NCBI GenBank assembly: GCA_004431415.1
Contig: QPMI01000226.1
Coordinates: forward strand, 1 to 64,000
Length of the DNA stretch: 64,000 nt
Direction: 5' to 3'
From: Cyanophora paradoxa CCMP329
Taxonomy: Eukaryota > Plantae > Glaucophyta
Below the pieces are notes generated by a model. The model ran no database searches. It was not told where the DNA came from and worked only from the letters and a program-made list of their open reading frames with translations. Numbering within the stretch: the first letter of the stretch is position 1; the number at the start of each line of letters is the position of its first letter. Positions 1 to 64,000 of the stretch are shown piece after piece. Made by a program: the position numbers and the translations under genes.

Positions 1-49
1 CTGCGCGCGGACCTTGGCCTGCACGACGCCCGCCGCGTTCAGCACCTTG
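1..49 (+). pseudogene. Fragment of the N-terminal region of the UL9-like helicase gene (inverted copy, runs off the window)
   Basis: Exact reverse complement of ~1879-1927 (CARTLACTTPAAFSTL), fused at 49/50 to the minus-strand copy. Confidence 0.8.
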
Positions 50-2526
50 CTTCTCGATGTCCAGCTTAGCGAGAGACTCGCGGGACTGCCTCCAGGCCAG
101 CACCGTGCTCCACAGATCGACGGGCTCCAGCGCGCCCGCCTCCAGCACGCTCCTGATCTCGCGCAGCCGCTGCTCCTTCTCCTGCTTCGGTCCGCTCGGG
201 TTTTGATCCTCCGTGACTTGCACGTTCATCAGCGCGCAGGTCGACATCAGCCGCAGGCGCGCTGCCACTGCGAGGCGCCGAGTGGGCATGCCGGCGCGGC
301 GGCTCCCGCGGTGGCTAGCCTTCAGGTCCAGGTAGCGCTGCATGTCGTCCGAGCTCTCGTCGTCGTCGCTCTCACGCCAGTGCGCAGCCGCCGCGCCGAC
401 CGCAACCGAGGGCGTCCGGTTCTTGCGCACGGCGACGAGCAGGTGCTCCCGTCGGGCGTGCTGCGTTTGCGCAGCCTTCTGACTCGAAACAGCAGCTGCA
501 CGATGTCGTCCGCCTCCAGCTGCGCGGGCTCCGCCTGGAACACGCCGTAGACCTTGTCAAAGTGCGCGTCCGAAAAGTCCACGCCTGCCCCGAGCGCGGA
601 AGTTGCGATGAGCACGTCGCAGGCCTTGTACGCGCCCTCCTCAGACACATCGATCGACACGATGCGCACTGGGCCCTCGTTCGTGAAGCGCACGCTCTTC
701 TCCTTGGCCTGCCCAACGATGAGCCCGATCGTGAACGGTGCGCCGCTGCCGTCCTCGGGCCCTGCCTCGAGCTGAGTCACGTACTGAGCGCCGCCCAGGC
801 TGAGCTGCTCCAGCGCCTGCTTCGCAATCTTCTCCTGCAGCTCGATCGCCTTGGCCGGCGTCTCCGCGATGATCATGGCCCGCGAGCGCCCAGGTCGGCA
901 CTGCACCATGATGTCCGCCTCGACGTGCGCCGGGCTGTCTGACACGCGCATCTTCCAGTCGCAGGTGCGATGCGAGTTGTACAGGAGCCCCAGGCGCGCC
1001 CCGACCTCCTGCGCCGACTCTGCCAGGTACGCGAGATCGACCGACCGAACGAAGCCGTCCATCGCCACGATGCGCGATGCCTTCATCACGCCGCGCCATA
1101 GGCCCACGCAGCGCGCGTTTCGAGGCACTGACCGCATACCTAGGTGCAGGCCGGTGGGCTCGAGGGTGCCGCTCGAGGTGAGGTGCTTCGTGAGGGAGGA
1201 GAGCTCGTCCAGCACGACCAGTAGCGGCGCCGTCGACCAGCCCTCCCAGTCCTCGAGCACCTTGTGCAGCGAGTCCCATGTGATGACGACGCACCTGCAC
1301 TCCTCATGGCGGAAGCCCCACTTGCCATGCGATCCCTTTGAGCTCTCCGGTGGCTTCTTGATGTCCATGTAAAGCACGGCGTCCTTTGACAACTCCGCAG
1401 CATCAATGCGACGCTTGAGGTCGCGGGAGAAGGCCCGGCGGCAAGTCACGAGGATCACTCGCCAGCCGCCTGCGAGGGCCGGGTCCAGGTACGCATCGAT
1501 CAGCGCCTGCGTCTTCCCGTGTTGAGTCCCGAGCAGATGACGTCGACCTGCGGCTGAGCGGATCTCGGGTTCTGCTCCAGCGCCCCGAATGCGGAGGTAA
1601 GGATCTTGCACGAGAGGTGGCGTTCATCCACTGCATTGACGCAAGCCTCCAGGCCGTCGACTCGAGCGCGATCAGGAGGGAGGGGAGGGCAATGTCGAAG
1701 GCGACAGGCTGCGAGGGATCGGTCACATAGCGGGTCTGTGCCACGCTGCCCGACTCCCCTCCGGTCCCCTCCCCTCGAGCTCGACTTCAATACCGTGCGC
1801 CTGGATGGAGATTCGAGCCGCCGGCGCCCCGGCTGACTCCCGCCAGGACGAGGGTGATGGACCCGTCGGGCTCGACTCCAAGGTGCTGAACGCGGCGGGC
1901 GTCGTGCAGGCCAAGGTCCGCGCGCAGCTCTGCCCCGCCTTCCAGATCTCGTCCCTCACCGCCTTGTTCTTGCGCAGGCGGTCCAGGAGCCGCTCCAAGG
2001 CCGGCAGGCTTGGGCTCGAATCCAGGAGAGCGCCCGGCTCCGGGATGGGCTTAGCGCGGGGCGCCGAGCTTCTGGATGGAGTGGGGAGGAGCTCCGCTCG
2101 CGGCCCGGGCGCCGGCCCCCGCAGAACGTAGCCCCCGTGCCATCCACACCGAGCTCCAGGCCGCTCGAGCTCCCAAAGAACCATGCCATGAGATCGCAAG
2201 CCTCCGGGCTCTGTAGGACGTAGGCAGCCTTGAATCCATTATCCAAGGGGCGAGAGAAAGTGAAGCCTCCGAACTTGGTTGCAAAGGCGCAGGCTGCCGC
2301 GGTGCTCGTCTCATCCTCGGCACCCGAGAAGTGGCTGGGGTGATGCAGGGCGGGTGGAAGACGCAGAAAGCCGTCCCAGGGTCGGGCTGCAGGCCTTCTG
2401 GACTTCGACGAGAGGGAATCGAACGAAAAAGCTGCACTCCTGCTCGCTCAGATCTATCTGCTGTACCCGGCCGGGCATACGGGCCAGGAAGGCGTCGACG
2501 TCGAGAGACACGCGTCCGGTTGCCAT
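50..2526 (-). CDS. Origin-binding-protein (herpes UL9/NCLDV OBP-like) SF2 helicase, copy A; only copy with the N-terminus, 3'-truncated, several 1-bp frameshifts
   Basis: Motifs SGLNTGKT (Walker A, split by a 1-bp deletion near 1516), VILVTCRRAFS, VITWDSLHKV, LVVLDELSS (Walker B), IVAMDG, ATSALGAGVDFSDAHFD, DIVQLLFRVRRL parallel the UL9 helicase motifs. Likely start ATG at 2526. Confidence 0.8.
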
Positions 2527-2614
2527 GGTCGTCTCTCTATAGCTAGGCTTGGAAATTCTAGATCTACTAGGCTAGTCAACGTCTGTTGGCTAGCTATAGT
2601 CGACGTCTGGACTG

Positions 2615-2752
2615 CTGTCTCGACCTTCTGAGATATTAATTTAAAGATCTGGGAGGGTCGGGACAGGCTCTGGTCCGTCTGGATCCGGACTGCTCAGCGG
2701 CTGTCTCGACCTTCTGAGATATTAATTTAAAGATCTGGGAGGGTCGGGACAG
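2615..2752. repeat. Two copies (86-bp spacing) of the inverted-repeat/AT-core element upstream of the helicase start
   Basis: ctgtctcgaccttctgagatattaatttaaagatctgggagggtcgggacag at 2615-2666 and 2701-2752; reverse orientation of the array unit at 8555. Confidence 0.9.
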
Positions 2753-3895
2753 GCTTTGGTCCGACCTTAAGCGCTCAACTAGACCCGGTTGACACCGTCT
2801 TGATCTCTCCTTCTTGGCGCAGCGGACGATGTGACGCGCAGACCGTCGGCCCGGCGGACGGGGAGGCGCGCGCGTAGAACTTCGGAAGCGCTAGCCCCTT
2901 GCTTGACCGAAGCTTAGAAAGTTTTGAGCGCACGTGAATGCGACACGTGTAGAGAGAAGGCAGAGCGCGCCGGAGCTAGCTTGCGCGGCCGAGCGCTCGA
3001 CCGCCTTTGCTCCTAAGCTCAGAAAGTTTTGGGCTCACGCGGTTGCTCCACGTGTTTCGACTCAAAACACAGTACCCCAACCCGAAAAAAAGCGCCCGGG
3101 CAGCGCATCTCGCAGCGCCCGGGCCCAGCGCTCCTTGCAGCACTTGCCAGAGGCACTAGCTTGCATTCCGCTCAGCCCGGAGAGCCGCCGCCTCGCTCCT
3201 TTCGATTCGGAGGTGCGCCTCACTTCGCAACCTCTTTCTCCGCACCACGGCTAGCTCCGGACCTCAGATTTTGGGCGCTGGAAAGCTCTCTCGACGCCGC
3301 ACTCACGCCGCCACGCGCAGGGTCGCTCGCGCCGGCCGCGGACCTTCGAAAGCTCGATGGCGCCCGAGCCGGAGCACTCCGCCGCATCCCGCAGGTGCCA
3401 GCTCGCTCTCTTGCCGCTCTATCCCTTGCATTTAGCACCTAGAACATGCCCCGCAACCTCGCGCTCGATTCGCCCGCGTCCGCTGACATTTGGTCTCTGA
3501 GCAGGTGCCGAGATTGGCCGCCGCGCCTTCCGCAACTCGAGCCGACGTTCGCGGCGACTTGCGCACGCTTCTAGATCTCGTTCTCAAGCCCGCGCATCGA
3601 TTCGGCGGCTCCGGCTCGCCTCCCCGCGCCTCCAGCCCCGCGCCCCACACCCGTTCTTGTCCTAGCTAAGCCCTCCCTTGTCCGCGGCCAGTCGCGGGCT
3701 ACGCGCATCGCGGATAGCATCAGTGGAGCTACGTTTCAGCGCTGGACGCAGGCCCGCCCGCCCAATCCCTCCCACCTCCCGCTCGCAGCACGCTCACTGG
3801 GCCGCAGGCAGCTTCGCGGGGAGCCGCTGGATTCGAAGCCGCGCACCTTCCCGCCCGTCCCGACGTCGTACGCGCTAACGTCGCCCGCGCCGCAG

Positions 3896-4545
3896 GTGGC
3901 CGCCAGGCCTCCTGCATCCAGGCCTTCGAGCCGGCGTGGCTGCGGGCGCAGCGCCTCGGCTTCTGGCAGGAGACGGCCTCCTGTCCCCTCACCCGCTTCA
4001 TCATCGCCCACTGCGCCGTCGACCCCACCACCTACGTCGCCGCCCCGAACACGGAGGGCTACATGACGAGCGTCGCGGGCATCGTCGAGTACATCGCGCG
4101 CACGGAGGGCCCCGACACCTCCGCCGCCGTCGGCGCCGACATCGAGAACGGCCGGCTGGACGAGACCCTCGCCGGCTTCGGCTCCTGGTGCCGCCCCTAC
4201 TCCTACAAGCTCGGCGGCGTCTGGCAGACCTACATCCGCGGCATCGTCCCCAAGGCCCCGCTCTCCCTCGGCGAGAGCCAGCCGGCGCTGGAGGCGATCG
4301 CGATCCCCGTCGCCCAGTTCAAGGACCCGGCGCCCGACGTCGGGCCCTTCCTCGTCAAGCCCCACACCAAGGGCAAGGGCAAGCGCACCCGCAACTCGGC
4401 GCCGGCCTTCCTCCCGCCCCAGCCCCCGCCACGGCCCCCAGCAGCGCCCCGGCCAGCAGCGCATCGACGAGATGCTGCCGCGCCAGGTCCGGCCCCGCGT
4501 ACCCCCGCCTTCCCTCCGTACCCCCCTCCCCCGCCCCCCTCCTGA
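3896..4545 (+). CDS. Hypothetical protein exon; weakly resembles the C-terminal winged-helix region of D5/P4-alpha-type primase-helicases
   Basis: Acceptor gctaac...ccgcag at 3895, clean C-ending codon usage, pattern PLTRFIIAHCAVDP...L..FG....GG...YIRGI. Similarity judged by eye only. Confidence 0.35.
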
Positions 4546-5046
4546 TCCAAGGGCAGGGTACCCCGACGAACGGCGGCGCGGGCCCGAGCGGCTACGGGAG
4601 CTCGGCCTCCTCCGCGAGCGCCGACGGCCCCAGCCCCCTCCCCGGCCCCGGCGCCGTCCTCACCGCGATCCAGGGCTTCGGGGCCAGCAGGAGGCCGAGC
4701 GGCGGGCGCTGGCGGCGCGCCAGGCGCGCGAGGCGGAGGAGCGGCGCCAGGCCCTCTGGGCCCAGCGCCTGCAGGCCACCATCGCCTTCCGCGCCGAGCT
4801 GGACTCCGGCTTCCGCGCCGGCCAGATCGCCGGGGCGGAGGCCTCGGAGCGCTGGCGGGCGTTCGAGGCGGAGTCGGCGGGGCTGGCGAAGGCCTCGGCT
4901 ACAGCTACCGGCGCGTGCCCGTGCTCAAGGACTACGCGTCGGCCGCGGCGCGGGAGGCCTCGCGGGCGGAGATCGACGCGGCGGAGGAGCAGGCGGCGCG
5001 CGAGGAGGCCGAGGACAACGCGCGCTTCCGGCACCTGCACCACTGA
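4472..5046 (+). CDS. Hypothetical protein with Pro/Gly-rich N-terminus and coiled-coil C-terminus (frameshifted)
   Basis: Pieces in different frames (QQEAERRALAARQAREAEERRQALW...; AEIDAAEEQAAREEAEDNARFRHLHH*) join if homopolymer indels are assumed. Confidence 0.35.
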
Positions 5047-5094
5047 GGCCCCGAGGCGGTATTTTTCTCAACCCTCCCTCAATTCGGTCCCGCG

Positions 5095-5281
5095 ATGGCC
5101 TTCGAAGCTTATCCTGCCCACTACTCGCTAGGAGCGCTGGCCGCGACCCTCACCTGGCTCCTCGGCGGCACCCCACGGCCTCGGCGGTCATAGGCGTGGG
5201 CTTCGGCTACGCCGCCAAGTCCCTCTACGCCCCGGCGGCGCCTCGCAGGCGGCGGCCGGCATGCGCCCCGCCGGGCGCTAA
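5095..5281 (+). CDS. Small putative two-TM membrane protein (frameshifted)
   Basis: MAFEAYPAHYSLGALAATLTWLLGGT then, with one C restored, PTASAVIGVGFGYAAKSLY; end approximate. Confidence 0.4.
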
Positions 5282-5375
5282 CTTTTCAAAGTTCATTCTC
5301 CCCTCCCCTTTTCCGAGTTCCGAGTCCGTTGGCGTTCCCTTTTAAATTTTCTTCATTCTCGTTACACGTTCGAAG

Positions 5376-5854
5376 ATGTCGAGCGCGGTAGAGAAGCTGC
5401 TGTGCACCGTGTTCAAATCGGATTCGCGATGCAGCAAGATCGGCGAGGCGGCGAGGGCTAAGGGCGGGGCGGCGGCGGAGGGGCCCAGGGTGAAGGCGGC
5501 GGATCCCGCGCCGCCGTCGCTGAAAACGATCAAGGGGGCGGGCAAGGGCAGGAGCGTGGGGGCGCTGCCCTCGTGGCGATCGCGCCGGGGCAGAGGGAGG
5601 CGGCGCACGCGGCGACGGCGGCGCTGGCCGCGCGGCGCCAGGCGGAGGCCTACCCGTGCCTGGGCCGGGGGCTGCACCCGCCGGCCGACCGCCCCTACGC
5701 CGTGAGCGCCTACTTCGACGAGGCCAACCGGCTGAGCTGCCAGGAGCTGTGCGACAACCGCATGCGGCGCGCCGTGGACGGGCACCTGCCGCTGCTGGTG
5801 GCGCTGGGCGGCTCGCTCCTGATGGTCTGGTACCTGCGCGGCCTGGTCATTTAG
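5376..5854 (+). CDS. Small protein with C-terminal TM anchor (one frameshift near 5565)
   Basis: MSSAVEKLLCTVFK... joined to ...CQELCDNRMRRAVDGHLPLLVALGGSLLMVWYLRGLVI*; intronless. Confidence 0.5.
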
Positions 5855-5880
5855 ATAGTTTTTCGAAGTCTAGGTCAAAG

Positions 5881-6224
5881 ATGGGCTGGGTGGACGCCGT
5901 GCTGACCAAGGTCTTCGGACCGAAGAGCGCGCAGCCGCCGCCGAGCTTCAACCTGGCCGCGGCGATCAGCACGACGATCGAGCGCAAGAACAACGAGCTC
6001 ATCCTAAAGAACGACGGCAAGCTTCCCTGGGCCGACGTGGCCGCGGGCGCACTCGGCAGCACGCTGACGGGAATCGATCGGACGGGCGCCGCGGGCGTGA
6101 AGGTCGGGCAGGCGGTTGCGGCCGTGCCGGAGCTTGCGATGAAGGGCTGGCACTACGCCAAGATCGCCGCCGGCGTCGCCGCGGTGCTCCTTGCGATCTG
6201 GCTCGCGTGGCAAGCGCCGCCGTC
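5881..6224 (+). CDS. Small membrane protein (Met-Gly start, C-terminal TM), truncated by the helicase copy B junction
   Basis: MGWVDAVLTKVFGPK...KIAAGVAAVLLAIWLAWQ, then abrupt switch to helicase sequence at 6225. Confidence 0.55.
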
Positions 6225-8015
6225 GACGAGCTCTCCTCCCTCACGAAGCACCTCACCTCGAGCGGCACCCTCGAGCCCACCGGCCTGCACCTAGGTATGC
6301 GGTCAGTGCCTCGAAACGCGCGCTGCGTGGGCCTATGGCGCGGCGTGATGAAGGCATCGCGCATCGTGGCGATGGACGGCTTCGTTCGGTCGGTCGATCT
6401 CGCGTACCTGGCAGAGTCGGCGCAGGAGGTCGGGGCGCGCCTGGGGCTCCTGTACAACTCGCATCGCACCTGCGACTGGAAGATGCGCGTGTCAGACAGC
6501 CCGGCGCACGTCGAGGCGGACATCATGGTGCAGTGCCGACCTGGGCGCTCGCGGGCCATGATCATCGCGGAGACGCCGGCCAAGGCGATCGAGCTGCAGG
6601 AGAAGATTGCGAAGCAGGCGCTGGAGCAGCTCAGCCTGGGCGGCGCTCAGTACGTGACTCAGCTCGAGGCAGGGCCCGAGGACGGCAGCGGCGCACCGTT
6701 CACGATCGGGCTCATCGTTGGCAGGCCAAGGAGAAGAGCGTGCGCTTCACGAACGACGGCCCAGTGCGCATCGTGTCGATCGATGTGTCTGAGGAGGGCG
6801 CGTACAAGGCCTGCGACGTGCTCATCGCAACTTCCGCGCTCGGGGCAGGCGTGGACTTTTCGGACGCGCACTTTGACAAGGTCTACGGCGTGTTCCAGGC
6901 GGAGCCCGCGCAGCTGGAGGCGGACGACATCGTGCAGCTGCTGTTTCGAGTCAGAAGGCTGCGCAAACGCAGCACGCCCGACGGGGAGCACCTGCTCGTC
7001 GCCGTGCGCAAGAACCGGACGCCCTCGGTTGCGGTCGGCGCGGCGGCTGCGCACTGGCGTGAGAGCGACGACGACGAGAGCTCGGACGACATGCAGCGCT
7101 ACCTGGACCTGAAGGCTAGCCACCGCGGGAGCCGCCGCGCCGGCATGCCCACTCGGCGCCTCGCAGTGGCAGCGCGCCTGCGGCTGATGTCGACCTGCGC
7201 GCTGATGAACGTGCAAGTCACGGAGGATCAAAACCCGAGCGGACCGAAGCAGGAGAAGGAGCAGCGGCTGCGCGAGATCAGGAGCGTGCTGGAGGCGGGC
7301 GCGCTGGAGCCCGTCGATCTGTGGAGCACGGTGCTGGCCTGGAGGCAGTCCCGCGAGTCTCTCGCTAAGCTGGACATCGAGAAGGTTGCTTCGCTTGCTC
7401 GCACGTCGATCGCCGCGTTCCTGGCCAAGGATCCGAGCGAGCTGACCGAAGGAGACGTCGCCTGGATGTGGGATTCGTTCTACTCCATCCCGCTCACTGC
7501 CGTGGTCACGCTGGTGCTGAAGCATGGCGCGGACGTTGCCGAGATCGTGCCTACTGCTGAGCGCCTCAAGGTATCGAAGGTCGTCGCGCTGTTCAAGAAA
7601 CTCTTCGGCTGGCGGGGTATGGAAAGCTCGCGGGGCGTGCTCTGTGGTCGGACGAAGCCTACGCGGCCCTGGCGTCGCCGGAGGGTCGGGAGGCGTACGC
7701 GGCTCTGCAGAGTCTGGACGAGCGCGCGCCCCGCTTCGATGCAGCGGACGGTGAGAAGAAGCGGCTCTCGCAGCAGTCTTGGCAAGTCATCAAGTACCTG
7801 CTGGAGAAGTACCTCGGAGTGAGACGCGCTTTCTCCGACGCGGACGGAGGGCAAATGGGCAGCCGAAAGCGACGCTACATCACGTGGAGGAAGACATGCT
7901 CGACGACGCAGTAGAGCGCCAGGCTAAGCAGGCAAGGGCAGGCATGGCGCCAAGCTTCCCAGAGGTTTACAACGTTTTCTCCGACTGCTATGCTCTCATT
8001 CACAGGCGCGTGTGA
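6225..8015 (+). pseudogene. UL9/OBP-like helicase, copy B (starts at Walker B, retains C-terminus)
   Basis: Near-identical to 9890-11680 (offset ~3665); 1-bp deletions in G runs at ~6720, ~7632, ~7886. Confidence 0.85.
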
Positions 8016-8116
8016 TTGTCGGATGTCACAGTGTGGACTTCGCGAACGGGATGCGCGTGCCAGTGTGTAAATACGAACGTGCGAATTCAAGTGACGTCAT
8101 GCATATGATCAATGAA

Positions 8117-8888
8117 TGTCTCGACTTTTTGAGATATTAATTTAAAGATCTGGGAGGGTCGGGACATTGCGAGGGCGGACGAGAGTGAGGGCATGCACTC
8201 TCTATGTGTCCCGACCTTTTCTGAACAACTCATGATTGCCGTATCATCGATCTGCATTTACTCACTTCGTTCTCTGTCGCTTGCACATGCGCGGTGTGGG
8301 ATTACTAATTAGATCTAGTCTCCCTAGCCCTCTGCGGCCGCCTTCCTGCCCCCCTGCAAAGAGCAGCTCAACCAAATCCTGTGGGGTCTGATTCATTGCA
8401 GACTCGCCTTCCCCGCCTGGGCCTGAGCTACACCAAGCTACGGTGAGTCCGACCAAGAGACGTGTCCGGACCCTCCCTACTTTCTTTATAGATTATTGGA
8501 AAGGTCCGGACACTAGAGGAGGGAGGGCGTACATAAGTAGTCTGACCAAGAGACGTGTCCCGACCCTCCCAGATCTTTAAATTAATATCTGAGAGGGTCC
8601 GGACACTAGAGGAGGGCGTACATAAGTAGTCTGACCAAGAGACGTGTCCCGACCCTCCCAGATCTTTAAATTAATATCTGAGAGGGTCGAGACACTAGAG
8701 GAGGGCGTACATAAGTAGTCTGACCAAGAGACGTGTCCCGACCCTCCCAGATCTTTAAATTAATATCTGAGAGGGTCGAGACACTAGAGGAGGGCGTACA
8801 TAAGTAGTCTGACCAAGAGACGTGTCCCGACCCTCCCAGATCTTTAAATTAATATCTGAGAGGGTCGGGACACTAGAGGAGGGCGTAC
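8117..8888. repeat. Ori-like region 1: single hairpin 8117-8166, variant hairpin 8462-8513, four 89-bp tandem units with hairpins at 8555, 8644, 8733, 8822
   Basis: Unit contains GTGTCCCGACCCTC-C-CAGAT-CTTTAAATTAAT-ATCTG-A-GAGGGTCG(G/A)GACAC; period 89 bp (cactaga at 8604, 8693, 8782, 8871). Confidence 0.95.
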
Positions 8889-9499
8889 GACTTAAACTCG
8901 CGCAGCGCCGCCTGCTCCTCGCTGAGGTTCTCTGACTTCATTCGATCGCTGTAGGGCTCGGGCGGCGTACCCTCCTTGACGTGCATCCAAAACAGCTGTA
9001 AGCACCTCCTCATGAGCTTGATGTACCTCTCGTCCCGTCTGACGTACCACGTCTGCACGCGCAGAGGCGTGAAACAGAAAAGTTCGGCCCAGTCGCGGCC
9101 CGTTATGTCCAACAGGCCCTGAAGTTGTGGCATGTAATAGGTAGGAACGCTATCGTAAAGTTCGCCCTTGTAAGGGCATTTCACCTCTAAAATCCTATCA
9201 TTTCCTATCAGTCCGTCGGGGCTCCCGGCGAGGAACGGCATTTCTTTGTGTTCGTGCAGTCCAGTGTGTTGAATGTCCACGTTATCGTTCAGTGCCTTGT
9301 AGATAGAGACCGCGAGGGGCTCGTAGTCGTGCCCGTAGGTTAGGGCAGGGTTGTCAAAGTTGTTTTCCTCCGCTATCCCGCTTAGCTCCGCCCACAGGCG
9401 GGCCCTGGATTTCCAGGGGTTTATGCCGCACGCAGCCGCAAAATTAGATGCAGTTAGTTTTTCACGGCGCGCCGCGTGCCACGCTGCGCTCCCCTGTTG
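8873..9499 (-). pseudogene. YqaJ-like viral recombinase/lambda-exonuclease, 5'-truncated copy
   Basis: Collinear with 12448-13075 but lacks the first ~10 codons; motifs LAGSPDGLI, LEVKCP, YMPQLQ intact. Confidence 0.85.
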
Positions 9500-11680
9500 A
9501 CCTCCGCATTCGGGGCGCTGGAGCAGAACCCGAGATCCGCTCAGCCGCAGGTCGACGTCATCTGCTCGGGACTCAACACGGGGAAGACGCAGGCGCTGAT
9601 CGATGCGTACCTGGACCCGGCCCTTGCAGGCGGCTGGCGAGTGATCCTCGTGACTTGCCGCCGGGCCTTCTCCCGCGACCTCAAGCGTCGCATTGATGCT
9701 GCGGAGTTGTCAAAGGACGCCGTGCTTTACATGGACATCAAGAAGCCACCGGAGAGCTCAAAGGGATCGCATGGCAAGTGGGGCTTCCGCCATGAGGAGT
9801 GCAGGTGCGTCGTCATCACATGGGACTCGCTGCACAAGGTGCTCGAGGACTGGGAGGGCTGGTCGACGGCGCCGCTACTGGTCGTGCTGGACGAGCTCTC
9901 CTCCCTCACGAAGCACCTCACCTCGAGCGGCACCCTCGAGCCCACCGGCCTGCACCTAGGTATGCGGTCAGTGCCTCGAAACGCGCGCTGCGTGGGCCTA
10001 TGGCGCGGCGTGATGAAGGCATCGCGCATCGTGGCGATGGACGGCTTCGTTCGGTCGGTCGATCTCGCGTACCTGGCAGAGTCGGCGCAGGAGGTCGGGG
10101 CGCGCCTTGGGCTCCTGCACAACTCGCGCCGGACCTGCGACTGGAAGATGCGCGTGTCAGACAGCCCGGCGCACGTCGAGGCGGACATCATGGCGCTGTG
10201 CAGACCGGGGCGCTGCCGGGCGATGATCATTGCAGAGACGCCGGCCAAGGCGATCGAGATGCAGGAGAAGATTGCGAAGCAGGCGCTGGAGCAGCTCAGC
10301 CTGGGCGGCGCTCAGTACGTGACTCAGCTCGAGGCAGGGCCCGAGGACGGCAGCGGCGCACCGTTCACGATCGGGCTCATCGTTGGGCAGGCCAAGGAGA
10401 AGAGCGTGCGCTTCACGAACGACGGCCCAGTGCGCATCGTGTCGATCGATGTGTCTGAGGAGGGCGCGTACAAGGCCTGCGACGTGCTCATCGCAACTTC
10501 CGCGCTCGGGCAGGCGTGGACTTTTCGGACGCGCACTTTGACAAGGTCTACGGCGTGTTCCAGGCAGAGCCCGCGCAGCTGGAGGCGGACGACATCGTGC
10601 AGCTGCTGTTTCGAGTCAGAAGGCTGCGCAAACGCAGCACGCCCGACGGAGAGCACCTGCTCGTCGCCGTGCGCAAGAACCGGACGCCCTCGGTTGCGGT
10701 CGGCGCGGCGGCTGCGCACTGGCGTGAGAGCGACGACGACGAGAGCTCGGACGACATGCAGCGCTACCTGGACCTGAAGGCTAGCCACCGCGGGAGCCGC
10801 CGCGCCGGCATGCCCACTCGGCGCCTCGCAGTGGCAGCGCGCCTGCGGCTGATGTCGACCTGCGCGCTGATGAACGTGCAAGTCACGGAGGATCAAAACC
10901 CGAGCGGACCGAAGCAGGAGAAGGAGCAGCGGCTGCGCGAGATCAGGAGCGTGCTGGAGGCGGGCGCGCTGGAGCCCGTCGATCTGTGGAGCACGGTGCT
11001 GGCCTGGAGGCAGTCCCGCGAGTCTCTCGCTAAGCTGGACATCGAGAAGGTTGCTTCGCTTGCTCGCACGTCGATCGCCGCGTTCCTGGCCAAGGATCCG
11101 AGCGAGCTGACCGAAGGAGACGTCGCCTGGATGTGGGATTCGTTCTACTCCATCCCGCTCACTGCCGTGGTCACGCTGGTGCTGAAGCATGGCGCGGACG
11201 TTGCCGAGATCGTGCCTACTGCTGAGCGCCTCAAGGTATCGAAGGTCGTCGCGCTGTTCAAGAAACTCTTCGGCTGGCGGGGTATGGAAAGCTCGCGGGC
11301 GTGCTCTGTGGTCGGACGAAGCCTACGCGGCCCTGGCGTCGCCGGAGGGTCGGGAGGCGTACGCGGCTCTGCAGAGTCTGGACGAGCGCGCGCCCCGCTT
11401 CGATGCAGCGGACGGTGAGAAGAAGCGGCTCTCGCAGCAGTCTTGGCAAGTCATCAAGTACCTGCTGGAGAAGTACCTCGGAGTGAGACGCGCTTTCTCC
11501 GACGCGGACGGAGGGCAAATGGGCAGCCGAAAGCGACGCTACATCACGTGGGAGGAAGACATGCTCGACGACGCAGTAGAGCGCCAGGCTAAGCAGGCAA
11601 GGGCAGGCATGGCGCCAAGCTTCCCAGAGGTTTACAACGTTTTCTCCGACTGCTATGCTCTCATTCACAGGCGCGTGTGA
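9500..11680 (+). pseudogene. UL9/OBP-like helicase, copy C (whole helicase core and C-terminus, N-terminus missing)
   Basis: Walker A SGLNTGKT through to ...YALIHRRV*; frameshifts in G runs at ~10509 and ~11298. Confidence 0.85.
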
Positions 11681-11781
11681 TTGTCGGATGTCACAGTGTG
11701 GACTTCGCGAACGGGATGCGCGTGCCAGTGTGTAAATACGAACGTGCGAATTCAAGTGACGTCATGCATATGATCAATGAA

Positions 11782-12463
11782 TGTCTCGACCTTTTGAGAT
11801 ATTAATTTAAAGATCTGGGAGGGTCGGGACATTGCGAGGGCGGACGAGAGTGAGGGCATGCACTCTCTATGTGTCCCGACCTTTTCTGAACAACTCATGA
11901 TTGCCGTATCATCGATCTGCATTTACTCACTTCGTTCTCTGTCGCTTGCACATGCGCGGTGTGGGATTACTAATTAGATCTAGTCTCCCTAGCCCTCTGC
12001 GGCCGCCTTCCTGCCCCCTGCAAAGAGCAGCTCAACCAAATCCTGTGGGGTCTGATTCATTGCAGACTCGCCTTCCCCGCCTGGGCCTGAGCTACACCAA
12101 GCTACGGTGAGTCCGACCAAGAGACGTGTCCGGACCCTCCCTACTTTCTTTATAGATTATTGGAAAGGTCCGGACACTAGAGGAGGGAGGGCGTACATAA
12201 GTAGTCTGACCAAGAGACGTGTCCCGACCCTCCCAGATCTTTAAATTAATATCTGAGAGGGTCGAGACACTAGAGGAGGGCGTACATAAGTAGTCTGACC
12301 AAGAGACGTGTCCCGACCCTCCCAGATCTTTAAATTAATATCTGAGAGGGTCGAGACACTAGAGGAGGGCGTACATAAGTAGTCTGACCAAGAGACGTGT
12401 CCCGACCCTCCCAGATCTTTAAATTAATATCTGAGAGGGTCGGGACACTAGAGGAGGGCGTAC
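11782..12463. repeat. Ori-like region 2: single hairpin 11782-11831, variant hairpin 12126-12177, three 89-bp tandem units (hairpins at 12219, 12308, 12397)
   Basis: Same unit as region 1, with one fewer copy. Confidence 0.95.
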
Positions 12464-13104
12464 GACTTAAACTCGCGCAGCGCCGCCTGCTCCTCGCTGA
12501 GGTTCTCTGACTTCATTCGATCGCTGTAGGGCTCGGGCGGAGTTCCAGCCTTCACGTGCATCCAAAATAGATGTAAGCACTTCCTCATGAGCTCGATGTA
12601 CCTCTCGTCCCGTCTGACGTACCACGTTTGCACGCACAGAGGAGTGAAGCAAAAAAGTTCGGCCCACTCGCGGCCCGTGATGTCCAGAAGTCCTTGCAGT
12701 TGAGGCATATAATAGGTAGGAACTCTATCATAAAGTTCGCCCTTGTACGGGCATTTCACCTCTAAAATTCTATCATTTCCTATAAGTCCGTCGGGACTAC
12801 CGGCGAGGAACGGCATTTCTTTATGTTCGTGCAGTCCAGTATGTTTAATGTCAACGTTATCGTTCAGTGCCTTGTAGATAGAGACCGCGAGGGGCTCATA
12901 GTCATGCCCATAGGTTAGGGCAGGGTTGTCAAAGTTGTTTTCCTCCGCTATCCCGCTTAGCTCCGCCCACAGGCGGGCCCTGGATTTCCAGGGGTTTATG
13001 CCGCACGCAGCCGCAAAATTAGATGCAGTTAGTTTTTCACGGCGCGCCGCGTGCCACGCTGCGCTCCCCTGTTGCAAAGTCTCGCAATTTGTATCGGTAT
13101 GCAT
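12448..13104 (-). CDS. YqaJ-like viral recombinase / lambda exonuclease family protein, intact 218 aa
   Basis: QGSAAWHAARREKLTAS, YGHDYEPLA, FLAGSPDGLI, ILEVKCPY, YYMPQLQG are hallmark PD-(D/E)xK YqaJ motifs; intronless and lower GC than host genes. Confidence 0.92.
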   Translation of the reverse strand: MHTDTNCETLQQGSAAWHAARREKLTASNFAAACGINPWKSRARLWAELSGIAEENNFDNPALTYGHDYEPLAVSIYKALNDNVDIKHTGLHEHKEMPFLAGSPDGLIGNDRILEVKCPYKGELYDRVPTYYMPQLQGLLDITGREWAELFCFTPLCVQTWYVRRDERYIELMRKCLHLFWMHVKAGTPPEPYSDRMKSENLSEEQAALREFKSYALL

Positions 13105-13154
13105 AGCGTAGCCTCGCAGTAGCGTTTAGAATTTCTTGATGTGTGCAATTGCAA

Positions 13155-13817
13155 ATGTCGGATGCAGAGGAAGCGCCCAGGGACGTGATCGCACAGTTCA
13201 TAGATCAGGTCAAGGACCTTAGACGCTGGGTGGTTGAGCGGGCCTCGCGACCGAATCGACAGCGCCAACCCTGGCCGGTGCTAGAGCTGGCCCAGGCAGG
13301 GTGGCTCGATTCGCATCACAACGCTGGCGGTGCCCATTACTTTCGGAGCCACGACGAGGGCAGGATTATCGACGAGTTCAAGCGCATCTGGTTCGCCCTG
13401 GGCTCCAAGCTCAGCATACTCTCGACCCTCCCGGACCACATTCGCATGCAAATCCTCGAGTGGTACGCGAAGGCAAGGGACTCGCAATGGGACGACGTAA
13501 ATTTGCGCGACCTCTCGCGCTTGCGCTCGGCTGTGACGGCGTATGTCACAAACTATGATTATCACGTCAAAAAGCCCCAATTCGAAGTTGAGCCAATTCC
13601 GATGAATCTGGTACCCCTGGGATGGGAAGAGTACCCCGAGTACTCGTGGAACAGGGGCCTCAACCCCCGCGCCAGGCCCTGCCAGCCCGCCCGCCCCACC
13701 GATAAACGCCCCGCCCCGCGTGACGTCAGACGGGACATACGCGAATGGGAGGAGTGGAGCAACGACCCGAAGAACTGGCTACCCGGGAGGCGGAGATGCG
13801 GAAGCGCGCGAGGCTGA
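13155..13817 (+). CDS. Orphan intronless protein (~220 aa), divergent from YqaJ
   Basis: Open frame with normal amino-acid composition in lower-GC DNA; ATG 50 bp from the YqaJ start. Confidence 0.6.
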   Translation: MSDAEEAPRDVIAQFIDQVKDLRRWVVERASRPNRQRQPWPVLELAQAGWLDSHHNAGGAHYFRSHDEGRIIDEFKRIWFALGSKLSILSTLPDHIRMQILEWYAKARDSQWDDVNLRDLSRLRSAVTAYVTNYDYHVKKPQFEVEPIPMNLVPLGWEEYPEYSWNRGLNPRARPCQPARPTDKRPAPRDVRRDIREWEEWSNDPKNWLPGRRRCGSARG

Positions 13818-13881
13818 TGCCGGCGACAGGTACCCCGACCGCGAGTAGGGTACAGGTATAAATTCTCACCGAGCCGCGAGC

Positions 13882-14378
13882 ATGGCGCGAACACGCGAGT
13901 CCGACGTGCTGTACAACAACGGCGACCTGGACGGGGAGATTCGACAGCGGAACGTGGACTTGGAGGATGCGAACGCAGTGCTGGAGGGAGGCGCACGTCC
14001 TCAGGGGGCGGCTCGCCGGCGGAGAACTTCATGGAGCGCGTGCTCTACCTTGTGCGCTGGATTAGAGACGAATTCCACGACGAGCGAGAGCTCCCGGACA
14101 GGGAGATGATCAGGGCCGCGGGCTTGATGGGTATGACAGAGAACCCGAGATCGTACCTGAGGCGCGAACGCAGGGATCTGAACGGCGATTGGGCCGACCT
14201 GCAAGCGCTGTGGACGGCCTTTGCGAACCGCAAGAGCCAGATCCTTGCCCTGCCCGCGCAGGTACAGCAGCGTATCATTGATTTCGTAGCCCCTGGCGCG
14301 ACGAGTCCCTCCAGCAGCCATTCATGCAACCACGCTTCCTCTCCGGGCTCAGGAGCGCGTTCTTCCACTTGGCCGTGA
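13882..14378 (+). CDS. Orphan intronless helical protein, one apparent frameshift near 14010
   Basis: MARTRESDVLYNNGDL... and ...FMERVLYLVRWIRDEFHDE... in adjacent frames. Confidence 0.5.
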
Positions 14379-14960
14379 GCAGCGACCGGTATTTCACACC
14401 GCAGAGGATCGTTCACGGCGAATTCGGCATACCCCCGAGTGGCTGAATTTTGCCACCGTACCCCTTCCCCACCCCGCCTCGAAGGCCCCCCTCCCCTACC
14501 CCGAGCAGCGTGAGTCACTCAAGCGTCAGAGGGAGGTACGCGAATGGATGGACGACACCAGCCACTGGGTACAGGGCGAGGCCGAATTACGCAAGTTCGG
14601 AAGGTTCGGGCAGTAACAGCGGGGGGTACAGCATTCAGTTAGAGCCTGAGCATCGTTAGAGGCCGGGAGGCCCCCCGAGGGGTACACCGGCTGTTACTCC
14701 CCGCGTCGGTTAGTGCTAGCCCCCCTGTTAGTGCAGCGTGTACCTGATCGCAATATAACACCCAAACCTCCGCGACGCGTGACTCATGCAACCTCCGAGG
14801 GTTAACAATACATTGACAGCGAAGGGGCAAGCTCGAGAGCTCAACGCTTCACAAAGGCCCACAGATATAGTTAAGACGGCGCATTTCAGTCTTGCTGTAC
14901 CCGAGTCCCAGCGGAGCTATACCCGGCATTCTTCGGCCGACAGCAGTCGGGCCTCCAGCG

Positions 14961-17521
14961 ATGGCGGATGTGACGGAGAAGCTCGCGGATGCGAGCCTAG
15001 AGGATGACAAGGAGGTTGTCATCGGCCCGGACGGGAAGCCAATCAGTGCGCGTCGCCGTCGCTGCTGGCGCCCCGCCGACGCCGCTGGCGCCTCGCCGAC
15101 GCCGCCGGTCATCTGTATTGGCGTTCGACCGCTAACTGCGTGTTTCTGCGTGACAGGCAAGAGCGCCTTGAAGAAGCTCAAGAAGCAGCAGGAAGATAAG
15201 TCAAGCCGGTAGCGCGCGTGGCCGTCTCTGTCGTCCGCGTAAGCATTCGCGCTGACGAGGTCTCGGCATGTCGCGTTTCCCGTCCCTTCCGATTCGGCCT
15301 GCGCACCTGAGGCAAAGAAGGCTGCGAAGGCCGCCGAGCTCGAGCAGAAGCGAGTAAGCCGCTCGTTGGCGCGATGATCAGTGCGCGCACGCTGACAAAG
15401 CGCTCCCGTGCAGCTCGAGGAACAGAAACGCCGCCTGGAGGAAGCTGCGCACATCAAGATCGAGGAGGACAAGAGTCTCCCTCCAGCGACTCGGGTGCGG
15501 TCTAGGTATTAATGAGGAGAATCAGTTTCTCATCCCGCACTGTGGTTCGCGCAACAGATCAAGATTCGTGATTGCCCCAAGCATGAGGGCCAGCGCGTGA
15601 AGGTGTATGGGTGGGTGCATCGCTTGCGCCAGCAAGGGTCCAGCCTTGTCTTCATTGTCCTCCGTGATGGCACCGGGTTTCTGCAGTCTGTCCTCAACGG
15701 CAATATGGTTTGCGTCTTGCATTTTCACAAGATGCAGCGGTTCATCTTATCGCCTTACGGCCCAGGCTAAGACGAAGGAGGCGATTCTCCTCAATCGTGA
15801 GGCTTCAGTCTGCATCTACGGTAAGCTGGTCGTGGACCCCCGCGCCGAGGGCGGGCGCGAGCTTCAGGCAAGCGACTGCCCCCTTCCTTTCCTTTTATGC
15901 CCTTTTGATTCCTCAGCAGGCGGACTACTGGGAGCTCGTGGGCGCGTCGCCTTCTGAGGTGGAGAACATCCTGAATCAGGACTCCAACCCGGACGTGCTG
16001 CTGGACAACCGCCACATGGTTCTGCGCGGAACGAAAACCTCGGCGATTATGAAGCTGAGGTACTGTCTCTCTTTTCGCTCAAGAACCCAGTTGTTTGCTA
16101 AAGACGCGCAGGAGCATCATCACGCACGCGTTCCGCTGCCACTTCATCGAGAAGGGCTTCTTCGAGGTGACTTGCCCGACGCTGGTGCAGACCCAGGTCG
16201 AGGGCGGGTCTACTCTTTTCAAGCTCAACTACTATGGCGAGGAGGTAGGTTTCCCTCTCTCTTTTTTTTGGATGCAGTGATTTTAACCATCCCGCAGGCC
16301 TACCTCACCCAGTCTTCCCAGCTTTACCTGGAGACCGTTATTCCCTCCGTTGGCGATGTCTTTTGCATAGAGCCTTCTTACCGTGCGGAGAAGAGCCGCA
16401 CCCGTCGGTACGCGTGATGGGCTTACTGTCTTGCTTAGAGCCGACCAGCTCTTCAGGCATTTGTCTGAGTTCACACACCTGGAGGCCGAGATGCCGTTCA
16501 TCGAGTTCGAGGACCTGCTACACATTATTGAGGACATGGTCCGTTTTGGTTTCACCTTGGCACGGGGCTGTGTGGGCTGACTTCGCTCGTTCTCGCTCAC
16601 TGTCAGTGTGTTGACGTTTTCGAGCGTGTCATGCGCGAGAATGGTGAGCTCATGAAGTCCGTCAACCCGACCCCGCCCGTCGTGAAGAAGCCCTTCCGGT
16701 AGGCAGAACTCGCCTGCATTTCCAGTGCAAGCTTATCCTCTGGCAGGCGCATGGATTATGCCGACGCGATTAAGTTCTGCCGTGAGCACAACATCTACAA
16801 GGACGAGGAGTCCAAGACTCACTTCGAGTTCGGCGATGACATTCCGGAGCTGCCTGAGCGCCGTATGACTGACATGATTGGCGAGCCCATCCTCATGTGC
16901 CGCTTCCCTGCTGCCCTCAAGTCCTTCTACATGCAGAAGGTTCCTGGTTTCCAGTTTTTGCACTCGTTTGTCGTTTTCCTGAGATTGTTTCAGTGCAAGG
17001 ACAACCCACTGCTCACCGAGTCTGTTGACCTCCTCATGCCTGGCGTCGGAGAAATCGTTGGCGGGAGCATGCGTATGTGGGACAAGGATGAGCTTGCGGA
17101 GGGCTACAAGCGCGAGGGTATCGATTCCAAGCCCTACTACTGGTACACCGACCAGGTTCGACAAATGCCTTGACATTTGTCTTTTTTAAAGAAGTCGATA
17201 AAAGCCCATATCTGGCGTTCTTTGAATGGCACTTTCAAGGCCCCAAAGAATGTCTGGGGGTCTTCAGGCTTTCGCCTCTAGTCCTGAATTTTATGGGCAA
17301 CAATAATTGACCGCTTCTGTTAGGGGGTGAAGGGGCTTATTCTCCTCATCCCTAGTAGTAGACGGTCACATCTGACTTCCTGCCTGCAGCGTGTGTTCGG
17401 CACCTGCCCTCACGGTGGCTTTGGGCTCGGGATTGAGCGCTTCCTGGCCTGGATGCTTGGTCAGGACCACGTCCGCAATGTGTGCCTCTATCCTCGTTAC
17501 ATGGGGCGTTGCAAGCCGTAG
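14961..17521 (+). CDS. NARS1: Cytosolic asparaginyl-tRNA synthetase, multi-exon
   Basis: [103 protein letters not shown]...[10 protein letters not shown]. Confidence 0.97.
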
Positions 17522-18275
17522 GTCATACAGCCTAGCAAAAGATGCCTTGTTTTAAATTCAGTGTTCATTGGCAAATACTCATCCTATCTAGATAGGAGTG
17601 CTGCCCCTGCCGTCTGCAACGCGTCTGCCCCAACTAGGCTCACCGAGCCCCGTTCCGATCCGGATCCGATCCGATGATCCTTCAAATTTATATTTCCAGA
17701 TCGATATCTGGCAACTTGCAAGGCAACTTGCAACCTAGGCCTGCAAGGCTAAGGGCCCCGGCCCACGTGTCACAGTGTGCTAGACTCTCAGACATCGACC
17801 GATCGCGATAGACTCGAGACTAGAGAGCACACCGTACCCGGTGGAACCATCACGGCGTACGCGTGATTGCTCATGATCACAGATGCCATCATATATGCTG
17901 CTAGTTCACTGAGTCAACATCATGGCATCTGCATCTGTGCGCATGCATGCGATCTAGATCTACATATGATCAAATGCAGGCCCCAGGCGCCGGCCCGCGC
18001 CGCAGCGGGGGTTCTACTAGGCCCTGAGGGCTAACTTAGTAAGCTTAAGCTTAAGCTTGAATGAAAGATCATCATGGCATGACTCGATGAGGCACTACTA
18101 GGCTAGTACCGCGGGGCCGCCCGGGCCGTAGTTCAACGGTTCTGTAATTTGCTGGGACATCGCCTGCCGGGGGCGCCACAGTACTGTAGTACCAGTGCAT
18201 ACTTGCATACTTGCAGCTGATCTCGAGTTCCAAGGCTCGTGCAAGCATCTCAAAGTTCCAAGTGCCGGCAAATGC

Positions 18276-18560
18276 AGGTCTTTGATTATGATAAGGGGGC
18301 AGGTCTTTGATTATGATTAGGGGCCGGACATCTTTGATTCCGATTCCGATTAGAGGTTTGAACAACGGAGCCTAAGCCTTGAAGGTCGGACGTCTTTGAT
18401 GGCGATTAAGATTGGGGGTTGGACGACGGAGCCTACTAGGCTAGGTCGGACGTCTTTGATTGCGATTATGATTATAGAGGGTTGGACGGCGGAACTTGAT
18501 GCCGGACGTCTTTGATTGCGATGACGATTTTATGATTAGAGGGTTGGACGACTTTTGATT
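18276..18560. repeat. Degenerate minisatellite, core (GGAC)GTCTTTGATT
   Basis: About 6-7 copies of the tctttgat core with variable gatt-rich spacers and gggttggacg tails. Confidence 0.75.
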
Positions 18561-18679
18561 GCTGCTAGCAGAAAGATGATAATGCCGCATATTACTCTCC
18601 TTAGGGGCCACGCAGGGCCCGGCCGGCCAGCTCGCTGGTGCGCTGAGCCTGCGGTCGCGGCGGCCGCAGTATCACTTAA

Positions 18680-19724
18680 CTACAGCCCAATATCCTCCTT
18701 GGCCTGCGGAAGAACAGGAAAAGTAAGCTTCGAGTATGCCTAACATCAGCGGGGATCATATGCACCTTGGAGGTCCACCCCTTCTCCTGCAGGGCAAGCC
18801 GAAGATTCTTGATACGCTTGCGGTTGGCACCGAGGTCGCTCTTCCCCAGCCTGCTCGCGGACCTGTATCCAACCGTCCGGCCATCCGTCTCAAAAAAGAA
18901 CTGCGGCAAACATATATCAGCGCCCTTCGTCCGAGCCGTAGCGGCCGCGGCTTGTGGAAATCCGCGACGAGGCAGCGGTTGCGCATGCGCATGCGGGCCT
19001 TGTTTTAAAACAAAGATCTAGAGCGGCCACCCTCACGCCTTGAGACCCCAAGACCCAAGGCCACTCCTACAAGCCTACAAGGAGACCTCCACATCGTCGG
19101 TGTAGCCTACAAGAGGCGTTTCGAACTCAGCGTAGAGATATACACTCCCGTCCTTCCTGCGATCCTCTGCAACTACTGTGACCTGCAAAGAACGAAATTA
19201 AAGTCCTTCCCCCTTTATAGCAACCCCGATTTCGACCCCAAAAAACCAAGGACCACCTTCTCGCCGGATTTTCCAAATACGCTCTTGAGATCAGAAACGG
19301 CCTGAGATACGCTCTTTGCAGACGTTCCAGGCGTATTATATGTCCACGGATCTGGATGCGGTAAATACGTAGGCGCACCACTAGCGGCGCAAGGCTCACA
19401 AACGAAATTCGCTGGATCCCGCGCGTAGGTCGAAATGCAGTTCTCGCTGCCCGCGGGGCAAGTCTGAAGCTTGTTCCCGTAGACCCCGAGATCCTCGGGC
19501 CTCTTCCCCCTCGCAAGGCCGCTAATGCCCGGAATGGCTGCGAACGCGGCGAAGCTGAACATACGCCGGCCGGTCTTGAGCTTGCGCTCGGGCTCCGGCA
19601 CGCGCTCCGCCTCGCAGCGAGACAGAGGCCGAATGGGGGTCGGCGAGCATGTCGATCTGGAGATGCTTACCACGCGCGCCCCGCTGAAGACGCTCAAGCC
19701 GGCGAGAGGGACGAAGGATGTCAT
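18680..19724 (-). CDS. DUF1499 family protein, plastid/thylakoid-lumen targeted, 5 exons
   Basis: MTSFVP transit peptide, RR-hydrophobic Tat-like signal, CPAGSENCIST, YAEFETPLVGYTDDVE|FFF, YRSASRLGKSDLGANRKRI. Confidence 0.88.
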
Positions 19725-19942
19725 TTTTTTCTCTGTGGCTTGGGGTACAGGAAGGGGCCGGAAAAGTGAACCGTCGCGGCTGCCGCTGCCGCGCCTCTTT
19801 CAACGCTACAGCGATTCGAGATGAACTCATCTTTGTACCGGCGGCTCGTTGCATCAGCACTGCGGCAGCGCTTGGACCGATCAGCTGAGCTCAGCGCAGG
19901 CCGGCCAGGGAAGGGAAGAGTTTCGCCGCCGCGGGACCAGCT

Positions 19943-22282
19943 ATGCAGCGGGAAGAGCTGCGCGATGAGGTCTTCCAGGCCGCGGCGTCGGTGGACCAGG
20001 CCGAGGGCATCGCAACGTTACTACGCCGCATTCAGGCGGCTTGCGCAGAGACTGGCGCGGACATAGACGGGCTGCTCTATGCGGCTACCTGCTCGGCCGT
20101 TGCGACCGGCGACCTGTCCTTCGCAACAGCCCTGATCGGCGACTTGGGTGTCGGCTTCAGCGAGCGATCTCGGCCGTTCGGGGCGCCGTCCCTTCTAGCA
20201 TGCGCCGTGGAGAGCGGCTCGATCACAATGGTCGAGAACATTCTGGCACGCAGCAGAGACAGGCAGCAGGGGCTTGACGAAGCACTACTTGCGGCGGCCG
20301 AGAGGGGTGGTCCCGCGCTTCCAATCACGAAGTGCGCCCATCCCGCGATTGAGCACTTGCGCCGCTCTCATTGATGGCTTCGGCAGGCTGCTCCTCTCGC
20401 GGGGTGCCTCAGCGTGGTACGTCTGCATGCTCCGACTTTCTGTGGTGTCGCCCCTCTCGCTCATGGGGGCGGGGCAGGCCGGAAACGTCGCGTGAGTGCG
20501 CGCGGAGGACGCCGCTGATGGCGGCCTGCGAAAAGGACTGCCCGGAGGCTGCGCGTCTGCTGCTCGAGACCCGCTCAGGCCTCGAGCGGTGCGCACCGCC
20601 GTTCGCCCTCGCACCAGGGGCCCCGCGCCGACACGCCGGAGCAGGCGGCAGTACGCGTCAGCGCGAACGCGGGATGGGGACTGCGCGCTGGCGTGCGCGG
20701 CCCGGGCGGGGAGCGTGGCGTGCGTGAAGCTGCTGCTGGAGGTCGGGTGCGGGGCGGGCCAGCCGCTGGGCCCGGCGCGGGAGCCGCTGCTCGCGTACGG
20801 GGCGCGGCACGGGCGGGAGGACCTCGTGCGGTACCTCGTGTACAACGGAGCGGCGCTCGAGGGGGCCCCTGCGGTCGCCGCGGCGCTCGGGGGCCACCAC
20901 CGGGTCGCCCTCTTCCTGCTGGAGAAGGGCGCGGCGGTGGAGGCGCGCGACGCCGCCGGCGTCTCCGTGCGCGCCGCGCTGAAGCGGAGCGGCGTCGTGG
21001 ACCTCATCCGCCACATCCACCGCGCCTGCAAGGCCGCCGGCCCCGCCTCCCCCGCCCCGCCCCGCGACGACGAGGAGGACGCCGAGGTCGCCGCCGCCCT
21101 CGCCGCCCCGGCCTCCCGAGCCCGCCCCGCCGCCCTCCCCGCCGCCCATACTCCACAGCTCCCGCCGCCCGCCCCTGCCCCTCCCTCCCTAGCGCCCGGT
21201 TGTCCCCCGCACCAGCCCGGCCCAGTCGCCCGCCGCCCCCGCCCGGCCCAAGTCGCCCGCCCTCGCTATTTCCCCCCGGAGCACGCGCCGCGGCCTCAGG
21301 TGCATGCCGCAGCGAGCCACACGCCGCCGCCACCCCTCCTCCCCCACCTCCTCCAGCCCACGTCGCCCCGCGCGACGCGCCCGTCGCGGCGCCCGCCGCG
21401 CCTCTCGCCGCGCCGCCGCGGCCTCGGCCGGCGAGCGCGCCTGGCGCAGCCTGTGCCTCTCGGGACGGCTCCTCGGGGGCGCCCGACCTCACTCGGAGTC
21501 TCATGGAGGAGATCCGGAGCGCCGCGGGCAGCCCGCGCCCGGAGCGCCGTCCGCGCTCTCCGTCGCCGGTCGTGGCTCCCGTGGCGCTGGCGGCGATGCG
21601 GCGCCCGGCTCCGCCGCCGATCGAGGTGCCCGGGGGGCAGGCGGCGGCCCCCGGGGAGTCTTCGAGCTTCTCGGAGAGGCGGGCCTTCATCGGGTCCCAC
21701 TTCCAGGCGGTGCGGGGCCCGCTAAGCTCCGAGCGCGGGGGCCCGGCGGGGCCGGCGGCGTCGCACGCCCGCGTCCAGCAGCTCGGCGCGAGCCTCGTGC
21801 GGCGCCTCTCCTCCGCCGCCTTCCACGTCGAGCCCGAGGCCGCGCGCGAGCCGGCCTCCCCGCGCCCCGCTGCGCCGCCCTCCCCCGCGCCGGGCCCCTC
21901 CCCACCGGACGACGTGGCTGAGGAGGCCGCGAGCCCCGTCACCCCAAGGACCTTCTCGGTGATGGCCGGTCGCCGTAAGGTGCGCCGGCCCGGCCCGCCC
22001 CTCTCCAGCGAGCGGCCATAGCGCGCGGTCGACCCGGTGCGCGCCACGGCGCATCGCAGAGCCTGGCGGGGGCAGTGGAGACCCCGCTGGTCGCCTCCCT
22101 CATGGGTCCCAGGCGATCCCCCGCACGGATCCACGCCCAAGAGGGTCCGCTACGCCCCGCGCATGCTGCTTTCCGAGCCCCCTCACCCTCTCGCGGCCCG
22201 TGCAGAGATGCACCTTCCCCCGCCCCCACGCTCGCTGTGCACTCGCCGAGCGCGGCCGGACGAGGACGACGATGAGTACTAG
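19943..22282 (+). CDS. Ankyrin-repeat protein with Pro-rich tail, multi-exon
   Basis: LLACAVESGSITMVENIL, TPLMAACEKD, ALACAARAGSVACVKLLL, AAALGGHHRVALFLLEKGAAVEARD; ends PDEDDDEY*. Confidence 0.8.
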
Positions 22283-22438
22283 CCTAGTAGCCTAGTAGTA
22301 CTTGCTCAAACATGTACACCGCGCGCGCACACACGATCGATCGCGACGTCGACTTGCAAATATTGAAATTGAAATTAATTAACGCCGCCGGGCCGCAGCG
22401 CTGCCAGGCTGGGAGTCGATCAATTGCCAAGCTTTTAA

Positions 22439-23448
22439 TTGGAAACGGGGTAGGGCCCCCGTTTCCTGTCACTTACAAAATGACGGTCCTGCTCATCTCC
22501 CGATCCAGCTCCGAGCTCTTAACCGAGTGTTAGTGCATGCATGAGAGCCCGGAATTCGTTGTCAGAACCCGGAAAGAGCGGAATGCTGCGCGGAAAAAAG
22601 GACCGGATCCATTCACGGATTTTCCCTTGCAGCGCCTGATCCTGTGATCGTATAGGGGCCGGACCAAGTGCATAAGAAAGCTCTTGCGATGCTCGGCAGA
22701 GCTTGTCATACATGCTAGTGCTCGGAAAGCAGCGCGTGGCGCGCTAGGCCGCACCAAGTACCTGTTGTACCGAACTCGAAAAAAAGAGCTCCTGCGAGTT
22801 GGAGGCGATATCGTGTTGCAGTACCCGTACTTCAAGTCGGCGAGCTAGCCGACAGGCTCGCTAGCTGGCCAGCGTAGCTAGGTGAGCTCCGGCGCCGGCT
22901 AGCGGCTTGCAGGACTTGGGCGCGCGCCGCGGCGCTGGCGCCGCCCCGGGCCAGCTGCATGCAGCCTGCAGGCGCGCGGTACGGTTGCCGGCGCTGGCCG
23001 CCTCAGGCCGGCCGCTGATCATGATCATGAGCCACTGTGATGACAGCTGCAGGCTACACGTGCCACGGTGCAGCTGCATGCGCATGCGCACATGCGCATG
23101 CGCTATCCTATAGCTAGTATACGTATGCACGCGCCGGCGCGCGGCAGCCGCATGCCGCAGTGCGCCTCCGGGCCTCGGCGCCGGCGCATGCATGAGGTGA
23201 TCATGAGCTAGCGCTCCGGCGCGCGGATCCGCACTGCGGCAGCTGCGCATGCCGATGGCCATGGCGAGCTCGAGCTGATGCGCGCGCGCATGCGCAGCTG
23301 CAGCTGCCGCAGTGCAGCTGCCGATGACGAGATAGCGCTCGCCGAGTCGACTCGGCGAGCACCCAGCTAGCTCGACCTACCCCGTTTCCAACCGGCGGCC
23401 GGCCCAGTCAGAGGCTCAGAGCCCGAGCAGAGGCCGCCGCGTGCTAGT
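22439..23448 (+). mobile_element. Non-autonomous element with asymmetric 16-bp inverted repeats (Helitron2/Helentron-like), copy 1
   Basis: TTGGAAACGGGGTAGG at 22439 and its reverse complement at 23376-23391; homology to copy 2 continues ~57 bp further to CTAGT; no TSD. Confidence 0.7.
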
Positions 23449-23957
23449 TGAAGTTGTTGTTTACTAAGTTAACAGTGTGCACTGAAACGATGCGCCGCTT
23501 GGCGGCGCCCTCCGCGCATGCCATTGCGCATAAACGTACGCATATGCATACGGCTCTGTGCACGCGTACGTGAGCGCTGGGCCGGGCAGGGATCCCCGGA
23601 GTCGATCGATCAGTTTCAAGGAAGCGCCGGGGGGTACGTGCATTCATTTGTTTGACGCCAGGCTGGCACTCGAGGAAGCTAAAGCTATCTAGCCTGAGCT
23701 CGAGCTAAGCGCTACAGCGCGAGCGCAGTACAGCCGTTGAGTTAGTATAGCTGCTAAGCTAACGTTGGTCTGGATCGCAACCGGGGCGACCTCGGTGTCG
23801 GAGCTCCTGGTGGGATCGACGTGCTTGCACTATCATCGAGCAGGTAGTCCGTCGTCGAGCTCAGGTAGTCTTTACAGCAGAGAGCGCAGAGCTTCGGTGT
23901 CCGCCAGTTGAAGCTGGCTAAGGGACAGCGGCCGGCAAGCGGCTCCGGGCCGGCCAA

Positions 23958-26900
23958 ATGGACCTGGCAAGCAGGAGAGCGCCGCGGCTGATTCCGAGCG
24001 CATTCGCGGGTGCACATGCGAGGACGCGGCGAAGTTGCCCGCGGCTGGTGTCTAGCCATATCGCTCGACTGCTGGTCCCCGTGGTGTTGTGGCTTTGCTT
24101 ATCGAGAGCACATGCTTGGTGCGTCCGGGCGTGTGCAAGCTTTTCGATCGGGGAGCGCCACGCGCGCTACCGCTGTTCGGAGCCTGCAAATCTGACGGTC
24201 ACTTGCGGCAGGATCACCGTCAGCGGGAGCAGAAACCTCACAATACAGGTGCTTAGCCCGCGCGCGTTGTGTCTCGCCAGGCGCAGCTCACTTTCCTGCT
24301 CGTTCCACAGGAGGACACTTTTGTCGGTCAGCTATTGCCCTTCTTTCTCCAGTCTGCATATGCTCACATTTTGCGAAGGATACTGGGACGGCGCCGATAC
24401 TCGCAGCCTCTATGTAACAGGAGATGTTGTCGTGGGGAGGGGCAGCAGCGGCAATGTGAATGTCAGGGTGCGCTAATCGTTGTTTTCCCTCGCCTTCCAC
24501 ACTTTTAATCATTTTCTTTCCTGTTCCCTGACTTTGCTTTCTTTGCAGGGCAACATTGCTGTATGTTCCTTGTATTCCTTTTGTTCATCGTTTGCTAATC
24601 CTCTCTTAGGTTGCCGGGTCAGTCTCGCTGTCAACAATCGTCGCGAATGCAGGGGCCGCTGCGGTGTCGTTGAACGCCGACGTTACGGTCTCGGGGCGCT
24701 TGACGGCGCAGTCGGGAACGTTTGGTGTGCTCAGCGTCAACGGGAGCACCGTATCGTCAACATCCGGCCCTCTCACCCTTCAATCCGCCGACCAAGTTGT
24801 GATCCGAAGCGCGCCTACGATTGGGAACATCACGCTCTCAGCGGGCAGCTCAGTCGTCGTCCAGAGCCCGCTGGTCGTCACTGCAGGTGCCGCTGGCCCG
24901 CGATGTCCGCGTCGCGCGTCTATCTCACCATGCATGCAGAAACCTCACTGATGGCTCATGCAACTTTCGGCGGGACTGCCTCCTTCGCGGGGCTCGTGAG
25001 CCTTAACGGAGGAGCTACGGTCGCTGGCACGTGGACAGTGTCCGGTAACCTCGGCGCTGGTTCGGCCACGTTTGCGGGCCTTGTCAACGCTACCGCTGGG
25101 ATTACTGCCTACGGCGCCACCACGCTCTTTGGGCCGCTCTCCGGATCCAGCGCGACGTTTTCAAGCCCTGTCGTGTTCAACGCCGGAGTTTCGATATTAA
25201 CGGGCGCAACTGTGTCCGGCCAAGTCAACACAACATCCGGTATCAACGTTGGCGGTCCCGGGGCGGCACCACTGTTCTCCGTTGACGCGGCGGGCAACAC
25301 GATCGTTCGGGGCAGCCTCACTGTTGACGGCGCGTTCAAAGCAGGCTTTGGCTCCTTCTTCGACCAGACTCAGGCGATCCTGAACGGCTCACATGTCGCT
25401 GGTCTGGTAGTGGCATCGACCTACGGAAGTCTATCTCTTCAGCCAGGCAATGGCCAGCTCGTCACGACAGCGACTTCCCTACAAAGCTCGAGTCCTTCGG
25501 GGTTCTCCATCGATAACGCCGTGTCTGTCTCCTTCACGACCAGTGGAACGATCAATCTCGCAGCGGCCTCCATACTTGCACACTCCCCATCCACATTCCT
25601 GGGCTCCGTCAATGCGAGCGCCAGTCTCACAGTCGGTGGCGGCGCGACGCTCTCGGGGCCTGTGGTGGCGATGGCGGGCGTGTCGGCAACGGGCCAGGTG
25701 AACGCGACGCAGGGGCTGAACGTGGGCGGACCGGACACGGCGCCGCTCTTCTCGGTGGACCCGGCGGGCAACACCGTGGTCCGGGGCAGCCTGACCGTGG
25801 ACGGCGCGTTCAAGGCCGGCATGGCGTCCTTCTTTGACGAGTCGAAGCCGCTGCTCAACGCGACGAGCCCCCAGGGCCTGTCGATCACGACGATGGTGGG
25901 GTCGCTGGAGCTGAAGCCGAGCTCGGGGGAGGTCTTGACAACGGCGGCGCTGCTGACGTCGACGAACCCGGCGGGCCTCAAGGTGTCGAACGCCGCGGGC
26001 GTCGTGGTGGACACGAACGGGACGGCGGCCGTGTCGGCGCTGGGCGCGGTGTCGGTGAAGGGCGCATCGGTGTCGGTGGCGGGGCCGGCGACGTTCAGCG
26101 ACCCGGCAAACTTCAGCTCCAGCCTGACCGTCGGGGGCGGGGCGACGCTCTCGGGGCCTGTGGTGGCGATGGCGGGCGTGTCGGCAACGGGCCAGGTGAA
26201 CGCGACGCAGGGGCTGAACGTGGGCGGACCGGGCACGGCGCCGCTCTTCTCGGTGGACCCGGCGGGCAACACCGTGGTCCGGGGCAGCCTGACCGTGGAC
26301 GGCGCGTTCAAGGCCGGCATGGCGTCCTTCTTTGACGAGTCGAAGCCGCTGCTCAACGCGACGAGCCCCCAGGGCCTGTCGATCACGACGATGGCGGGGT
26401 CGCTGGAGCTGAAGCCGAGCTCGGGGGAGGTCTTGACAACGGCGGCGCTGCTGACGTCGACGAACCCGGCGGGCCTCAAGGTGTCGAACGCCGCGGGCGT
26501 CGTGGTGGACACGAACGGGACGGCGGCCGTGTCGGCGCTGGGCGCGGTGTCGGTGAAGGGCGCATCGGTGTCGGTGGCGGGGCCGGCGACGTTCAGCGAC
26601 CCGGCAAACTTCAGCTCCAGCCTGACCGTCGGGGGCGGGGCGACGCTCTCGGGGCCTGTGGTGGCGATGGCGGGCGTGTCGGCAACGGGCCAGGTGAACG
26701 CGACGCAGGGGCTGAACGTGGGCGGACCGGGCGCGGCGCCGCTCTTCTCGGTGGACCCGGCGGGCAACACCGTGGTCCGGGGCAGCCTGACCGTGGATGG
26801 CGCGTTCAAGGCCGGCATGGCGTCCTTCTTTGACGAGTCGAAGCCGCTGCTCAACGCGACGAGCCCCCAGGGCCTGTCGATCACGACGATGGCGGGGTCG

Positions 26901-29900
26901 CTGGAGCTGAAGCCGAGCTCGGGGGAGGTCTTGACAACGGCGGCGCTGCTGACGTCGACGAACCCGGCGGGCCTCAAGGTGTCGAACGCCGCGGGCGTCG
27001 TGGTGGACACGAACGGGACGGCGGCCGTGTCGGCGCTGGGCGCGGTGTCGGTGAAGGGCGCATCGGTGTCGGTGGCGGGGCCGGCGACGTTCAGCGACCC
27101 GGCAAACTTCAGCTCCAGCCTGACCGTCGGGGGCGGCGCGACGCTCTCGGGGCCTGTCGTAGCGATGGCGGGCGTTTCGGCAACGGGCCAGGTGAACGCG
27201 ACGCAGGGGCTGAACGTGGGCGGGCCGGGCGCGGCGCCGCTCTTCTCGGTGGACCCGGCGGGCAACACCGTGGTCCGGGGCAGCCTGACCGTGGACGGCG
27301 CGTTCAAGGCCGGCATGGCGTCCTTCTTTGACGAGTCGAAGCCGCTGCTCAACGCGACGAGCCCCCAGGGCCTGTCGATCACGACGATGGCGGGGTCGCT
27401 GGAGCTGAAGCCGAGCTCGGGGGAGGTCTTGACAACGGCGGCGCTGCTGACGTCGACGAACCCGGCGGGCCTCAAGGTGTCGAACGCCGCGGGCGTCGTA
27501 GTGGACACGAACGGGACGGCGGCCGTGTCGGCACTGGGCGCGGTGTCGGTGAAGGGCGCATCGGTGTCGGTGGCGGGGCCGGCGACGTTCAGCGACCCGG
27601 CAAACTTCAGCTCCAGCCTGACCGTCGGGGGCAGCGCGACGCTCTCGGGGCCTGTCGTAGCGATGGTGGGCGTGTCGGCGACGGGCCAGGTGAACGCGAC
27701 GCAGGGGCTGAACGTGGGCGGGCCGGGCGCGGCGCCGCTCTTCTCGGTGGACCCGGCGGGCAACACCGTGGTCCGGGGCAGCCTGATCGTGGACGGCGCG
27801 TTCAAGGCCGGCATGGCGTCCTTCTTTGACGAGTCGAAGCCGCTGCTCAACGCGACGAGCCCCCAGGGCCTGTCGATCACGACGATGGCGGGGTCGCTGG
27901 AGCTGAAGCCGAGCTCGGGGGAGGTCTTGACAACGGCGGCGCTGCTGACGTCGACGAACCCGGCGGGCCTCAAGGTGTCGAACGCTGCGGGCGTCGTGGT
28001 GGACACGAACGGGACGGCGGCCGTGTCGGCGCTGGGCGCGGTGTCGGTGAAGGGCGCATCGGTGTCGGTGGCGGGGCCGGCGACGTTCAGCGACCCGGCA
28101 AACTTCAGCTCCAGCCTGACCGTCGGGGGCGGGGCGACGCTCTCGGGGCCTGTCGTAGCGATGGCGGGCGTGTCGGCGACGGGCCAGGTGAACGCGACGC
28201 AGGGGCTGAACGTGGGCGGGCCGAGCACGGCGCCGCTCTTCTCGGTGGACCCGGCGGGCAACGCTGCCGTTGGTGGAACGCTCTCTGTCAAAGGTGGTTT
28301 CGTTGGCGCAATGTCTTTCACGGACGCCCTTGTGGTGCGTAAAACGATGCTTGCGTGAAATGATGCTTCTTTTGTCGTGTTTTCGGCTAACGGGGACGTT
28401 TCTGCAGGCCCCGGGGGTGAAGGCTCCAGCGAATTTGGATATCAATGCTCCAAACGGCTCCGTGTCCTTGGCATCTTCCTCTTCATCTGGAAGCCCGAAT
28501 GCTGTCACGATCGTGGGCGGGACCATTCACCTAGTTGGAGATGTTTCCGTGTCACGGCTCTCAAGCGGAGGCGGTGGCAGCTTCACTGGCGAAGTGAACA
28601 CCACGACGGGCATCAACGTGGGCGGGCCGGGCGCGGCGCCGCTCTTCTCGGTGGACCCGGCGGGCAACACCGTGGTCCGGGGCAGCCTGATCGTGGACGG
28701 CGCGTTCAAGGCCGGCATGGCGTCCTTCTTTGACGAGTCGAAGCCGCTGCTCAACGCGACGAGCCCCCAGGGCCTGTCGATCACGACGATGGCGGGGTCG
28801 CTGGAGCTGAAGCCGAGCTCGGGGGAGGTCTTGACAACGGCGGCGCTGCTGACGTCGACGAACCCGGCGGGCCTCAAGGTGTCGAACGCCGCGGGCGTCG
28901 TAGTGGACACGAACGGGACGGCGGCCGTGTCGGCGCTGGGCGCGGTGTCGGTGAAGGGCGCATCGGTGTCGGTGGCGGGGCCGGCGACGTTCAGCGACCC
29001 GGCAAACTTCAGCTCCAGCCTGACCGTCGGGGGCGGCGCGACGCTCTCGGGGCCTGTCGTAGCGATGGCGGGCGTGTCGGCGACGGGCCAGGTGAACGCG
29101 ACGCAGGGGCTGAACGTGGGCGGGCCGGGCGCGGCGCCGCTCTTCTCGGTGGACCCGGCGGGCAACACCGTGGTCCGGGGCAGCCTGATCGTGGACGGCG
29201 CGTTCAAGGCCGGCATGGCGTCCTTCTTTGACGAGTCGAAGCCGCTGCTCAACGCGACGAGCCCCCAGGGCCTGTCGATCACGACGATGGCGGGGTCGCT
29301 GGAGCTGAAGCCGAGCTCGGGGGAGGTCTTGACAACGGCGGCGCTGCTGACGTCGACGAACCCGGCGGGCCTCAAGGTGTCGAACGCCGCGGGCGTCGTG
29401 GTGGACACGAACGGGACGGCGGCCGTGTCGGCGCTGGGCGCGGTGTCGGTGAAGGGCGCATCGGTGTCGGTGGCGGGGCCGGCGACGTTCAGCGACCCGG
29501 CAAACTTCAGCTCCAGCCTGACCGTCGGGGGCGGGGCGACGCTCTCGGGGCCTGTCGTAGCGATGGCGGGCGTGTCGGCAACGGGCCAGGTGAACGCGAC
29601 GCAGGGGCTGAACGTGGGCAGGCCGGGCGCGGCGCCGCTCTTCTCGGTGGACCCGGCGGGCAACGCTGCCGTTGGTGGAACGCTCTCTGTCAAAGGTGGT
29701 TTCGTTGGCGCAATGTCTTTCACGGACGCCCTTGTGGTGCGTAAAACGATGCTTGCGTGAAATGATGCTTCTTTTGTCGTGTTTTCGGCTAACGGGGACG
29801 TTTCTGCAGGCCCCGGGGGTGAAGGCTCCAGCGAATTTGGATATCAATGCTCCAAACGGCTCCGTGTCCTTGGCATCTTCCTCTTCATCTGGAAGCCCGA

Positions 29901-32900
29901 ATGCTGTCACGATCGTGGGCGGGACCATTCACCTAGTTGGAGATGTTTCCGTGTCACGGCTCTCAAGCGGAGGCGGTGGCAGCTTCACTGGCGAAGTGAA
30001 CACCACGACGGGCATCAACGTGGGCGGGCCTGGCGCGGCGCCGCTCTTCTCGGTGGACCCGGCGGGCAACACCGTGGTCCGGGGCAGCCTGATCGTGGAC
30101 GGCGCGTTCAAGGCCGGCATGGCGTCCTTCTTTGACGAGTCGAAGCCGCTGCTCAACGCGACGAGCCCCCAGGGCCTGTCGATCACGACGATGGCGGGGT
30201 CGCTGGAGCTGAAGCCGAGCTCGGGGGAGGTCTTGACAACGGCGGCGCTGCTGACGTCGACGAACCCGGCGGGCCTCAAGGTGTCGAACGCTGCGGGCGT
30301 CGTGGTGGACACGAACGGGACGGCGGCCGTGTCGGCGCTGGGCGCGGTGTCGGTGAAGGGCGCATCGGTGTCGGTGGCGGGGCCGGCGACGTTCAGCGAC
30401 CCGGCAAACTTCAGCGCTGGCGTAACTATTCTGGGCGGGTCGACATTCGCGGGTCATCTCGCTGTGATGGCGGACGTGTCGGCTACGGGCCAGGTGAATG
30501 CGACGCAGGGGCTGAACGTAGGCGGGCCGGGCGCGGCGCCCGTGTTTTCTGTCGATGCCATGGGGAAGGTGTCGGCTGCATCCGTCTCAGTTGCAGCAGA
30601 CATGATGGTGCATTCCGCGTTTCAATTCGCCCTAACTTCTTTCTTTCATTGAATGCATCAATCTTACGCTCTTTGTGCAGGTTTCCTCTATCGTCACCTC
30701 AAGTGTAAAATCGAGCGCCACTTCCAACCTGGCGTTAAGCGCTCCCAATGGCTCCGTCTCTCTCTCATCGGCGGCATCGGCCCTTCCAAGTTCAGTGTCT
30801 ATTTCAAGTTCATCTATCAATCTGAATGGAGCTGTATACCTGGCGTCCCTGTCAGCAAGCACTAGTGGATTCTTTGCCGGTGAAGTGAACACCACGACGG
30901 GCATCAACGTGGGCGGGCCGGGCGCGGCGCCGCTCTTCTCGGTGGACCCGGCGGGCAACACCGTGGTCCGGGGCAGCCTGATCGTGGACGGCGCGTTCAA
31001 GGCCGGCATGGCGTCCTTCTTTGACGAGTCGAAGCCGCTGCTCAACGCGACGAGCCCCCAGGGCCTGTCGATCACGACGATGGCGGGGTCGCTGGAGCTG
31101 AAGCCGAGCTCGGGGGAGGTCTTGACAACGGCGGCGCTGCTGACGTCGACGAACCCGGCGGGCCTCAAGGTGTCGAACGCCGCGGGCGTCGTAGTGGACA
31201 CGAACGGGACGGCGGCCGTGTCGGCGCTGGGCGCGGTGTCGGTGAAGGGCGCATCGGTGTCGGTGGCGGGGCCGGCGACGTTCAGCGACCCGGCAAACTT
31301 CAGCTCCAGCCTGACCGTCGGGGGCGGGGCGACACTCTCGGGGCCTGTCGTAGCGATGGCGGGCGTGTCGGCGACGGGCCAGGTGAACGCAACGCAGGGG
31401 CTGAACGTGGGCGGGCCGGGCGCGGCGCCGCTCTTCTCGGTGGACCCGGCGGGTAACGCTGCCGTTGGTGGGACGCTCTCTGTCAAAGGTGGTTTCGTCG
31501 GCCCCATGACCTTCTCTGATCCGGTTTCGGTGTGCTCTTTGTCTGCGTGCATTACAACACAGCGCTCGCTCACTTTATTATGCAGGCTCCGGGAGTGAAG
31601 GCGCCGTCAGACCTCGCTCTAACGGCCCCGAACGGGAGCGTGACGGTGGCGTCGTCGCCAGTCGCGGCCGGCAGCAGCGTGGCTACGATATCGGCTTCGT
31701 CAGTCGTCCTCTCCGGTGCGGTTTCCGTCAACTCTCTCTCCAGTATGGGGGATGTGGCGACTGTTGGCTACGTCAACGCGTCTTTGGGGCTCGTTGTTGG
31801 CGCTTCGGGAGCACCGCCCGCATTCTCAGTTGACGCGGGCGGCAAGACCGCCGTGTCTGCTCTGTTCTCTGCCTCTGACGTAACGGTGGGCTCCCCGTGC
31901 TCTCCTCGCCCCATCCGATCCAATGTGATGCGCGCAGGCACAAACTCTCGTCGCGTCAATGTTGAAGGCGCCCGGAGCTTCGAACCTCGCCATGTCCGCG
32001 AATGGATCCGTGTCGTTGGCGTCTTCATCCGGTGCAAACTCGATTGTGCTCAACGGCGCCTCCATCACCCTCGCCGGCGCCGTCTCTGCCAGCAGCATCT
32101 CAAGCCCGGGTGCGGCATCGTTCGGCGGGCTCGTCAACATGTCCCAGGGCCTCAACGTCGGCGCCCCGGGCGCCCCGCCGGTCTTCTCCGTGGACCCGGC
32201 CGGCAACACTGTTGTGGGGGGTTCACTTGCTGTGAAGGGCGGTTTTGCTGGCCCCATGTCTTTTTCCGATCCAGTTGTGGTTCGCCACTCGTTAGCCTCG
32301 AGTACCGTGATCTCCTTTGCTGACTCCTTCGTTTGCTCAGGCTCCCGGTATCAAGGCTCCCGCCAACCTCGACCTGAATGCACCGAACGGGACGATTTCC
32401 CTTGTAACCTCGCCGTCTGCTGTCGCCACGAATGTCGTGACCATTGCAGCCTCGGCCATCGACCTTCTGGGAGCTGTCTCCGTCAATAGGCTGAACAGCG
32501 CAGGCGGCGCATCTTTTGGCGGTGAGGTCAATGCCTCCCAGATAAACGTCGGTCCTCCGGGGGCGCCGCCGGTCTTTTCCGTAGACACCAGCGGCAAGCT
32601 CGCTATTGCAAGTGTAGTCGCTGCCGGCGATGTGATGGTGAGTCCGACGCAGGCAGCTGCATTCGCAGGCAGCTGATCGCTCTCCACAGGCACAAGCAGT
32701 TGTCGCACCAGCCGTCATGGCGCCGGGGGCTGCCAACCTGGCGCTCAGTGCAAACGGATCAGTGTCCCTCTCTTCTTCCGCCTCCGCCGCCGCAAACAAT
32801 ATAGTTATGGCCAGCTCCTCCATCACTCTTGCTGGGCCGGTCTCTGTCAACAGCCTGAACAGTCCCGGTGAGGCGTCGTTCGGTGGGCTGGTCAACATGT

Positions 32901-35658
32901 CGCAAGGCTTGAACGTCGGTGCTCCGGGCGCCCCGCCGGCCTTCTCGGTCGATGCCGGCGGCAACGTCCTCGCCAATTCGCTCGCGCTCAAGGGCGGCTT
33001 CTCGGGCGGCTCCGTTGCATTCGCGGACCCCATCACGGTGAGCGGCTCTGCCCAATCGCATGCAAGGATCGCACCCTCACCAGTTCCGTTCTTCGCAGGC
33101 GCCGGGCCTCAAGGCCCCGTCCGACCTCTCGCTGTCCGCTCCGAACGGCACGGTCTCGCTCGCCTCGTCAGGCTCGGCGACCCCCGCCGGGCCGAGCGCC
33201 ATCACGCTCGCCGCGACGGCGATCAATCTTGTCGGGACGGTCTCGATGAGCGGGCTCGACGTGACGGGCGACGCGGCCTTCAACGGGCTCATCAACACGA
33301 CGCTGGGCGTGCAGGTGGGGCCGCCGGGCGCCCCGCCGGCGTTCTCGGTGGACGGAGGCGGCAGAGTTGCCGCGTCCGAGGTCGTGTCGACGGGCGACAT
33401 CGTCGCTCCCTCCGTGAAGGCCCCAGCCGCATCGAACCTGGCGCTCAGCGCCCCCAATGGGAGCGTGTCGCTGTCGTCGTCGGCGCCTCCGGCCGGGCCG
33501 AGCAGCGTTACCATCGCGGGCTCGTCCATCAATCTCGTCGGCGCCGTCTCTGCTGGCAGCCTCTCGAGCTCCGGCGAGGCGTCGTTTGGCGGGCAGGTGA
33601 ACTCGACGCAAGGGCTCAACGTCGGCGCCCCGGGCGCCCCGCCGGTCTTCTCCGTGGACCCATCCGGCAACACAGTTGTGGGCGGTAAACTTGCCGTATC
33701 GGGCGGTTTCACCGGCCCCATATCTTCTTCCACCACAATTTCGGTTCGCCTCTCATTGTCACAAAGTTTCGCACTCTTCTTTGCTGAGTCTTCGTTCGTT
33801 CAGGCTCCCGGCATCACGGCTCCCGTCAACCTCGATTTGTTTGCGCCGACGGGGATGATTTCCCTCTCGTCGTCTGCACCGAGCGGGATGATCTCCCTCA
33901 CCGCCCCGTCCATCAATCTCGCCGGCGCTGCCTATGTCAACAGCCTCTCGAGCTCGGGCGGGGCGTCGTTCGGCGGGCAGGTCAACATGTCGCAGGGCCT
34001 CCAAGTCGGCGCCCCGGGCGCCCCGCCGGTCTTCTCCGTGGACGCCGCCGGCAACGTCCTCGCCAGCTCGCTCGCGCTCATGAACGGCATCACGGGCGAC
34101 GTCACGGTGCGCCGCCCCACCCGCCCGCGCGAGCGCTGCGACGGCGGCTGAGGCGCCGGCTGCCGCGCAGGCGCAGTCGGTGGTCTCGCCCTCCGTGAAG
34201 GCCCCGGAGTCGATGGACCTGGCGCTGAGCGCGGCGAACGGGTCCGTCTCGCTGGCGTCGGCGTCGGCCGGCGGGAGCAGCGCGGTGAAGATCACGGGGG
34301 CGACCATCGCCCTCGCCGGCGACGTCTCCGCCAAGAGCCTCGCCGTCGTCCCGCCCGCCGGCCCGCCGACCTTCTCCGTGGACCCCTCGGGCGCTGTCTC
34401 CGCCCAGCTCCTCTCCGTCCCCTCGGTCAAGGCCGCCGCGAACCTCGCCGTGTCGGCCCCCAACGGGACCCTCTCCCTCTCGGCGGCCTCGCCCTCGACG
34501 CCGGCGGGGTCGAGCACGGTGACGATCGCGAGCTCGAACATCGCCCTCGCGGGGGCCGTCGTCGCGAACAGCCTCCGCTCCATAGGCGACCTCTCCGCCC
34601 CGCGCCTCGTCGCCGGCGAGGTCGCCGCCAACGGCACCCTCTCCCTCTCCGCCTCCGTCCCCTCGGCCAGCGCCGGCAACGTCACCATCTCCGCCGCCCT
34701 CGTCACCCTCAGCAGCAACGTCGCCGTCGTCGGGGGCGCCCAGATCGCCGGCGCCCTCTCCGCCGGCTCCTTCTCCGCCACCAACATCAGCGCCGTGCGC
34801 CCCGCCCCGCCCCGCCCCGCGCCCGCCGGCGTGCTCACACGCCGCCTGGCGCAGGGCGGCCTGGTGGCGAACACGCTGAAGCCGTCGGCGGCCAACCTGG
34901 CGCTCTCGGCGCCCAACGGGCAGGTGACGATCTCGGGGTCGGCGGCGCCGCCGCCGGCCGGCGTGAGCGCCGTGGCGATCGATGGGGACCTCATCGCGCT
35001 GAACGGCGACGTCACCGCCGACTCGCTCACCGCCGCCGGCTCCCTCACCGCCGCCTCCGCCAAGGCCCGCCCCCCGCCCCGCCCCCCTCGAGGGGCCGCC
35101 CCTCACCGCCGGGGCGCAGGTGGCGTCGGTCTCGATCGGGCCGGCGGGGGGGTCGGGGACGGACGGGGCGATCTCGAGCGCGGGGAGCCTCTCGATCTCG
35201 GCGGGCAACAGCAGCGCCGCCCCGCCCTCGCCCTCCGCCGGTTCCATCACCATCTCCACCTCCGTCCGCCCCCCCGCCCCCCCGCCCCTGGCCGGGGCCG
35301 ACGGGGCGGGGCGCAGGGCACGGGGGTGCTGGCGGTGGACGACCTGCAGATGAAGGGCTCGCGCATCTCCTCGACGATCGGCCATGTGCGCTTCGCGGCG
35401 AGCGCGTCGCCGTCGACCCCCATGGGGAACCTCATCTACGCGAACCCGGATCTAGCCGCCGGGAGCATGACGATCAACCTGGAGGCGTGCAACGCCGACA
35501 GCGCCGGCGCCCTCGTCCTCATCTACTGCGAGGGCACCGGCACCTACACCTGCACCGTCGGCTCCCAGACCTTCACCCCCAGCCCCTCCAACGACGTCTT
35601 CACCTGCGGCTGCTTCGACAAGGGCTCCGGCGTCTTCAGCTGGCGCTGCAAGATGTGA
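23958..35658 (+). CDS. Giant secreted G/A/S/V/T-rich repeat protein (roughly 3000+ aa) with beta-fibre-like repeats and a Cys-rich C-terminal domain, multi-exon
   Basis: Hydrophobic signal LLVPVVLWLCLSRAHA; successive + strand exons joined by GT/GC-AG introns; FSVD.AGN and APNGSVSL modules; many N-x-S/T sites; ends CGCFDKGSGVFSWRCKM*. Confidence 0.85.
25644..31460 (+). repeat. 498-bp (166-aa) coding tandem repeat, nine near-identical units, plus a 1402-bp higher-order duplication containing an intron
   Basis: Unit starts at 25644, 26142, 26640, 27138, 27636, 28134; identical 73-bp introns at 28335-28407 and 29737-29809. Confidence 0.95.
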
Positions 35659-35960
35659 GCCGTCGCCTCGTTGTAAAGATCCCTCTTTCTTTTAGTTTAG
35701 TTTAAGTAGGGTTACGTAGGGTCTATTTATTGTTTCTTTGCTAGCCCTACACCTCGCGGGGCGGGCCCGCAGCTTAGCTTGCGGTTGTTCAGAATCTTCA
35801 CGTTGTCGTTTACATTCAATCGATGAACTCTTGCTTGCGTGTTAGGCCCGCGCATGATGATGGATGCGATGCATGCGCACGCGCGCGCGGGGTAGGGTGC
35901 ACTTCGTTCGCACGCCGGCTGCCGGAAGCTCTCCGAGCTCGAGGCCGAAGCTTAGCTCCG

Positions 35961-37965
35961 ATGGCCCCGATAACGCTCCAGGTCAAGTCGTCGACGGGCG
36001 CCAAGTTCACCGTAGAGGTGCGCCGGGCGCCGCACGTGGCTCCGGATGAGCGCGTGGCGCCGTCTGAGCGCCGGGCCGAGCGCTCCTGCGTGCTCCGCGC
36101 GTCATTCTACGCTCGCTGAACTTGCTTTCCACCAGGTGGAGCCGAGCGAGACCATCAGCGCCCTGAAAACGACTCTCGAGCAGAAGTCCGAGATTCCAGC
36201 CTCGCAGCAGCGGCTCATTTACCGCGGACGTATTCTCAAGGACGACCTCACTATCGAGAGCTACAGTGCGCCTCCCGCCGGCCCCCCGCCTGCTGCCGGC
36301 GGCCCGTGACCATTCCTCGCAGACATTGAGAATGACCACACGCTGCACCTCGTTCGAAACGCATCTCAGTCGTCTACTGGCGCCTCGGCGGCTGCGCCGA
36401 CAGCGGCCGCACAAACCGCGCCGGCAGCAACAGGTTCGCTTCGCTCGAATGGTCTTCGCCCGTCTCGTGGGGCCGGGCTGCCTGGCGCTCTCTTATCCAA
36501 GCTAAGTCTGAGCACCTATGTCGCCTCGTTGACTGGCAAGCTCAGGGGCGCCAGCCGCTGGAGGACAGGCAGCGGGCATGGATCCTTTCGGCATGGGCGG
36601 GATGTTCGGAGGGTTCGGCGGCGGCATGGGAGTGCCAAACTTGGGTCAGTTCCAGCAGCAGATGATGCAGAACCCCGACATGATGCGCGAGATGATGAAC
36701 TCGCCGATGATGCAGGCGCGCTCTGCTCGCGCCCCCGCCAGACGCTCTCTGCCCGCGCTGACGCGCTGCTGCAGTCGATGATGAACAACCCGGAGCTGCT
36801 GCGGTCGCTCATGATGGCGAACCCGGCGATGCGGCAGGTCATCGAGAACAACCCCGAGATCAACCAGTGCGCCGGGCGCCGCAGCGCGCCCCGAAGCCTC
36901 CTCGCCTGACCGCCGTCGCGCCTCGCCGCAGCATGCTCAACGATCCGCAGGTGGGGCCCTCCTTTTCGCTCCTTTTCGCTCCTTTGCGGGGCGCGGGGCG
37001 TGACTGTGCGCGGGGCGCAGCTGCTGCGGCAGACGATGGAGATGGCGCGGAACCCGGAGCTGATGCGGGAGATGACGCGGAACGCGGACCGGGCGATGAG
37101 CAACATCGAGGCGCTGCCCGGCGGCTTCGACGCGCTGCGCCGCATGTACACCAACGTCCAGGAGCCCCTCATGAACGCCGCGACGGGGCCCGCCGCCAAC
37201 CCCTTCGCTGCCCTCTTCGGCGGCGCCCCCGGCGCCGGCGCCGGCCAGACCGCCGCCCCGCCCGCGCCCCAGGGCCAGCCCAACAACGCCCCGCTCCCCA
37301 ACCCCTGGGCCCCCTCGGCGCCCGCCCGGCGACCGGCACCGGCGCGGCACCGGCCGGCGGCGCGGCAGCAGGGGCGCGGGCGGGGCGGCGGCGGGCGGCG
37401 CGGCGGCGGCGAACCCGTTCGCGGCGCTGGGCGGCATGGGCGGCATGGGCATGCCGGGGATGGGGATGCCGGGGATGGGGATGGACCCGAGCGCCATCGC
37501 CGGCCTCATGCAGGCGCGCCCCGCCGCCCCGCCCCCGCCGCCGCCGCCGCCGCTGACGGAGGGGCCGGCGGCAGAACCCGGCGATGCAGCAGATGATGAG
37601 CACGATGCTCTCGAACCCGCAGTTCGTCGAGTCGGTGCGCCGCGCGCCGCCCCTCCCCCGGGGGCCGGGCTGTGGTGAGGGGCGGGGGCGCAGATGATGG
37701 ACGCGAACCCTTTCGTGCGGGAGATGGCGGCGGCGAACCCGCAGCTGCGCACCATGCTCACCAACCCCGAGTTCCTCCGCAGCCTCTCCAACCCCCAGAC
37801 CCTCTCGGCCATGATGCAGCTCCAGTCCGCGATGGGCACCCTCCAGCAGGCCGGCCTCTTCCCCGGCGCCCCCGGGGCGCCCGGCGGGGCCTCGGCCGCC
37901 GGGGGCGGGGCGGCGGGCGGGGCGCCGCTGGACATGGCGGCGATGATGCAGGGCCTCCAGGGCCT

Positions 37966-38000
<35 letters not shown>

Positions 38001-38227
38001 CCTCCCCGCCCCCGCCGGCCGGTGCGCTGCGGCGGGGCCAGCGGGGCGCCTCGCTGGGGCTGAGGGGGGCGGGGCGGGGCGCAGGCCCTCCGGAGGAGGT
38101 GTACGCGGGCCAGCTGCGGCAGCTGGAGGACATGGGCTTCCTCGAGCGCGACGCGAACCTCGCCGCCCTCACCGCCACCCGCGGCAACGTACAGGCCGCC
38201 GTCGACCGCCTCCTCGGCGGCCTCTGA
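35961..38227 (+). CDS. UBQLN: Ubiquilin/Dsk2 (UBL-STI1-UBA)
   Basis: [16 protein letters not shown] domain; [16 protein letters not shown] and [21 protein letters not shown]1 repeats; [10 protein letters not shown]...[13 protein letters not shown]. Confidence 0.96.
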
Positions 38228-39431
38228 GCCCCGCGCCCCCGCACCCCGCCCCGCCCCCCGCACCCCGCCCCCCTCCCGCCCCCTCCGGCCCCCGCCTCCC
38301 CCGCTCGCCCCGGCCCCTGTAAAATTCACCCGAATTCCCCACTGGGCCACGGCGCCGCGCGCCCGGTGCAAGCTAGTGGGGGGCCCGCATCAGGACTGGC
38401 AGCCCGCACAGATTCTTTCGACTGCGGAAGTGTAAGTAGTATGCCCTTACGATTCATGATCATCATGGCCCAGTGGCATCGGACTATAGCTAGTACCGTA
38501 CTACGGTAGTACGTGAATCATGGCATCTAATCATGATCATGATCATGAGTATGCCCAGTGCCCGGCCAGCTAGGCCCCCCATGGCCACCGAGCCGCTGAG
38601 CCGCCGGGCCGAGCCGAGTCGGATCCGGAGGGCTCAGCGGCTGGCGGCGGCCCGGCCTTGCGCACTGCGGCATGCGGCGGCCTGTAGCTAGCGGAGGGTC
38701 ATGCGGGAGGTGTGGAAGGCCAACGAGATGAGGGTCACGAGGACGCCCATCGCCTCCCTCTCCCGCGCCCGGCCCTGCCCCACCGATCGCTAGCTAGCTA
38801 TAGCCCCCTGACTCGTGACTCTGTGATCAGTGAGCCAACAGTACTACCGTAGTACCGTAGTACGGCAGTGCCACCCCCGTGACCGGTGCCCGGCCTTGCG
38901 TGATCATAAGACTCTGAGATCTAGAGGCTTGACTCAGTGAGCTCGAGTTACAGTGCCACGGTGATCATGATCATCGAATCATGACACGTGCCACACGGTG
39001 CACGTGCACAATCAGGATAAATCGATCAGTACCGTAGTACCGTAGTACCGTATTACTACGCCGTGACGGTAGTCACTGAGTACTGCCTGGTCCCTTGGCC
39101 AGCTGCCAGGCCCACGATCCAATGATCAGCGGCTTGCACTGCCAGGCTGCCGCAGTGCGGCACATGTACAGCGGCTGCAAGCCTTTGAGGCTTCGAGAGT
39201 TTCATCCGACAAAAATAAATCGGTGTATTGAATTGCCAGGCATTGAATTGGGGGGGCCGCGGGCCAAGGAAGCGCGAGAGGGGGAGGGAAAGAAGGGTGG
39301 GGTGATGGGGGGGAGGGGGGGAGGGGGAGGGGGGAGGGGGGGGCGGGAAGGGGGAGGAGGGGTTAGGGTCTGGGAAAGAGAGAGGAACAAGGCGGCAGAA
39401 GGAGAGGAAGATGAGAGGGGGCGGGTGGGTG

Positions 39432-40760
39432 TCAGGGGGGCGGGGCGGGGCCCGGGGCGAGGGAGGGGCGGGTGCGGGTGGGCTCGACGCGGGCGAGGCC
39501 GGAGAGGGGGTAGTAGCCGCCGTAGAAGTGGACGGGGAAGACGTGCCCCGAGGGGAGCTCCCCCGCGAACGACATGATGAACGCCGACTGCCCGTCCCCG
39601 CTCGACGCGTGGCTGCCCCCACCCGCCCCCCGCCCCCTCAGCCCGCCGCGCCGTGGGGCGGGGCGGGGGGGCGGGGCGGGGGGACCTGAACATCCAGTCG
39701 ACGCGGCGGGCGTCCTCGAAGGGCATCAGCTTGTTCGCGTACTCCCCCTCCCCCGTCCCCACCCCGTACTCCAGCCGCACCGGCGCCTCCCGCACCAGCA
39801 CCACGGGCGTCCCCTCCGCCAGCCCGTGCGGCCCCGCCCCGGCCCGGGGCCCCGGGGCCCCGCCGGCGGCGGCGGCCCCGGCGGCGGCGGGGTCGGCGAG
39901 GCAAGCGACGAGGTCCTGCACCTTCATCGCGAACGACTCCGCCAGGTACCTGCGCCCCGTGAGCGTGAGCGCCCCCCCGGGGCGGCGAGGGAGGGCGGGC
40001 GGGGGGCGGGGGCGGCGCACTTGGGGGTGATGGCGCTGTTCTGCGCCGCCTTCGCCTGCCCCTTGTACTCCACCTCCACCTCGTACCTGCGGGGGGTGAG
40101 CGCGCCGGGGGCCGGGGCGGGGCGGGGCGGGCGGGGCGCGCGTGGTGGGGGCGTCGCGGAGCTCCCGCATGGACTCGGCCTGCTGCACCTCCGTCAGGTC
40201 GAACACGAAGAGGTTCTTGTGGTTGTACGAGATCCGCCGCTTCCGCCGGATCGTGTCCGGCAGCCCCGGCGGCCGCCCCCGCTCCCCGAGCGGCTCTTCC
40301 AGGTTCACCGAGAAGCTGCGCCGCCGCCGTCGGCCACCCCTGCCGGCCGCGCGCGGTGCCGGGACGCACCGCACGCGGTAGTCTTCCCTGTCCAGCCGGT
40401 CGACGGGCTCCTTCCGCATGACCTCGCGCGAGCTCCCCGTTGGGTCGGGCGGGTCCACGCGCTGCGACACACGGAGCCGCTTCGCGTAAATGCTGTCCTC
40501 CACCACCGTCCACGTAGGCGTATTCGCCCAGGCCGTGTTCTTATCCAGCTTGTGCTTCATCCTGTCGAACTCCTCCTTCGTCAGGTTCTGCGCGGCACTC
40601 GTCGTTAGCTGCGAGCTCCGCTTGGCGCGGGAGCGTTCCGTGCCTTGATGCGGGCCTCGATCTCGTGGTGCTGCGCATGCTGGTACTGCGCGAACCATCC
40701 CTGCAGCAACTCCTGCGTCTCCGTGTCCAGCGCGAAGCGCCGGACGTGTGCACCGCTCAT
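39432..40760 (-). CDS. CYTH/triphosphate-tunnel metalloenzyme, mRNA 5'-triphosphatase (Cet1-like)
   Basis: HEIEARIK (motif A), R.SVNLEEP, RRKRRISY, FDLTEV, YEVEVE (motif C); multi-exon. Confidence 0.75.
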
Positions 40761-40869
40761 CTAGCGCACGCCGCGCTTCTTACGACCGCCGCGCTTCTCT
40801 TAGATCCTTCGAATTCCGGGCTGCAGCGCGAGTGTACTCTACCCCGCCCTCAGCCCACTCTACCCCCCC

Positions 40870-42220
40870 ATGACCGCCTTCGTCTGCACCTGCGGCGGCG
40901 CGGCCGCCTCCAGGCTGCTTGTGCATCACTCCTCGTTTGATGTGCTCTCCCCGTCGCGCAAGGCAGCCCCAGCGCGCGGCCTGGCACGCACGCGTGCGGG
41001 CTACAGCGCCGTGGCGCGGCCGCGGCCTCGAAGGACGTTCGTGGCGGAGCAGAGCGGCGCGGCCGCCCCCGATCGGCCGCCCAGCGTGAGCGCAGAGACA
41101 GGGGCCGACTGGCACGCGCGTGCTGCGCAGATGCCGCCGCCGCACGCAGCTGCATTAGCTACCGCCGCCGCAAGTTCACAAGATTCCTCGGCCGTATTGG
41201 CAAGCAGCGGCGGGCCTCCCAGCGAGCCGCCGGCGCCCGGGCGCGGCGGAGGAGGCGACGGGGATGGCGACGGGGAGGGCGGCTCGGTGCCGCTCGCGAT
41301 GGCCCTGTGGCGCGCGTACAACAGGCTCCTCGCGCGCTACCCCTTCCGGTGCGCTCCTTCGGATCAACCGCGGCGCGGGGCACGGCGGGCTGCTGACGGG
41401 GCCAGCAGTACGAACGCGGCGCAGGCGGCGCTGATCGGGGGCACGGGGGACATGATTGCGCAGTGGATCGAGGGCAAGCGCGACGGGCGGCGGCGGCTGA
41501 AGATGTACGCACCGCGCGCGAGGCGCCGCCGCCGGCCGGTCGGGGTGGTGAGGGGGGCGGCGGGGGCAGGTTCGCGTGGGGCCTGTGCTTCGCGGGGCCG
41601 ATGTCGTTCTTCTTCTACCGGTGGCTGGACGGGCGCTTCCCCTCGTCCGTCGGCTGGCCCAACGTCCTCCGCAAGGTCGCCCTCAACGCCGTGCGCCCCG
41701 CCCGCAGGCCCCGCCCGCCCGCCCCGCCCTGCGCGGGGCGGCGGAGCGAGGGTGGGGCGTGGGCGGGGCGCAGACGATGTTCACGCCGGTGATCAACGCG
41801 GTCTTCCTCGCCTTCTCCCGCAGCGTCGAGCTCGCCTCCGACGGCCGCCTCCGCGACATCCCCGCCGAGGCCCGCCCCGCCCCGCCCCGCCCCGCCCCCC
41901 GACCGCCCCGCCCCCGCCCGCCCTGCCCCCCGCCCGCCCCGCTCCGCCCAACCGCGCGCGGCAGGTGCGGCTGAAGGTGGCGGCGGAGTGGCCGGGGGCG
42001 TACCGGAACTCGTTCCGGCTGTGGCCGGCGGCGCACTGCATCAACTTCGCGTTCGTGCCGGCGCACCTCCGCGTCCTCTACATCTCCTGCGTCGCCGTCG
42101 GCTGGACCGCGTCCGCCCGCCCCGCCCCTCCCGCCCTGCCCGGCCGGCCACCTCCGACGCCGCCCCCGCAGGTACCTCTCCTTCATCGGGCACCGCCACC
42201 GCCGCCCCCAGAGCGCCTGA
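40870..42220 (+). CDS. Mpv17/PMP22 family membrane protein with N-terminal MTAFV targeting peptide
   Basis: YNRLLARYPF, GDMIAQWIE, LWPAAHCINFAFVPAHLRVLYISCVAVGWTAYLS. Confidence 0.92.
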
Positions 42221-42316
42221 CCGCCCCACGCCGTCCCCCGCGCCCCGCGCCCCGCGCCCTCCCCCTGCGAGGCAATGCGAGTGTGCATATGCATTCTGGG
42301 CGGAGAAGGGCGGGGG

Positions 42317-45167
42317 CTAGGGCTTGGTGGGGCGGGGCGGGGCGGGCGGGGCGTCCTCGGGGAGGGGCCCGAGGCGGAGGGCGCCGGCGAGGGTGGAGAC
42401 GGGCCCCGGGGCGCCGCCCTGGGCCCCGTACGAGCGCAGCAGGCTCGAAACGAGGTTGTAGTCCACGTCCACCGGCCGCAGCGGCCCCTCCCCCTCCCCC
42501 TCAGCCTCCCCCTCGGCCCCCACCTCGGCCTCGGGCTGGGCGCCGGGGGCCGGGGCGCGGGCGAAGGAGCGGGGGGCGACGGAGTCGGCGGCGAGCTCGG
42601 CGTCCATCGCCCGCATCGCCGCCCGCATCCGCCGCAGCTCCGCCATCGCCCCCGCCGCCCCGCCCGCCCCGCCCGCCCCTCCCCTCGTCCCGCTCGACTC
42701 CCCGCTCCCCTCCTCCTCGCCCTCCTCGCCCTCCTCCTCCTCGTCCCCCTCCTCGAGGTCTTGGTAGAGTCCATCGTCTGCGGCGGCGTCAAAGGGGGCG
42801 GCGCCGGGCGAGGCGGCCCCGTGCACCGCTCTCGTCGCCGCTGGCGTCCTCGTCGGGGCCGGCGGGCGGGGCGGGCCCCCCGAGGAGGGCGAGGAGGCGC
42901 TCAAAGCTGAAGGCCACGGGGGCCCCCGCCCCGGGCCCCGCTTCCCCCTCCCCCTCCTCCCCGTCCCTGCCCCCGCCCCCTCAGCCAGCGCCCCCGCGCG
43001 GGGCCGCGGGGCGGGTACCCCTCGCCGGGCAGCTCGGCCCCTCGGGCCCCGAGCGGGTCGCGACGAAGGCCTTGACGCCCGCCGCCAGCCGCCCCGCCGC
43101 CTCCGCGCCCCGCCTCGCCGCCCCCGCCTCCCGCCCTCTTCTTCGTCCTCCTCCTCCTCGCCGCCCGCCGCAGCCTCCGCACCGCCCTGCCGGCGGGTCG
43201 GGCCGAGCGGGGAGCTCTGGCGGGGCGGGGCGGGGCGGGGCGGGCACGGTGGGGTGCGTGCGGGGCGCGGGCGCGGAGGAGGGCGTCGAAGTCGGCCTCG
43301 TCGAGGGCCAGCCACGCCTCGCTGTCGTCGGCCCCCTCGCACGCCACCTCCCCGGCCCCGCCGCCCCTGCACAGCCTCAGCGCCCCGCCACGCCCCGGGC
43401 CCGGGCCGGGGCGGGGGGGCGCGCCTCGGCGAGGGCCGCCTCGATCTCGTCGGCGACGCAGGCCTCCTCCGCCCCGCCGGCCCCCCGCCGCGCCGCCGCC
43501 TCGCGCTCTTCCGCCGCGAAGCGCCCCGCCGCCGCCGCCTCCAGGCGCCGCCACTCCGCCGACCCCTCAACGTTCTCCTGCGTGCCCCGTCGACGGCGCG
43601 GCGCGGCGCGGGGCCGGCCGGCGGGGGATGGGGTACCCCGAAGTAGCCGCGGCGGGCGAGGCTCGCGCGGAAGGCGAGCCAGCGCGGGTCGTCCCGCAGG
43701 GACCGCCCCGCCTCCTCCCGGCCGCCGCCGCCGCCGCCCCCGCCCGCGCCGCCCGCCGCCGCGCGCTCTGCTGGTAGAGCATCTCGAAGCCGCAGGCCTG
43801 CGGGGGCCGGTCAGGGGCGGGCGGGCGCGCCGGCCGGGACGGGGCGGGGCCAAACGCACGAGCTTGCAGCCGAGCTCGGCGGCGTTGCGGTCGGGGTGGC
43901 CCTCGGGGGGGAAGGGCGGGAAGGGGCGTGGCGGGGCGAACTTCTGGCAGCTGAGCTGCGCGTAGAGGCAGCGGGTGAAGCGGACGCGGAGGCGCGCCGA
44001 CGGCTCCGGCGGGAAGCGCTCCATCCGCGCGCAGTCCTGCGCCCCGCCTCGGGCCGTGCGGGGCGGGCCGGGCCGGCGGGGTGGGCGGGGCGAGAGGCGG
44101 GCGCACGCGCATGGCGGCGAGGTCGCGCTCGCAAAAGGCGCGGGTGGCGTGGGCGACGAGGTGCGGGCGGCGGGCGAGGGCGAGGGCGACGTCGGCCGGC
44201 AGCACGCAGGCCGCCCGGTGGCACGACTCCCGCAGGCCCCGCTCCGGGTGCCTGCCGCCCCGTCACGCCCCCGCCGACCCCTCTCGCCTGCACCGGGGCG
44301 GGCGCACCCGCGGACGCGGGCGCGGACGGCCTCCTGGACGGCCTCAGAGGCGCGCGTGTCGACGGCGGCGCTCCGCACGGCGGCCAGGCCCTGCTCCAGG
44401 CTCGGCTGCACGGGCAGCAGCGCGATCTCCCCGGGCGTCCGCGGCATCGGCACGATGTGCACCTCCCCGCCCCGCAGGAACACCTGCCGCCCGCCTCGCC
44501 GCCCCGCACGCGCACCGGCCTCGGCAGCGCGCACCCTGTTCTCGCTGTTCTGCGGCTGCATCCACTTGGGGATCGCGAGGGCGCTCTCTATGAGCAGGAA
44601 CTCGCCGTCCGAGTCGAAGACCCTGCGCCGCGACGCCGTGGGCGCGCGCAGGGGGCGGCCGGCGGGCCGCGGGCGGACCGCGCGGTGAGGTCGCGGAAGC
44701 GGCGCGTGAGCTCCAGCAGCAGGTATACGATGAACCACTCGTCCTCGATGTTGTCCCCGTACCGGCAGTAGCCCCACAGGTGCGGCACCTCGGGCCCCCC
44801 GGCCCGCCCCGACGCTCCTGCGCGGCGGCCTCACGTTCAGCAGCGCGTCGACGGCGCGCGCGTCGCGCGACGTACGCTTCTTTACAGGCGCGCTGCCGCG
44901 CGGCCGCGAGCGCTGTCCCTCCGGCGCCTCGGGATCATACACGTCGAGGCGGAACGGGTCCCGCTGCCACATGTAGCCCGCGAGGGGCTCCGCGAGCGCT
45001 TCCAGGCACATGTGCCGCAGTGCGCGCAGCTGCTCCAGCGCGTCGGCGCCCCCAGGCGCTGCGTCTGGATAGACGTGGTATTCGACGAAGTCCGGCTCCA
45101 GCACGGGCGCCGGTTGCGCCTCCTCCGCGAACTCGTCCAGCGGGATGCCCGATTCCGCGCCGCTCAT
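42317..45167 (-). CDS. ECD: Ecdysoneless / SGT1-family protein
   Basis: YMWQRDPFRL, YGDNIEDEWFIVYLL, DSDGEFLLIESA, FTRCLYAQL, GCKLACGFEMLY, DYNLVSSLLRSY. Confidence 0.93.
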
Positions 45168-45315
45168 TGCTTCTCGGCGAACTGCTCGACTGGCTGCGTA
45201 CCCCCGCCCACTCCCGCCATTGCGCCGCTTCTCCCCGTTGGAGGCAGCACGCCGCACTGGCATTGGCGAAGAAGAGAGCGACTAGTTGAAGTGGGTCGCG
45301 CCAGCCGCGCGGGGG

Positions 45316-47127
45316 ATGATCCGCGCCGTCCTCTTCGCCGATGGGGGCGCCGCGGGCTTCTTCCAGGACGGCACAGCGCTCGTGCTGGATAGCCGCATGC
45401 ACTGGGCGCTCGTGGTCGGGCCCGACGGGTCCGAGTACCGAGCGCTAGCTCAGCACTGCGCGGAGTCGCTGGCGCCCAAGCTCGCGGCGGTGCTGGCGTT
45501 CCGCAACCGGCACTCCGAGCGCCCGCCCGTTATCTACACTCGCTTCGTCGACGCGGGCGCCGCCTTCGAGCTCGTGGGAGAGCACACTCATGCCTGGTGC
45601 GGGGCGCTTACGAAGTCGAGCTGCTTGAGCTTAGCTAAGCGCGTCGCGCAGCTGGGGGGAGGCGCCCGAGGAGGCGGAGGCGGAGCGCGTGGAGGACGGC
45701 AGCTGGAGCGTGCGCTCGCAGGAGGCGCTCGCCTCCCTGACCCTCTCGGCGAACCGCAAGGCGCGCGCCCCCGTTCTGCGCCGGCCCGCCGCGCCCCTGA
45801 CGGCCCTCCGCAGCTTGTCCACGTCCGGTGCAGTCGCCCGGGCGAGCCGCTCGGCGGGACTCGCAGCTGACGGGGGGCGCGCGGCAGGTGGCCCGCGCTG
45901 ACGGCGGCGTCGCGGGGGCGCCACGCCGCGCAGTACCTGTGGCAGGAGCAGGTGCCGCGCCGCCCCCTCCTGCCCGCTGCAGTCGGCCAGCGCCGAGAGA
46001 GCGACAGGTCTTCCCACTGGAGTCGCTGCCGGAGTGCTGGGCGCACCCCGCGCGGCTCGCCCTCCTCGCCGCTGGGGCGCCCGTCCCGCCCGCGCTCGAG
46101 GCGGGGGCGGCGAGGGCGGAGCGCATCGCCACGTCGACTGTGCTGACGGAGCTGCCGCGGGCGGCGAGCGGCGGGCCGCCGGCCCCCCCGAACTTCCCCT
46201 CGGCGGCCTCGATCGCCGTGCTTCAGCCGCCGCGCCGGGCCCCGCGGGAGGGCGCCGAGGCGGAGCTCGGCCTGCCGCCGCACCCGCCCGTGCTCGTGGA
46301 CTGGACCCCTGAGGCGACCTTCTGGTACCTGCCCGCCACCGGCGCCGCCCTCGTGCGCCCCGCCCCGCCGCCCGTGCACCCGCTGCGGCGCCGCTGACGG
46401 CGGCAGGCGCTGCTGGCGGGCGGCGGCGGGTGCGTCGAGGCGACGCCGTGCGGTGGCTTCGTGCAGCTGCTGCGCCCCGGCGGCGAGCCGGCCCTCTTCG
46501 CCGCCGGCGCGGCGCCCCCGCACGCCGCCGCCGCCGCCCGCCGCCTCCTCACATTCCGCCGCGCCTGCGCCCTCGCCTGGAGCGTCGTCCCCGCGCCCGC
46601 CCCGGCGCCCCCGAGCGCCCCGCCGCTGCCGCCGGTGCGCTGCGCGCTTGCGCCGGGGCGCCGGCCGGGGCGCGACCGACGGGGCGGGGTCGTGGCTTGG
46701 CGGCGGCCAGGTGTCCGGGAGGTGGCGGAGGAGGTGGAGGTGGAGGGGGTGGGGCGGCTGGTGGCGTACCGGGACGGGCGGGTGCGGGGGCGCTTCCTAG
46801 ACCGCACCCTCCTCTCGATGGCCCCCGACGGCGCCTGCGAGCTCGTCCTCCCCGACGGCCGCGCCCTCCGCGCCCACGCCGCCCGGCCCTCGACGCCCAC
46901 CCGTGCGCCCCCCGCCCCCGCCCCGCCCCTTGGCCGCTTTGCCGACGGGGCGCAGGTACGCGACGATCGCACGCGAGTTCGCCGAGTGGGCGGCGCTGCC
47001 CCCGCACGCCCGCGCCGAGCGCGAGGCGGCCCGCGAGGCGGCCCGCCGCGCTGTCGCCGCCGAGCTCGGCAAGATCGAGCGCTTCATAGAGATAGGCAGG
47101 ATAGCGAGGGGCGCCCTCGCCAGCTAG
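45316..47127 (+). CDS. C5orf34-like (DUF4524/DUF4520) protein
   Basis: N-terminal AVLFADG...FQDGTALVL and C-terminal GVGRLVAYRDGRVRGRFLDRTLL...PDG patterns; multi-exon. Confidence 0.6.
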
Positions 47128-47133
47128 CGCCCC

Positions 47134-48143
47134 CTACATCATCCTGAATGAGCTGGGCGGCGAGGGGTTCGGCGCCGGCGAGGTCCTGCGCACGAGGGCC
47201 CGCGGCGCTCAGGGGGACCCGAGGGCGGGGCTGGGCGGGGCGGGGCGGGGGCGGACATGGCGGCATCGAGGCGGGACTGCAGGTCGATGATCTGCTTCAG
47301 CAGGAGCTCGGCCTTGACCTGCGGCTGCCGGGTTGGCCCGGCGCGCGTGCCGAGAAGGCGGATGGGCGGGGGCGCCTGCACCTTGAAGCCCGACGTCCCG
47401 TACAGCAGCCGGTCTGCCCGCGCGTCAGCGTCAGGATTCATCCGCAACGAGGGACCGGGAGCCCCACCTAGCTGCTCGCGCTTGTTTTCGTAGAGCCTGG
47501 ATACTATTCGAGAAGGGGAGGCGGGGGAGAAGGAAGGCAGCTGAATTGCAGCCGAGGACGTCGGCGGGGCCATCGATAATGTGGATCTTGCTGCGCCGTA
47601 GTACGACGCGGGAGCGAGCGTTCCCAGCAGGCCGGAAGCCGGCGCGTATGAGATCGAGGCTGGTTTGTAAGCGACGGAGGCTGGCGCGTGGGAGGTCGAG
47701 GCTGGTGCGTGGGAGGTGGAGGCCGGCGCGTACACGGCACTGAATGGCGCGTGCAACGTCGATGCTGGCGCGTACGTGGACGATGCTGGCGTGGAAGAGG
47801 CCGGCGTGGACGCAGCCGATGCGGCTCCGTCGTTCAGAATTGGATTGCCAGCTGCAGCAGCCGCAACGCTCGCCCTGCTGCTCTCCGCAGCGATCGTCCT
47901 CTGCATCACCGTAACATTGCTCTTTACTACGGAAACGACGCTCGGCGGCGCTGTCGGGCCTAGCACGGCCTGCGGGACCGTGTAGTCATCGATGCTGCGC
48001 TCTACGATTCTATCGTCGAAGCGGACGGAGGCTGGCACGTTCAGTGGCTTCGGCGGGCTCCTCTCGAATATCGCCGCCGTCACGTTGTCGCCGTCTCCCT
48101 CCAGCGTACGCGTTATGTCGGCGAGAAGCGCCGCGCTCGACAT
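47134..48143 (-). CDS. Hypothetical low-complexity protein with APAS heptad repeats
   Basis: Long ORF from ATG 48143 with YAPASTSHAPASTSHAPAS repeats; probable terminal intron. Confidence 0.65.
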
Positions 48144-48489
48144 GCGGTGCCGCTAGTAGCCTCAGATAGGCTGTGTGATAGCCTGAGCTAGACTGTGATC
48201 GCTAGGGCCGGCGGCGGCGCTGAGCTCGTGGCCTCGTGCTTAACACCGCCCGTTGAGGCTCGTTGTACCCCCCCAGTTGCCCTGGCTAGGCCGGCCCCTA
48301 GCGCTGTGTCGCCGCTGAACTAAGCAGCTCCCCGGACTGCGGACGTTGCTTCGAGCTATAGATTGGGCAACAGCTCGGGCGTGCGCCGGCGCCGTGCGCG
48401 AGCTCAGCCATTTAGCTGGTCCGAGGCATCGAGTCAGGCTGCCTCAGCCAGCGCGATTGAAACTTTAGTGGTCGCACAAAGCTGCATTC

Positions 48490-51400
48490 ATGGCGCCACG
48501 ATCAGCGAGCGCCATCGTCGGGGGCCTGGTTGCAGCATTCGTCGCGAGCTTGGTCCTCGGCGCGGCCTCAGCCGCGACCGAATCGAAGGCGCTGGGAATG
48601 AAGGTGCTGAAGCCAGATGCTGGAACAATCTACTATTACGTGCGCACGCACGCCCCTCGCCGGCTGCTGGAAAGCCTCTCGCCGATAGCACATGACGCAG
48701 GGATCGACGTATGTGATCCAATGGGCGTCTCCAGGTTAGTTCACTGGCTAGCAATCGCAGACAAATTCAGGCTATATGCTGACGCTCCGCCGCCTGCCGG
48801 GTCTTTAGGGGTCTCTTATGTCGGTGCGTGACCCCCGAGTCGAGCCTCGCCGGCTGCGGTGTGACTTCCGCGCGCTGCGGGGCAGACATCGCGGCGATCC
48901 AAATGTACAGCGTGTGGAGCGCGACGATAAACATTGTCGAGAATCTGCCCGACACACAGGGCGCCTTCCCCTGGGTCCGCCCGCCGCCCCGGATAGTCGA
49001 TCCCGATTCGCAACGGCGCCCTGCTGATCGTGAGAGGCGCCTCAGACCGTGCCCACCAACAACCCGAGCCTCGCGAGGTGCGGCCGCGCCTCCCGCCTCC
49101 TCCGCGAGTGCGCGTCGCCTGATCGTGGTCGCCCCGCGCAGCGGCTGGTACTCGTGCGCACGCTTCCCTGTCTCCCGCTCCCTTGCTCGCCCTGGGCGGG
49201 CTCGCCCTGAGCGGCGGGCCCGCCTGGCAGGATCCGGGTGCGGGGCTCGCAGAACGGGTGGGTCAGCGACTCGAGCGCCTACTTCCAGATCACGGCGCCC
49301 AGCATCTCCGCCCTCCCCGTCCCCTCAACCGCCGTCGTCGCCGCCCCCTTTCCCATCGGTGCCGGCCGCCCCGGGCCCCGCTCCCCGCCGCACCCCGCGC
49401 CCGCCGACGCGCCGCACCGGCAGCGTGGAGCGGGGCCGGGGACTACCCCGTCGTCGTGGCCACTCTGCAGGTGCGGGACCCGGGGCCCCGTGCCGCGCGC
49501 GCGCGCCGGCGTGGGGCCCGACGGGCGGCTGCAGCGCGAGGAGAACGGGGCCTGGGTGGATGATCGGGTGATTTCGGCGGCGGTGCCCAACACACAGGTG
49601 CCGAAGAGATGATGTCCTCTTGCGTTGCGTCCGAGGCGACTCGAAACGCTTTGCGACCAGATGTACGCCTGGATGGTCCCCAGCGACCTGCAGGCCCGCC
49701 GCAAGTACCGCGTCAGGTAACCCCGCCTCCCCAACGCCCGAAGTCGGCTCGGCAACTAGCGCGCGAAGAGATCCTCCGCTGGGCTCCCTGTGCTGACGTG
49801 CCCCCCGCGGGGGGGGGCGCGCAGCCTCTCGCCGGGGACGTACCCGGGGGCGAGCTCGGCGACGGGGCCCTTCACGGTGAGCGCGGGGGAGGTGCAGGCG
49901 TCGATCAGCGGGGCGGGCTACTCCGGGGGCCCCCTGCTACCCTCCAAGGAGTACACCGTCGAGTGGAGCTCCCGCGGCACCGTCACCTCCGTCGTCATCA
50001 CCCTCACCTGTGCGCGAGCCCCCTCTTCTAATCCAGCCGCCCAGCCGCGGCGCCTAGGGGTGCGGGCGGCGGGGTGACGGGCGAGGGGGCGGCAGTCGGG
50101 ACGCGGACGCTGGAGATCGCGTCGGGCGGGCCCAGGGGCTCCGCCTCCTTCACCGTCCCCGCCGGCGCCAGCGGCGAGGCCCAGCTCGTGCCCCCGCCCC
50201 TGCCCCGCCCCGCCCCGCCCGCCCCGCCAGCGCCCCCGCCGCTCACCCGCGGGGCGCAGTCGGTGTGCTCGCCGGACTGCAAGACGCAGGCGGCGGGGCG
50301 GGAGGAGGCGCCGGCGGGGGAGAGCGTGAGCGTGGTGGCCCCCGCGAGCCTCACCATCCTCCCCGCCGTCGTCGTCATCACCGCCCCCGACCCCGGCACC
50401 GTCGTCCGGCCCCGGGACACCCTCGAGGCTCGCCCTCCCCCTCCAGTCCCCTTTCCCCCCGCGGGCGGCGGGGGGTGACGGGGCGGGGCGGGCGGCAGGT
50501 GCGGTGGACGTCGACGGCGGTGCTGGGCGCCGTGGACATCGGCATCCTGCCGGAGGGGGCGGGGCCGACGGCCGCCTTCGCCCGCACCCTCGCGAGCGGG
50601 CTCGCCGCCGCCGGCACGCAGGGCTCCTTCGCCTGGTCGGTCCCCGAGGACGCCCCCGCGCAGGCCGCCGCCCGCCTCGCGGTGCGCGCCGCCGCCGCCC
50701 CGCCGTCGTCGGCGCCGTCCCCATCTCCATCGGCGAGCCCCACAAGGTGCCCTCTCCGCTGCTGCCTTCTCATCGCCCCTCCCGCCGCGGCCCTCGACGC
50801 GTCTGCCGGCGCAGGGGCTCGACGTGGGCACGCTGGCCGGCGCCGTCGGCGGTTCGGTGGGCGGCGCCCTCGTTGTGGCGGCGGTCGCGGGGGGCGCCTT
50901 CTGGGGCTACCGGCGGATGCGGCGGCGGCGGAACGAGCGGGTGGCGCCGGCCCCCGCCGGCAAGGGCGGGGGCGTTGTGCCCGTCAAGTCGGCCCGCGCC
51001 TCCATCGCCACCGCCACGCTCTCCATCGCCGGCGAGAGTGCGCCCCGCCCCGCCCCGCGCGCCCCGCGCCCCCGGCCTGCCCCGCTGAGGGCCCCGCCGC
51101 GTGCGCGCGCAGTCCGCAAGCCCAGCATGGTGGTGGAGGCCCCCGCGCAGGCCCTGCCCCAGCACGTCGCCGCCCGACCCTCGGTCCGCCCCGCCCCGCC
51201 CCCGCCCGTGCTGCGGCGCCGCTGAGGGGCGCGGGGCAGGGCACTTCGCGCTGCCGGCGGAGGGGCCGGGGCGGAGGCGGGGCCGGGGCGGGGCGGGGCG
51301 GCGGGGCGGGAGCAGCGGACGCGGGCCTTCCTGCCGGCCTCCTTCTCTGCTGGCGGGGCCTGCTGGGGGACGCCAGCGCCGGGGAAGGGCGGCGCGGGAC

Positions 51401-51515
51401 CCCGGAGCCCGAGCGCGAGCGTAACGCCAGCATGCGCCGCCGCCAGCAGAGCATGCGCGACGCCCGCCCCGCCGCCCCCGACGCCGCCCCCGCCCCGCTC
51501 CGCAACGACCCCTGA
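48490..51515 (+). CDS. Type I membrane protein with repeated Kre9/KNH-like Ig domains
   Basis: Signal peptide; repeated P..G..Y.(I/V).W and Y/FAW.VP..L motifs; TM VGGALVVAAVAGGAFWGY followed by RRMRRRR. Confidence 0.7.
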
Positions 51516-51851
51516 CCCGCCCCGCCCCCGCCGCCCCGCCCCGGCGGCCTTCTAGATATATTTAAATTAACTAGTAAGTTATAGCTTCGGGTGTTTACGC
51601 TCCTTTGTTCATCTCCCCCGCTCCCTCTCCGCCCCCGCCGCGGCCAGTGGCCGGCCCCCTTGGTGACTGCAAGAGGGCCGCGCGGCCGTCGCCCTCGCGA
51701 TCGGCATGGGTCGGCTCTTTCAAAGTAGAGCTAGTGCTGCTTTCAAAGTAGAATTTCATGTGCTGCGGGCGCGACCCTTCATTCAAGCACATCGCGCGCC
51801 CTGCCAGGCGGCCCTCTGAGCTCGTGCACGTGGCGCCAGCGCCCCGGCCCT

Positions 51852-52520
51852 CTAGGTGGTGGCCTTGCCCCCGTGCTCGCCCTTCGCCTTCCCCTGCGAG
51901 CCGCCGCGCCAAGTGAGCGCGCCGCGGCACGCGCTGGGGGCGGGGAGGGCACGAGAGAGGCGGCCGGCTTGTCGGGGGCGGCGGGCGCCTTGGTGGGAGC
52001 CGGCTGCTGCTTGCTGGAGACGGGGAGCGGCTTGGGCCGCGTCTTGAAGATGTACTTGCGGCGGAGGACGCCCACCACCTCGTACTCGACGTCGCCGGCC
52101 CCGCGCGCCGCCTCTCCCGCCCTGCCCTCCGCTTCCCGCAGAGGCGCGTCCGGAGCCGGCGACGCATCCTCGCCCTCCGCGCACTCTCGCCTTCGCTTGT
52201 GAAGGATGGCGAGCGGCTTCTTCAGCTCGACCTCGCGGCCCTCGATTTTGTGGTTGCCGAAGTACAAAACGGGCGTCCCCTGCGCGCTCACGCTCAGCTT
52301 AATACAGAGCGCCGCAATTGCCGATCGAGCGTGCCTTCCCCTCCATCGCCATCGTGCAGAACTTCAGGCCGTCCGGGTTCACCCCTTCTTCGCACTCCAG
52401 CTCGCCTGCGCCGGGTCGGCGCTACACGAGCTCGTATCGCAGCTACAGACCTTGCAGCTCAATGCCGCCCCACTCCATCGGGTCCTGGCTGCCCGGGCAG
52501 CGGACTGGGATGAGCGGCAT
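51852..52520 (-). CDS. CTF8: Chromosome transmission fidelity protein 8
   Basis: EWGGIELQG, PVLYFGNHKIEGREVELKKPLAIL, VLRRKYIFKTRPKP. Confidence 0.9.
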
Positions 52521-53173
52521 CGCGCTGATCCCCTGCAAAGCGCTCGATCTGCGCTCTTTTTGAGCTCAGGTGCTCCGCTTCAGGCTATCGCTGACGGCGA
52601 ATTTCGAAGTCCAGCGCTCCCGCCCAATCTGTTTCCACTTACCCCCCTGGGGAAAAAAGATTAGGCGGCGGCAAGAGCAGCAGCAGCAAACGAGAAGCGA
52701 GGCCGCGCGCTGAAACACCAGACTATCTTGGTAAGCCCATTCACAAGCTCGCCCACGCTCGTGGGGTCTCGGTGCCGGTGCTCGGTCTCCCACGGCTAGC
52801 CCGGCGCGCCGGCAGCGCTTTTCGAGAGCTGCTCTTCGCATCTCGTCCCCCGCTCGTCGCCAGCCTCCGGAGGCGCGGGCGCCGCGCTTCCGACCGGTCC
52901 TCTGCACACCTTCGAGTCCTGATTGATCCTAGAGCCTCGTTTTCTGCTCTAACGCACGCATCCCTAGCACCGCTCCGCCCGCCGGAAAGCGAATGGCAGG
53001 AGCAATCTCTAAGCGCTCGCGTATTCCACCGCGGAGAAGCCCGCCGGGCGTGAAGAAGCTCGTTGCAGAGCGTCGTTCTCCTTCTTAGCTGTTCCCGCGT
53101 CGCCGATTCGGTCAGCTTAGCTGACCGGAGTCCTTCCAGGTCTTGGCGCGGTTCGCGCACGCCGCTTCGCACG

Positions 53174-60505
<7,332 letters not shown>

Positions 60506-60847
60506 CGCCCGCGACGTCCACCCCCGTCCTCTCCCCTCCCCAGGCTCCCCTCCACCACCACGGTGCCCACCCTGTATTGCGTATGCACACTGCAGTCGCC
60601 GCGAGTCTCGTATGTGTTACGTTCTGTCCCGACTCCGGAATTTTAAACTCGTAAAGAAATCAAATGCAAGCTTCGAGCTTTAATTGATTTCATGCCATGA
60701 TGGGCACTGTTTCATGCGCACTAGTACTGCACACAGTGGCACTTAAAAAGCTTGTCGATCCACGGCCCCCGCCCCGGCGCCGGACTGCAAGCTTAAGCCG
60801 GGGTCGGCCTCTCATGTTAGCTATGCGCATGCAATGATGCCATGATA

Positions 60848-61878
60848 TTGGAAACGGGGTAGGGCCCCCGTTTTCGGTAACTTACAAAATGACGGTCCTG
60901 CTCATGTCCCGATCCAGCTCCGAGCTCTTAACCGAGTGTTGGTGCATGCATGAGAGCCCGGAATCCGTTGTCAGAACCCGGAAAGAGCGGAATGCTGCTC
61001 GGAAAAAAGGACCAGACCCTTTCCTGGACTATCCCTTGCAGCGCCTGATCCTGTGGTCGTATAGGGGCCGGACCAAGTGCATAAGAAAGCTCTTGCAATG
61101 CTCGGCAGCGCTTGTCATACATGCCAGAGCTCGGGAAGCAGCGCGTGGCGCGCTAGGCCGCATCAAGTACCTGCTGTACCGAACGCGGAAAAAAAGAGCT
61201 CCTGAGAGTTGGAGGCGATATCATGTTGCAGTACCCGTGCGTAAGCCGGCGTGCTAGCCGACAGGCTCGCTAGCTGGCCAGCGTAGCTAGGTGAGCTCCG
61301 GCGCCGGCTAGCGGCTTGCAGGACTTAGGCGCGCGCCGCGGCGCTGGCGCCGCGGCCGCCCCGGGCCAGCCTGGCAGCTGCAGGCGGTACGGTTGCCGGC
61401 GCTGGCCGCCTCAGGCCGGCGCCGGCGCCCGCGGCCGGTCAGTGCGGTCGACGTCATGCATATGCTACTAGCCGCTGAGCCACTGTGACAGGCTACACGT
61501 GCAGCTGCATGCGCATCATGGCATGCGCACATGCGCATGCGCTATCCTAGTATGCACGCGCCGGCGCGCGGCAGCCGCATGCCGCAGTGCGCCGCGGCGC
61601 ATGCATGATCATGAGGTGAGCTCCGGATCCGCACTGCGGCAGCTGCGCATGCCGATGACGAGCTTGATCATGAGCTGATGCGCGCGCGCATGCGCAGCTG
61701 CAGCCGCCGCAGTGCAGCTGCCGATGGCGAGCTAGCGGCGTAGCGCTCGCCGAGTCGACTCGGCGAGCACCCAATTGCAACTAGCTCGACCTACGGGTCA
61801 CCTACCCCGTTTCCAACCGGCGGCCGGCCGCGGCCAGTCAGAGGCTCAGAGCCCGAGCAGAGGCCGCCGCGTGCTAGT
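60848..61878 (+). mobile_element. Non-autonomous Helitron2/Helentron-like element, copy 2
   Basis: TTGGAAACGGGGTAGG at 60848, reverse complement at 61801-61816, shared tail to CTAGT at 61878; collinear with copy 1. Confidence 0.7.
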
Positions 61879-62135
61879 CGATATGGATGGACGTCGACGT
61901 CGACTTGCAATTGCGCGCTTGCGATCAGCGGCCGCCGGGCCCTAAGGAGCGACACCTAAGGAGCGATAAGCGGCGCATCGTTTGTTGCGCTTCCGTGCGA
62001 CGTCGACTAGTACTGCGCTTCCGGACGACGTCGACAAGCTACAGCGCAGCACAGTCTGATAATCCTGTACCCGGGCACTAACCGCCAGTGCCGTCACGAA
62101 GTGTGCACGACGTGCTGGGAGGCTTAAACAGCGAG

Positions 62136-64000
62136 ATGGACGGAAGCGGCGGCACCGCTCCTGTAACCCCTGAGCGACCTGGGGCACCGAGCGAGCTCCA
62201 GGACAGCTTCAACTTCGGTTCGTTTGCGCCCGACGCGGCGGCTTCGCGGACTGAGCCGGTTGCAGGCTCCTTCTTTGCAGCGGGAAGCGCAAGCGAGGGT
62301 CGCGGCCGCAGCCTGAAGGGCGAGCTTCATGACATTTTCTTGGCGTACGCGTCACGCGGCGAGCGCGCAGCGGAGCCCCGCCTTGGCCTTCGAAACTGGA
62401 CTCGCTTTGCGGAAGACTGTTGCATCGTCGGGGGCGGAGATCCCGGCCTGGCACCTGCGGAGGTCGACCTGGTGTTTGCGAAGGTATACGTAGCGCCCCA
62501 TCGCCCTGTGCCGATCGAAGGCTGCTGAGCGCGCAATAGGTGGTTGGACGGCGGCAGGACTCGGCGAATGCGGGCCGCCTCTCCTTCAGCTCGTTTTGCA
62601 GGGCGCTGGGGATGCTCGCGGTGAAGGTCTTCTGCGACCGCATGTCCCCGCCGGAGGCACTCGCGGAGTTGTTGGGGCGTCATGTATTGCCGCTCGCGGC
62701 GCGCAAGCTCCTCGATGCGGCGGACGCGCCGACGGCGCTGAGCGGGAGCTTCGCGGAGAGCTTCGCGACGACCCCCGGTGCCCTGGTGCCCTCACTATTG
62801 GACGTGGTGCGCCACCTGAACAGCCGCCCGCGACGAACCCCTTTCTAACGCGGAGAGGGGCAGGACGCGGGGGTGCGAGGGGCGCTTGAGCCGCACGAGG
62901 AGAACCTCTTGCGAGTGTTCGAGCACTTTTCATCGTTGGATGCGGGGGCGTGGGGTCGAGGCCCGGCGCGGGACCCGGCTTCGAGCGACTGGAGCCTCGT
63001 CGCTGCACGGTGCATGGGGTGTGCGCGGGGCGCTGAGGCTGGAGCCGAGCCCTGTGCACGTGCAGGGATGCAACTGTCAGCTGCAGCGAGTTCCTCGCCC
63101 TCGCCGCCCACCTCGGCATCTTCCCAACGCACGTTTCCCGTTCCGGCCTCCTCCGCACCTTCCGCGCTGCCACGGGCGGTGCCGATTTCGCGCCCGACGC
63201 AGGCCTCTCGTTTCCCCAGGTGCGGCATCTCGGCCTGCGCCGGGCCGCCAGAGTGCTGACGCTGGAGCTGCAGTTCCTGGATGCCCTTGCCCGGACGGCG
63301 GTGGACGCCATGTCCCGTGCCCCCTATGCCGCCATGTACCCGTCTCGTGCTGAGAAGGTCCCGCTCGCCATCGCCGTGCTCTTTTCCGCGGGGGGGCCCT
63401 GCGCCAACGCAGTCAGGCAGGTGGCGGGCTTCGTGCGGAGGCTTGGTCTGGACGACCGTGCTGCACTGCACGCCGCTCTCTCCCGGTGAGTCAACTCTCT
63501 TTCGCATCGATAGTACTCCTGGCAGCCCAGTAGCCCAGTCAAAAGTTCATTTCTACAAGGCCTGACTGCGCCACGTCAGCTCTCATAAGAGCGTGGGCGT
63601 TGTCTTCCGTTCCCCACGACGCGGCGCATCCCCCTCGCGATCGCCCCGTCGCTCCCCTTCGCGCGCTGCGACTCCGCGGGAACTCGGGGAATCCTTTGCT
63701 GCTGCTCTCGGCTCCCTCGACGCTGCCAACCCCAACCTCGCGTCCGCCCCCCCCTCGGCTTCCGCCCCTGCGAGCGGCGCCCTCGCCATCATCGACCAGA
63801 GCTACGCCAGCATCGCTGCGGCTGTCTCAGGTGCCCCCCGAACGCGCTGCCCTAAGTCGCGAGTGATGCGGGGCAGGGATGGGGCCCACGCAGTTGGCCT
63901 CTCTCGCCGACGCCGTCAATGCCGCCTCCAGTGCCCGCGATCACCTGCATCGGTGAGCGCGTCGCCTCTTATGCGTCTCCTGCCATGCTTAGTCGCCTCC
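62136..64000 (+). CDS. p25-alpha/TPPP-like (EF-hand-like) domain protein, probably continues beyond the window
   Basis: LHDIFLAYAS...NWTRFAEDC...EVDLVFAK|...RLSFSSFCRAL; further exon-like segments downstream; 3' structure uncertain. Confidence 0.55.

Follow-up and report, generated by a model that had tools for sequence, protein, structure and literature searches.

A UL9-type helicase cassette bracketed by palindromes in a dispersed element family of Cyanophora paradoxa

Genes, extent and junctions of the element

Positions 1 to ~14,862 of the window, which is the whole 64,000-nucleotide stretch of DNA analysed here, are a rearranged copy of an element family dispersed in the Cyanophora paradoxa genome. 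This copy carries pieces of a UL9-type SF2 helicase gene, a YqaJ nuclease gene, palindromic arrays and, besides helicase and YqaJ, at least five further ORFs. An earlier note on this DNA had ended the locus at 14,400; the terminal region without a long ORF (14431..14863) extends it to ~14,860–14,863, a position derived from the overlap of 31-letter words, and the right edge is marked by a single-copy contig whose start is at 14,834 in each of the two DNA runs. This sharp end is followed after ~100 bp by a host gene for a class II tRNA synthetase, interrupted by many short introns (14961..17521, forward strand), which is outside the element and served as the single-copy depth reference. Short-read contigs over the element reach ~29–44 times the depth of this adjacent gene and single contigs spanning the helicase have 32–40 times the read depth that the host-gene contig shows in that run, with the proviso that summed depth does not equal copy number. 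Relatives recognised by the SF3 stump described below amount to 43 gene models on 42 contigs. Read depth and relatives on separate contigs thus document dispersed multi-copy integration, a criterion by which PLVs are recognised. Because the dispersed contigs explain much of the high depth, a free episome is not needed to account for it. The earlier proposal of integration in an algal genome is borne out, but not that of a "minimal initiator-origin-recombinase module": the backbone is larger, multi-gene and multi-copy, and other copies carry an SF3 helicase.

Three small ORFs on the forward strand follow the SF3 stump: a weakly hydrophobic one of 62 aa (5095..5281), one of 159 aa with a hydrophobic segment at its C-terminus (5376..5854; no PHROG match for its 3' part) and one that contains a hydrophobic segment and encodes at least 110 aa (5881..6212); a rearrangement interrupts it here, and in other copies it runs on into further sequence. 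In the right arm, one or more forward ORFs (13155..14430) would add up to ~400 codons were the frameshifts due to sequencing errors; they could be assigned to no family, and a repeated domain there is borderline, with 31 of 1000 shuffles scoring equally. The element ORFs scanned yielded no gene for a capsid, packaging ATPase, integrase or HUH protein, leaving the ~10 kb of element seen without a structural gene, and no DNA polymerase was found in the element. Rfam gave no match across 1–20000; ORFs beyond 20,000 were inspected by eye only.

The locus has scrambled junctions at 50, 6212/6225 and 9500. At the first of these, an inverted duplicate (1..49) of the helicase 5' region 1879–1927 is joined to the truncated end of a helicase copy, and short-read contigs diverge from the window before 50. 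It is possible, if doubtful, that the scrambling is an assembly artefact in a family that is itself real, a reading compatible with the one that we prefer below. The many one-base errors in the region argue for an artefact, as does the divergence of the listed short-read contigs at each junction, none of the pieces listed bridging one. Against this, helicase copies B and C are set apart by a real haplotype block that the short reads also contain, the two YqaJ copies have diverged (dS 0.25) and the related gene model P0027 has a similar join on another contig.

Helicase, nuclease and palindromes

The helicase is of the UL9 class and not an ordinary cellular SF2 protein. The earlier note had assigned it to the UL9/OBP type and had suggested Pfam searches with both proteins; these place helicase copy C (Herpes_ori_bp) and the nuclease (YqaJ) above cut-off, and profile search and fold agree on the helicase. 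The gene is real but the window does not hold it whole, only three partial copies of a gene that we estimate to encode ~1,035 aa: copy A (50..2525, reverse strand) keeps the start and has lost the 3' end at 50, copy B (6225..8015, forward) is 5'-truncated, and copy C (9500..11680, forward), also 5'-truncated, retains the helicase core and C-terminal domain. The segment 9500–10507 of copy C matches Herpes_ori_bp with E 3.2e-7 and 29.3 bits (cut-off 20); the paralogue P0001 scores 21.7 bits and P0003 18.1, below the cut-off, and the ORF that starts at Met 9731 and is without Walker A has no Pfam match. At 10507, 11278 and 11296 the short-read contigs contain an additional G, at full or nearly full depth; once X is placed at these three positions, the frame of copy C stays open over 727 codons up to its stop. 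A pseudogene reading of the listed frameshifts was rejected at the listed places, the missing base being present in the short-read contigs. Around the start of copy A, contigs cover 1188–2643 with 13 small gaps, only some of them listed, so that its N-terminal frame was only partly rebuilt.

Herpes_ori_bp was also found in 16 of the 18 distant helicase matches tested (out of 22). HSV-1's origin-binding protein takes the top four places among both PDB sequence matches and fold matches, and HSV-1 UL9 is the best solved-structure match over the whole length; matches to viral folds are headed by giant-virus origin-binding proteins. For P0001, Foldseek gave E 2.5e-15 for UL9 versus 2.8e-9 for the next family, and the structural Z was 21.3 versus 17.6 with a whole-protein rmsd of 20. 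The C-terminal domain may weakly resemble the UL9 DNA-binding domain: in a paralogue model of mean pLDDT 40, HSV-1 OBP residues 547–825 ranked first of 48,161 chains with a Z of only 5.2 (rmsd 4.2, 138 residues aligned), tied with unrelated helical hairpins, and the same model had no match at E≤0.001 among viral folds. RVKNL, the recognition motif of herpesvirus UL9 (PMC12543377), occurs in none of the six proteins checked. In a pattern test, primase motif I was found in none of four Cyanophora proteins versus 12 of 17 distant matches; the window's single match to the pattern lies at residues 4–10 and is absent from P0003 and P0004. Three helicase subfamilies, 50–64% identical, coexist in Cyanophora.

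The YqaJ assignment of the earlier note is confirmed by Pfam (E 1.9e-28, 100 bits versus a cut-off of 22) and by TIGR03033 (97 bits, cut-off 68). The window contains a whole gene of this YqaJ/lambda-exonuclease family (12448..13104, reverse strand, 218 aa) and a 5'-truncated copy without the first ~10 codons (8873..9499, reverse). The nuclease is under selection, with a dN/dS of 0.07 at a dS of 0.25 between the two copies.

Around these genes lie 13 palindromes, each 50 bp long (52 bp in the arrays, counting flanking bases), of which 11 are near-identical and two degenerate, plus two lone arms. As the earlier note had observed, two of them lie ~90 bp upstream of the helicase: this pair (2616..2751, 50 bp each) begins 91 bp from the ATG at 2525. 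One palindrome lies downstream of copy B (8117..8166) and another 102 bp beyond the stop of copy C (11782..11831), the latter lying, as seen along the gene, in the opposite orientation to the upstream pair. Two arrays of an 89-bp unit complete the set, one of 4.9 units with one palindrome per unit, one of these degenerate (8446..8888), and one of 3.9 units whose first palindrome abuts the YqaJ stop codon (12110..12463). In all 13, 17 of the 22 core bases are A/T. The five that were folded gave z from -3.8 to -6.6, and none of 200 shuffles was as stable. In a degenerate palindrome both arms are changed symmetrically, with spacing and A/T content kept. Within the window, palindromes are confined to the element rather than scattered away from it: the 49 kb beyond it contain no match closer than 26/50, and the 10-bp arm pattern has 28 occurrences within the element and one elsewhere in the window. 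The pattern had no match in viral, metagenome or GTDB contigs. A miniature-transposon reading was set aside, no target-site duplication being visible by eye. The arrangement of inverted arms around an A/T core follows the plan of oriS, with its inverted boxes around an A/T spacer (PMC12543377), and the palindromes are probably replication origins of the UL9-type helicase.

Probable replacement of an SF3-like helicase gene

Between the upstream palindrome pair and the small ORFs lie a spacer that travels with the UL9 cassette (2752..3904, 29–30 times host depth) and the 3' stump of a gene for a ~1,500-aa probable SF3 (D5-like) helicase (3905..5046, forward strand), from which the ATPase motifs are gone. 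The breakpoint is at 3905, and a loose contig end before it fits the SF3 layout. Among the 43 related gene models, 21 have the SF3 core, 19 have UL9-side DNA upstream, one (P0027) has UL9-side DNA downstream and two are unclassified. Because 21 of the 43 keep SF3 and 19 have UL9-side DNA upstream instead, we conclude that a ~5-kb, palindrome-bracketed UL9 cassette replaced the 5' three quarters of the SF3 gene. Because the UL9 copies retain a stump without ATPase motifs, we infer that the SF3 layout is ancestral.

By eye, the putative SF3 motifs (Walker A, Walker B, motif C and arginine finger) line up with a phage helicase that carries Pfam DUF5906 (collection E 0.04); searched directly against Pfam, the protein gives only AAA_22, below cut-off. 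Its profile found nothing meaningful among PDB sequences, the N-terminal 335 aa had no Atlas match, and P0036 had no match among plasmids. By eye, the gene seems to carry introns. A second SF3 stump, broken some nine codons further upstream, is two gene numbers away from a third-subfamily helicase on the same contig (P0024, P0051). Because three helicase subfamilies coexist and this second stump lies near a third-subfamily helicase, we speculate, with little confidence, that the cassette with its palindromes is a mobile replication module that has itself taken over a capsid-less integrating element more than once, giving a herpes-style initiator-origin replicon run on the host polymerase in the nucleus of an alga.

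Nature of the element and relation to known systems

With modest confidence, we favour an integrated, dispersed family that is probably a small polinton- or mriya-like DNA virus, in which the UL9 cassette has taken the place of SF3 and the palindromes are likely helicase-bound origins. The two 10-bp arms, which are 30 bp apart, would be contacted by helicase dimers that then open the A/T core. Because no primase motif or polymerase was found, we propose that host polymerase and primase would copy the DNA. YqaJ may resect DNA ends for recombination, which could account for the mosaic copies and the helicase swap. Capsid and integrase genes would be expected in the arm beyond 6212 in intact copies, and not simply left of position 1, where the earlier note had suggested that the missing genes may lie. 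Speaking against this reading are that no structural or integration gene was found in the ORFs scanned, that none of the 156 catalogued elements of the host is listed with Herpes_ori_bp, that the C-terminal match is weak and the whole-protein rmsd high, that RVKNL is missing and that the RNA seen over the helicase is antisense.

Three other readings share part of this evidence. The earlier note's idea comes close to a capsid-less, helper- or host-dependent integrating replicon of ~12–15 kb with interchangeable helicases, which we regard as rather unlikely. The ~10 kb without a structural gene would suit it, as would the apparent introns of the SF3 gene, the lack of Herpes_ori_bp among the 156 capsid-anchored elements and the identity of the nearest named bacterial family, the plasmid initiator CyRepA1 (E 6e-15, far under cut-off); but the far arm lies outside the window, the compact ORFs with hydrophobic ends may resemble virion membrane proteins, and the host is full of capsid-bearing elements with varied helicases, with a total of 366 genes for capsid proteins (PMC10120064 supplement) and 156 catalogued elements, among which 85 have an rve integrase (PMC12220804 Table S6). 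If instead the element is as we prefer and only the palindromes differ in function, they could be transcript-end hairpins or recombination sites, which we consider unlikely. One palindrome abuts the YqaJ stop and another lies just beyond the helicase stop, Mimiviridae transcripts end at palindromic hairpins (PMC4402537), and inverted sites on either side of the helicase gene recall invertible segments. However, two palindromes precede the helicase start, conservation of sequence, spacing and A/T core goes further than a hairpin requires, tandem arrays would fit protein-binding sites better than terminators, and no recombinase was found. That the element is an amplified piece of an endogenous giant virus is very improbable: giant viruses provide the closest helicase folds and commonly carry YqaJ, and giant-virus insertions have been reported in Cyanophora paradoxa (PMC12344493), but the element ends sharply on its right side next to a host gene, dozens of near-identical copies lie on separate contigs and the element ORFs scanned contain no giant-virus hallmark gene.

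The favoured reading, a small polinton- or mriya-like virus, has precedents that speak against the earlier description as a new kind of replicon: mriyaviruses and SmDNAV have been described with a UL9-like helicase next to YqaJ or a nuclease homologous to it, and with no DNA polymerase. In mriyaviruses (Yaraviridae), SF3 and UL9-like SF2 helicases are mutually exclusive, and these viruses resemble the Cyanophora element in having no DNA polymerase, according to the accessible text, and a YqaJ-homologous PDDEXK nuclease (bioRxiv 10.1101/2024.02.29.582850). They differ in that their SF2 helicase keeps an intact primase domain, which was not found in the Cyanophora helicase, and in that all have HUH, capsid and ATPase genes, none of which was found in the element ORFs (same source); VLTF3, a further mriyavirus marker, likewise gave no match in the ORFs scanned. 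In the accessible literature mriyaviruses lack integration genes, whereas the Cyanophora family has integrated many times and keeps the stump of the displaced helicase. Endogenous PLVs likewise are dispersed and multi-copy, with compact genes and frequent swaps of replication modules including SF2/SF3 (PMC10120064, PMC12220804; see also bioRxiv 2026.10.13.758929 and 2026.06.19.733378). Herpes_ori_bp is recorded in 15 of 34 such elements in Streptophyta, 9 of 1393 in Rhizaria, 3 of 89 in Ochrophyta and 2 of 126 in Chlorophyta, and in none of the 156 from glaucophytes (PMC12220804 Table S6), a negative weakened by frameshifted gene calls, which lose the match. PLVs are recognised by a major capsid protein, an A32 packaging ATPase, an rve integrase or tyrosine recombinase, terminal repeats and a length of 15–30 kb; no capsid, ATPase or integrase gene is seen in the part of the element within the window, which includes one of its two ends. 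YqaJ and origin-like arrays, both present here, are not mentioned for endogenous PLVs in the accessible parts of these sources.

Like HSV-1 UL9 and oriS, the Cyanophora system combines a helicase without active primase with inverted arms around an A/T core (PMC12543377, PMC13483431). The helicase differs in having ~15% identity and no RVKNL, the arms differ in sequence, several arrayed sites replace the three-box origin of those accounts, and no herpes polymerase, primase or ICP8 accompanies the element. Nearest in sequence and fold are the AEP-UL9 primase-helicases (mimivirus R8, ASFV pF1055L and SmDNAV). SmDNAV also pairs a UL9-like helicase with YqaJ and, in the accessible text, has no DNA polymerase; these nucleocytoviricots are much larger than the element (bioRxiv 2026.08.29.747986). 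The CyRepA1 initiators of cyanobacterial plasmids (NCBIfam NF042913) match the helicase core with E 6e-15 (55 bits versus a cut-off of 200), and weak plasmid matches fall mostly on CyRepA1 or DUF3854 genes; unlike CyRepA1 (PMC10899382), the Cyanophora helicase has no DUF3854 domain that we could find and a eukaryotic nuclear setting. Related-locus scans needing short exact motifs, and hence weak as negatives, recovered no relatives of helicase, YqaJ or SF3 protein in viral contigs and none of the helicase in metagenomes.

The interchange of SF3 and UL9 in mriyaviruses and UL9 domains in PLVs of other protists are already known from these sources. We found no paper describing the Cyanophora family in a search that left most subscription journals outside; bioRxiv supplements may list it. 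Non-herpesvirus UL9-like helicases are called "origin-binding" by homology, and no origin is shown for them in the literature examined. A primase-less UL9-type helicase between candidate sites makes binding directly testable in an alga that is culturable and probably haploid (PMC6704402). Moreover, such swaps are usually inferred from trees alone, whereas this genome holds both states of the swap and its scar, which is relevant to how small DNA viruses switch their mode of replication and to the origin of the herpesvirus initiator.

The RNA over the helicase is spliced and comes from the antisense strand: in run X15 a transcript (50..2660, forward strand) has 10 listed joints of 50–117 nt, nine labelled GT..AG, and three other runs show none of these joints. 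Runs X15–X17 are taken to be RNA by presumption. A frame test detected an open frame in the spliced antisense RNA. Run X16 also has very high depth near 11.3–11.7 kb.

Architecture and copy number of the element

A single helicase gene occurs in three incomplete copies in the first 14.9 kb of the window (A, 50-2525, minus strand; B, 6225-8015, plus; C, 9500-11680, plus), together with a YqaJ nuclease gene that occurs twice and a 50-bp palindrome that occurs 13 times, which confirms the helicase, YqaJ and inverted repeats that the earlier note had seen at 1..14400. Because short-read contigs diverge from the window and run on differently at all three junctions between copies (50, 6212/6225, and 9500), we conclude that this locus is scrambled by comparison with the bulk of its family. 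The frameshifts listed are single bases missing in G/C runs, which the short-read contigs put back; copy C is open over 727 codons with X set at three places of restored bases. Followed inward from its right-hand end, the UL9 layout runs from a terminal region through an ORF without a known family, YqaJ, an 89-bp array and a palindrome to the reversed UL9-type gene, two palindromes, a spacer and the stump of an SF3 (D5-like) helicase gene, followed by three small ORFs with hydrophobic segments and further sequence outside the window.

Homologue searches led to Cyanophora paradoxa gene models, three of which (P0002, P0015, and P0049) apparently derive from the window locus itself. In two DNA runs, the depth of single contigs over the helicase was 32-40 times, that of the spacer 29-30 times and that of the right arm 31-44 times that of the single contig over the adjoining host tRNA synthetase gene, these ratios being per-contig values taken as an estimate, with summed depth unsuited as copy number. 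Separately from depth, relatives of the SF3 stump were found in 43 gene models on 42 contigs (models of at least 329 aa searched). The element end falls near 14,862, because a contig that begins at 14,834 has single-copy depth. This end, at 14860-14863, may read ...CA (position uncertain by ~3 bases); such a terminus is what retroviral-type integrases leave.

The UL9-type helicase and the SF3 stump

The earlier note's identification of the helicase as UL9-type holds, in that copy C scores above the Pfam Herpes_ori_bp cut-off. Among 1.84 billion proteins searched with a profile, 27 matched, five from the host and 22 distant, and Herpes_ori_bp was present in 16 of the 18 distant matches tested. 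The structural model of a paralogue, P0001 (mean pLDDT 66), best matched the origin-binding protein of HSV-1 among solved structures, in an alignment reaching past the helicase core with an rmsd of 20, and giant-virus origin-binding proteins among viral models. For the C-terminal half of another paralogue, P0050, a poor model built from an alignment of host sequences and one metagenome sequence ranks the UL9 DNA-binding domain first among 48,161 chains, with a Z of 5.2 that is tied with noise. The RVKNL motif is absent from the six proteins checked, and a primase motif pattern occurs in 12 of 17 distant matches versus none of four host proteins. Three helicase subfamilies coexist in the genome, two of them 64% and 50% identical to that of the window over 250 residues.

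The ORF at 3905-5046, a feature absent from the earlier note, represents the 3' end of a ~1,500-codon gene, the central part of which appears to carry Walker A and the other SF3 motifs and aligns weakly to a phage helicase. The 43 models divide into 21 with the SF3 core, 19 with UL9-side DNA of the window upstream, one with that DNA downstream and two unclassified; short reads also reveal the SF3 layout, through a loose end located precisely at 3905. Because the stump stands without its ATPase motifs, we infer that the SF3 layout came first. The depth of YqaJ and the 89-bp array is compatible with both being common to the two layouts. Within a known kind of system, what is new is a UL9-type cassette that lacks a primase and comes with candidate origins, seen in the course of taking the place of an SF3 helicase inside a single genome.

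Candidate origins and proposed mode of replication

The palindromes, of which five were folded, are far more stable than shuffled sequence and were not found in the remaining 49 kb of the window. Their fixed 50-bp span, constant A/T core, placement on either side of the gene and symmetric arm change in a degenerate copy, together with a plan common to oriS, where inverted boxes surround an A/T spacer (PMC12543377), suggest that they are origins read by the UL9-type helicase. The stop codon of YqaJ lies directly against one palindrome, which keeps alive a role as hairpin terminators or recombination sites, an alternative that we judge improbable. If the palindromes are origins, DNA would be copied by a host polymerase and YqaJ would provide recombination. 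Between copies, dN/dS is 0.07 for YqaJ (208 codons, Fisher p 2e-13) and 0.26 for helicases A and C (308 codons, p 0.005). Loose ends at 12121 and 2616 reveal, in further copies, a palindrome variant of different build and a variant flank, so site sequence is variable within the family.

The earlier note's interpretation is supported in part; its proposal of a minimal module and a new replicon is not supported. SF2/SF3 swapping is reported for small eukaryotic DNA viruses (bioRxiv 2026.10.13.758929, 2026.06.19.733378), and SmDNAV is described as having a UL9-like helicase together with YqaJ, as in the element (bioRxiv 2026.08.29.747986). A capsid-less, herpes-style replicon is, in our estimate, rather unlikely. 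We suggest that the element works like a polymerase-less small DNA virus; mriyaviruses are described as lacking a polymerase and having mutually exclusive SF3 and UL9-like helicases (bioRxiv 10.1101/2024.02.29.582850). We assign it neither to these nor to polinton-like viruses (PLVs), since the defining genes of both groups would lie in the arm beyond 6212 in other copies, outside the window. In the supplement of PMC12220804, Herpes_ori_bp is counted in PLVs from four groups of protists and in none of 156 glaucophyte elements, and a figure legend names YqaJ in Phaeocystis viral contigs (bioRxiv 2022.07.28.501842). For Cyanophora paradoxa, one supplement gives 366 capsid genes (PMC10120064), adintovirus-like contigs are mentioned (PMC8502044), and viral-origin genes are described as over-represented among methylated genes (PMC12344493). 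Our literature search found no description of the element family.

Antisense RNA and other features of the window

At least 10 splice joints with host-sized introns lie antisense to the helicase in one presumed-RNA run and are absent from three other runs. Read-through from the promoter that formerly drove the SF3 gene would be a simple account. At 50-1488 (plus strand), seven antisense joints keep a 330-codon frame open (chance ~0.04 under two nulls), and a likely alternative joint breaks it; the RNA may be noncoding and filtered by decay, or the frame may belong to a young gene that arose by overprinting.

Beyond the element, the tRNA synthetase intron at 15196-15306 has AT..AC ends in both presumed-RNA runs and is possibly a minor-spliceosome intron. 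A separate short high-copy repeat at ~18591-18670, deep in all four runs, lies within or next to a host gene that is spliced and on the minus strand, with degenerate short repeats of period 25-60 bp upstream (18274-18550). Two copies of a 1-kb dispersed repeat (22438-23451 and 60847-61881) are 83% identical. Large host gene(s) at 24477-35658 are made of 166-aa (498-bp) Gly/Ser/Ala-rich repeats, and a host chromodomain-helicase (CHD-like) gene was identified by eye at ~55600-60000.

Follow-up and report, generated by a model that had tools for sequence, protein, structure and literature searches.

The 89-bp repeat array next to an exonuclease gene of Cyanophora paradoxa CCMP329 derives from a 52-nt hairpin module by tandem duplication; the module stands where each of the two convergent genes of a repeated element ends. 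We tentatively favor the reading, itself somewhat short of probable, that the array acts strand-specifically in single-stranded form, probably as RNA, as a 3′-end hairpin. The window, i.e. the whole analyzed stretch of 64,000 nt (contig QPMI01000226.1, forward strand), contains three partial copies (A, B, and C) of the element, which comprises approximately 4.8 kb with two convergent intronless genes for an SF2 helicase and a YqaJ/lambda-type exonuclease. The element likely resides in the nuclear genome, and at least 12 of its gene models are found elsewhere in the same organism; a search for the family gave 13 gene models, 12 of which covered >15% of the query with 48 to 100% identity and were assigned to 12 contig names. 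The relevant features, by coordinates and strand, are:

50–2312, minus strand: helicase copy C, inverted and 3′-truncated at 50; 50–1598 is 98.6% identical to 11049–9500
2615–2666 and 2701–2752, plus strand: hairpins C1 and C2, 86 nt apart, stable fold (termed alpha) on the plus strand, preceding the 5′ end region of helicase copy C, which is inverted and partial
6216–8015, plus strand: helicase copy A, 5′-truncated at the duplication boundary 6225
8116–8167, plus strand: single hairpin A0, oriented oppositely to the array, alpha fold on the plus strand, five G·T wobbles and one mismatch
8168–8445, no strand: spacer of 278 nt between A0 and array A, with a solitary half-hairpin (box 8208–8216)
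8446–8888, minus strand: array A with hairpins Av (8462–8513), A1 (8555–8606), A2 (8644–8695), A3 (8733–8784), and A4 (8822–8873), alpha fold on the minus strand
8873–9499, minus strand: YqaJ exonuclease copy A, 98% identical to residues 4–211 of P0001, first three codons missing at the A/B junction
9476–11680, plus strand: helicase copy B, CyRepA1/UL9-like SF2, intronless
11781–11832, plus strand: single hairpin B0, twin of A0, 101 nt past the helicase stop codon (11678–11680)
12110–12463, minus strand: array B with hairpins Bv (12126–12177), B1 (12219–12270), B2 (12308–12359), and B3 (12397–12448)
12448–13104, minus strand: YqaJ exonuclease copy B, ORF of 218 amino acids, stop codon TAG at 12448–12450
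13163, no strand: likely right boundary of the element, where DNA contigs leave the window sequence in three of four DNA runs (X4, X5, and X6) and enter at least two other contexts

Arrays A and B are segmental duplicates with 99% identity, and local duplication junctions were located at 6225, 9499/9500, and 13074. The frame of helicase copy B was open over 735 codons after addition of single G's at positions 10507, 11278, and 11296, all three of which were present in each of the four DNA runs examined; the N-terminal coding region of copy C extended to about 2312 in a tblastn analysis. Hairpin A0 begins 101 nt past the helicase stop codon (8013–8015). At the exonuclease gene the contact is closer: the stop codon of YqaJ copy A shares the first base of hairpin A4, and in copy B the G of the TAG stop is the first base of hairpin B3. 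Every 89-bp unit contains the last five YqaJ codons and the stop, and the array starts inside the stop codon; thus, the array arose by tandem duplication of the 3′ end of the gene. A covariance-model scan revealed no hairpin upstream of the YqaJ gene. The element consists of two genes only, and a Pfam analysis of the ORFs between 1 and 34 kb gave no RNase III or poly(A) polymerase domain. PADLOC reported no defence family, a phage collection gave no match by DNA or with the helicase protein, and no description of the helicase plus exonuclease element was found in the literature; it seems to be undescribed.

Tandem Repeats Finder assigned a period of 89 to both arrays (array A: 4.9 copies, 94% matches, score 720; array B: 3.9 copies, 92%). 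Array A is composed of four standard units and one variant unit, and its shorter twin B of three standard units and one variant, in agreement with the count of four versus three given in the earlier note. The region 8117–8888, which had been described as one array, has to be divided into an inverted single hairpin (8117–8166), the 278-nt spacer, and the array proper. Each unit consists of a 52-nt hairpin and a 37-nt linker. The hairpin is a palindrome whose arms measure 20 bp and whose AT loop measures 12 nt. Comparison of the hairpin sequences bore out the proposed 14-bp arms and inner CAGAT/ATCTG pair; the arms consist of 14 bp and, after one mismatch, these 5 bp around an AT centre, CTTTAAATTAAT. 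For the core CAGATCTTTAAATTAATATCTG, 11 matches with ≤1 mismatch were obtained versus 0.00 expected, a number that was reached in none of 100 shuffles. We derived a covariance model from these copies, which, with filters off, detected exactly 13 hairpins in the 64 kb, the number claimed before, with only eight distinct sequences among them. A fourteenth candidate (E = 0.024) in DNA of 78% GC was regarded as a chance match.

The box consensus TGTC(C/T)(C/G)GACC was likewise recovered: GTCYSGACC had 27 matches versus 3.9 expected, and 25 of the 27 were located within hairpin arms, the other two being solitary half-sites at 8208 and 11873. A linker box GTCYGACC, described earlier as GTC(T/C)GACC, was found in every unit. 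In the variant unit at 8462–8513 both arms had changed jointly to GTCCGGACC around another AT-rich centre at an unaltered length of 52 nt, as originally reported, and the unit at 8555–8606 (A1) is a hybrid whose two arms are of different types and that consequently carries a mismatch. The inner part has turned over, whereas the outer 11 bp of each arm, the linker half-box, the 52-nt length, and the AT-rich centre were preserved, and at least three diverged loop types are alike in length, AT-richness, and position. The sequence 3′ of the stems is GTCTCTTGG, TTGCGAGG, or GGCT(C/T)TGG and contains no T-run of an intrinsic terminator. No Rfam family reached its gathering threshold (best MIR1888, 34.1 bits versus 72; the rest were weaker, sub-threshold miRNA models). 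An exact scan for the hairpin core gave no locus in viral contigs; four loci in metagenome contigs (31 to 39% GC) had no arms and were dismissed as chance matches.

The two arms are conserved to different degrees. One arm was almost invariant, and the other had acquired C-to-T changes only, preserving pairing as G·U on the strand that is sense for the upstream gene. Of the 160 cells scored for the alpha strand, 95.6% were paired; on the other strand the share was 81.9%. Five pairs varied one-sidedly on the alpha strand, all from C-G to U-G, and a sixth one-sided change from A-U to U-G (columns 24/39) was confined to the variant unit; on the non-alpha strand no pair showed one-sided variation, and nine pairs departed via unpaired cells. 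All six one-sided changes in the window preserve G·U/G·T pairing, in each case on just one of the two strands, and no A·C combination was present on the alpha strand in the 13 copies (10 read directly; C1, C2, and Bv via alignment counts). The alpha strand coincides at each of the three sites with the sense strand of whatever gene or RNA arrives from upstream, with the pairs helicase ORF to A0/B0, YqaJ ORF to the arrays, and spliced antisense RNA to C1/C2. RNA folding of the six distinct types gave −39, −36, −23.3, −26.1, −31.8, and −30.3 kcal/mol for the alpha strand versus −35.5, −28.6, −10.7, −14.2, −25, and −18.2 kcal/mol for the other strand, so that alpha folded better in six of six cases. 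As DNA, the degenerate single hairpins folded weakly on both strands (−7.4 and −9.8 versus −4.4 and −6.3).

The covariation of the arms suggested in the earlier note stands in part. One compensatory change from C-G to G-C was identified in the variant unit, and the closing pair is G-C, A-U, or C-G in three different contexts, but the events are few, the copies comprise only eight distinct sequences, and the hybrid unit has a mismatch. A further variant, present only in loose ends of the DNA runs, has GACC and GGTC swapped between the arms and carries a G·T on the opposite strand, which lowers the one-sided tally to six of seven. The number of independent one-sided transitions is about six, corresponding to p ≈ 0.016 if both strands are equal, and strand-biased C-to-T mutation could mimic selection on pairing.

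Transcripts were followed in unstranded contigs of four out of six runs tentatively inferred to be RNA, with four DNA runs for comparison. Spliced joints were present in the four inferred-RNA runs and absent from the four DNA runs. Nine CT..AC joints place a spliced transcript on the minus strand of copy B; this antisense RNA is abundant and spans the helicase gene in the RNA-run contigs. One of its loose ends maps to 1653–1682 on the minus strand, indicating that the antisense RNA continues towards C1/C2. An RNA contig at 12413–12687 (run X15, record 5) joins the YqaJ coding sequence to hairpin B3, other contigs of this run cover the spacer and the array, and a contig of run X18 (record 18) extends 340 nt beyond a hairpin into the flank seen right of C2. 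A low-depth GT..AG joint antisense to YqaJ (run X17) implies read-through. In other genomic copies, sampled as loose ends at 12438, the hairpin beside the YqaJ stop keeps its position and differs in its AT-rich loop. Contig ends at 11824 and 11802 were considered as an RNA end at B0 and rejected, as the same ends occurred in all four DNA runs and represent assembly-graph breaks at a repeat. A drop of contig depth across B0 in the four inferred-RNA runs, flat in the four DNA runs, was not taken as evidence because only one depth is available per contig, the element is multi-copy, and the RNA contig past the hairpin may be a chimera.

As a stem-loop formed by RNA within 3′ untranslated regions, the hairpin would mark, process, or stabilize transcript 3′ ends and may limit read-through between the convergent helicase and YqaJ genes; the extra copies would then be fail-safe duplicates or neutral products of slippage. 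Such a mode could resemble the ‘hairpin rule’ of giant viruses or organellar 3′ stem-loops. According to PMC4402537, palindromic hairpins mark mRNA 3′ ends in Mimiviridae; they lie directly after the coding region of genes that are often convergent, their structure counts for more than their sequence, and the signal acts in RNA. The position is comparable here, with one hairpin overlapping the YqaJ stop and another 101 nt past the helicase stop. Giant-virus hairpins vary between genes, and the virus encodes the RNase III that cleaves them in conjunction with its poly(A) polymerase, whereas the Cyanophora element has one conserved and tandemly repeated hairpin family, two genes, and no such enzymes. 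Several observations count against an RNA hairpin at the 3′ end. RNA contigs pass through the hairpins; nuclear genes transcribed by Pol II do not require a hairpin, the stems have no T-run, and none matches Rfam. The conserved outer arms and the linker half-box suit a protein–DNA site no less well, iterons and hr-type repeats are typically amplified in tandem, and the adjoining gene codes for a replication-type helicase. The small number of independent one-sided events and the strand-biased mutation mentioned above weigh in the same direction.

The array may instead be a replication origin or cis-acting binding array for the helicase of the element, a possibility that we judge somewhat doubtful and that stays alive because the neighboring gene encodes a replication-type helicase. 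The inverted TGTC(C/T)(C/G)GACC boxes would then serve as binding sites of the helicase in duplex, extruded, or single-stranded hairpin form, and the AT centre would melt within an iteron-like array. By sequence comparison, the adjoining gene product is related to replication initiator helicases (CyRepA1, Herpes_ori_bp, UL9, and PHROG matches). The NCBIfam CyRepA1 model (NF042913) matched residues 144–495 with 55.1 bits (E = 6.3e-15, profile positions 3–292 of 595), below the equivalog cut-off of 200 bits; on this basis the helicase is a homologue of CyRepA1, not an equivalog. Alignment with CyRepA1 of a Nostoc plasmid by hhalign gave a probability of 94.6% (E = 7e-8) with a common motif around ATSALGAGVDFSDAHFDKIYGIF. 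Pfam Herpes_ori_bp (PF02399) scored 28.5 bits with a cut-off of 20, covering profile positions 48–161 of 820 only. All four PDB hits in a sequence/profile search were UL9 origin-binding proteins (E about 0.009), the nearest ESM Atlas clusters were Herpes_ori_bp and CyRepA1, and the PHROG category ‘replication’ was matched with E = 9e-4. The AlphaFold model was poor (pLDDT 43.8), so that Foldseek, which ranked UL9 fifth in a list of generic SF2 helicases, indicates a generic SF2 fold only. A Pfam analysis of the N-terminal 140–330 residues of P0082 and P0083 gave no primase-like DUF3854/Toprim domain, and an HUH/rolling-circle reading was discarded after inspection of the N-terminal sequence by eye gave no HUH motif. 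Relatives outside the organism were found neither among 1.84 billion representative proteins nor by profile search; the helicase family is an orphan. The YqaJ gene product was assigned by Pfam PF09588 (100.1 bits versus a cut-off of 22), TIGR03033 (99.3 bits versus 68), and a PHROG RecE-like exonuclease (E = 9e-40); the search for its homologues gave one distant viral relative (27% identity) and was uninformative.

Three replication systems invite comparison. Baculovirus hr regions, of which a genome has several arrays, are built of tandem units of about 70 to 90 bp; each unit holds an imperfect palindrome whose AT core resembles a restriction site. They are proposed origins and enhancers and are bound by a dimeric protein. 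Tandem palindrome units in several arrays also occur here, a likeness of architecture only, but the Cyanophora arrays are tied to one two-gene element, no IE-1-like gene was seen, and we know of no hr repeat described with the arm asymmetry and wobble-only changes found here. In herpes simplex virus (HSV), a single-stranded hairpin form of the origin, oriS*, is recognized by UL9. HSV oriS and oriL resemble the hairpins in having a palindrome of about 45 to 55 bp, inverted boxes, an A+T-rich centre, a third box nearby, and an SF2 helicase that is, in Cyanophora, putatively of the Herpes_ori_bp type. According to PMC13483431, oriS has inverted boxes around an A+T-rich spacer, with a UL9 box of the GTTCGCAC type. 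The Cyanophora box TGTC(C/T)(C/G)GACC is unlike and unrelated to that of UL9, although the architecture with a 12-nt AT centre is present; moreover, the Cyanophora helicase matches the N-terminal motor region only, and weakly, and the units are tandem, stand at gene 3′ ends, overlap a stop codon, and are chromosomal copies in an alga. For cyanobacteria, PMC9978351 and PMC10079941 report that CyRepA1 and CyRepA2 were experimentally required for plasmid replication and that replication of pSYSA is under the control of an abundant antisense RNA; CyRepA1 has an N-terminal primase-like DUF3854/Toprim domain (PMC10079941). The Cyanophora element shares with such replicons a homologue of the CyRepA1 helicase domain and an abundant antisense RNA over the helicase gene. 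It differs in its setting in a eukaryotic nucleus, in the splicing of the antisense RNA, in the score (55 versus 200 bits), and in having no match to the primase-like domain, and the Nostoc CyRepA1 locus contained no comparable palindrome or repeat array.

The earlier note had ascribed the symmetry, spacing, and AT-richness to selection for dimeric protein binding plus melting, an interpretation that our results support in part. The persistence of symmetry, length, and AT centre (the latter in at least three loop variants), together with the conserved outer arms and linker half-box, the tandem amplification of the module, and the hairpins on both sides of the helicase gene, upstream (C1/C2) and downstream, is consistent with a binding array for the replication-type helicase encoded upstream. 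The unequal conservation of the arms, the mismatches as strand-specific wobbles, and the poor folding of the single hairpins as DNA on both strands argue against an origin, as do the orientation of the hairpins, which tracks gene direction, and the start of the array in a stop codon. The unequal arms, the one-strand wobbles, and the stop-codon overlap speak in particular against a symmetric dimer site on duplex DNA. Membership in the UL9/CyRepA1 family is partial, the box differs, and every copy seen is chromosomally integrated. A doubtful extension of the origin reading would make the arrays origins, or strand-specific sites of cis-replication and recombination, of an undescribed plasmid-like replicon family in the glaucophyte nucleus, with a CyRepA1/UL9-related initiator that recognizes one-strand hairpins (as with oriS*/attC) and with copying controlled by the lambda-type exonuclease and the abundant spliced antisense RNA.

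Alternatively, the hairpins could be terminal or subterminal recombination or transposition sites that are cut or paired as strand-specific single-stranded DNA during copying of the element, with YqaJ exposing the strands; we consider this unlikely. Integron attC sites, Helitron 3′ hairpins, and IS200/IS605 ends are the relevant comparison. Integron attC sites are imperfect palindromes just after or overlapping the stop codon of the cassette gene, in fixed orientation, with one-strand folding, conserved outer boxes, and a variable centre, and the Cyanophora hairpins match them in all these respects, including the strand asymmetry in fixed orientation to genes. Inverted hairpins bracket the helicase gene with the invariant arm facing outwards at either end (TGTCCCGACCCTCCC ... 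GGGAGGGTCGGGACA), an arrangement that resembles 15-bp terminal inverted repeats, and the family has multiplied (12 gene models, 12 contig names). However, attC sites are bacterial, require the IntI tyrosine recombinase, and are not tandem; no recombinase was found in the Cyanophora element, nor any transposase, integrase, or HUH nuclease. Differing flanks meet at hairpin edges in contigs, but such flank changes may be assembly-graph artefacts. The right boundary near 13163 has no hairpin, the local duplication junctions (6225, 9499/9500, and 13074) lie away from hairpins, and a target-site duplication was not evident.

A functionless satellite, i.e. a palindromic relic by the YqaJ stop that expanded via slippage or unequal crossing-over and was spread by segmental duplication, appears quite unlikely. 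It would account for the copy number of four versus three units between 99% identical duplicates, the hybrid and half units (8555–8606, 8208, 11873), the limited set of eight sequences in 13 copies, and the apparent decay of the single hairpins. It sits badly with pairing that survives a compensatory change and an arm-segment swap, with one-sided changes in the window that are wobble-only in six of six cases, and with at least three diverged loop types of like length, AT-richness, and position.

It is very improbable that the hairpins are a promoter or enhancer module, in which the AT loop (TTTAAAG or TATAAAG) would be a TATA-like core between symmetric factor sites and drive the helicase (from C1/C2), the abundant antisense RNA (from A0/B0), or both. 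C1/C2 stand about 90 to 180 nt upstream of a candidate ATG at 2527 (read by eye; tblastn shows coding only to about 2312), spliced antisense RNA contigs reach the B0 edge (11824–11831), and baculovirus hr repeats double as enhancers and origins. Against this, RNA contigs contain the hairpins instead of starting downstream, the YqaJ gene has no upstream hairpin, and the contigs give only thin cover to the spacer lying downstream of A0/B0 and downstream of the arrays (contig-level). Reading the loop as TATA-like or as a poly(A) signal was rejected as motif resemblance alone, and a short-hairpin/siRNA-precursor reading is unsupported, Rfam giving sub-threshold miRNA models only.

If the array acts as an RNA hairpin, a nuclear mobile element would have its own conserved, strand-specific 3′-end stem-loop; such devices are known from giant viruses and organelles and, to our knowledge, not from nuclear genes of algae. 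If it is an origin, a self-copying element in the glaucophyte nucleus would use an initiator akin to cyanobacterial plasmid Rep and herpes UL9 at a compact, testable origin. This would bear on gene flow from cyanobacteria or plasmids into the lineage with the most cyanobacterium-like plastid, and it could supply an autonomously replicating sequence for Cyanophora genetics. Under either reading, the element carries an orphan helicase family.

Two tandem arrays with an 89-bp unit were identified using Tandem Repeats Finder. Each unit is composed of a 37-nt linker and a 52-nt palindrome, in which 20-bp arms, interrupted by a single internal mismatch, enclose a 12-nt AT loop. The copies were used to build a covariance model, and an unfiltered search of the 64 kb with it detected exactly 13 hairpins, representing only eight distinct sequences:

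2615–2666 and 2701–2752, two hairpins (C1, C2) near copy C, an inverted partial helicase copy
8116–8167, single hairpin (A0), opposite in orientation to the arrays
8446–8888, array A (4.9 copies), five hairpins including one diverged variant
11781–11832, single hairpin (B0), opposite in orientation to the arrays
12110–12463, array B (3.9 copies), four hairpins including one variant (Bv)

The core formed by loop and inner arms gave 11 matches in the window at ≤1 mismatch (0 expected). The 9-mer box GTCYSGACC occurred 27 times (3.9 expected), 25 times in hairpin arms and twice as a solitary half-site (2/27, both in spacers), and a shortened box was present in every linker. These repeat, covariance-model, and box counts agree with the palindrome array described in an earlier note. 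The region 8117–8888, which that note had treated as one array, does contain hairpins but is not continuous: a single inverted hairpin is followed by a 278-nt spacer and then by the array.

Self-comparison revealed the repeated units in which the hairpins lie:

6225–8799 and 9890–12463, repeat pair, 99% identity
8539–9499 and 12110–13074, repeat pair, 94% identity
50–1598 and 9500–11049, inverted copy, 98.6% identity

Each unit (the element, about 4.8 kb) contains two intronless, convergent genes. The minus-strand gene encodes a YqaJ/lambda-type exonuclease (PF09588, 100 bits; TIGR03033, 99 bits) that also matches the PHROG RecE-like family, and the plus-strand gene encodes an SF2 helicase whose sequence contains a Walker A motif (GLNTGKT) and a DE box. 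The window has a GC content of 68% overall and 75% at 40–50 kb, and eukaryotic genes in it encode SGT1, Mpv17/PMP22, an SNF2/chromo protein, and, in fragmented form, a class II tRNA synthetase. The lower GC content of the element (YqaJ 53%, array 50%, helicase 65%, versus ~75% in host DNA; 8–20 kb compared with 40–60 kb) is consistent with a foreign origin. Junctions were located at 6225, 9499/9500, and 13074; at the tandem duplication junction (9499/9500), YqaJ copy A has lost its first three codons and helicase copy B its N-terminal region. At 13163, DNA contigs diverge from the window into two or more different contexts, probably marking the right boundary of the element. Elsewhere, 498-bp tandem repeats (25617–31457; 5.3, 2.1, and further copies, 92–99% identical) sit in long plus-strand ORFs (24903–28358, 28360–29760, 29762–30652) whose product has 166-aa repeats and a weak Poly_export match, and a dispersed repeat of ~1 kb occurs at 22438–23448 and 60847–61878 (84% identity).

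A 48%-identical paralogue of the helicase aligned to the unspliced plus strand (9461–11674) with two frame breaks. All four DNA runs added single G's at 10507, 11278, and 11296 and a C at 12013, all in homopolymer runs; the same additions at 11278, 11296, and 12013 were made by 4/4 runs presumed by guess to be RNA (contigs, unstranded). With the three added G's, the helicase frame is open over 735 codons; thus, homopolymer undercalls in the window falsely interrupt the frame, and the helicase gene is intact. A word-indexed search retrieved 13 gene models, 12 of which matched >15% of the query at 48–100% identity (12 contig names) and one over 5% only. Exhaustive phmmer analysis of 1.84 billion representatives gave five hits, four known models and a 138-aa fragment, and a profile search gave 12 hits, all models already found. 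By these sequence searches, with the 138-aa fragment left aside, the family is known from one organism only, probably C. paradoxa, since the model names (tig00000144_g...) share the contig naming of a paper on that species.

The helicase matched Pfam Herpes_ori_bp with 28.5 bits (cut-off 20) in the N-terminal motor only, and its PDB sequence matches were exclusively four UL9 origin-binding proteins (E ~0.009). The NCBIfam model of the plasmid replication protein CyRepA1 scored 55 bits (E 6.3e-15), far below the equivalog cut-off of 200. Alignment to a Nostoc plasmid CyRepA1 (hhalign probability 94.6%, E 7e-8, 239 columns) took in the family's most conserved motif, the nearest ESM Atlas clusters were labelled Herpes_ori_bp and CyRepA1, and a PHROG 'replication' family matched at E 9e-4. 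The AlphaFold model was poor (pLDDT 43.8), and the Foldseek matches reflected no more than a generic SF2 fold, UL9 ranking fifth among them. As several weak lines agree, the helicase is distantly homologous to replication-initiator helicases rather than a demonstrated member of the UL9 or CyRepA1 family. CyRepA1 and CyRepA2 are required for cyanobacterial plasmid replication (PMC9978351, PMC10079941).

In the YqaJ ORF (12448–13104, minus strand), the final base of the TAG stop is also the opening base of B3, an array-B hairpin, and copy A has the same overlap. Every 89-bp unit carries in its linker a repeat of the five terminal YqaJ codons plus the stop, so the array arose by tandem duplication of a segment comprising the YqaJ 3′ end, the hairpin, and the next 21 nt. 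A0 and B0 lie 101 nt 3′ of the helicase stop codon, inverted relative to the array, and C1 and C2 precede the 5′ region of copy C.

Sequence variation was evaluated relative to an 'alpha' orientation, defined by a loop reading ATTAATTTAAAG. The alpha 3′ arm is invariant save one compensatory change in the variant, and the 5′ arm shows C-to-T at five positions, all yielding T·G. No A·C occurs on alpha in the 10 copies tabulated in register; counts from the all-copy alignment, which cover C1, C2, and Bv (one base out of register in the table), agree. Of 160 cells, 95.6% were paired on alpha versus 81.9% on the other strand. One-sided variation affected five pairs (all C-G to U-G) versus none, with about six independent transitions; three versus nine pairs departed via unpaired cells, and four versus three changed on both sides. 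A further variant, detected solely among DNA-contig loose ends, has a G·T on the non-alpha strand and a compensatory swap of a GACC/GGTC segment between the arms. Folded as RNA, alpha was better in 6/6 distinct types, with the widest gap in the single hairpins (−23.3 and −26.1 versus −10.7 and −14.2 kcal/mol); on DNA parameters, these were weak on both strands. Alpha is the helicase sense strand at A0/B0 and the YqaJ sense strand at the arrays.

The presumed-RNA runs contained nine CT..AC-ended joints (9561–10907), corresponding to short (49–117 nt) minus-strand introns with GT..AG ends, which run antisense to the intact helicase frame. None was present in the four DNA runs, indicating that the splicing is real. 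The loose end found at 9501 matches 1653–1682 (minus strand) with one mismatch, from which we infer one more antisense intron in copy C (1599–1652, plus strand); this shows the antisense RNA continuing towards C1/C2, which it would meet in alpha orientation. Thus, each of the three hairpin sites faces incoming transcription of some kind in alpha orientation. At least one of the RNA contigs extends 340 nt past a hairpin into the flank located to the right of C2; it may be chimeric. Contig ends at 11824 and 11802 were rejected as RNA ends because the same ends in DNA runs identify them as graph breaks. In run X17, a single GT..AG joint of low depth (12572–12640, plus strand, antisense to YqaJ) indicates that plus-strand transcription from the helicase side reads through the array to some extent.

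The position of hairpins at stop codons, an orientation that tracks gene direction at 3/3 sites, sense-strand decay confined to wobble pairs, and degenerate copies stable only as RNA argue for a hairpin acting single-stranded, probably as an RNA 3′-end stem-loop; we favor this tentatively, at somewhat less than even weight. The module resembles the Mimiviridae hairpin rule (PMC4402537) in architecture, but neither of its defining viral enzymes, RNase III and poly(A) polymerase, was found by Pfam in ORFs of 1–34 kb.

A somewhat less likely possibility is the origin or helicase-binding array put forward in the earlier note. The adjoining replication-type helicase, flanked by hairpins on both sides, speaks for it, as do the conserved outer boxes and linker half-box, the fixed 52-nt length with AT-rich centers kept across at least three loop variants, and the tandem amplification. 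Baculovirus hr repeats have a similar form; the likeness is in architecture only, IE-1 being the hr-defining feature. HSV oriS, with its A+T-rich spacer between inverted boxes (PMC13483431), is also alike in architecture, but the UL9 box sequence was not found in the module. No Rfam family matches the hairpin, and no description of the element or its repeats was found in searches of open-access full text.

That the hairpins are transposition or recombination ends is unlikely. Integron attC sites are similar in form; the module shares their architecture, but integrase, an attC feature, was not found in the element. A neutral satellite is slightly less probable still, and a promoter or enhancer very unlikely.

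The spliced antisense RNA (9501–10907, minus strand) contains no long ORF; it was abundant, and unspliced sense RNA was seemingly rare in the presumed-RNA runs. Contigs of run X17 are very short (average ~49 nt) and reach extremely high depth across the 3′ part of the helicase and across YqaJ (11236–11731, 12600–12971). This run may represent a small-RNA library and would then be a hint of siRNAs derived from convergent or antisense transcripts. By analogy, the spliced antisense RNA recalls the antisense control of CyRepA1 plasmids or the silencing of mobile elements.
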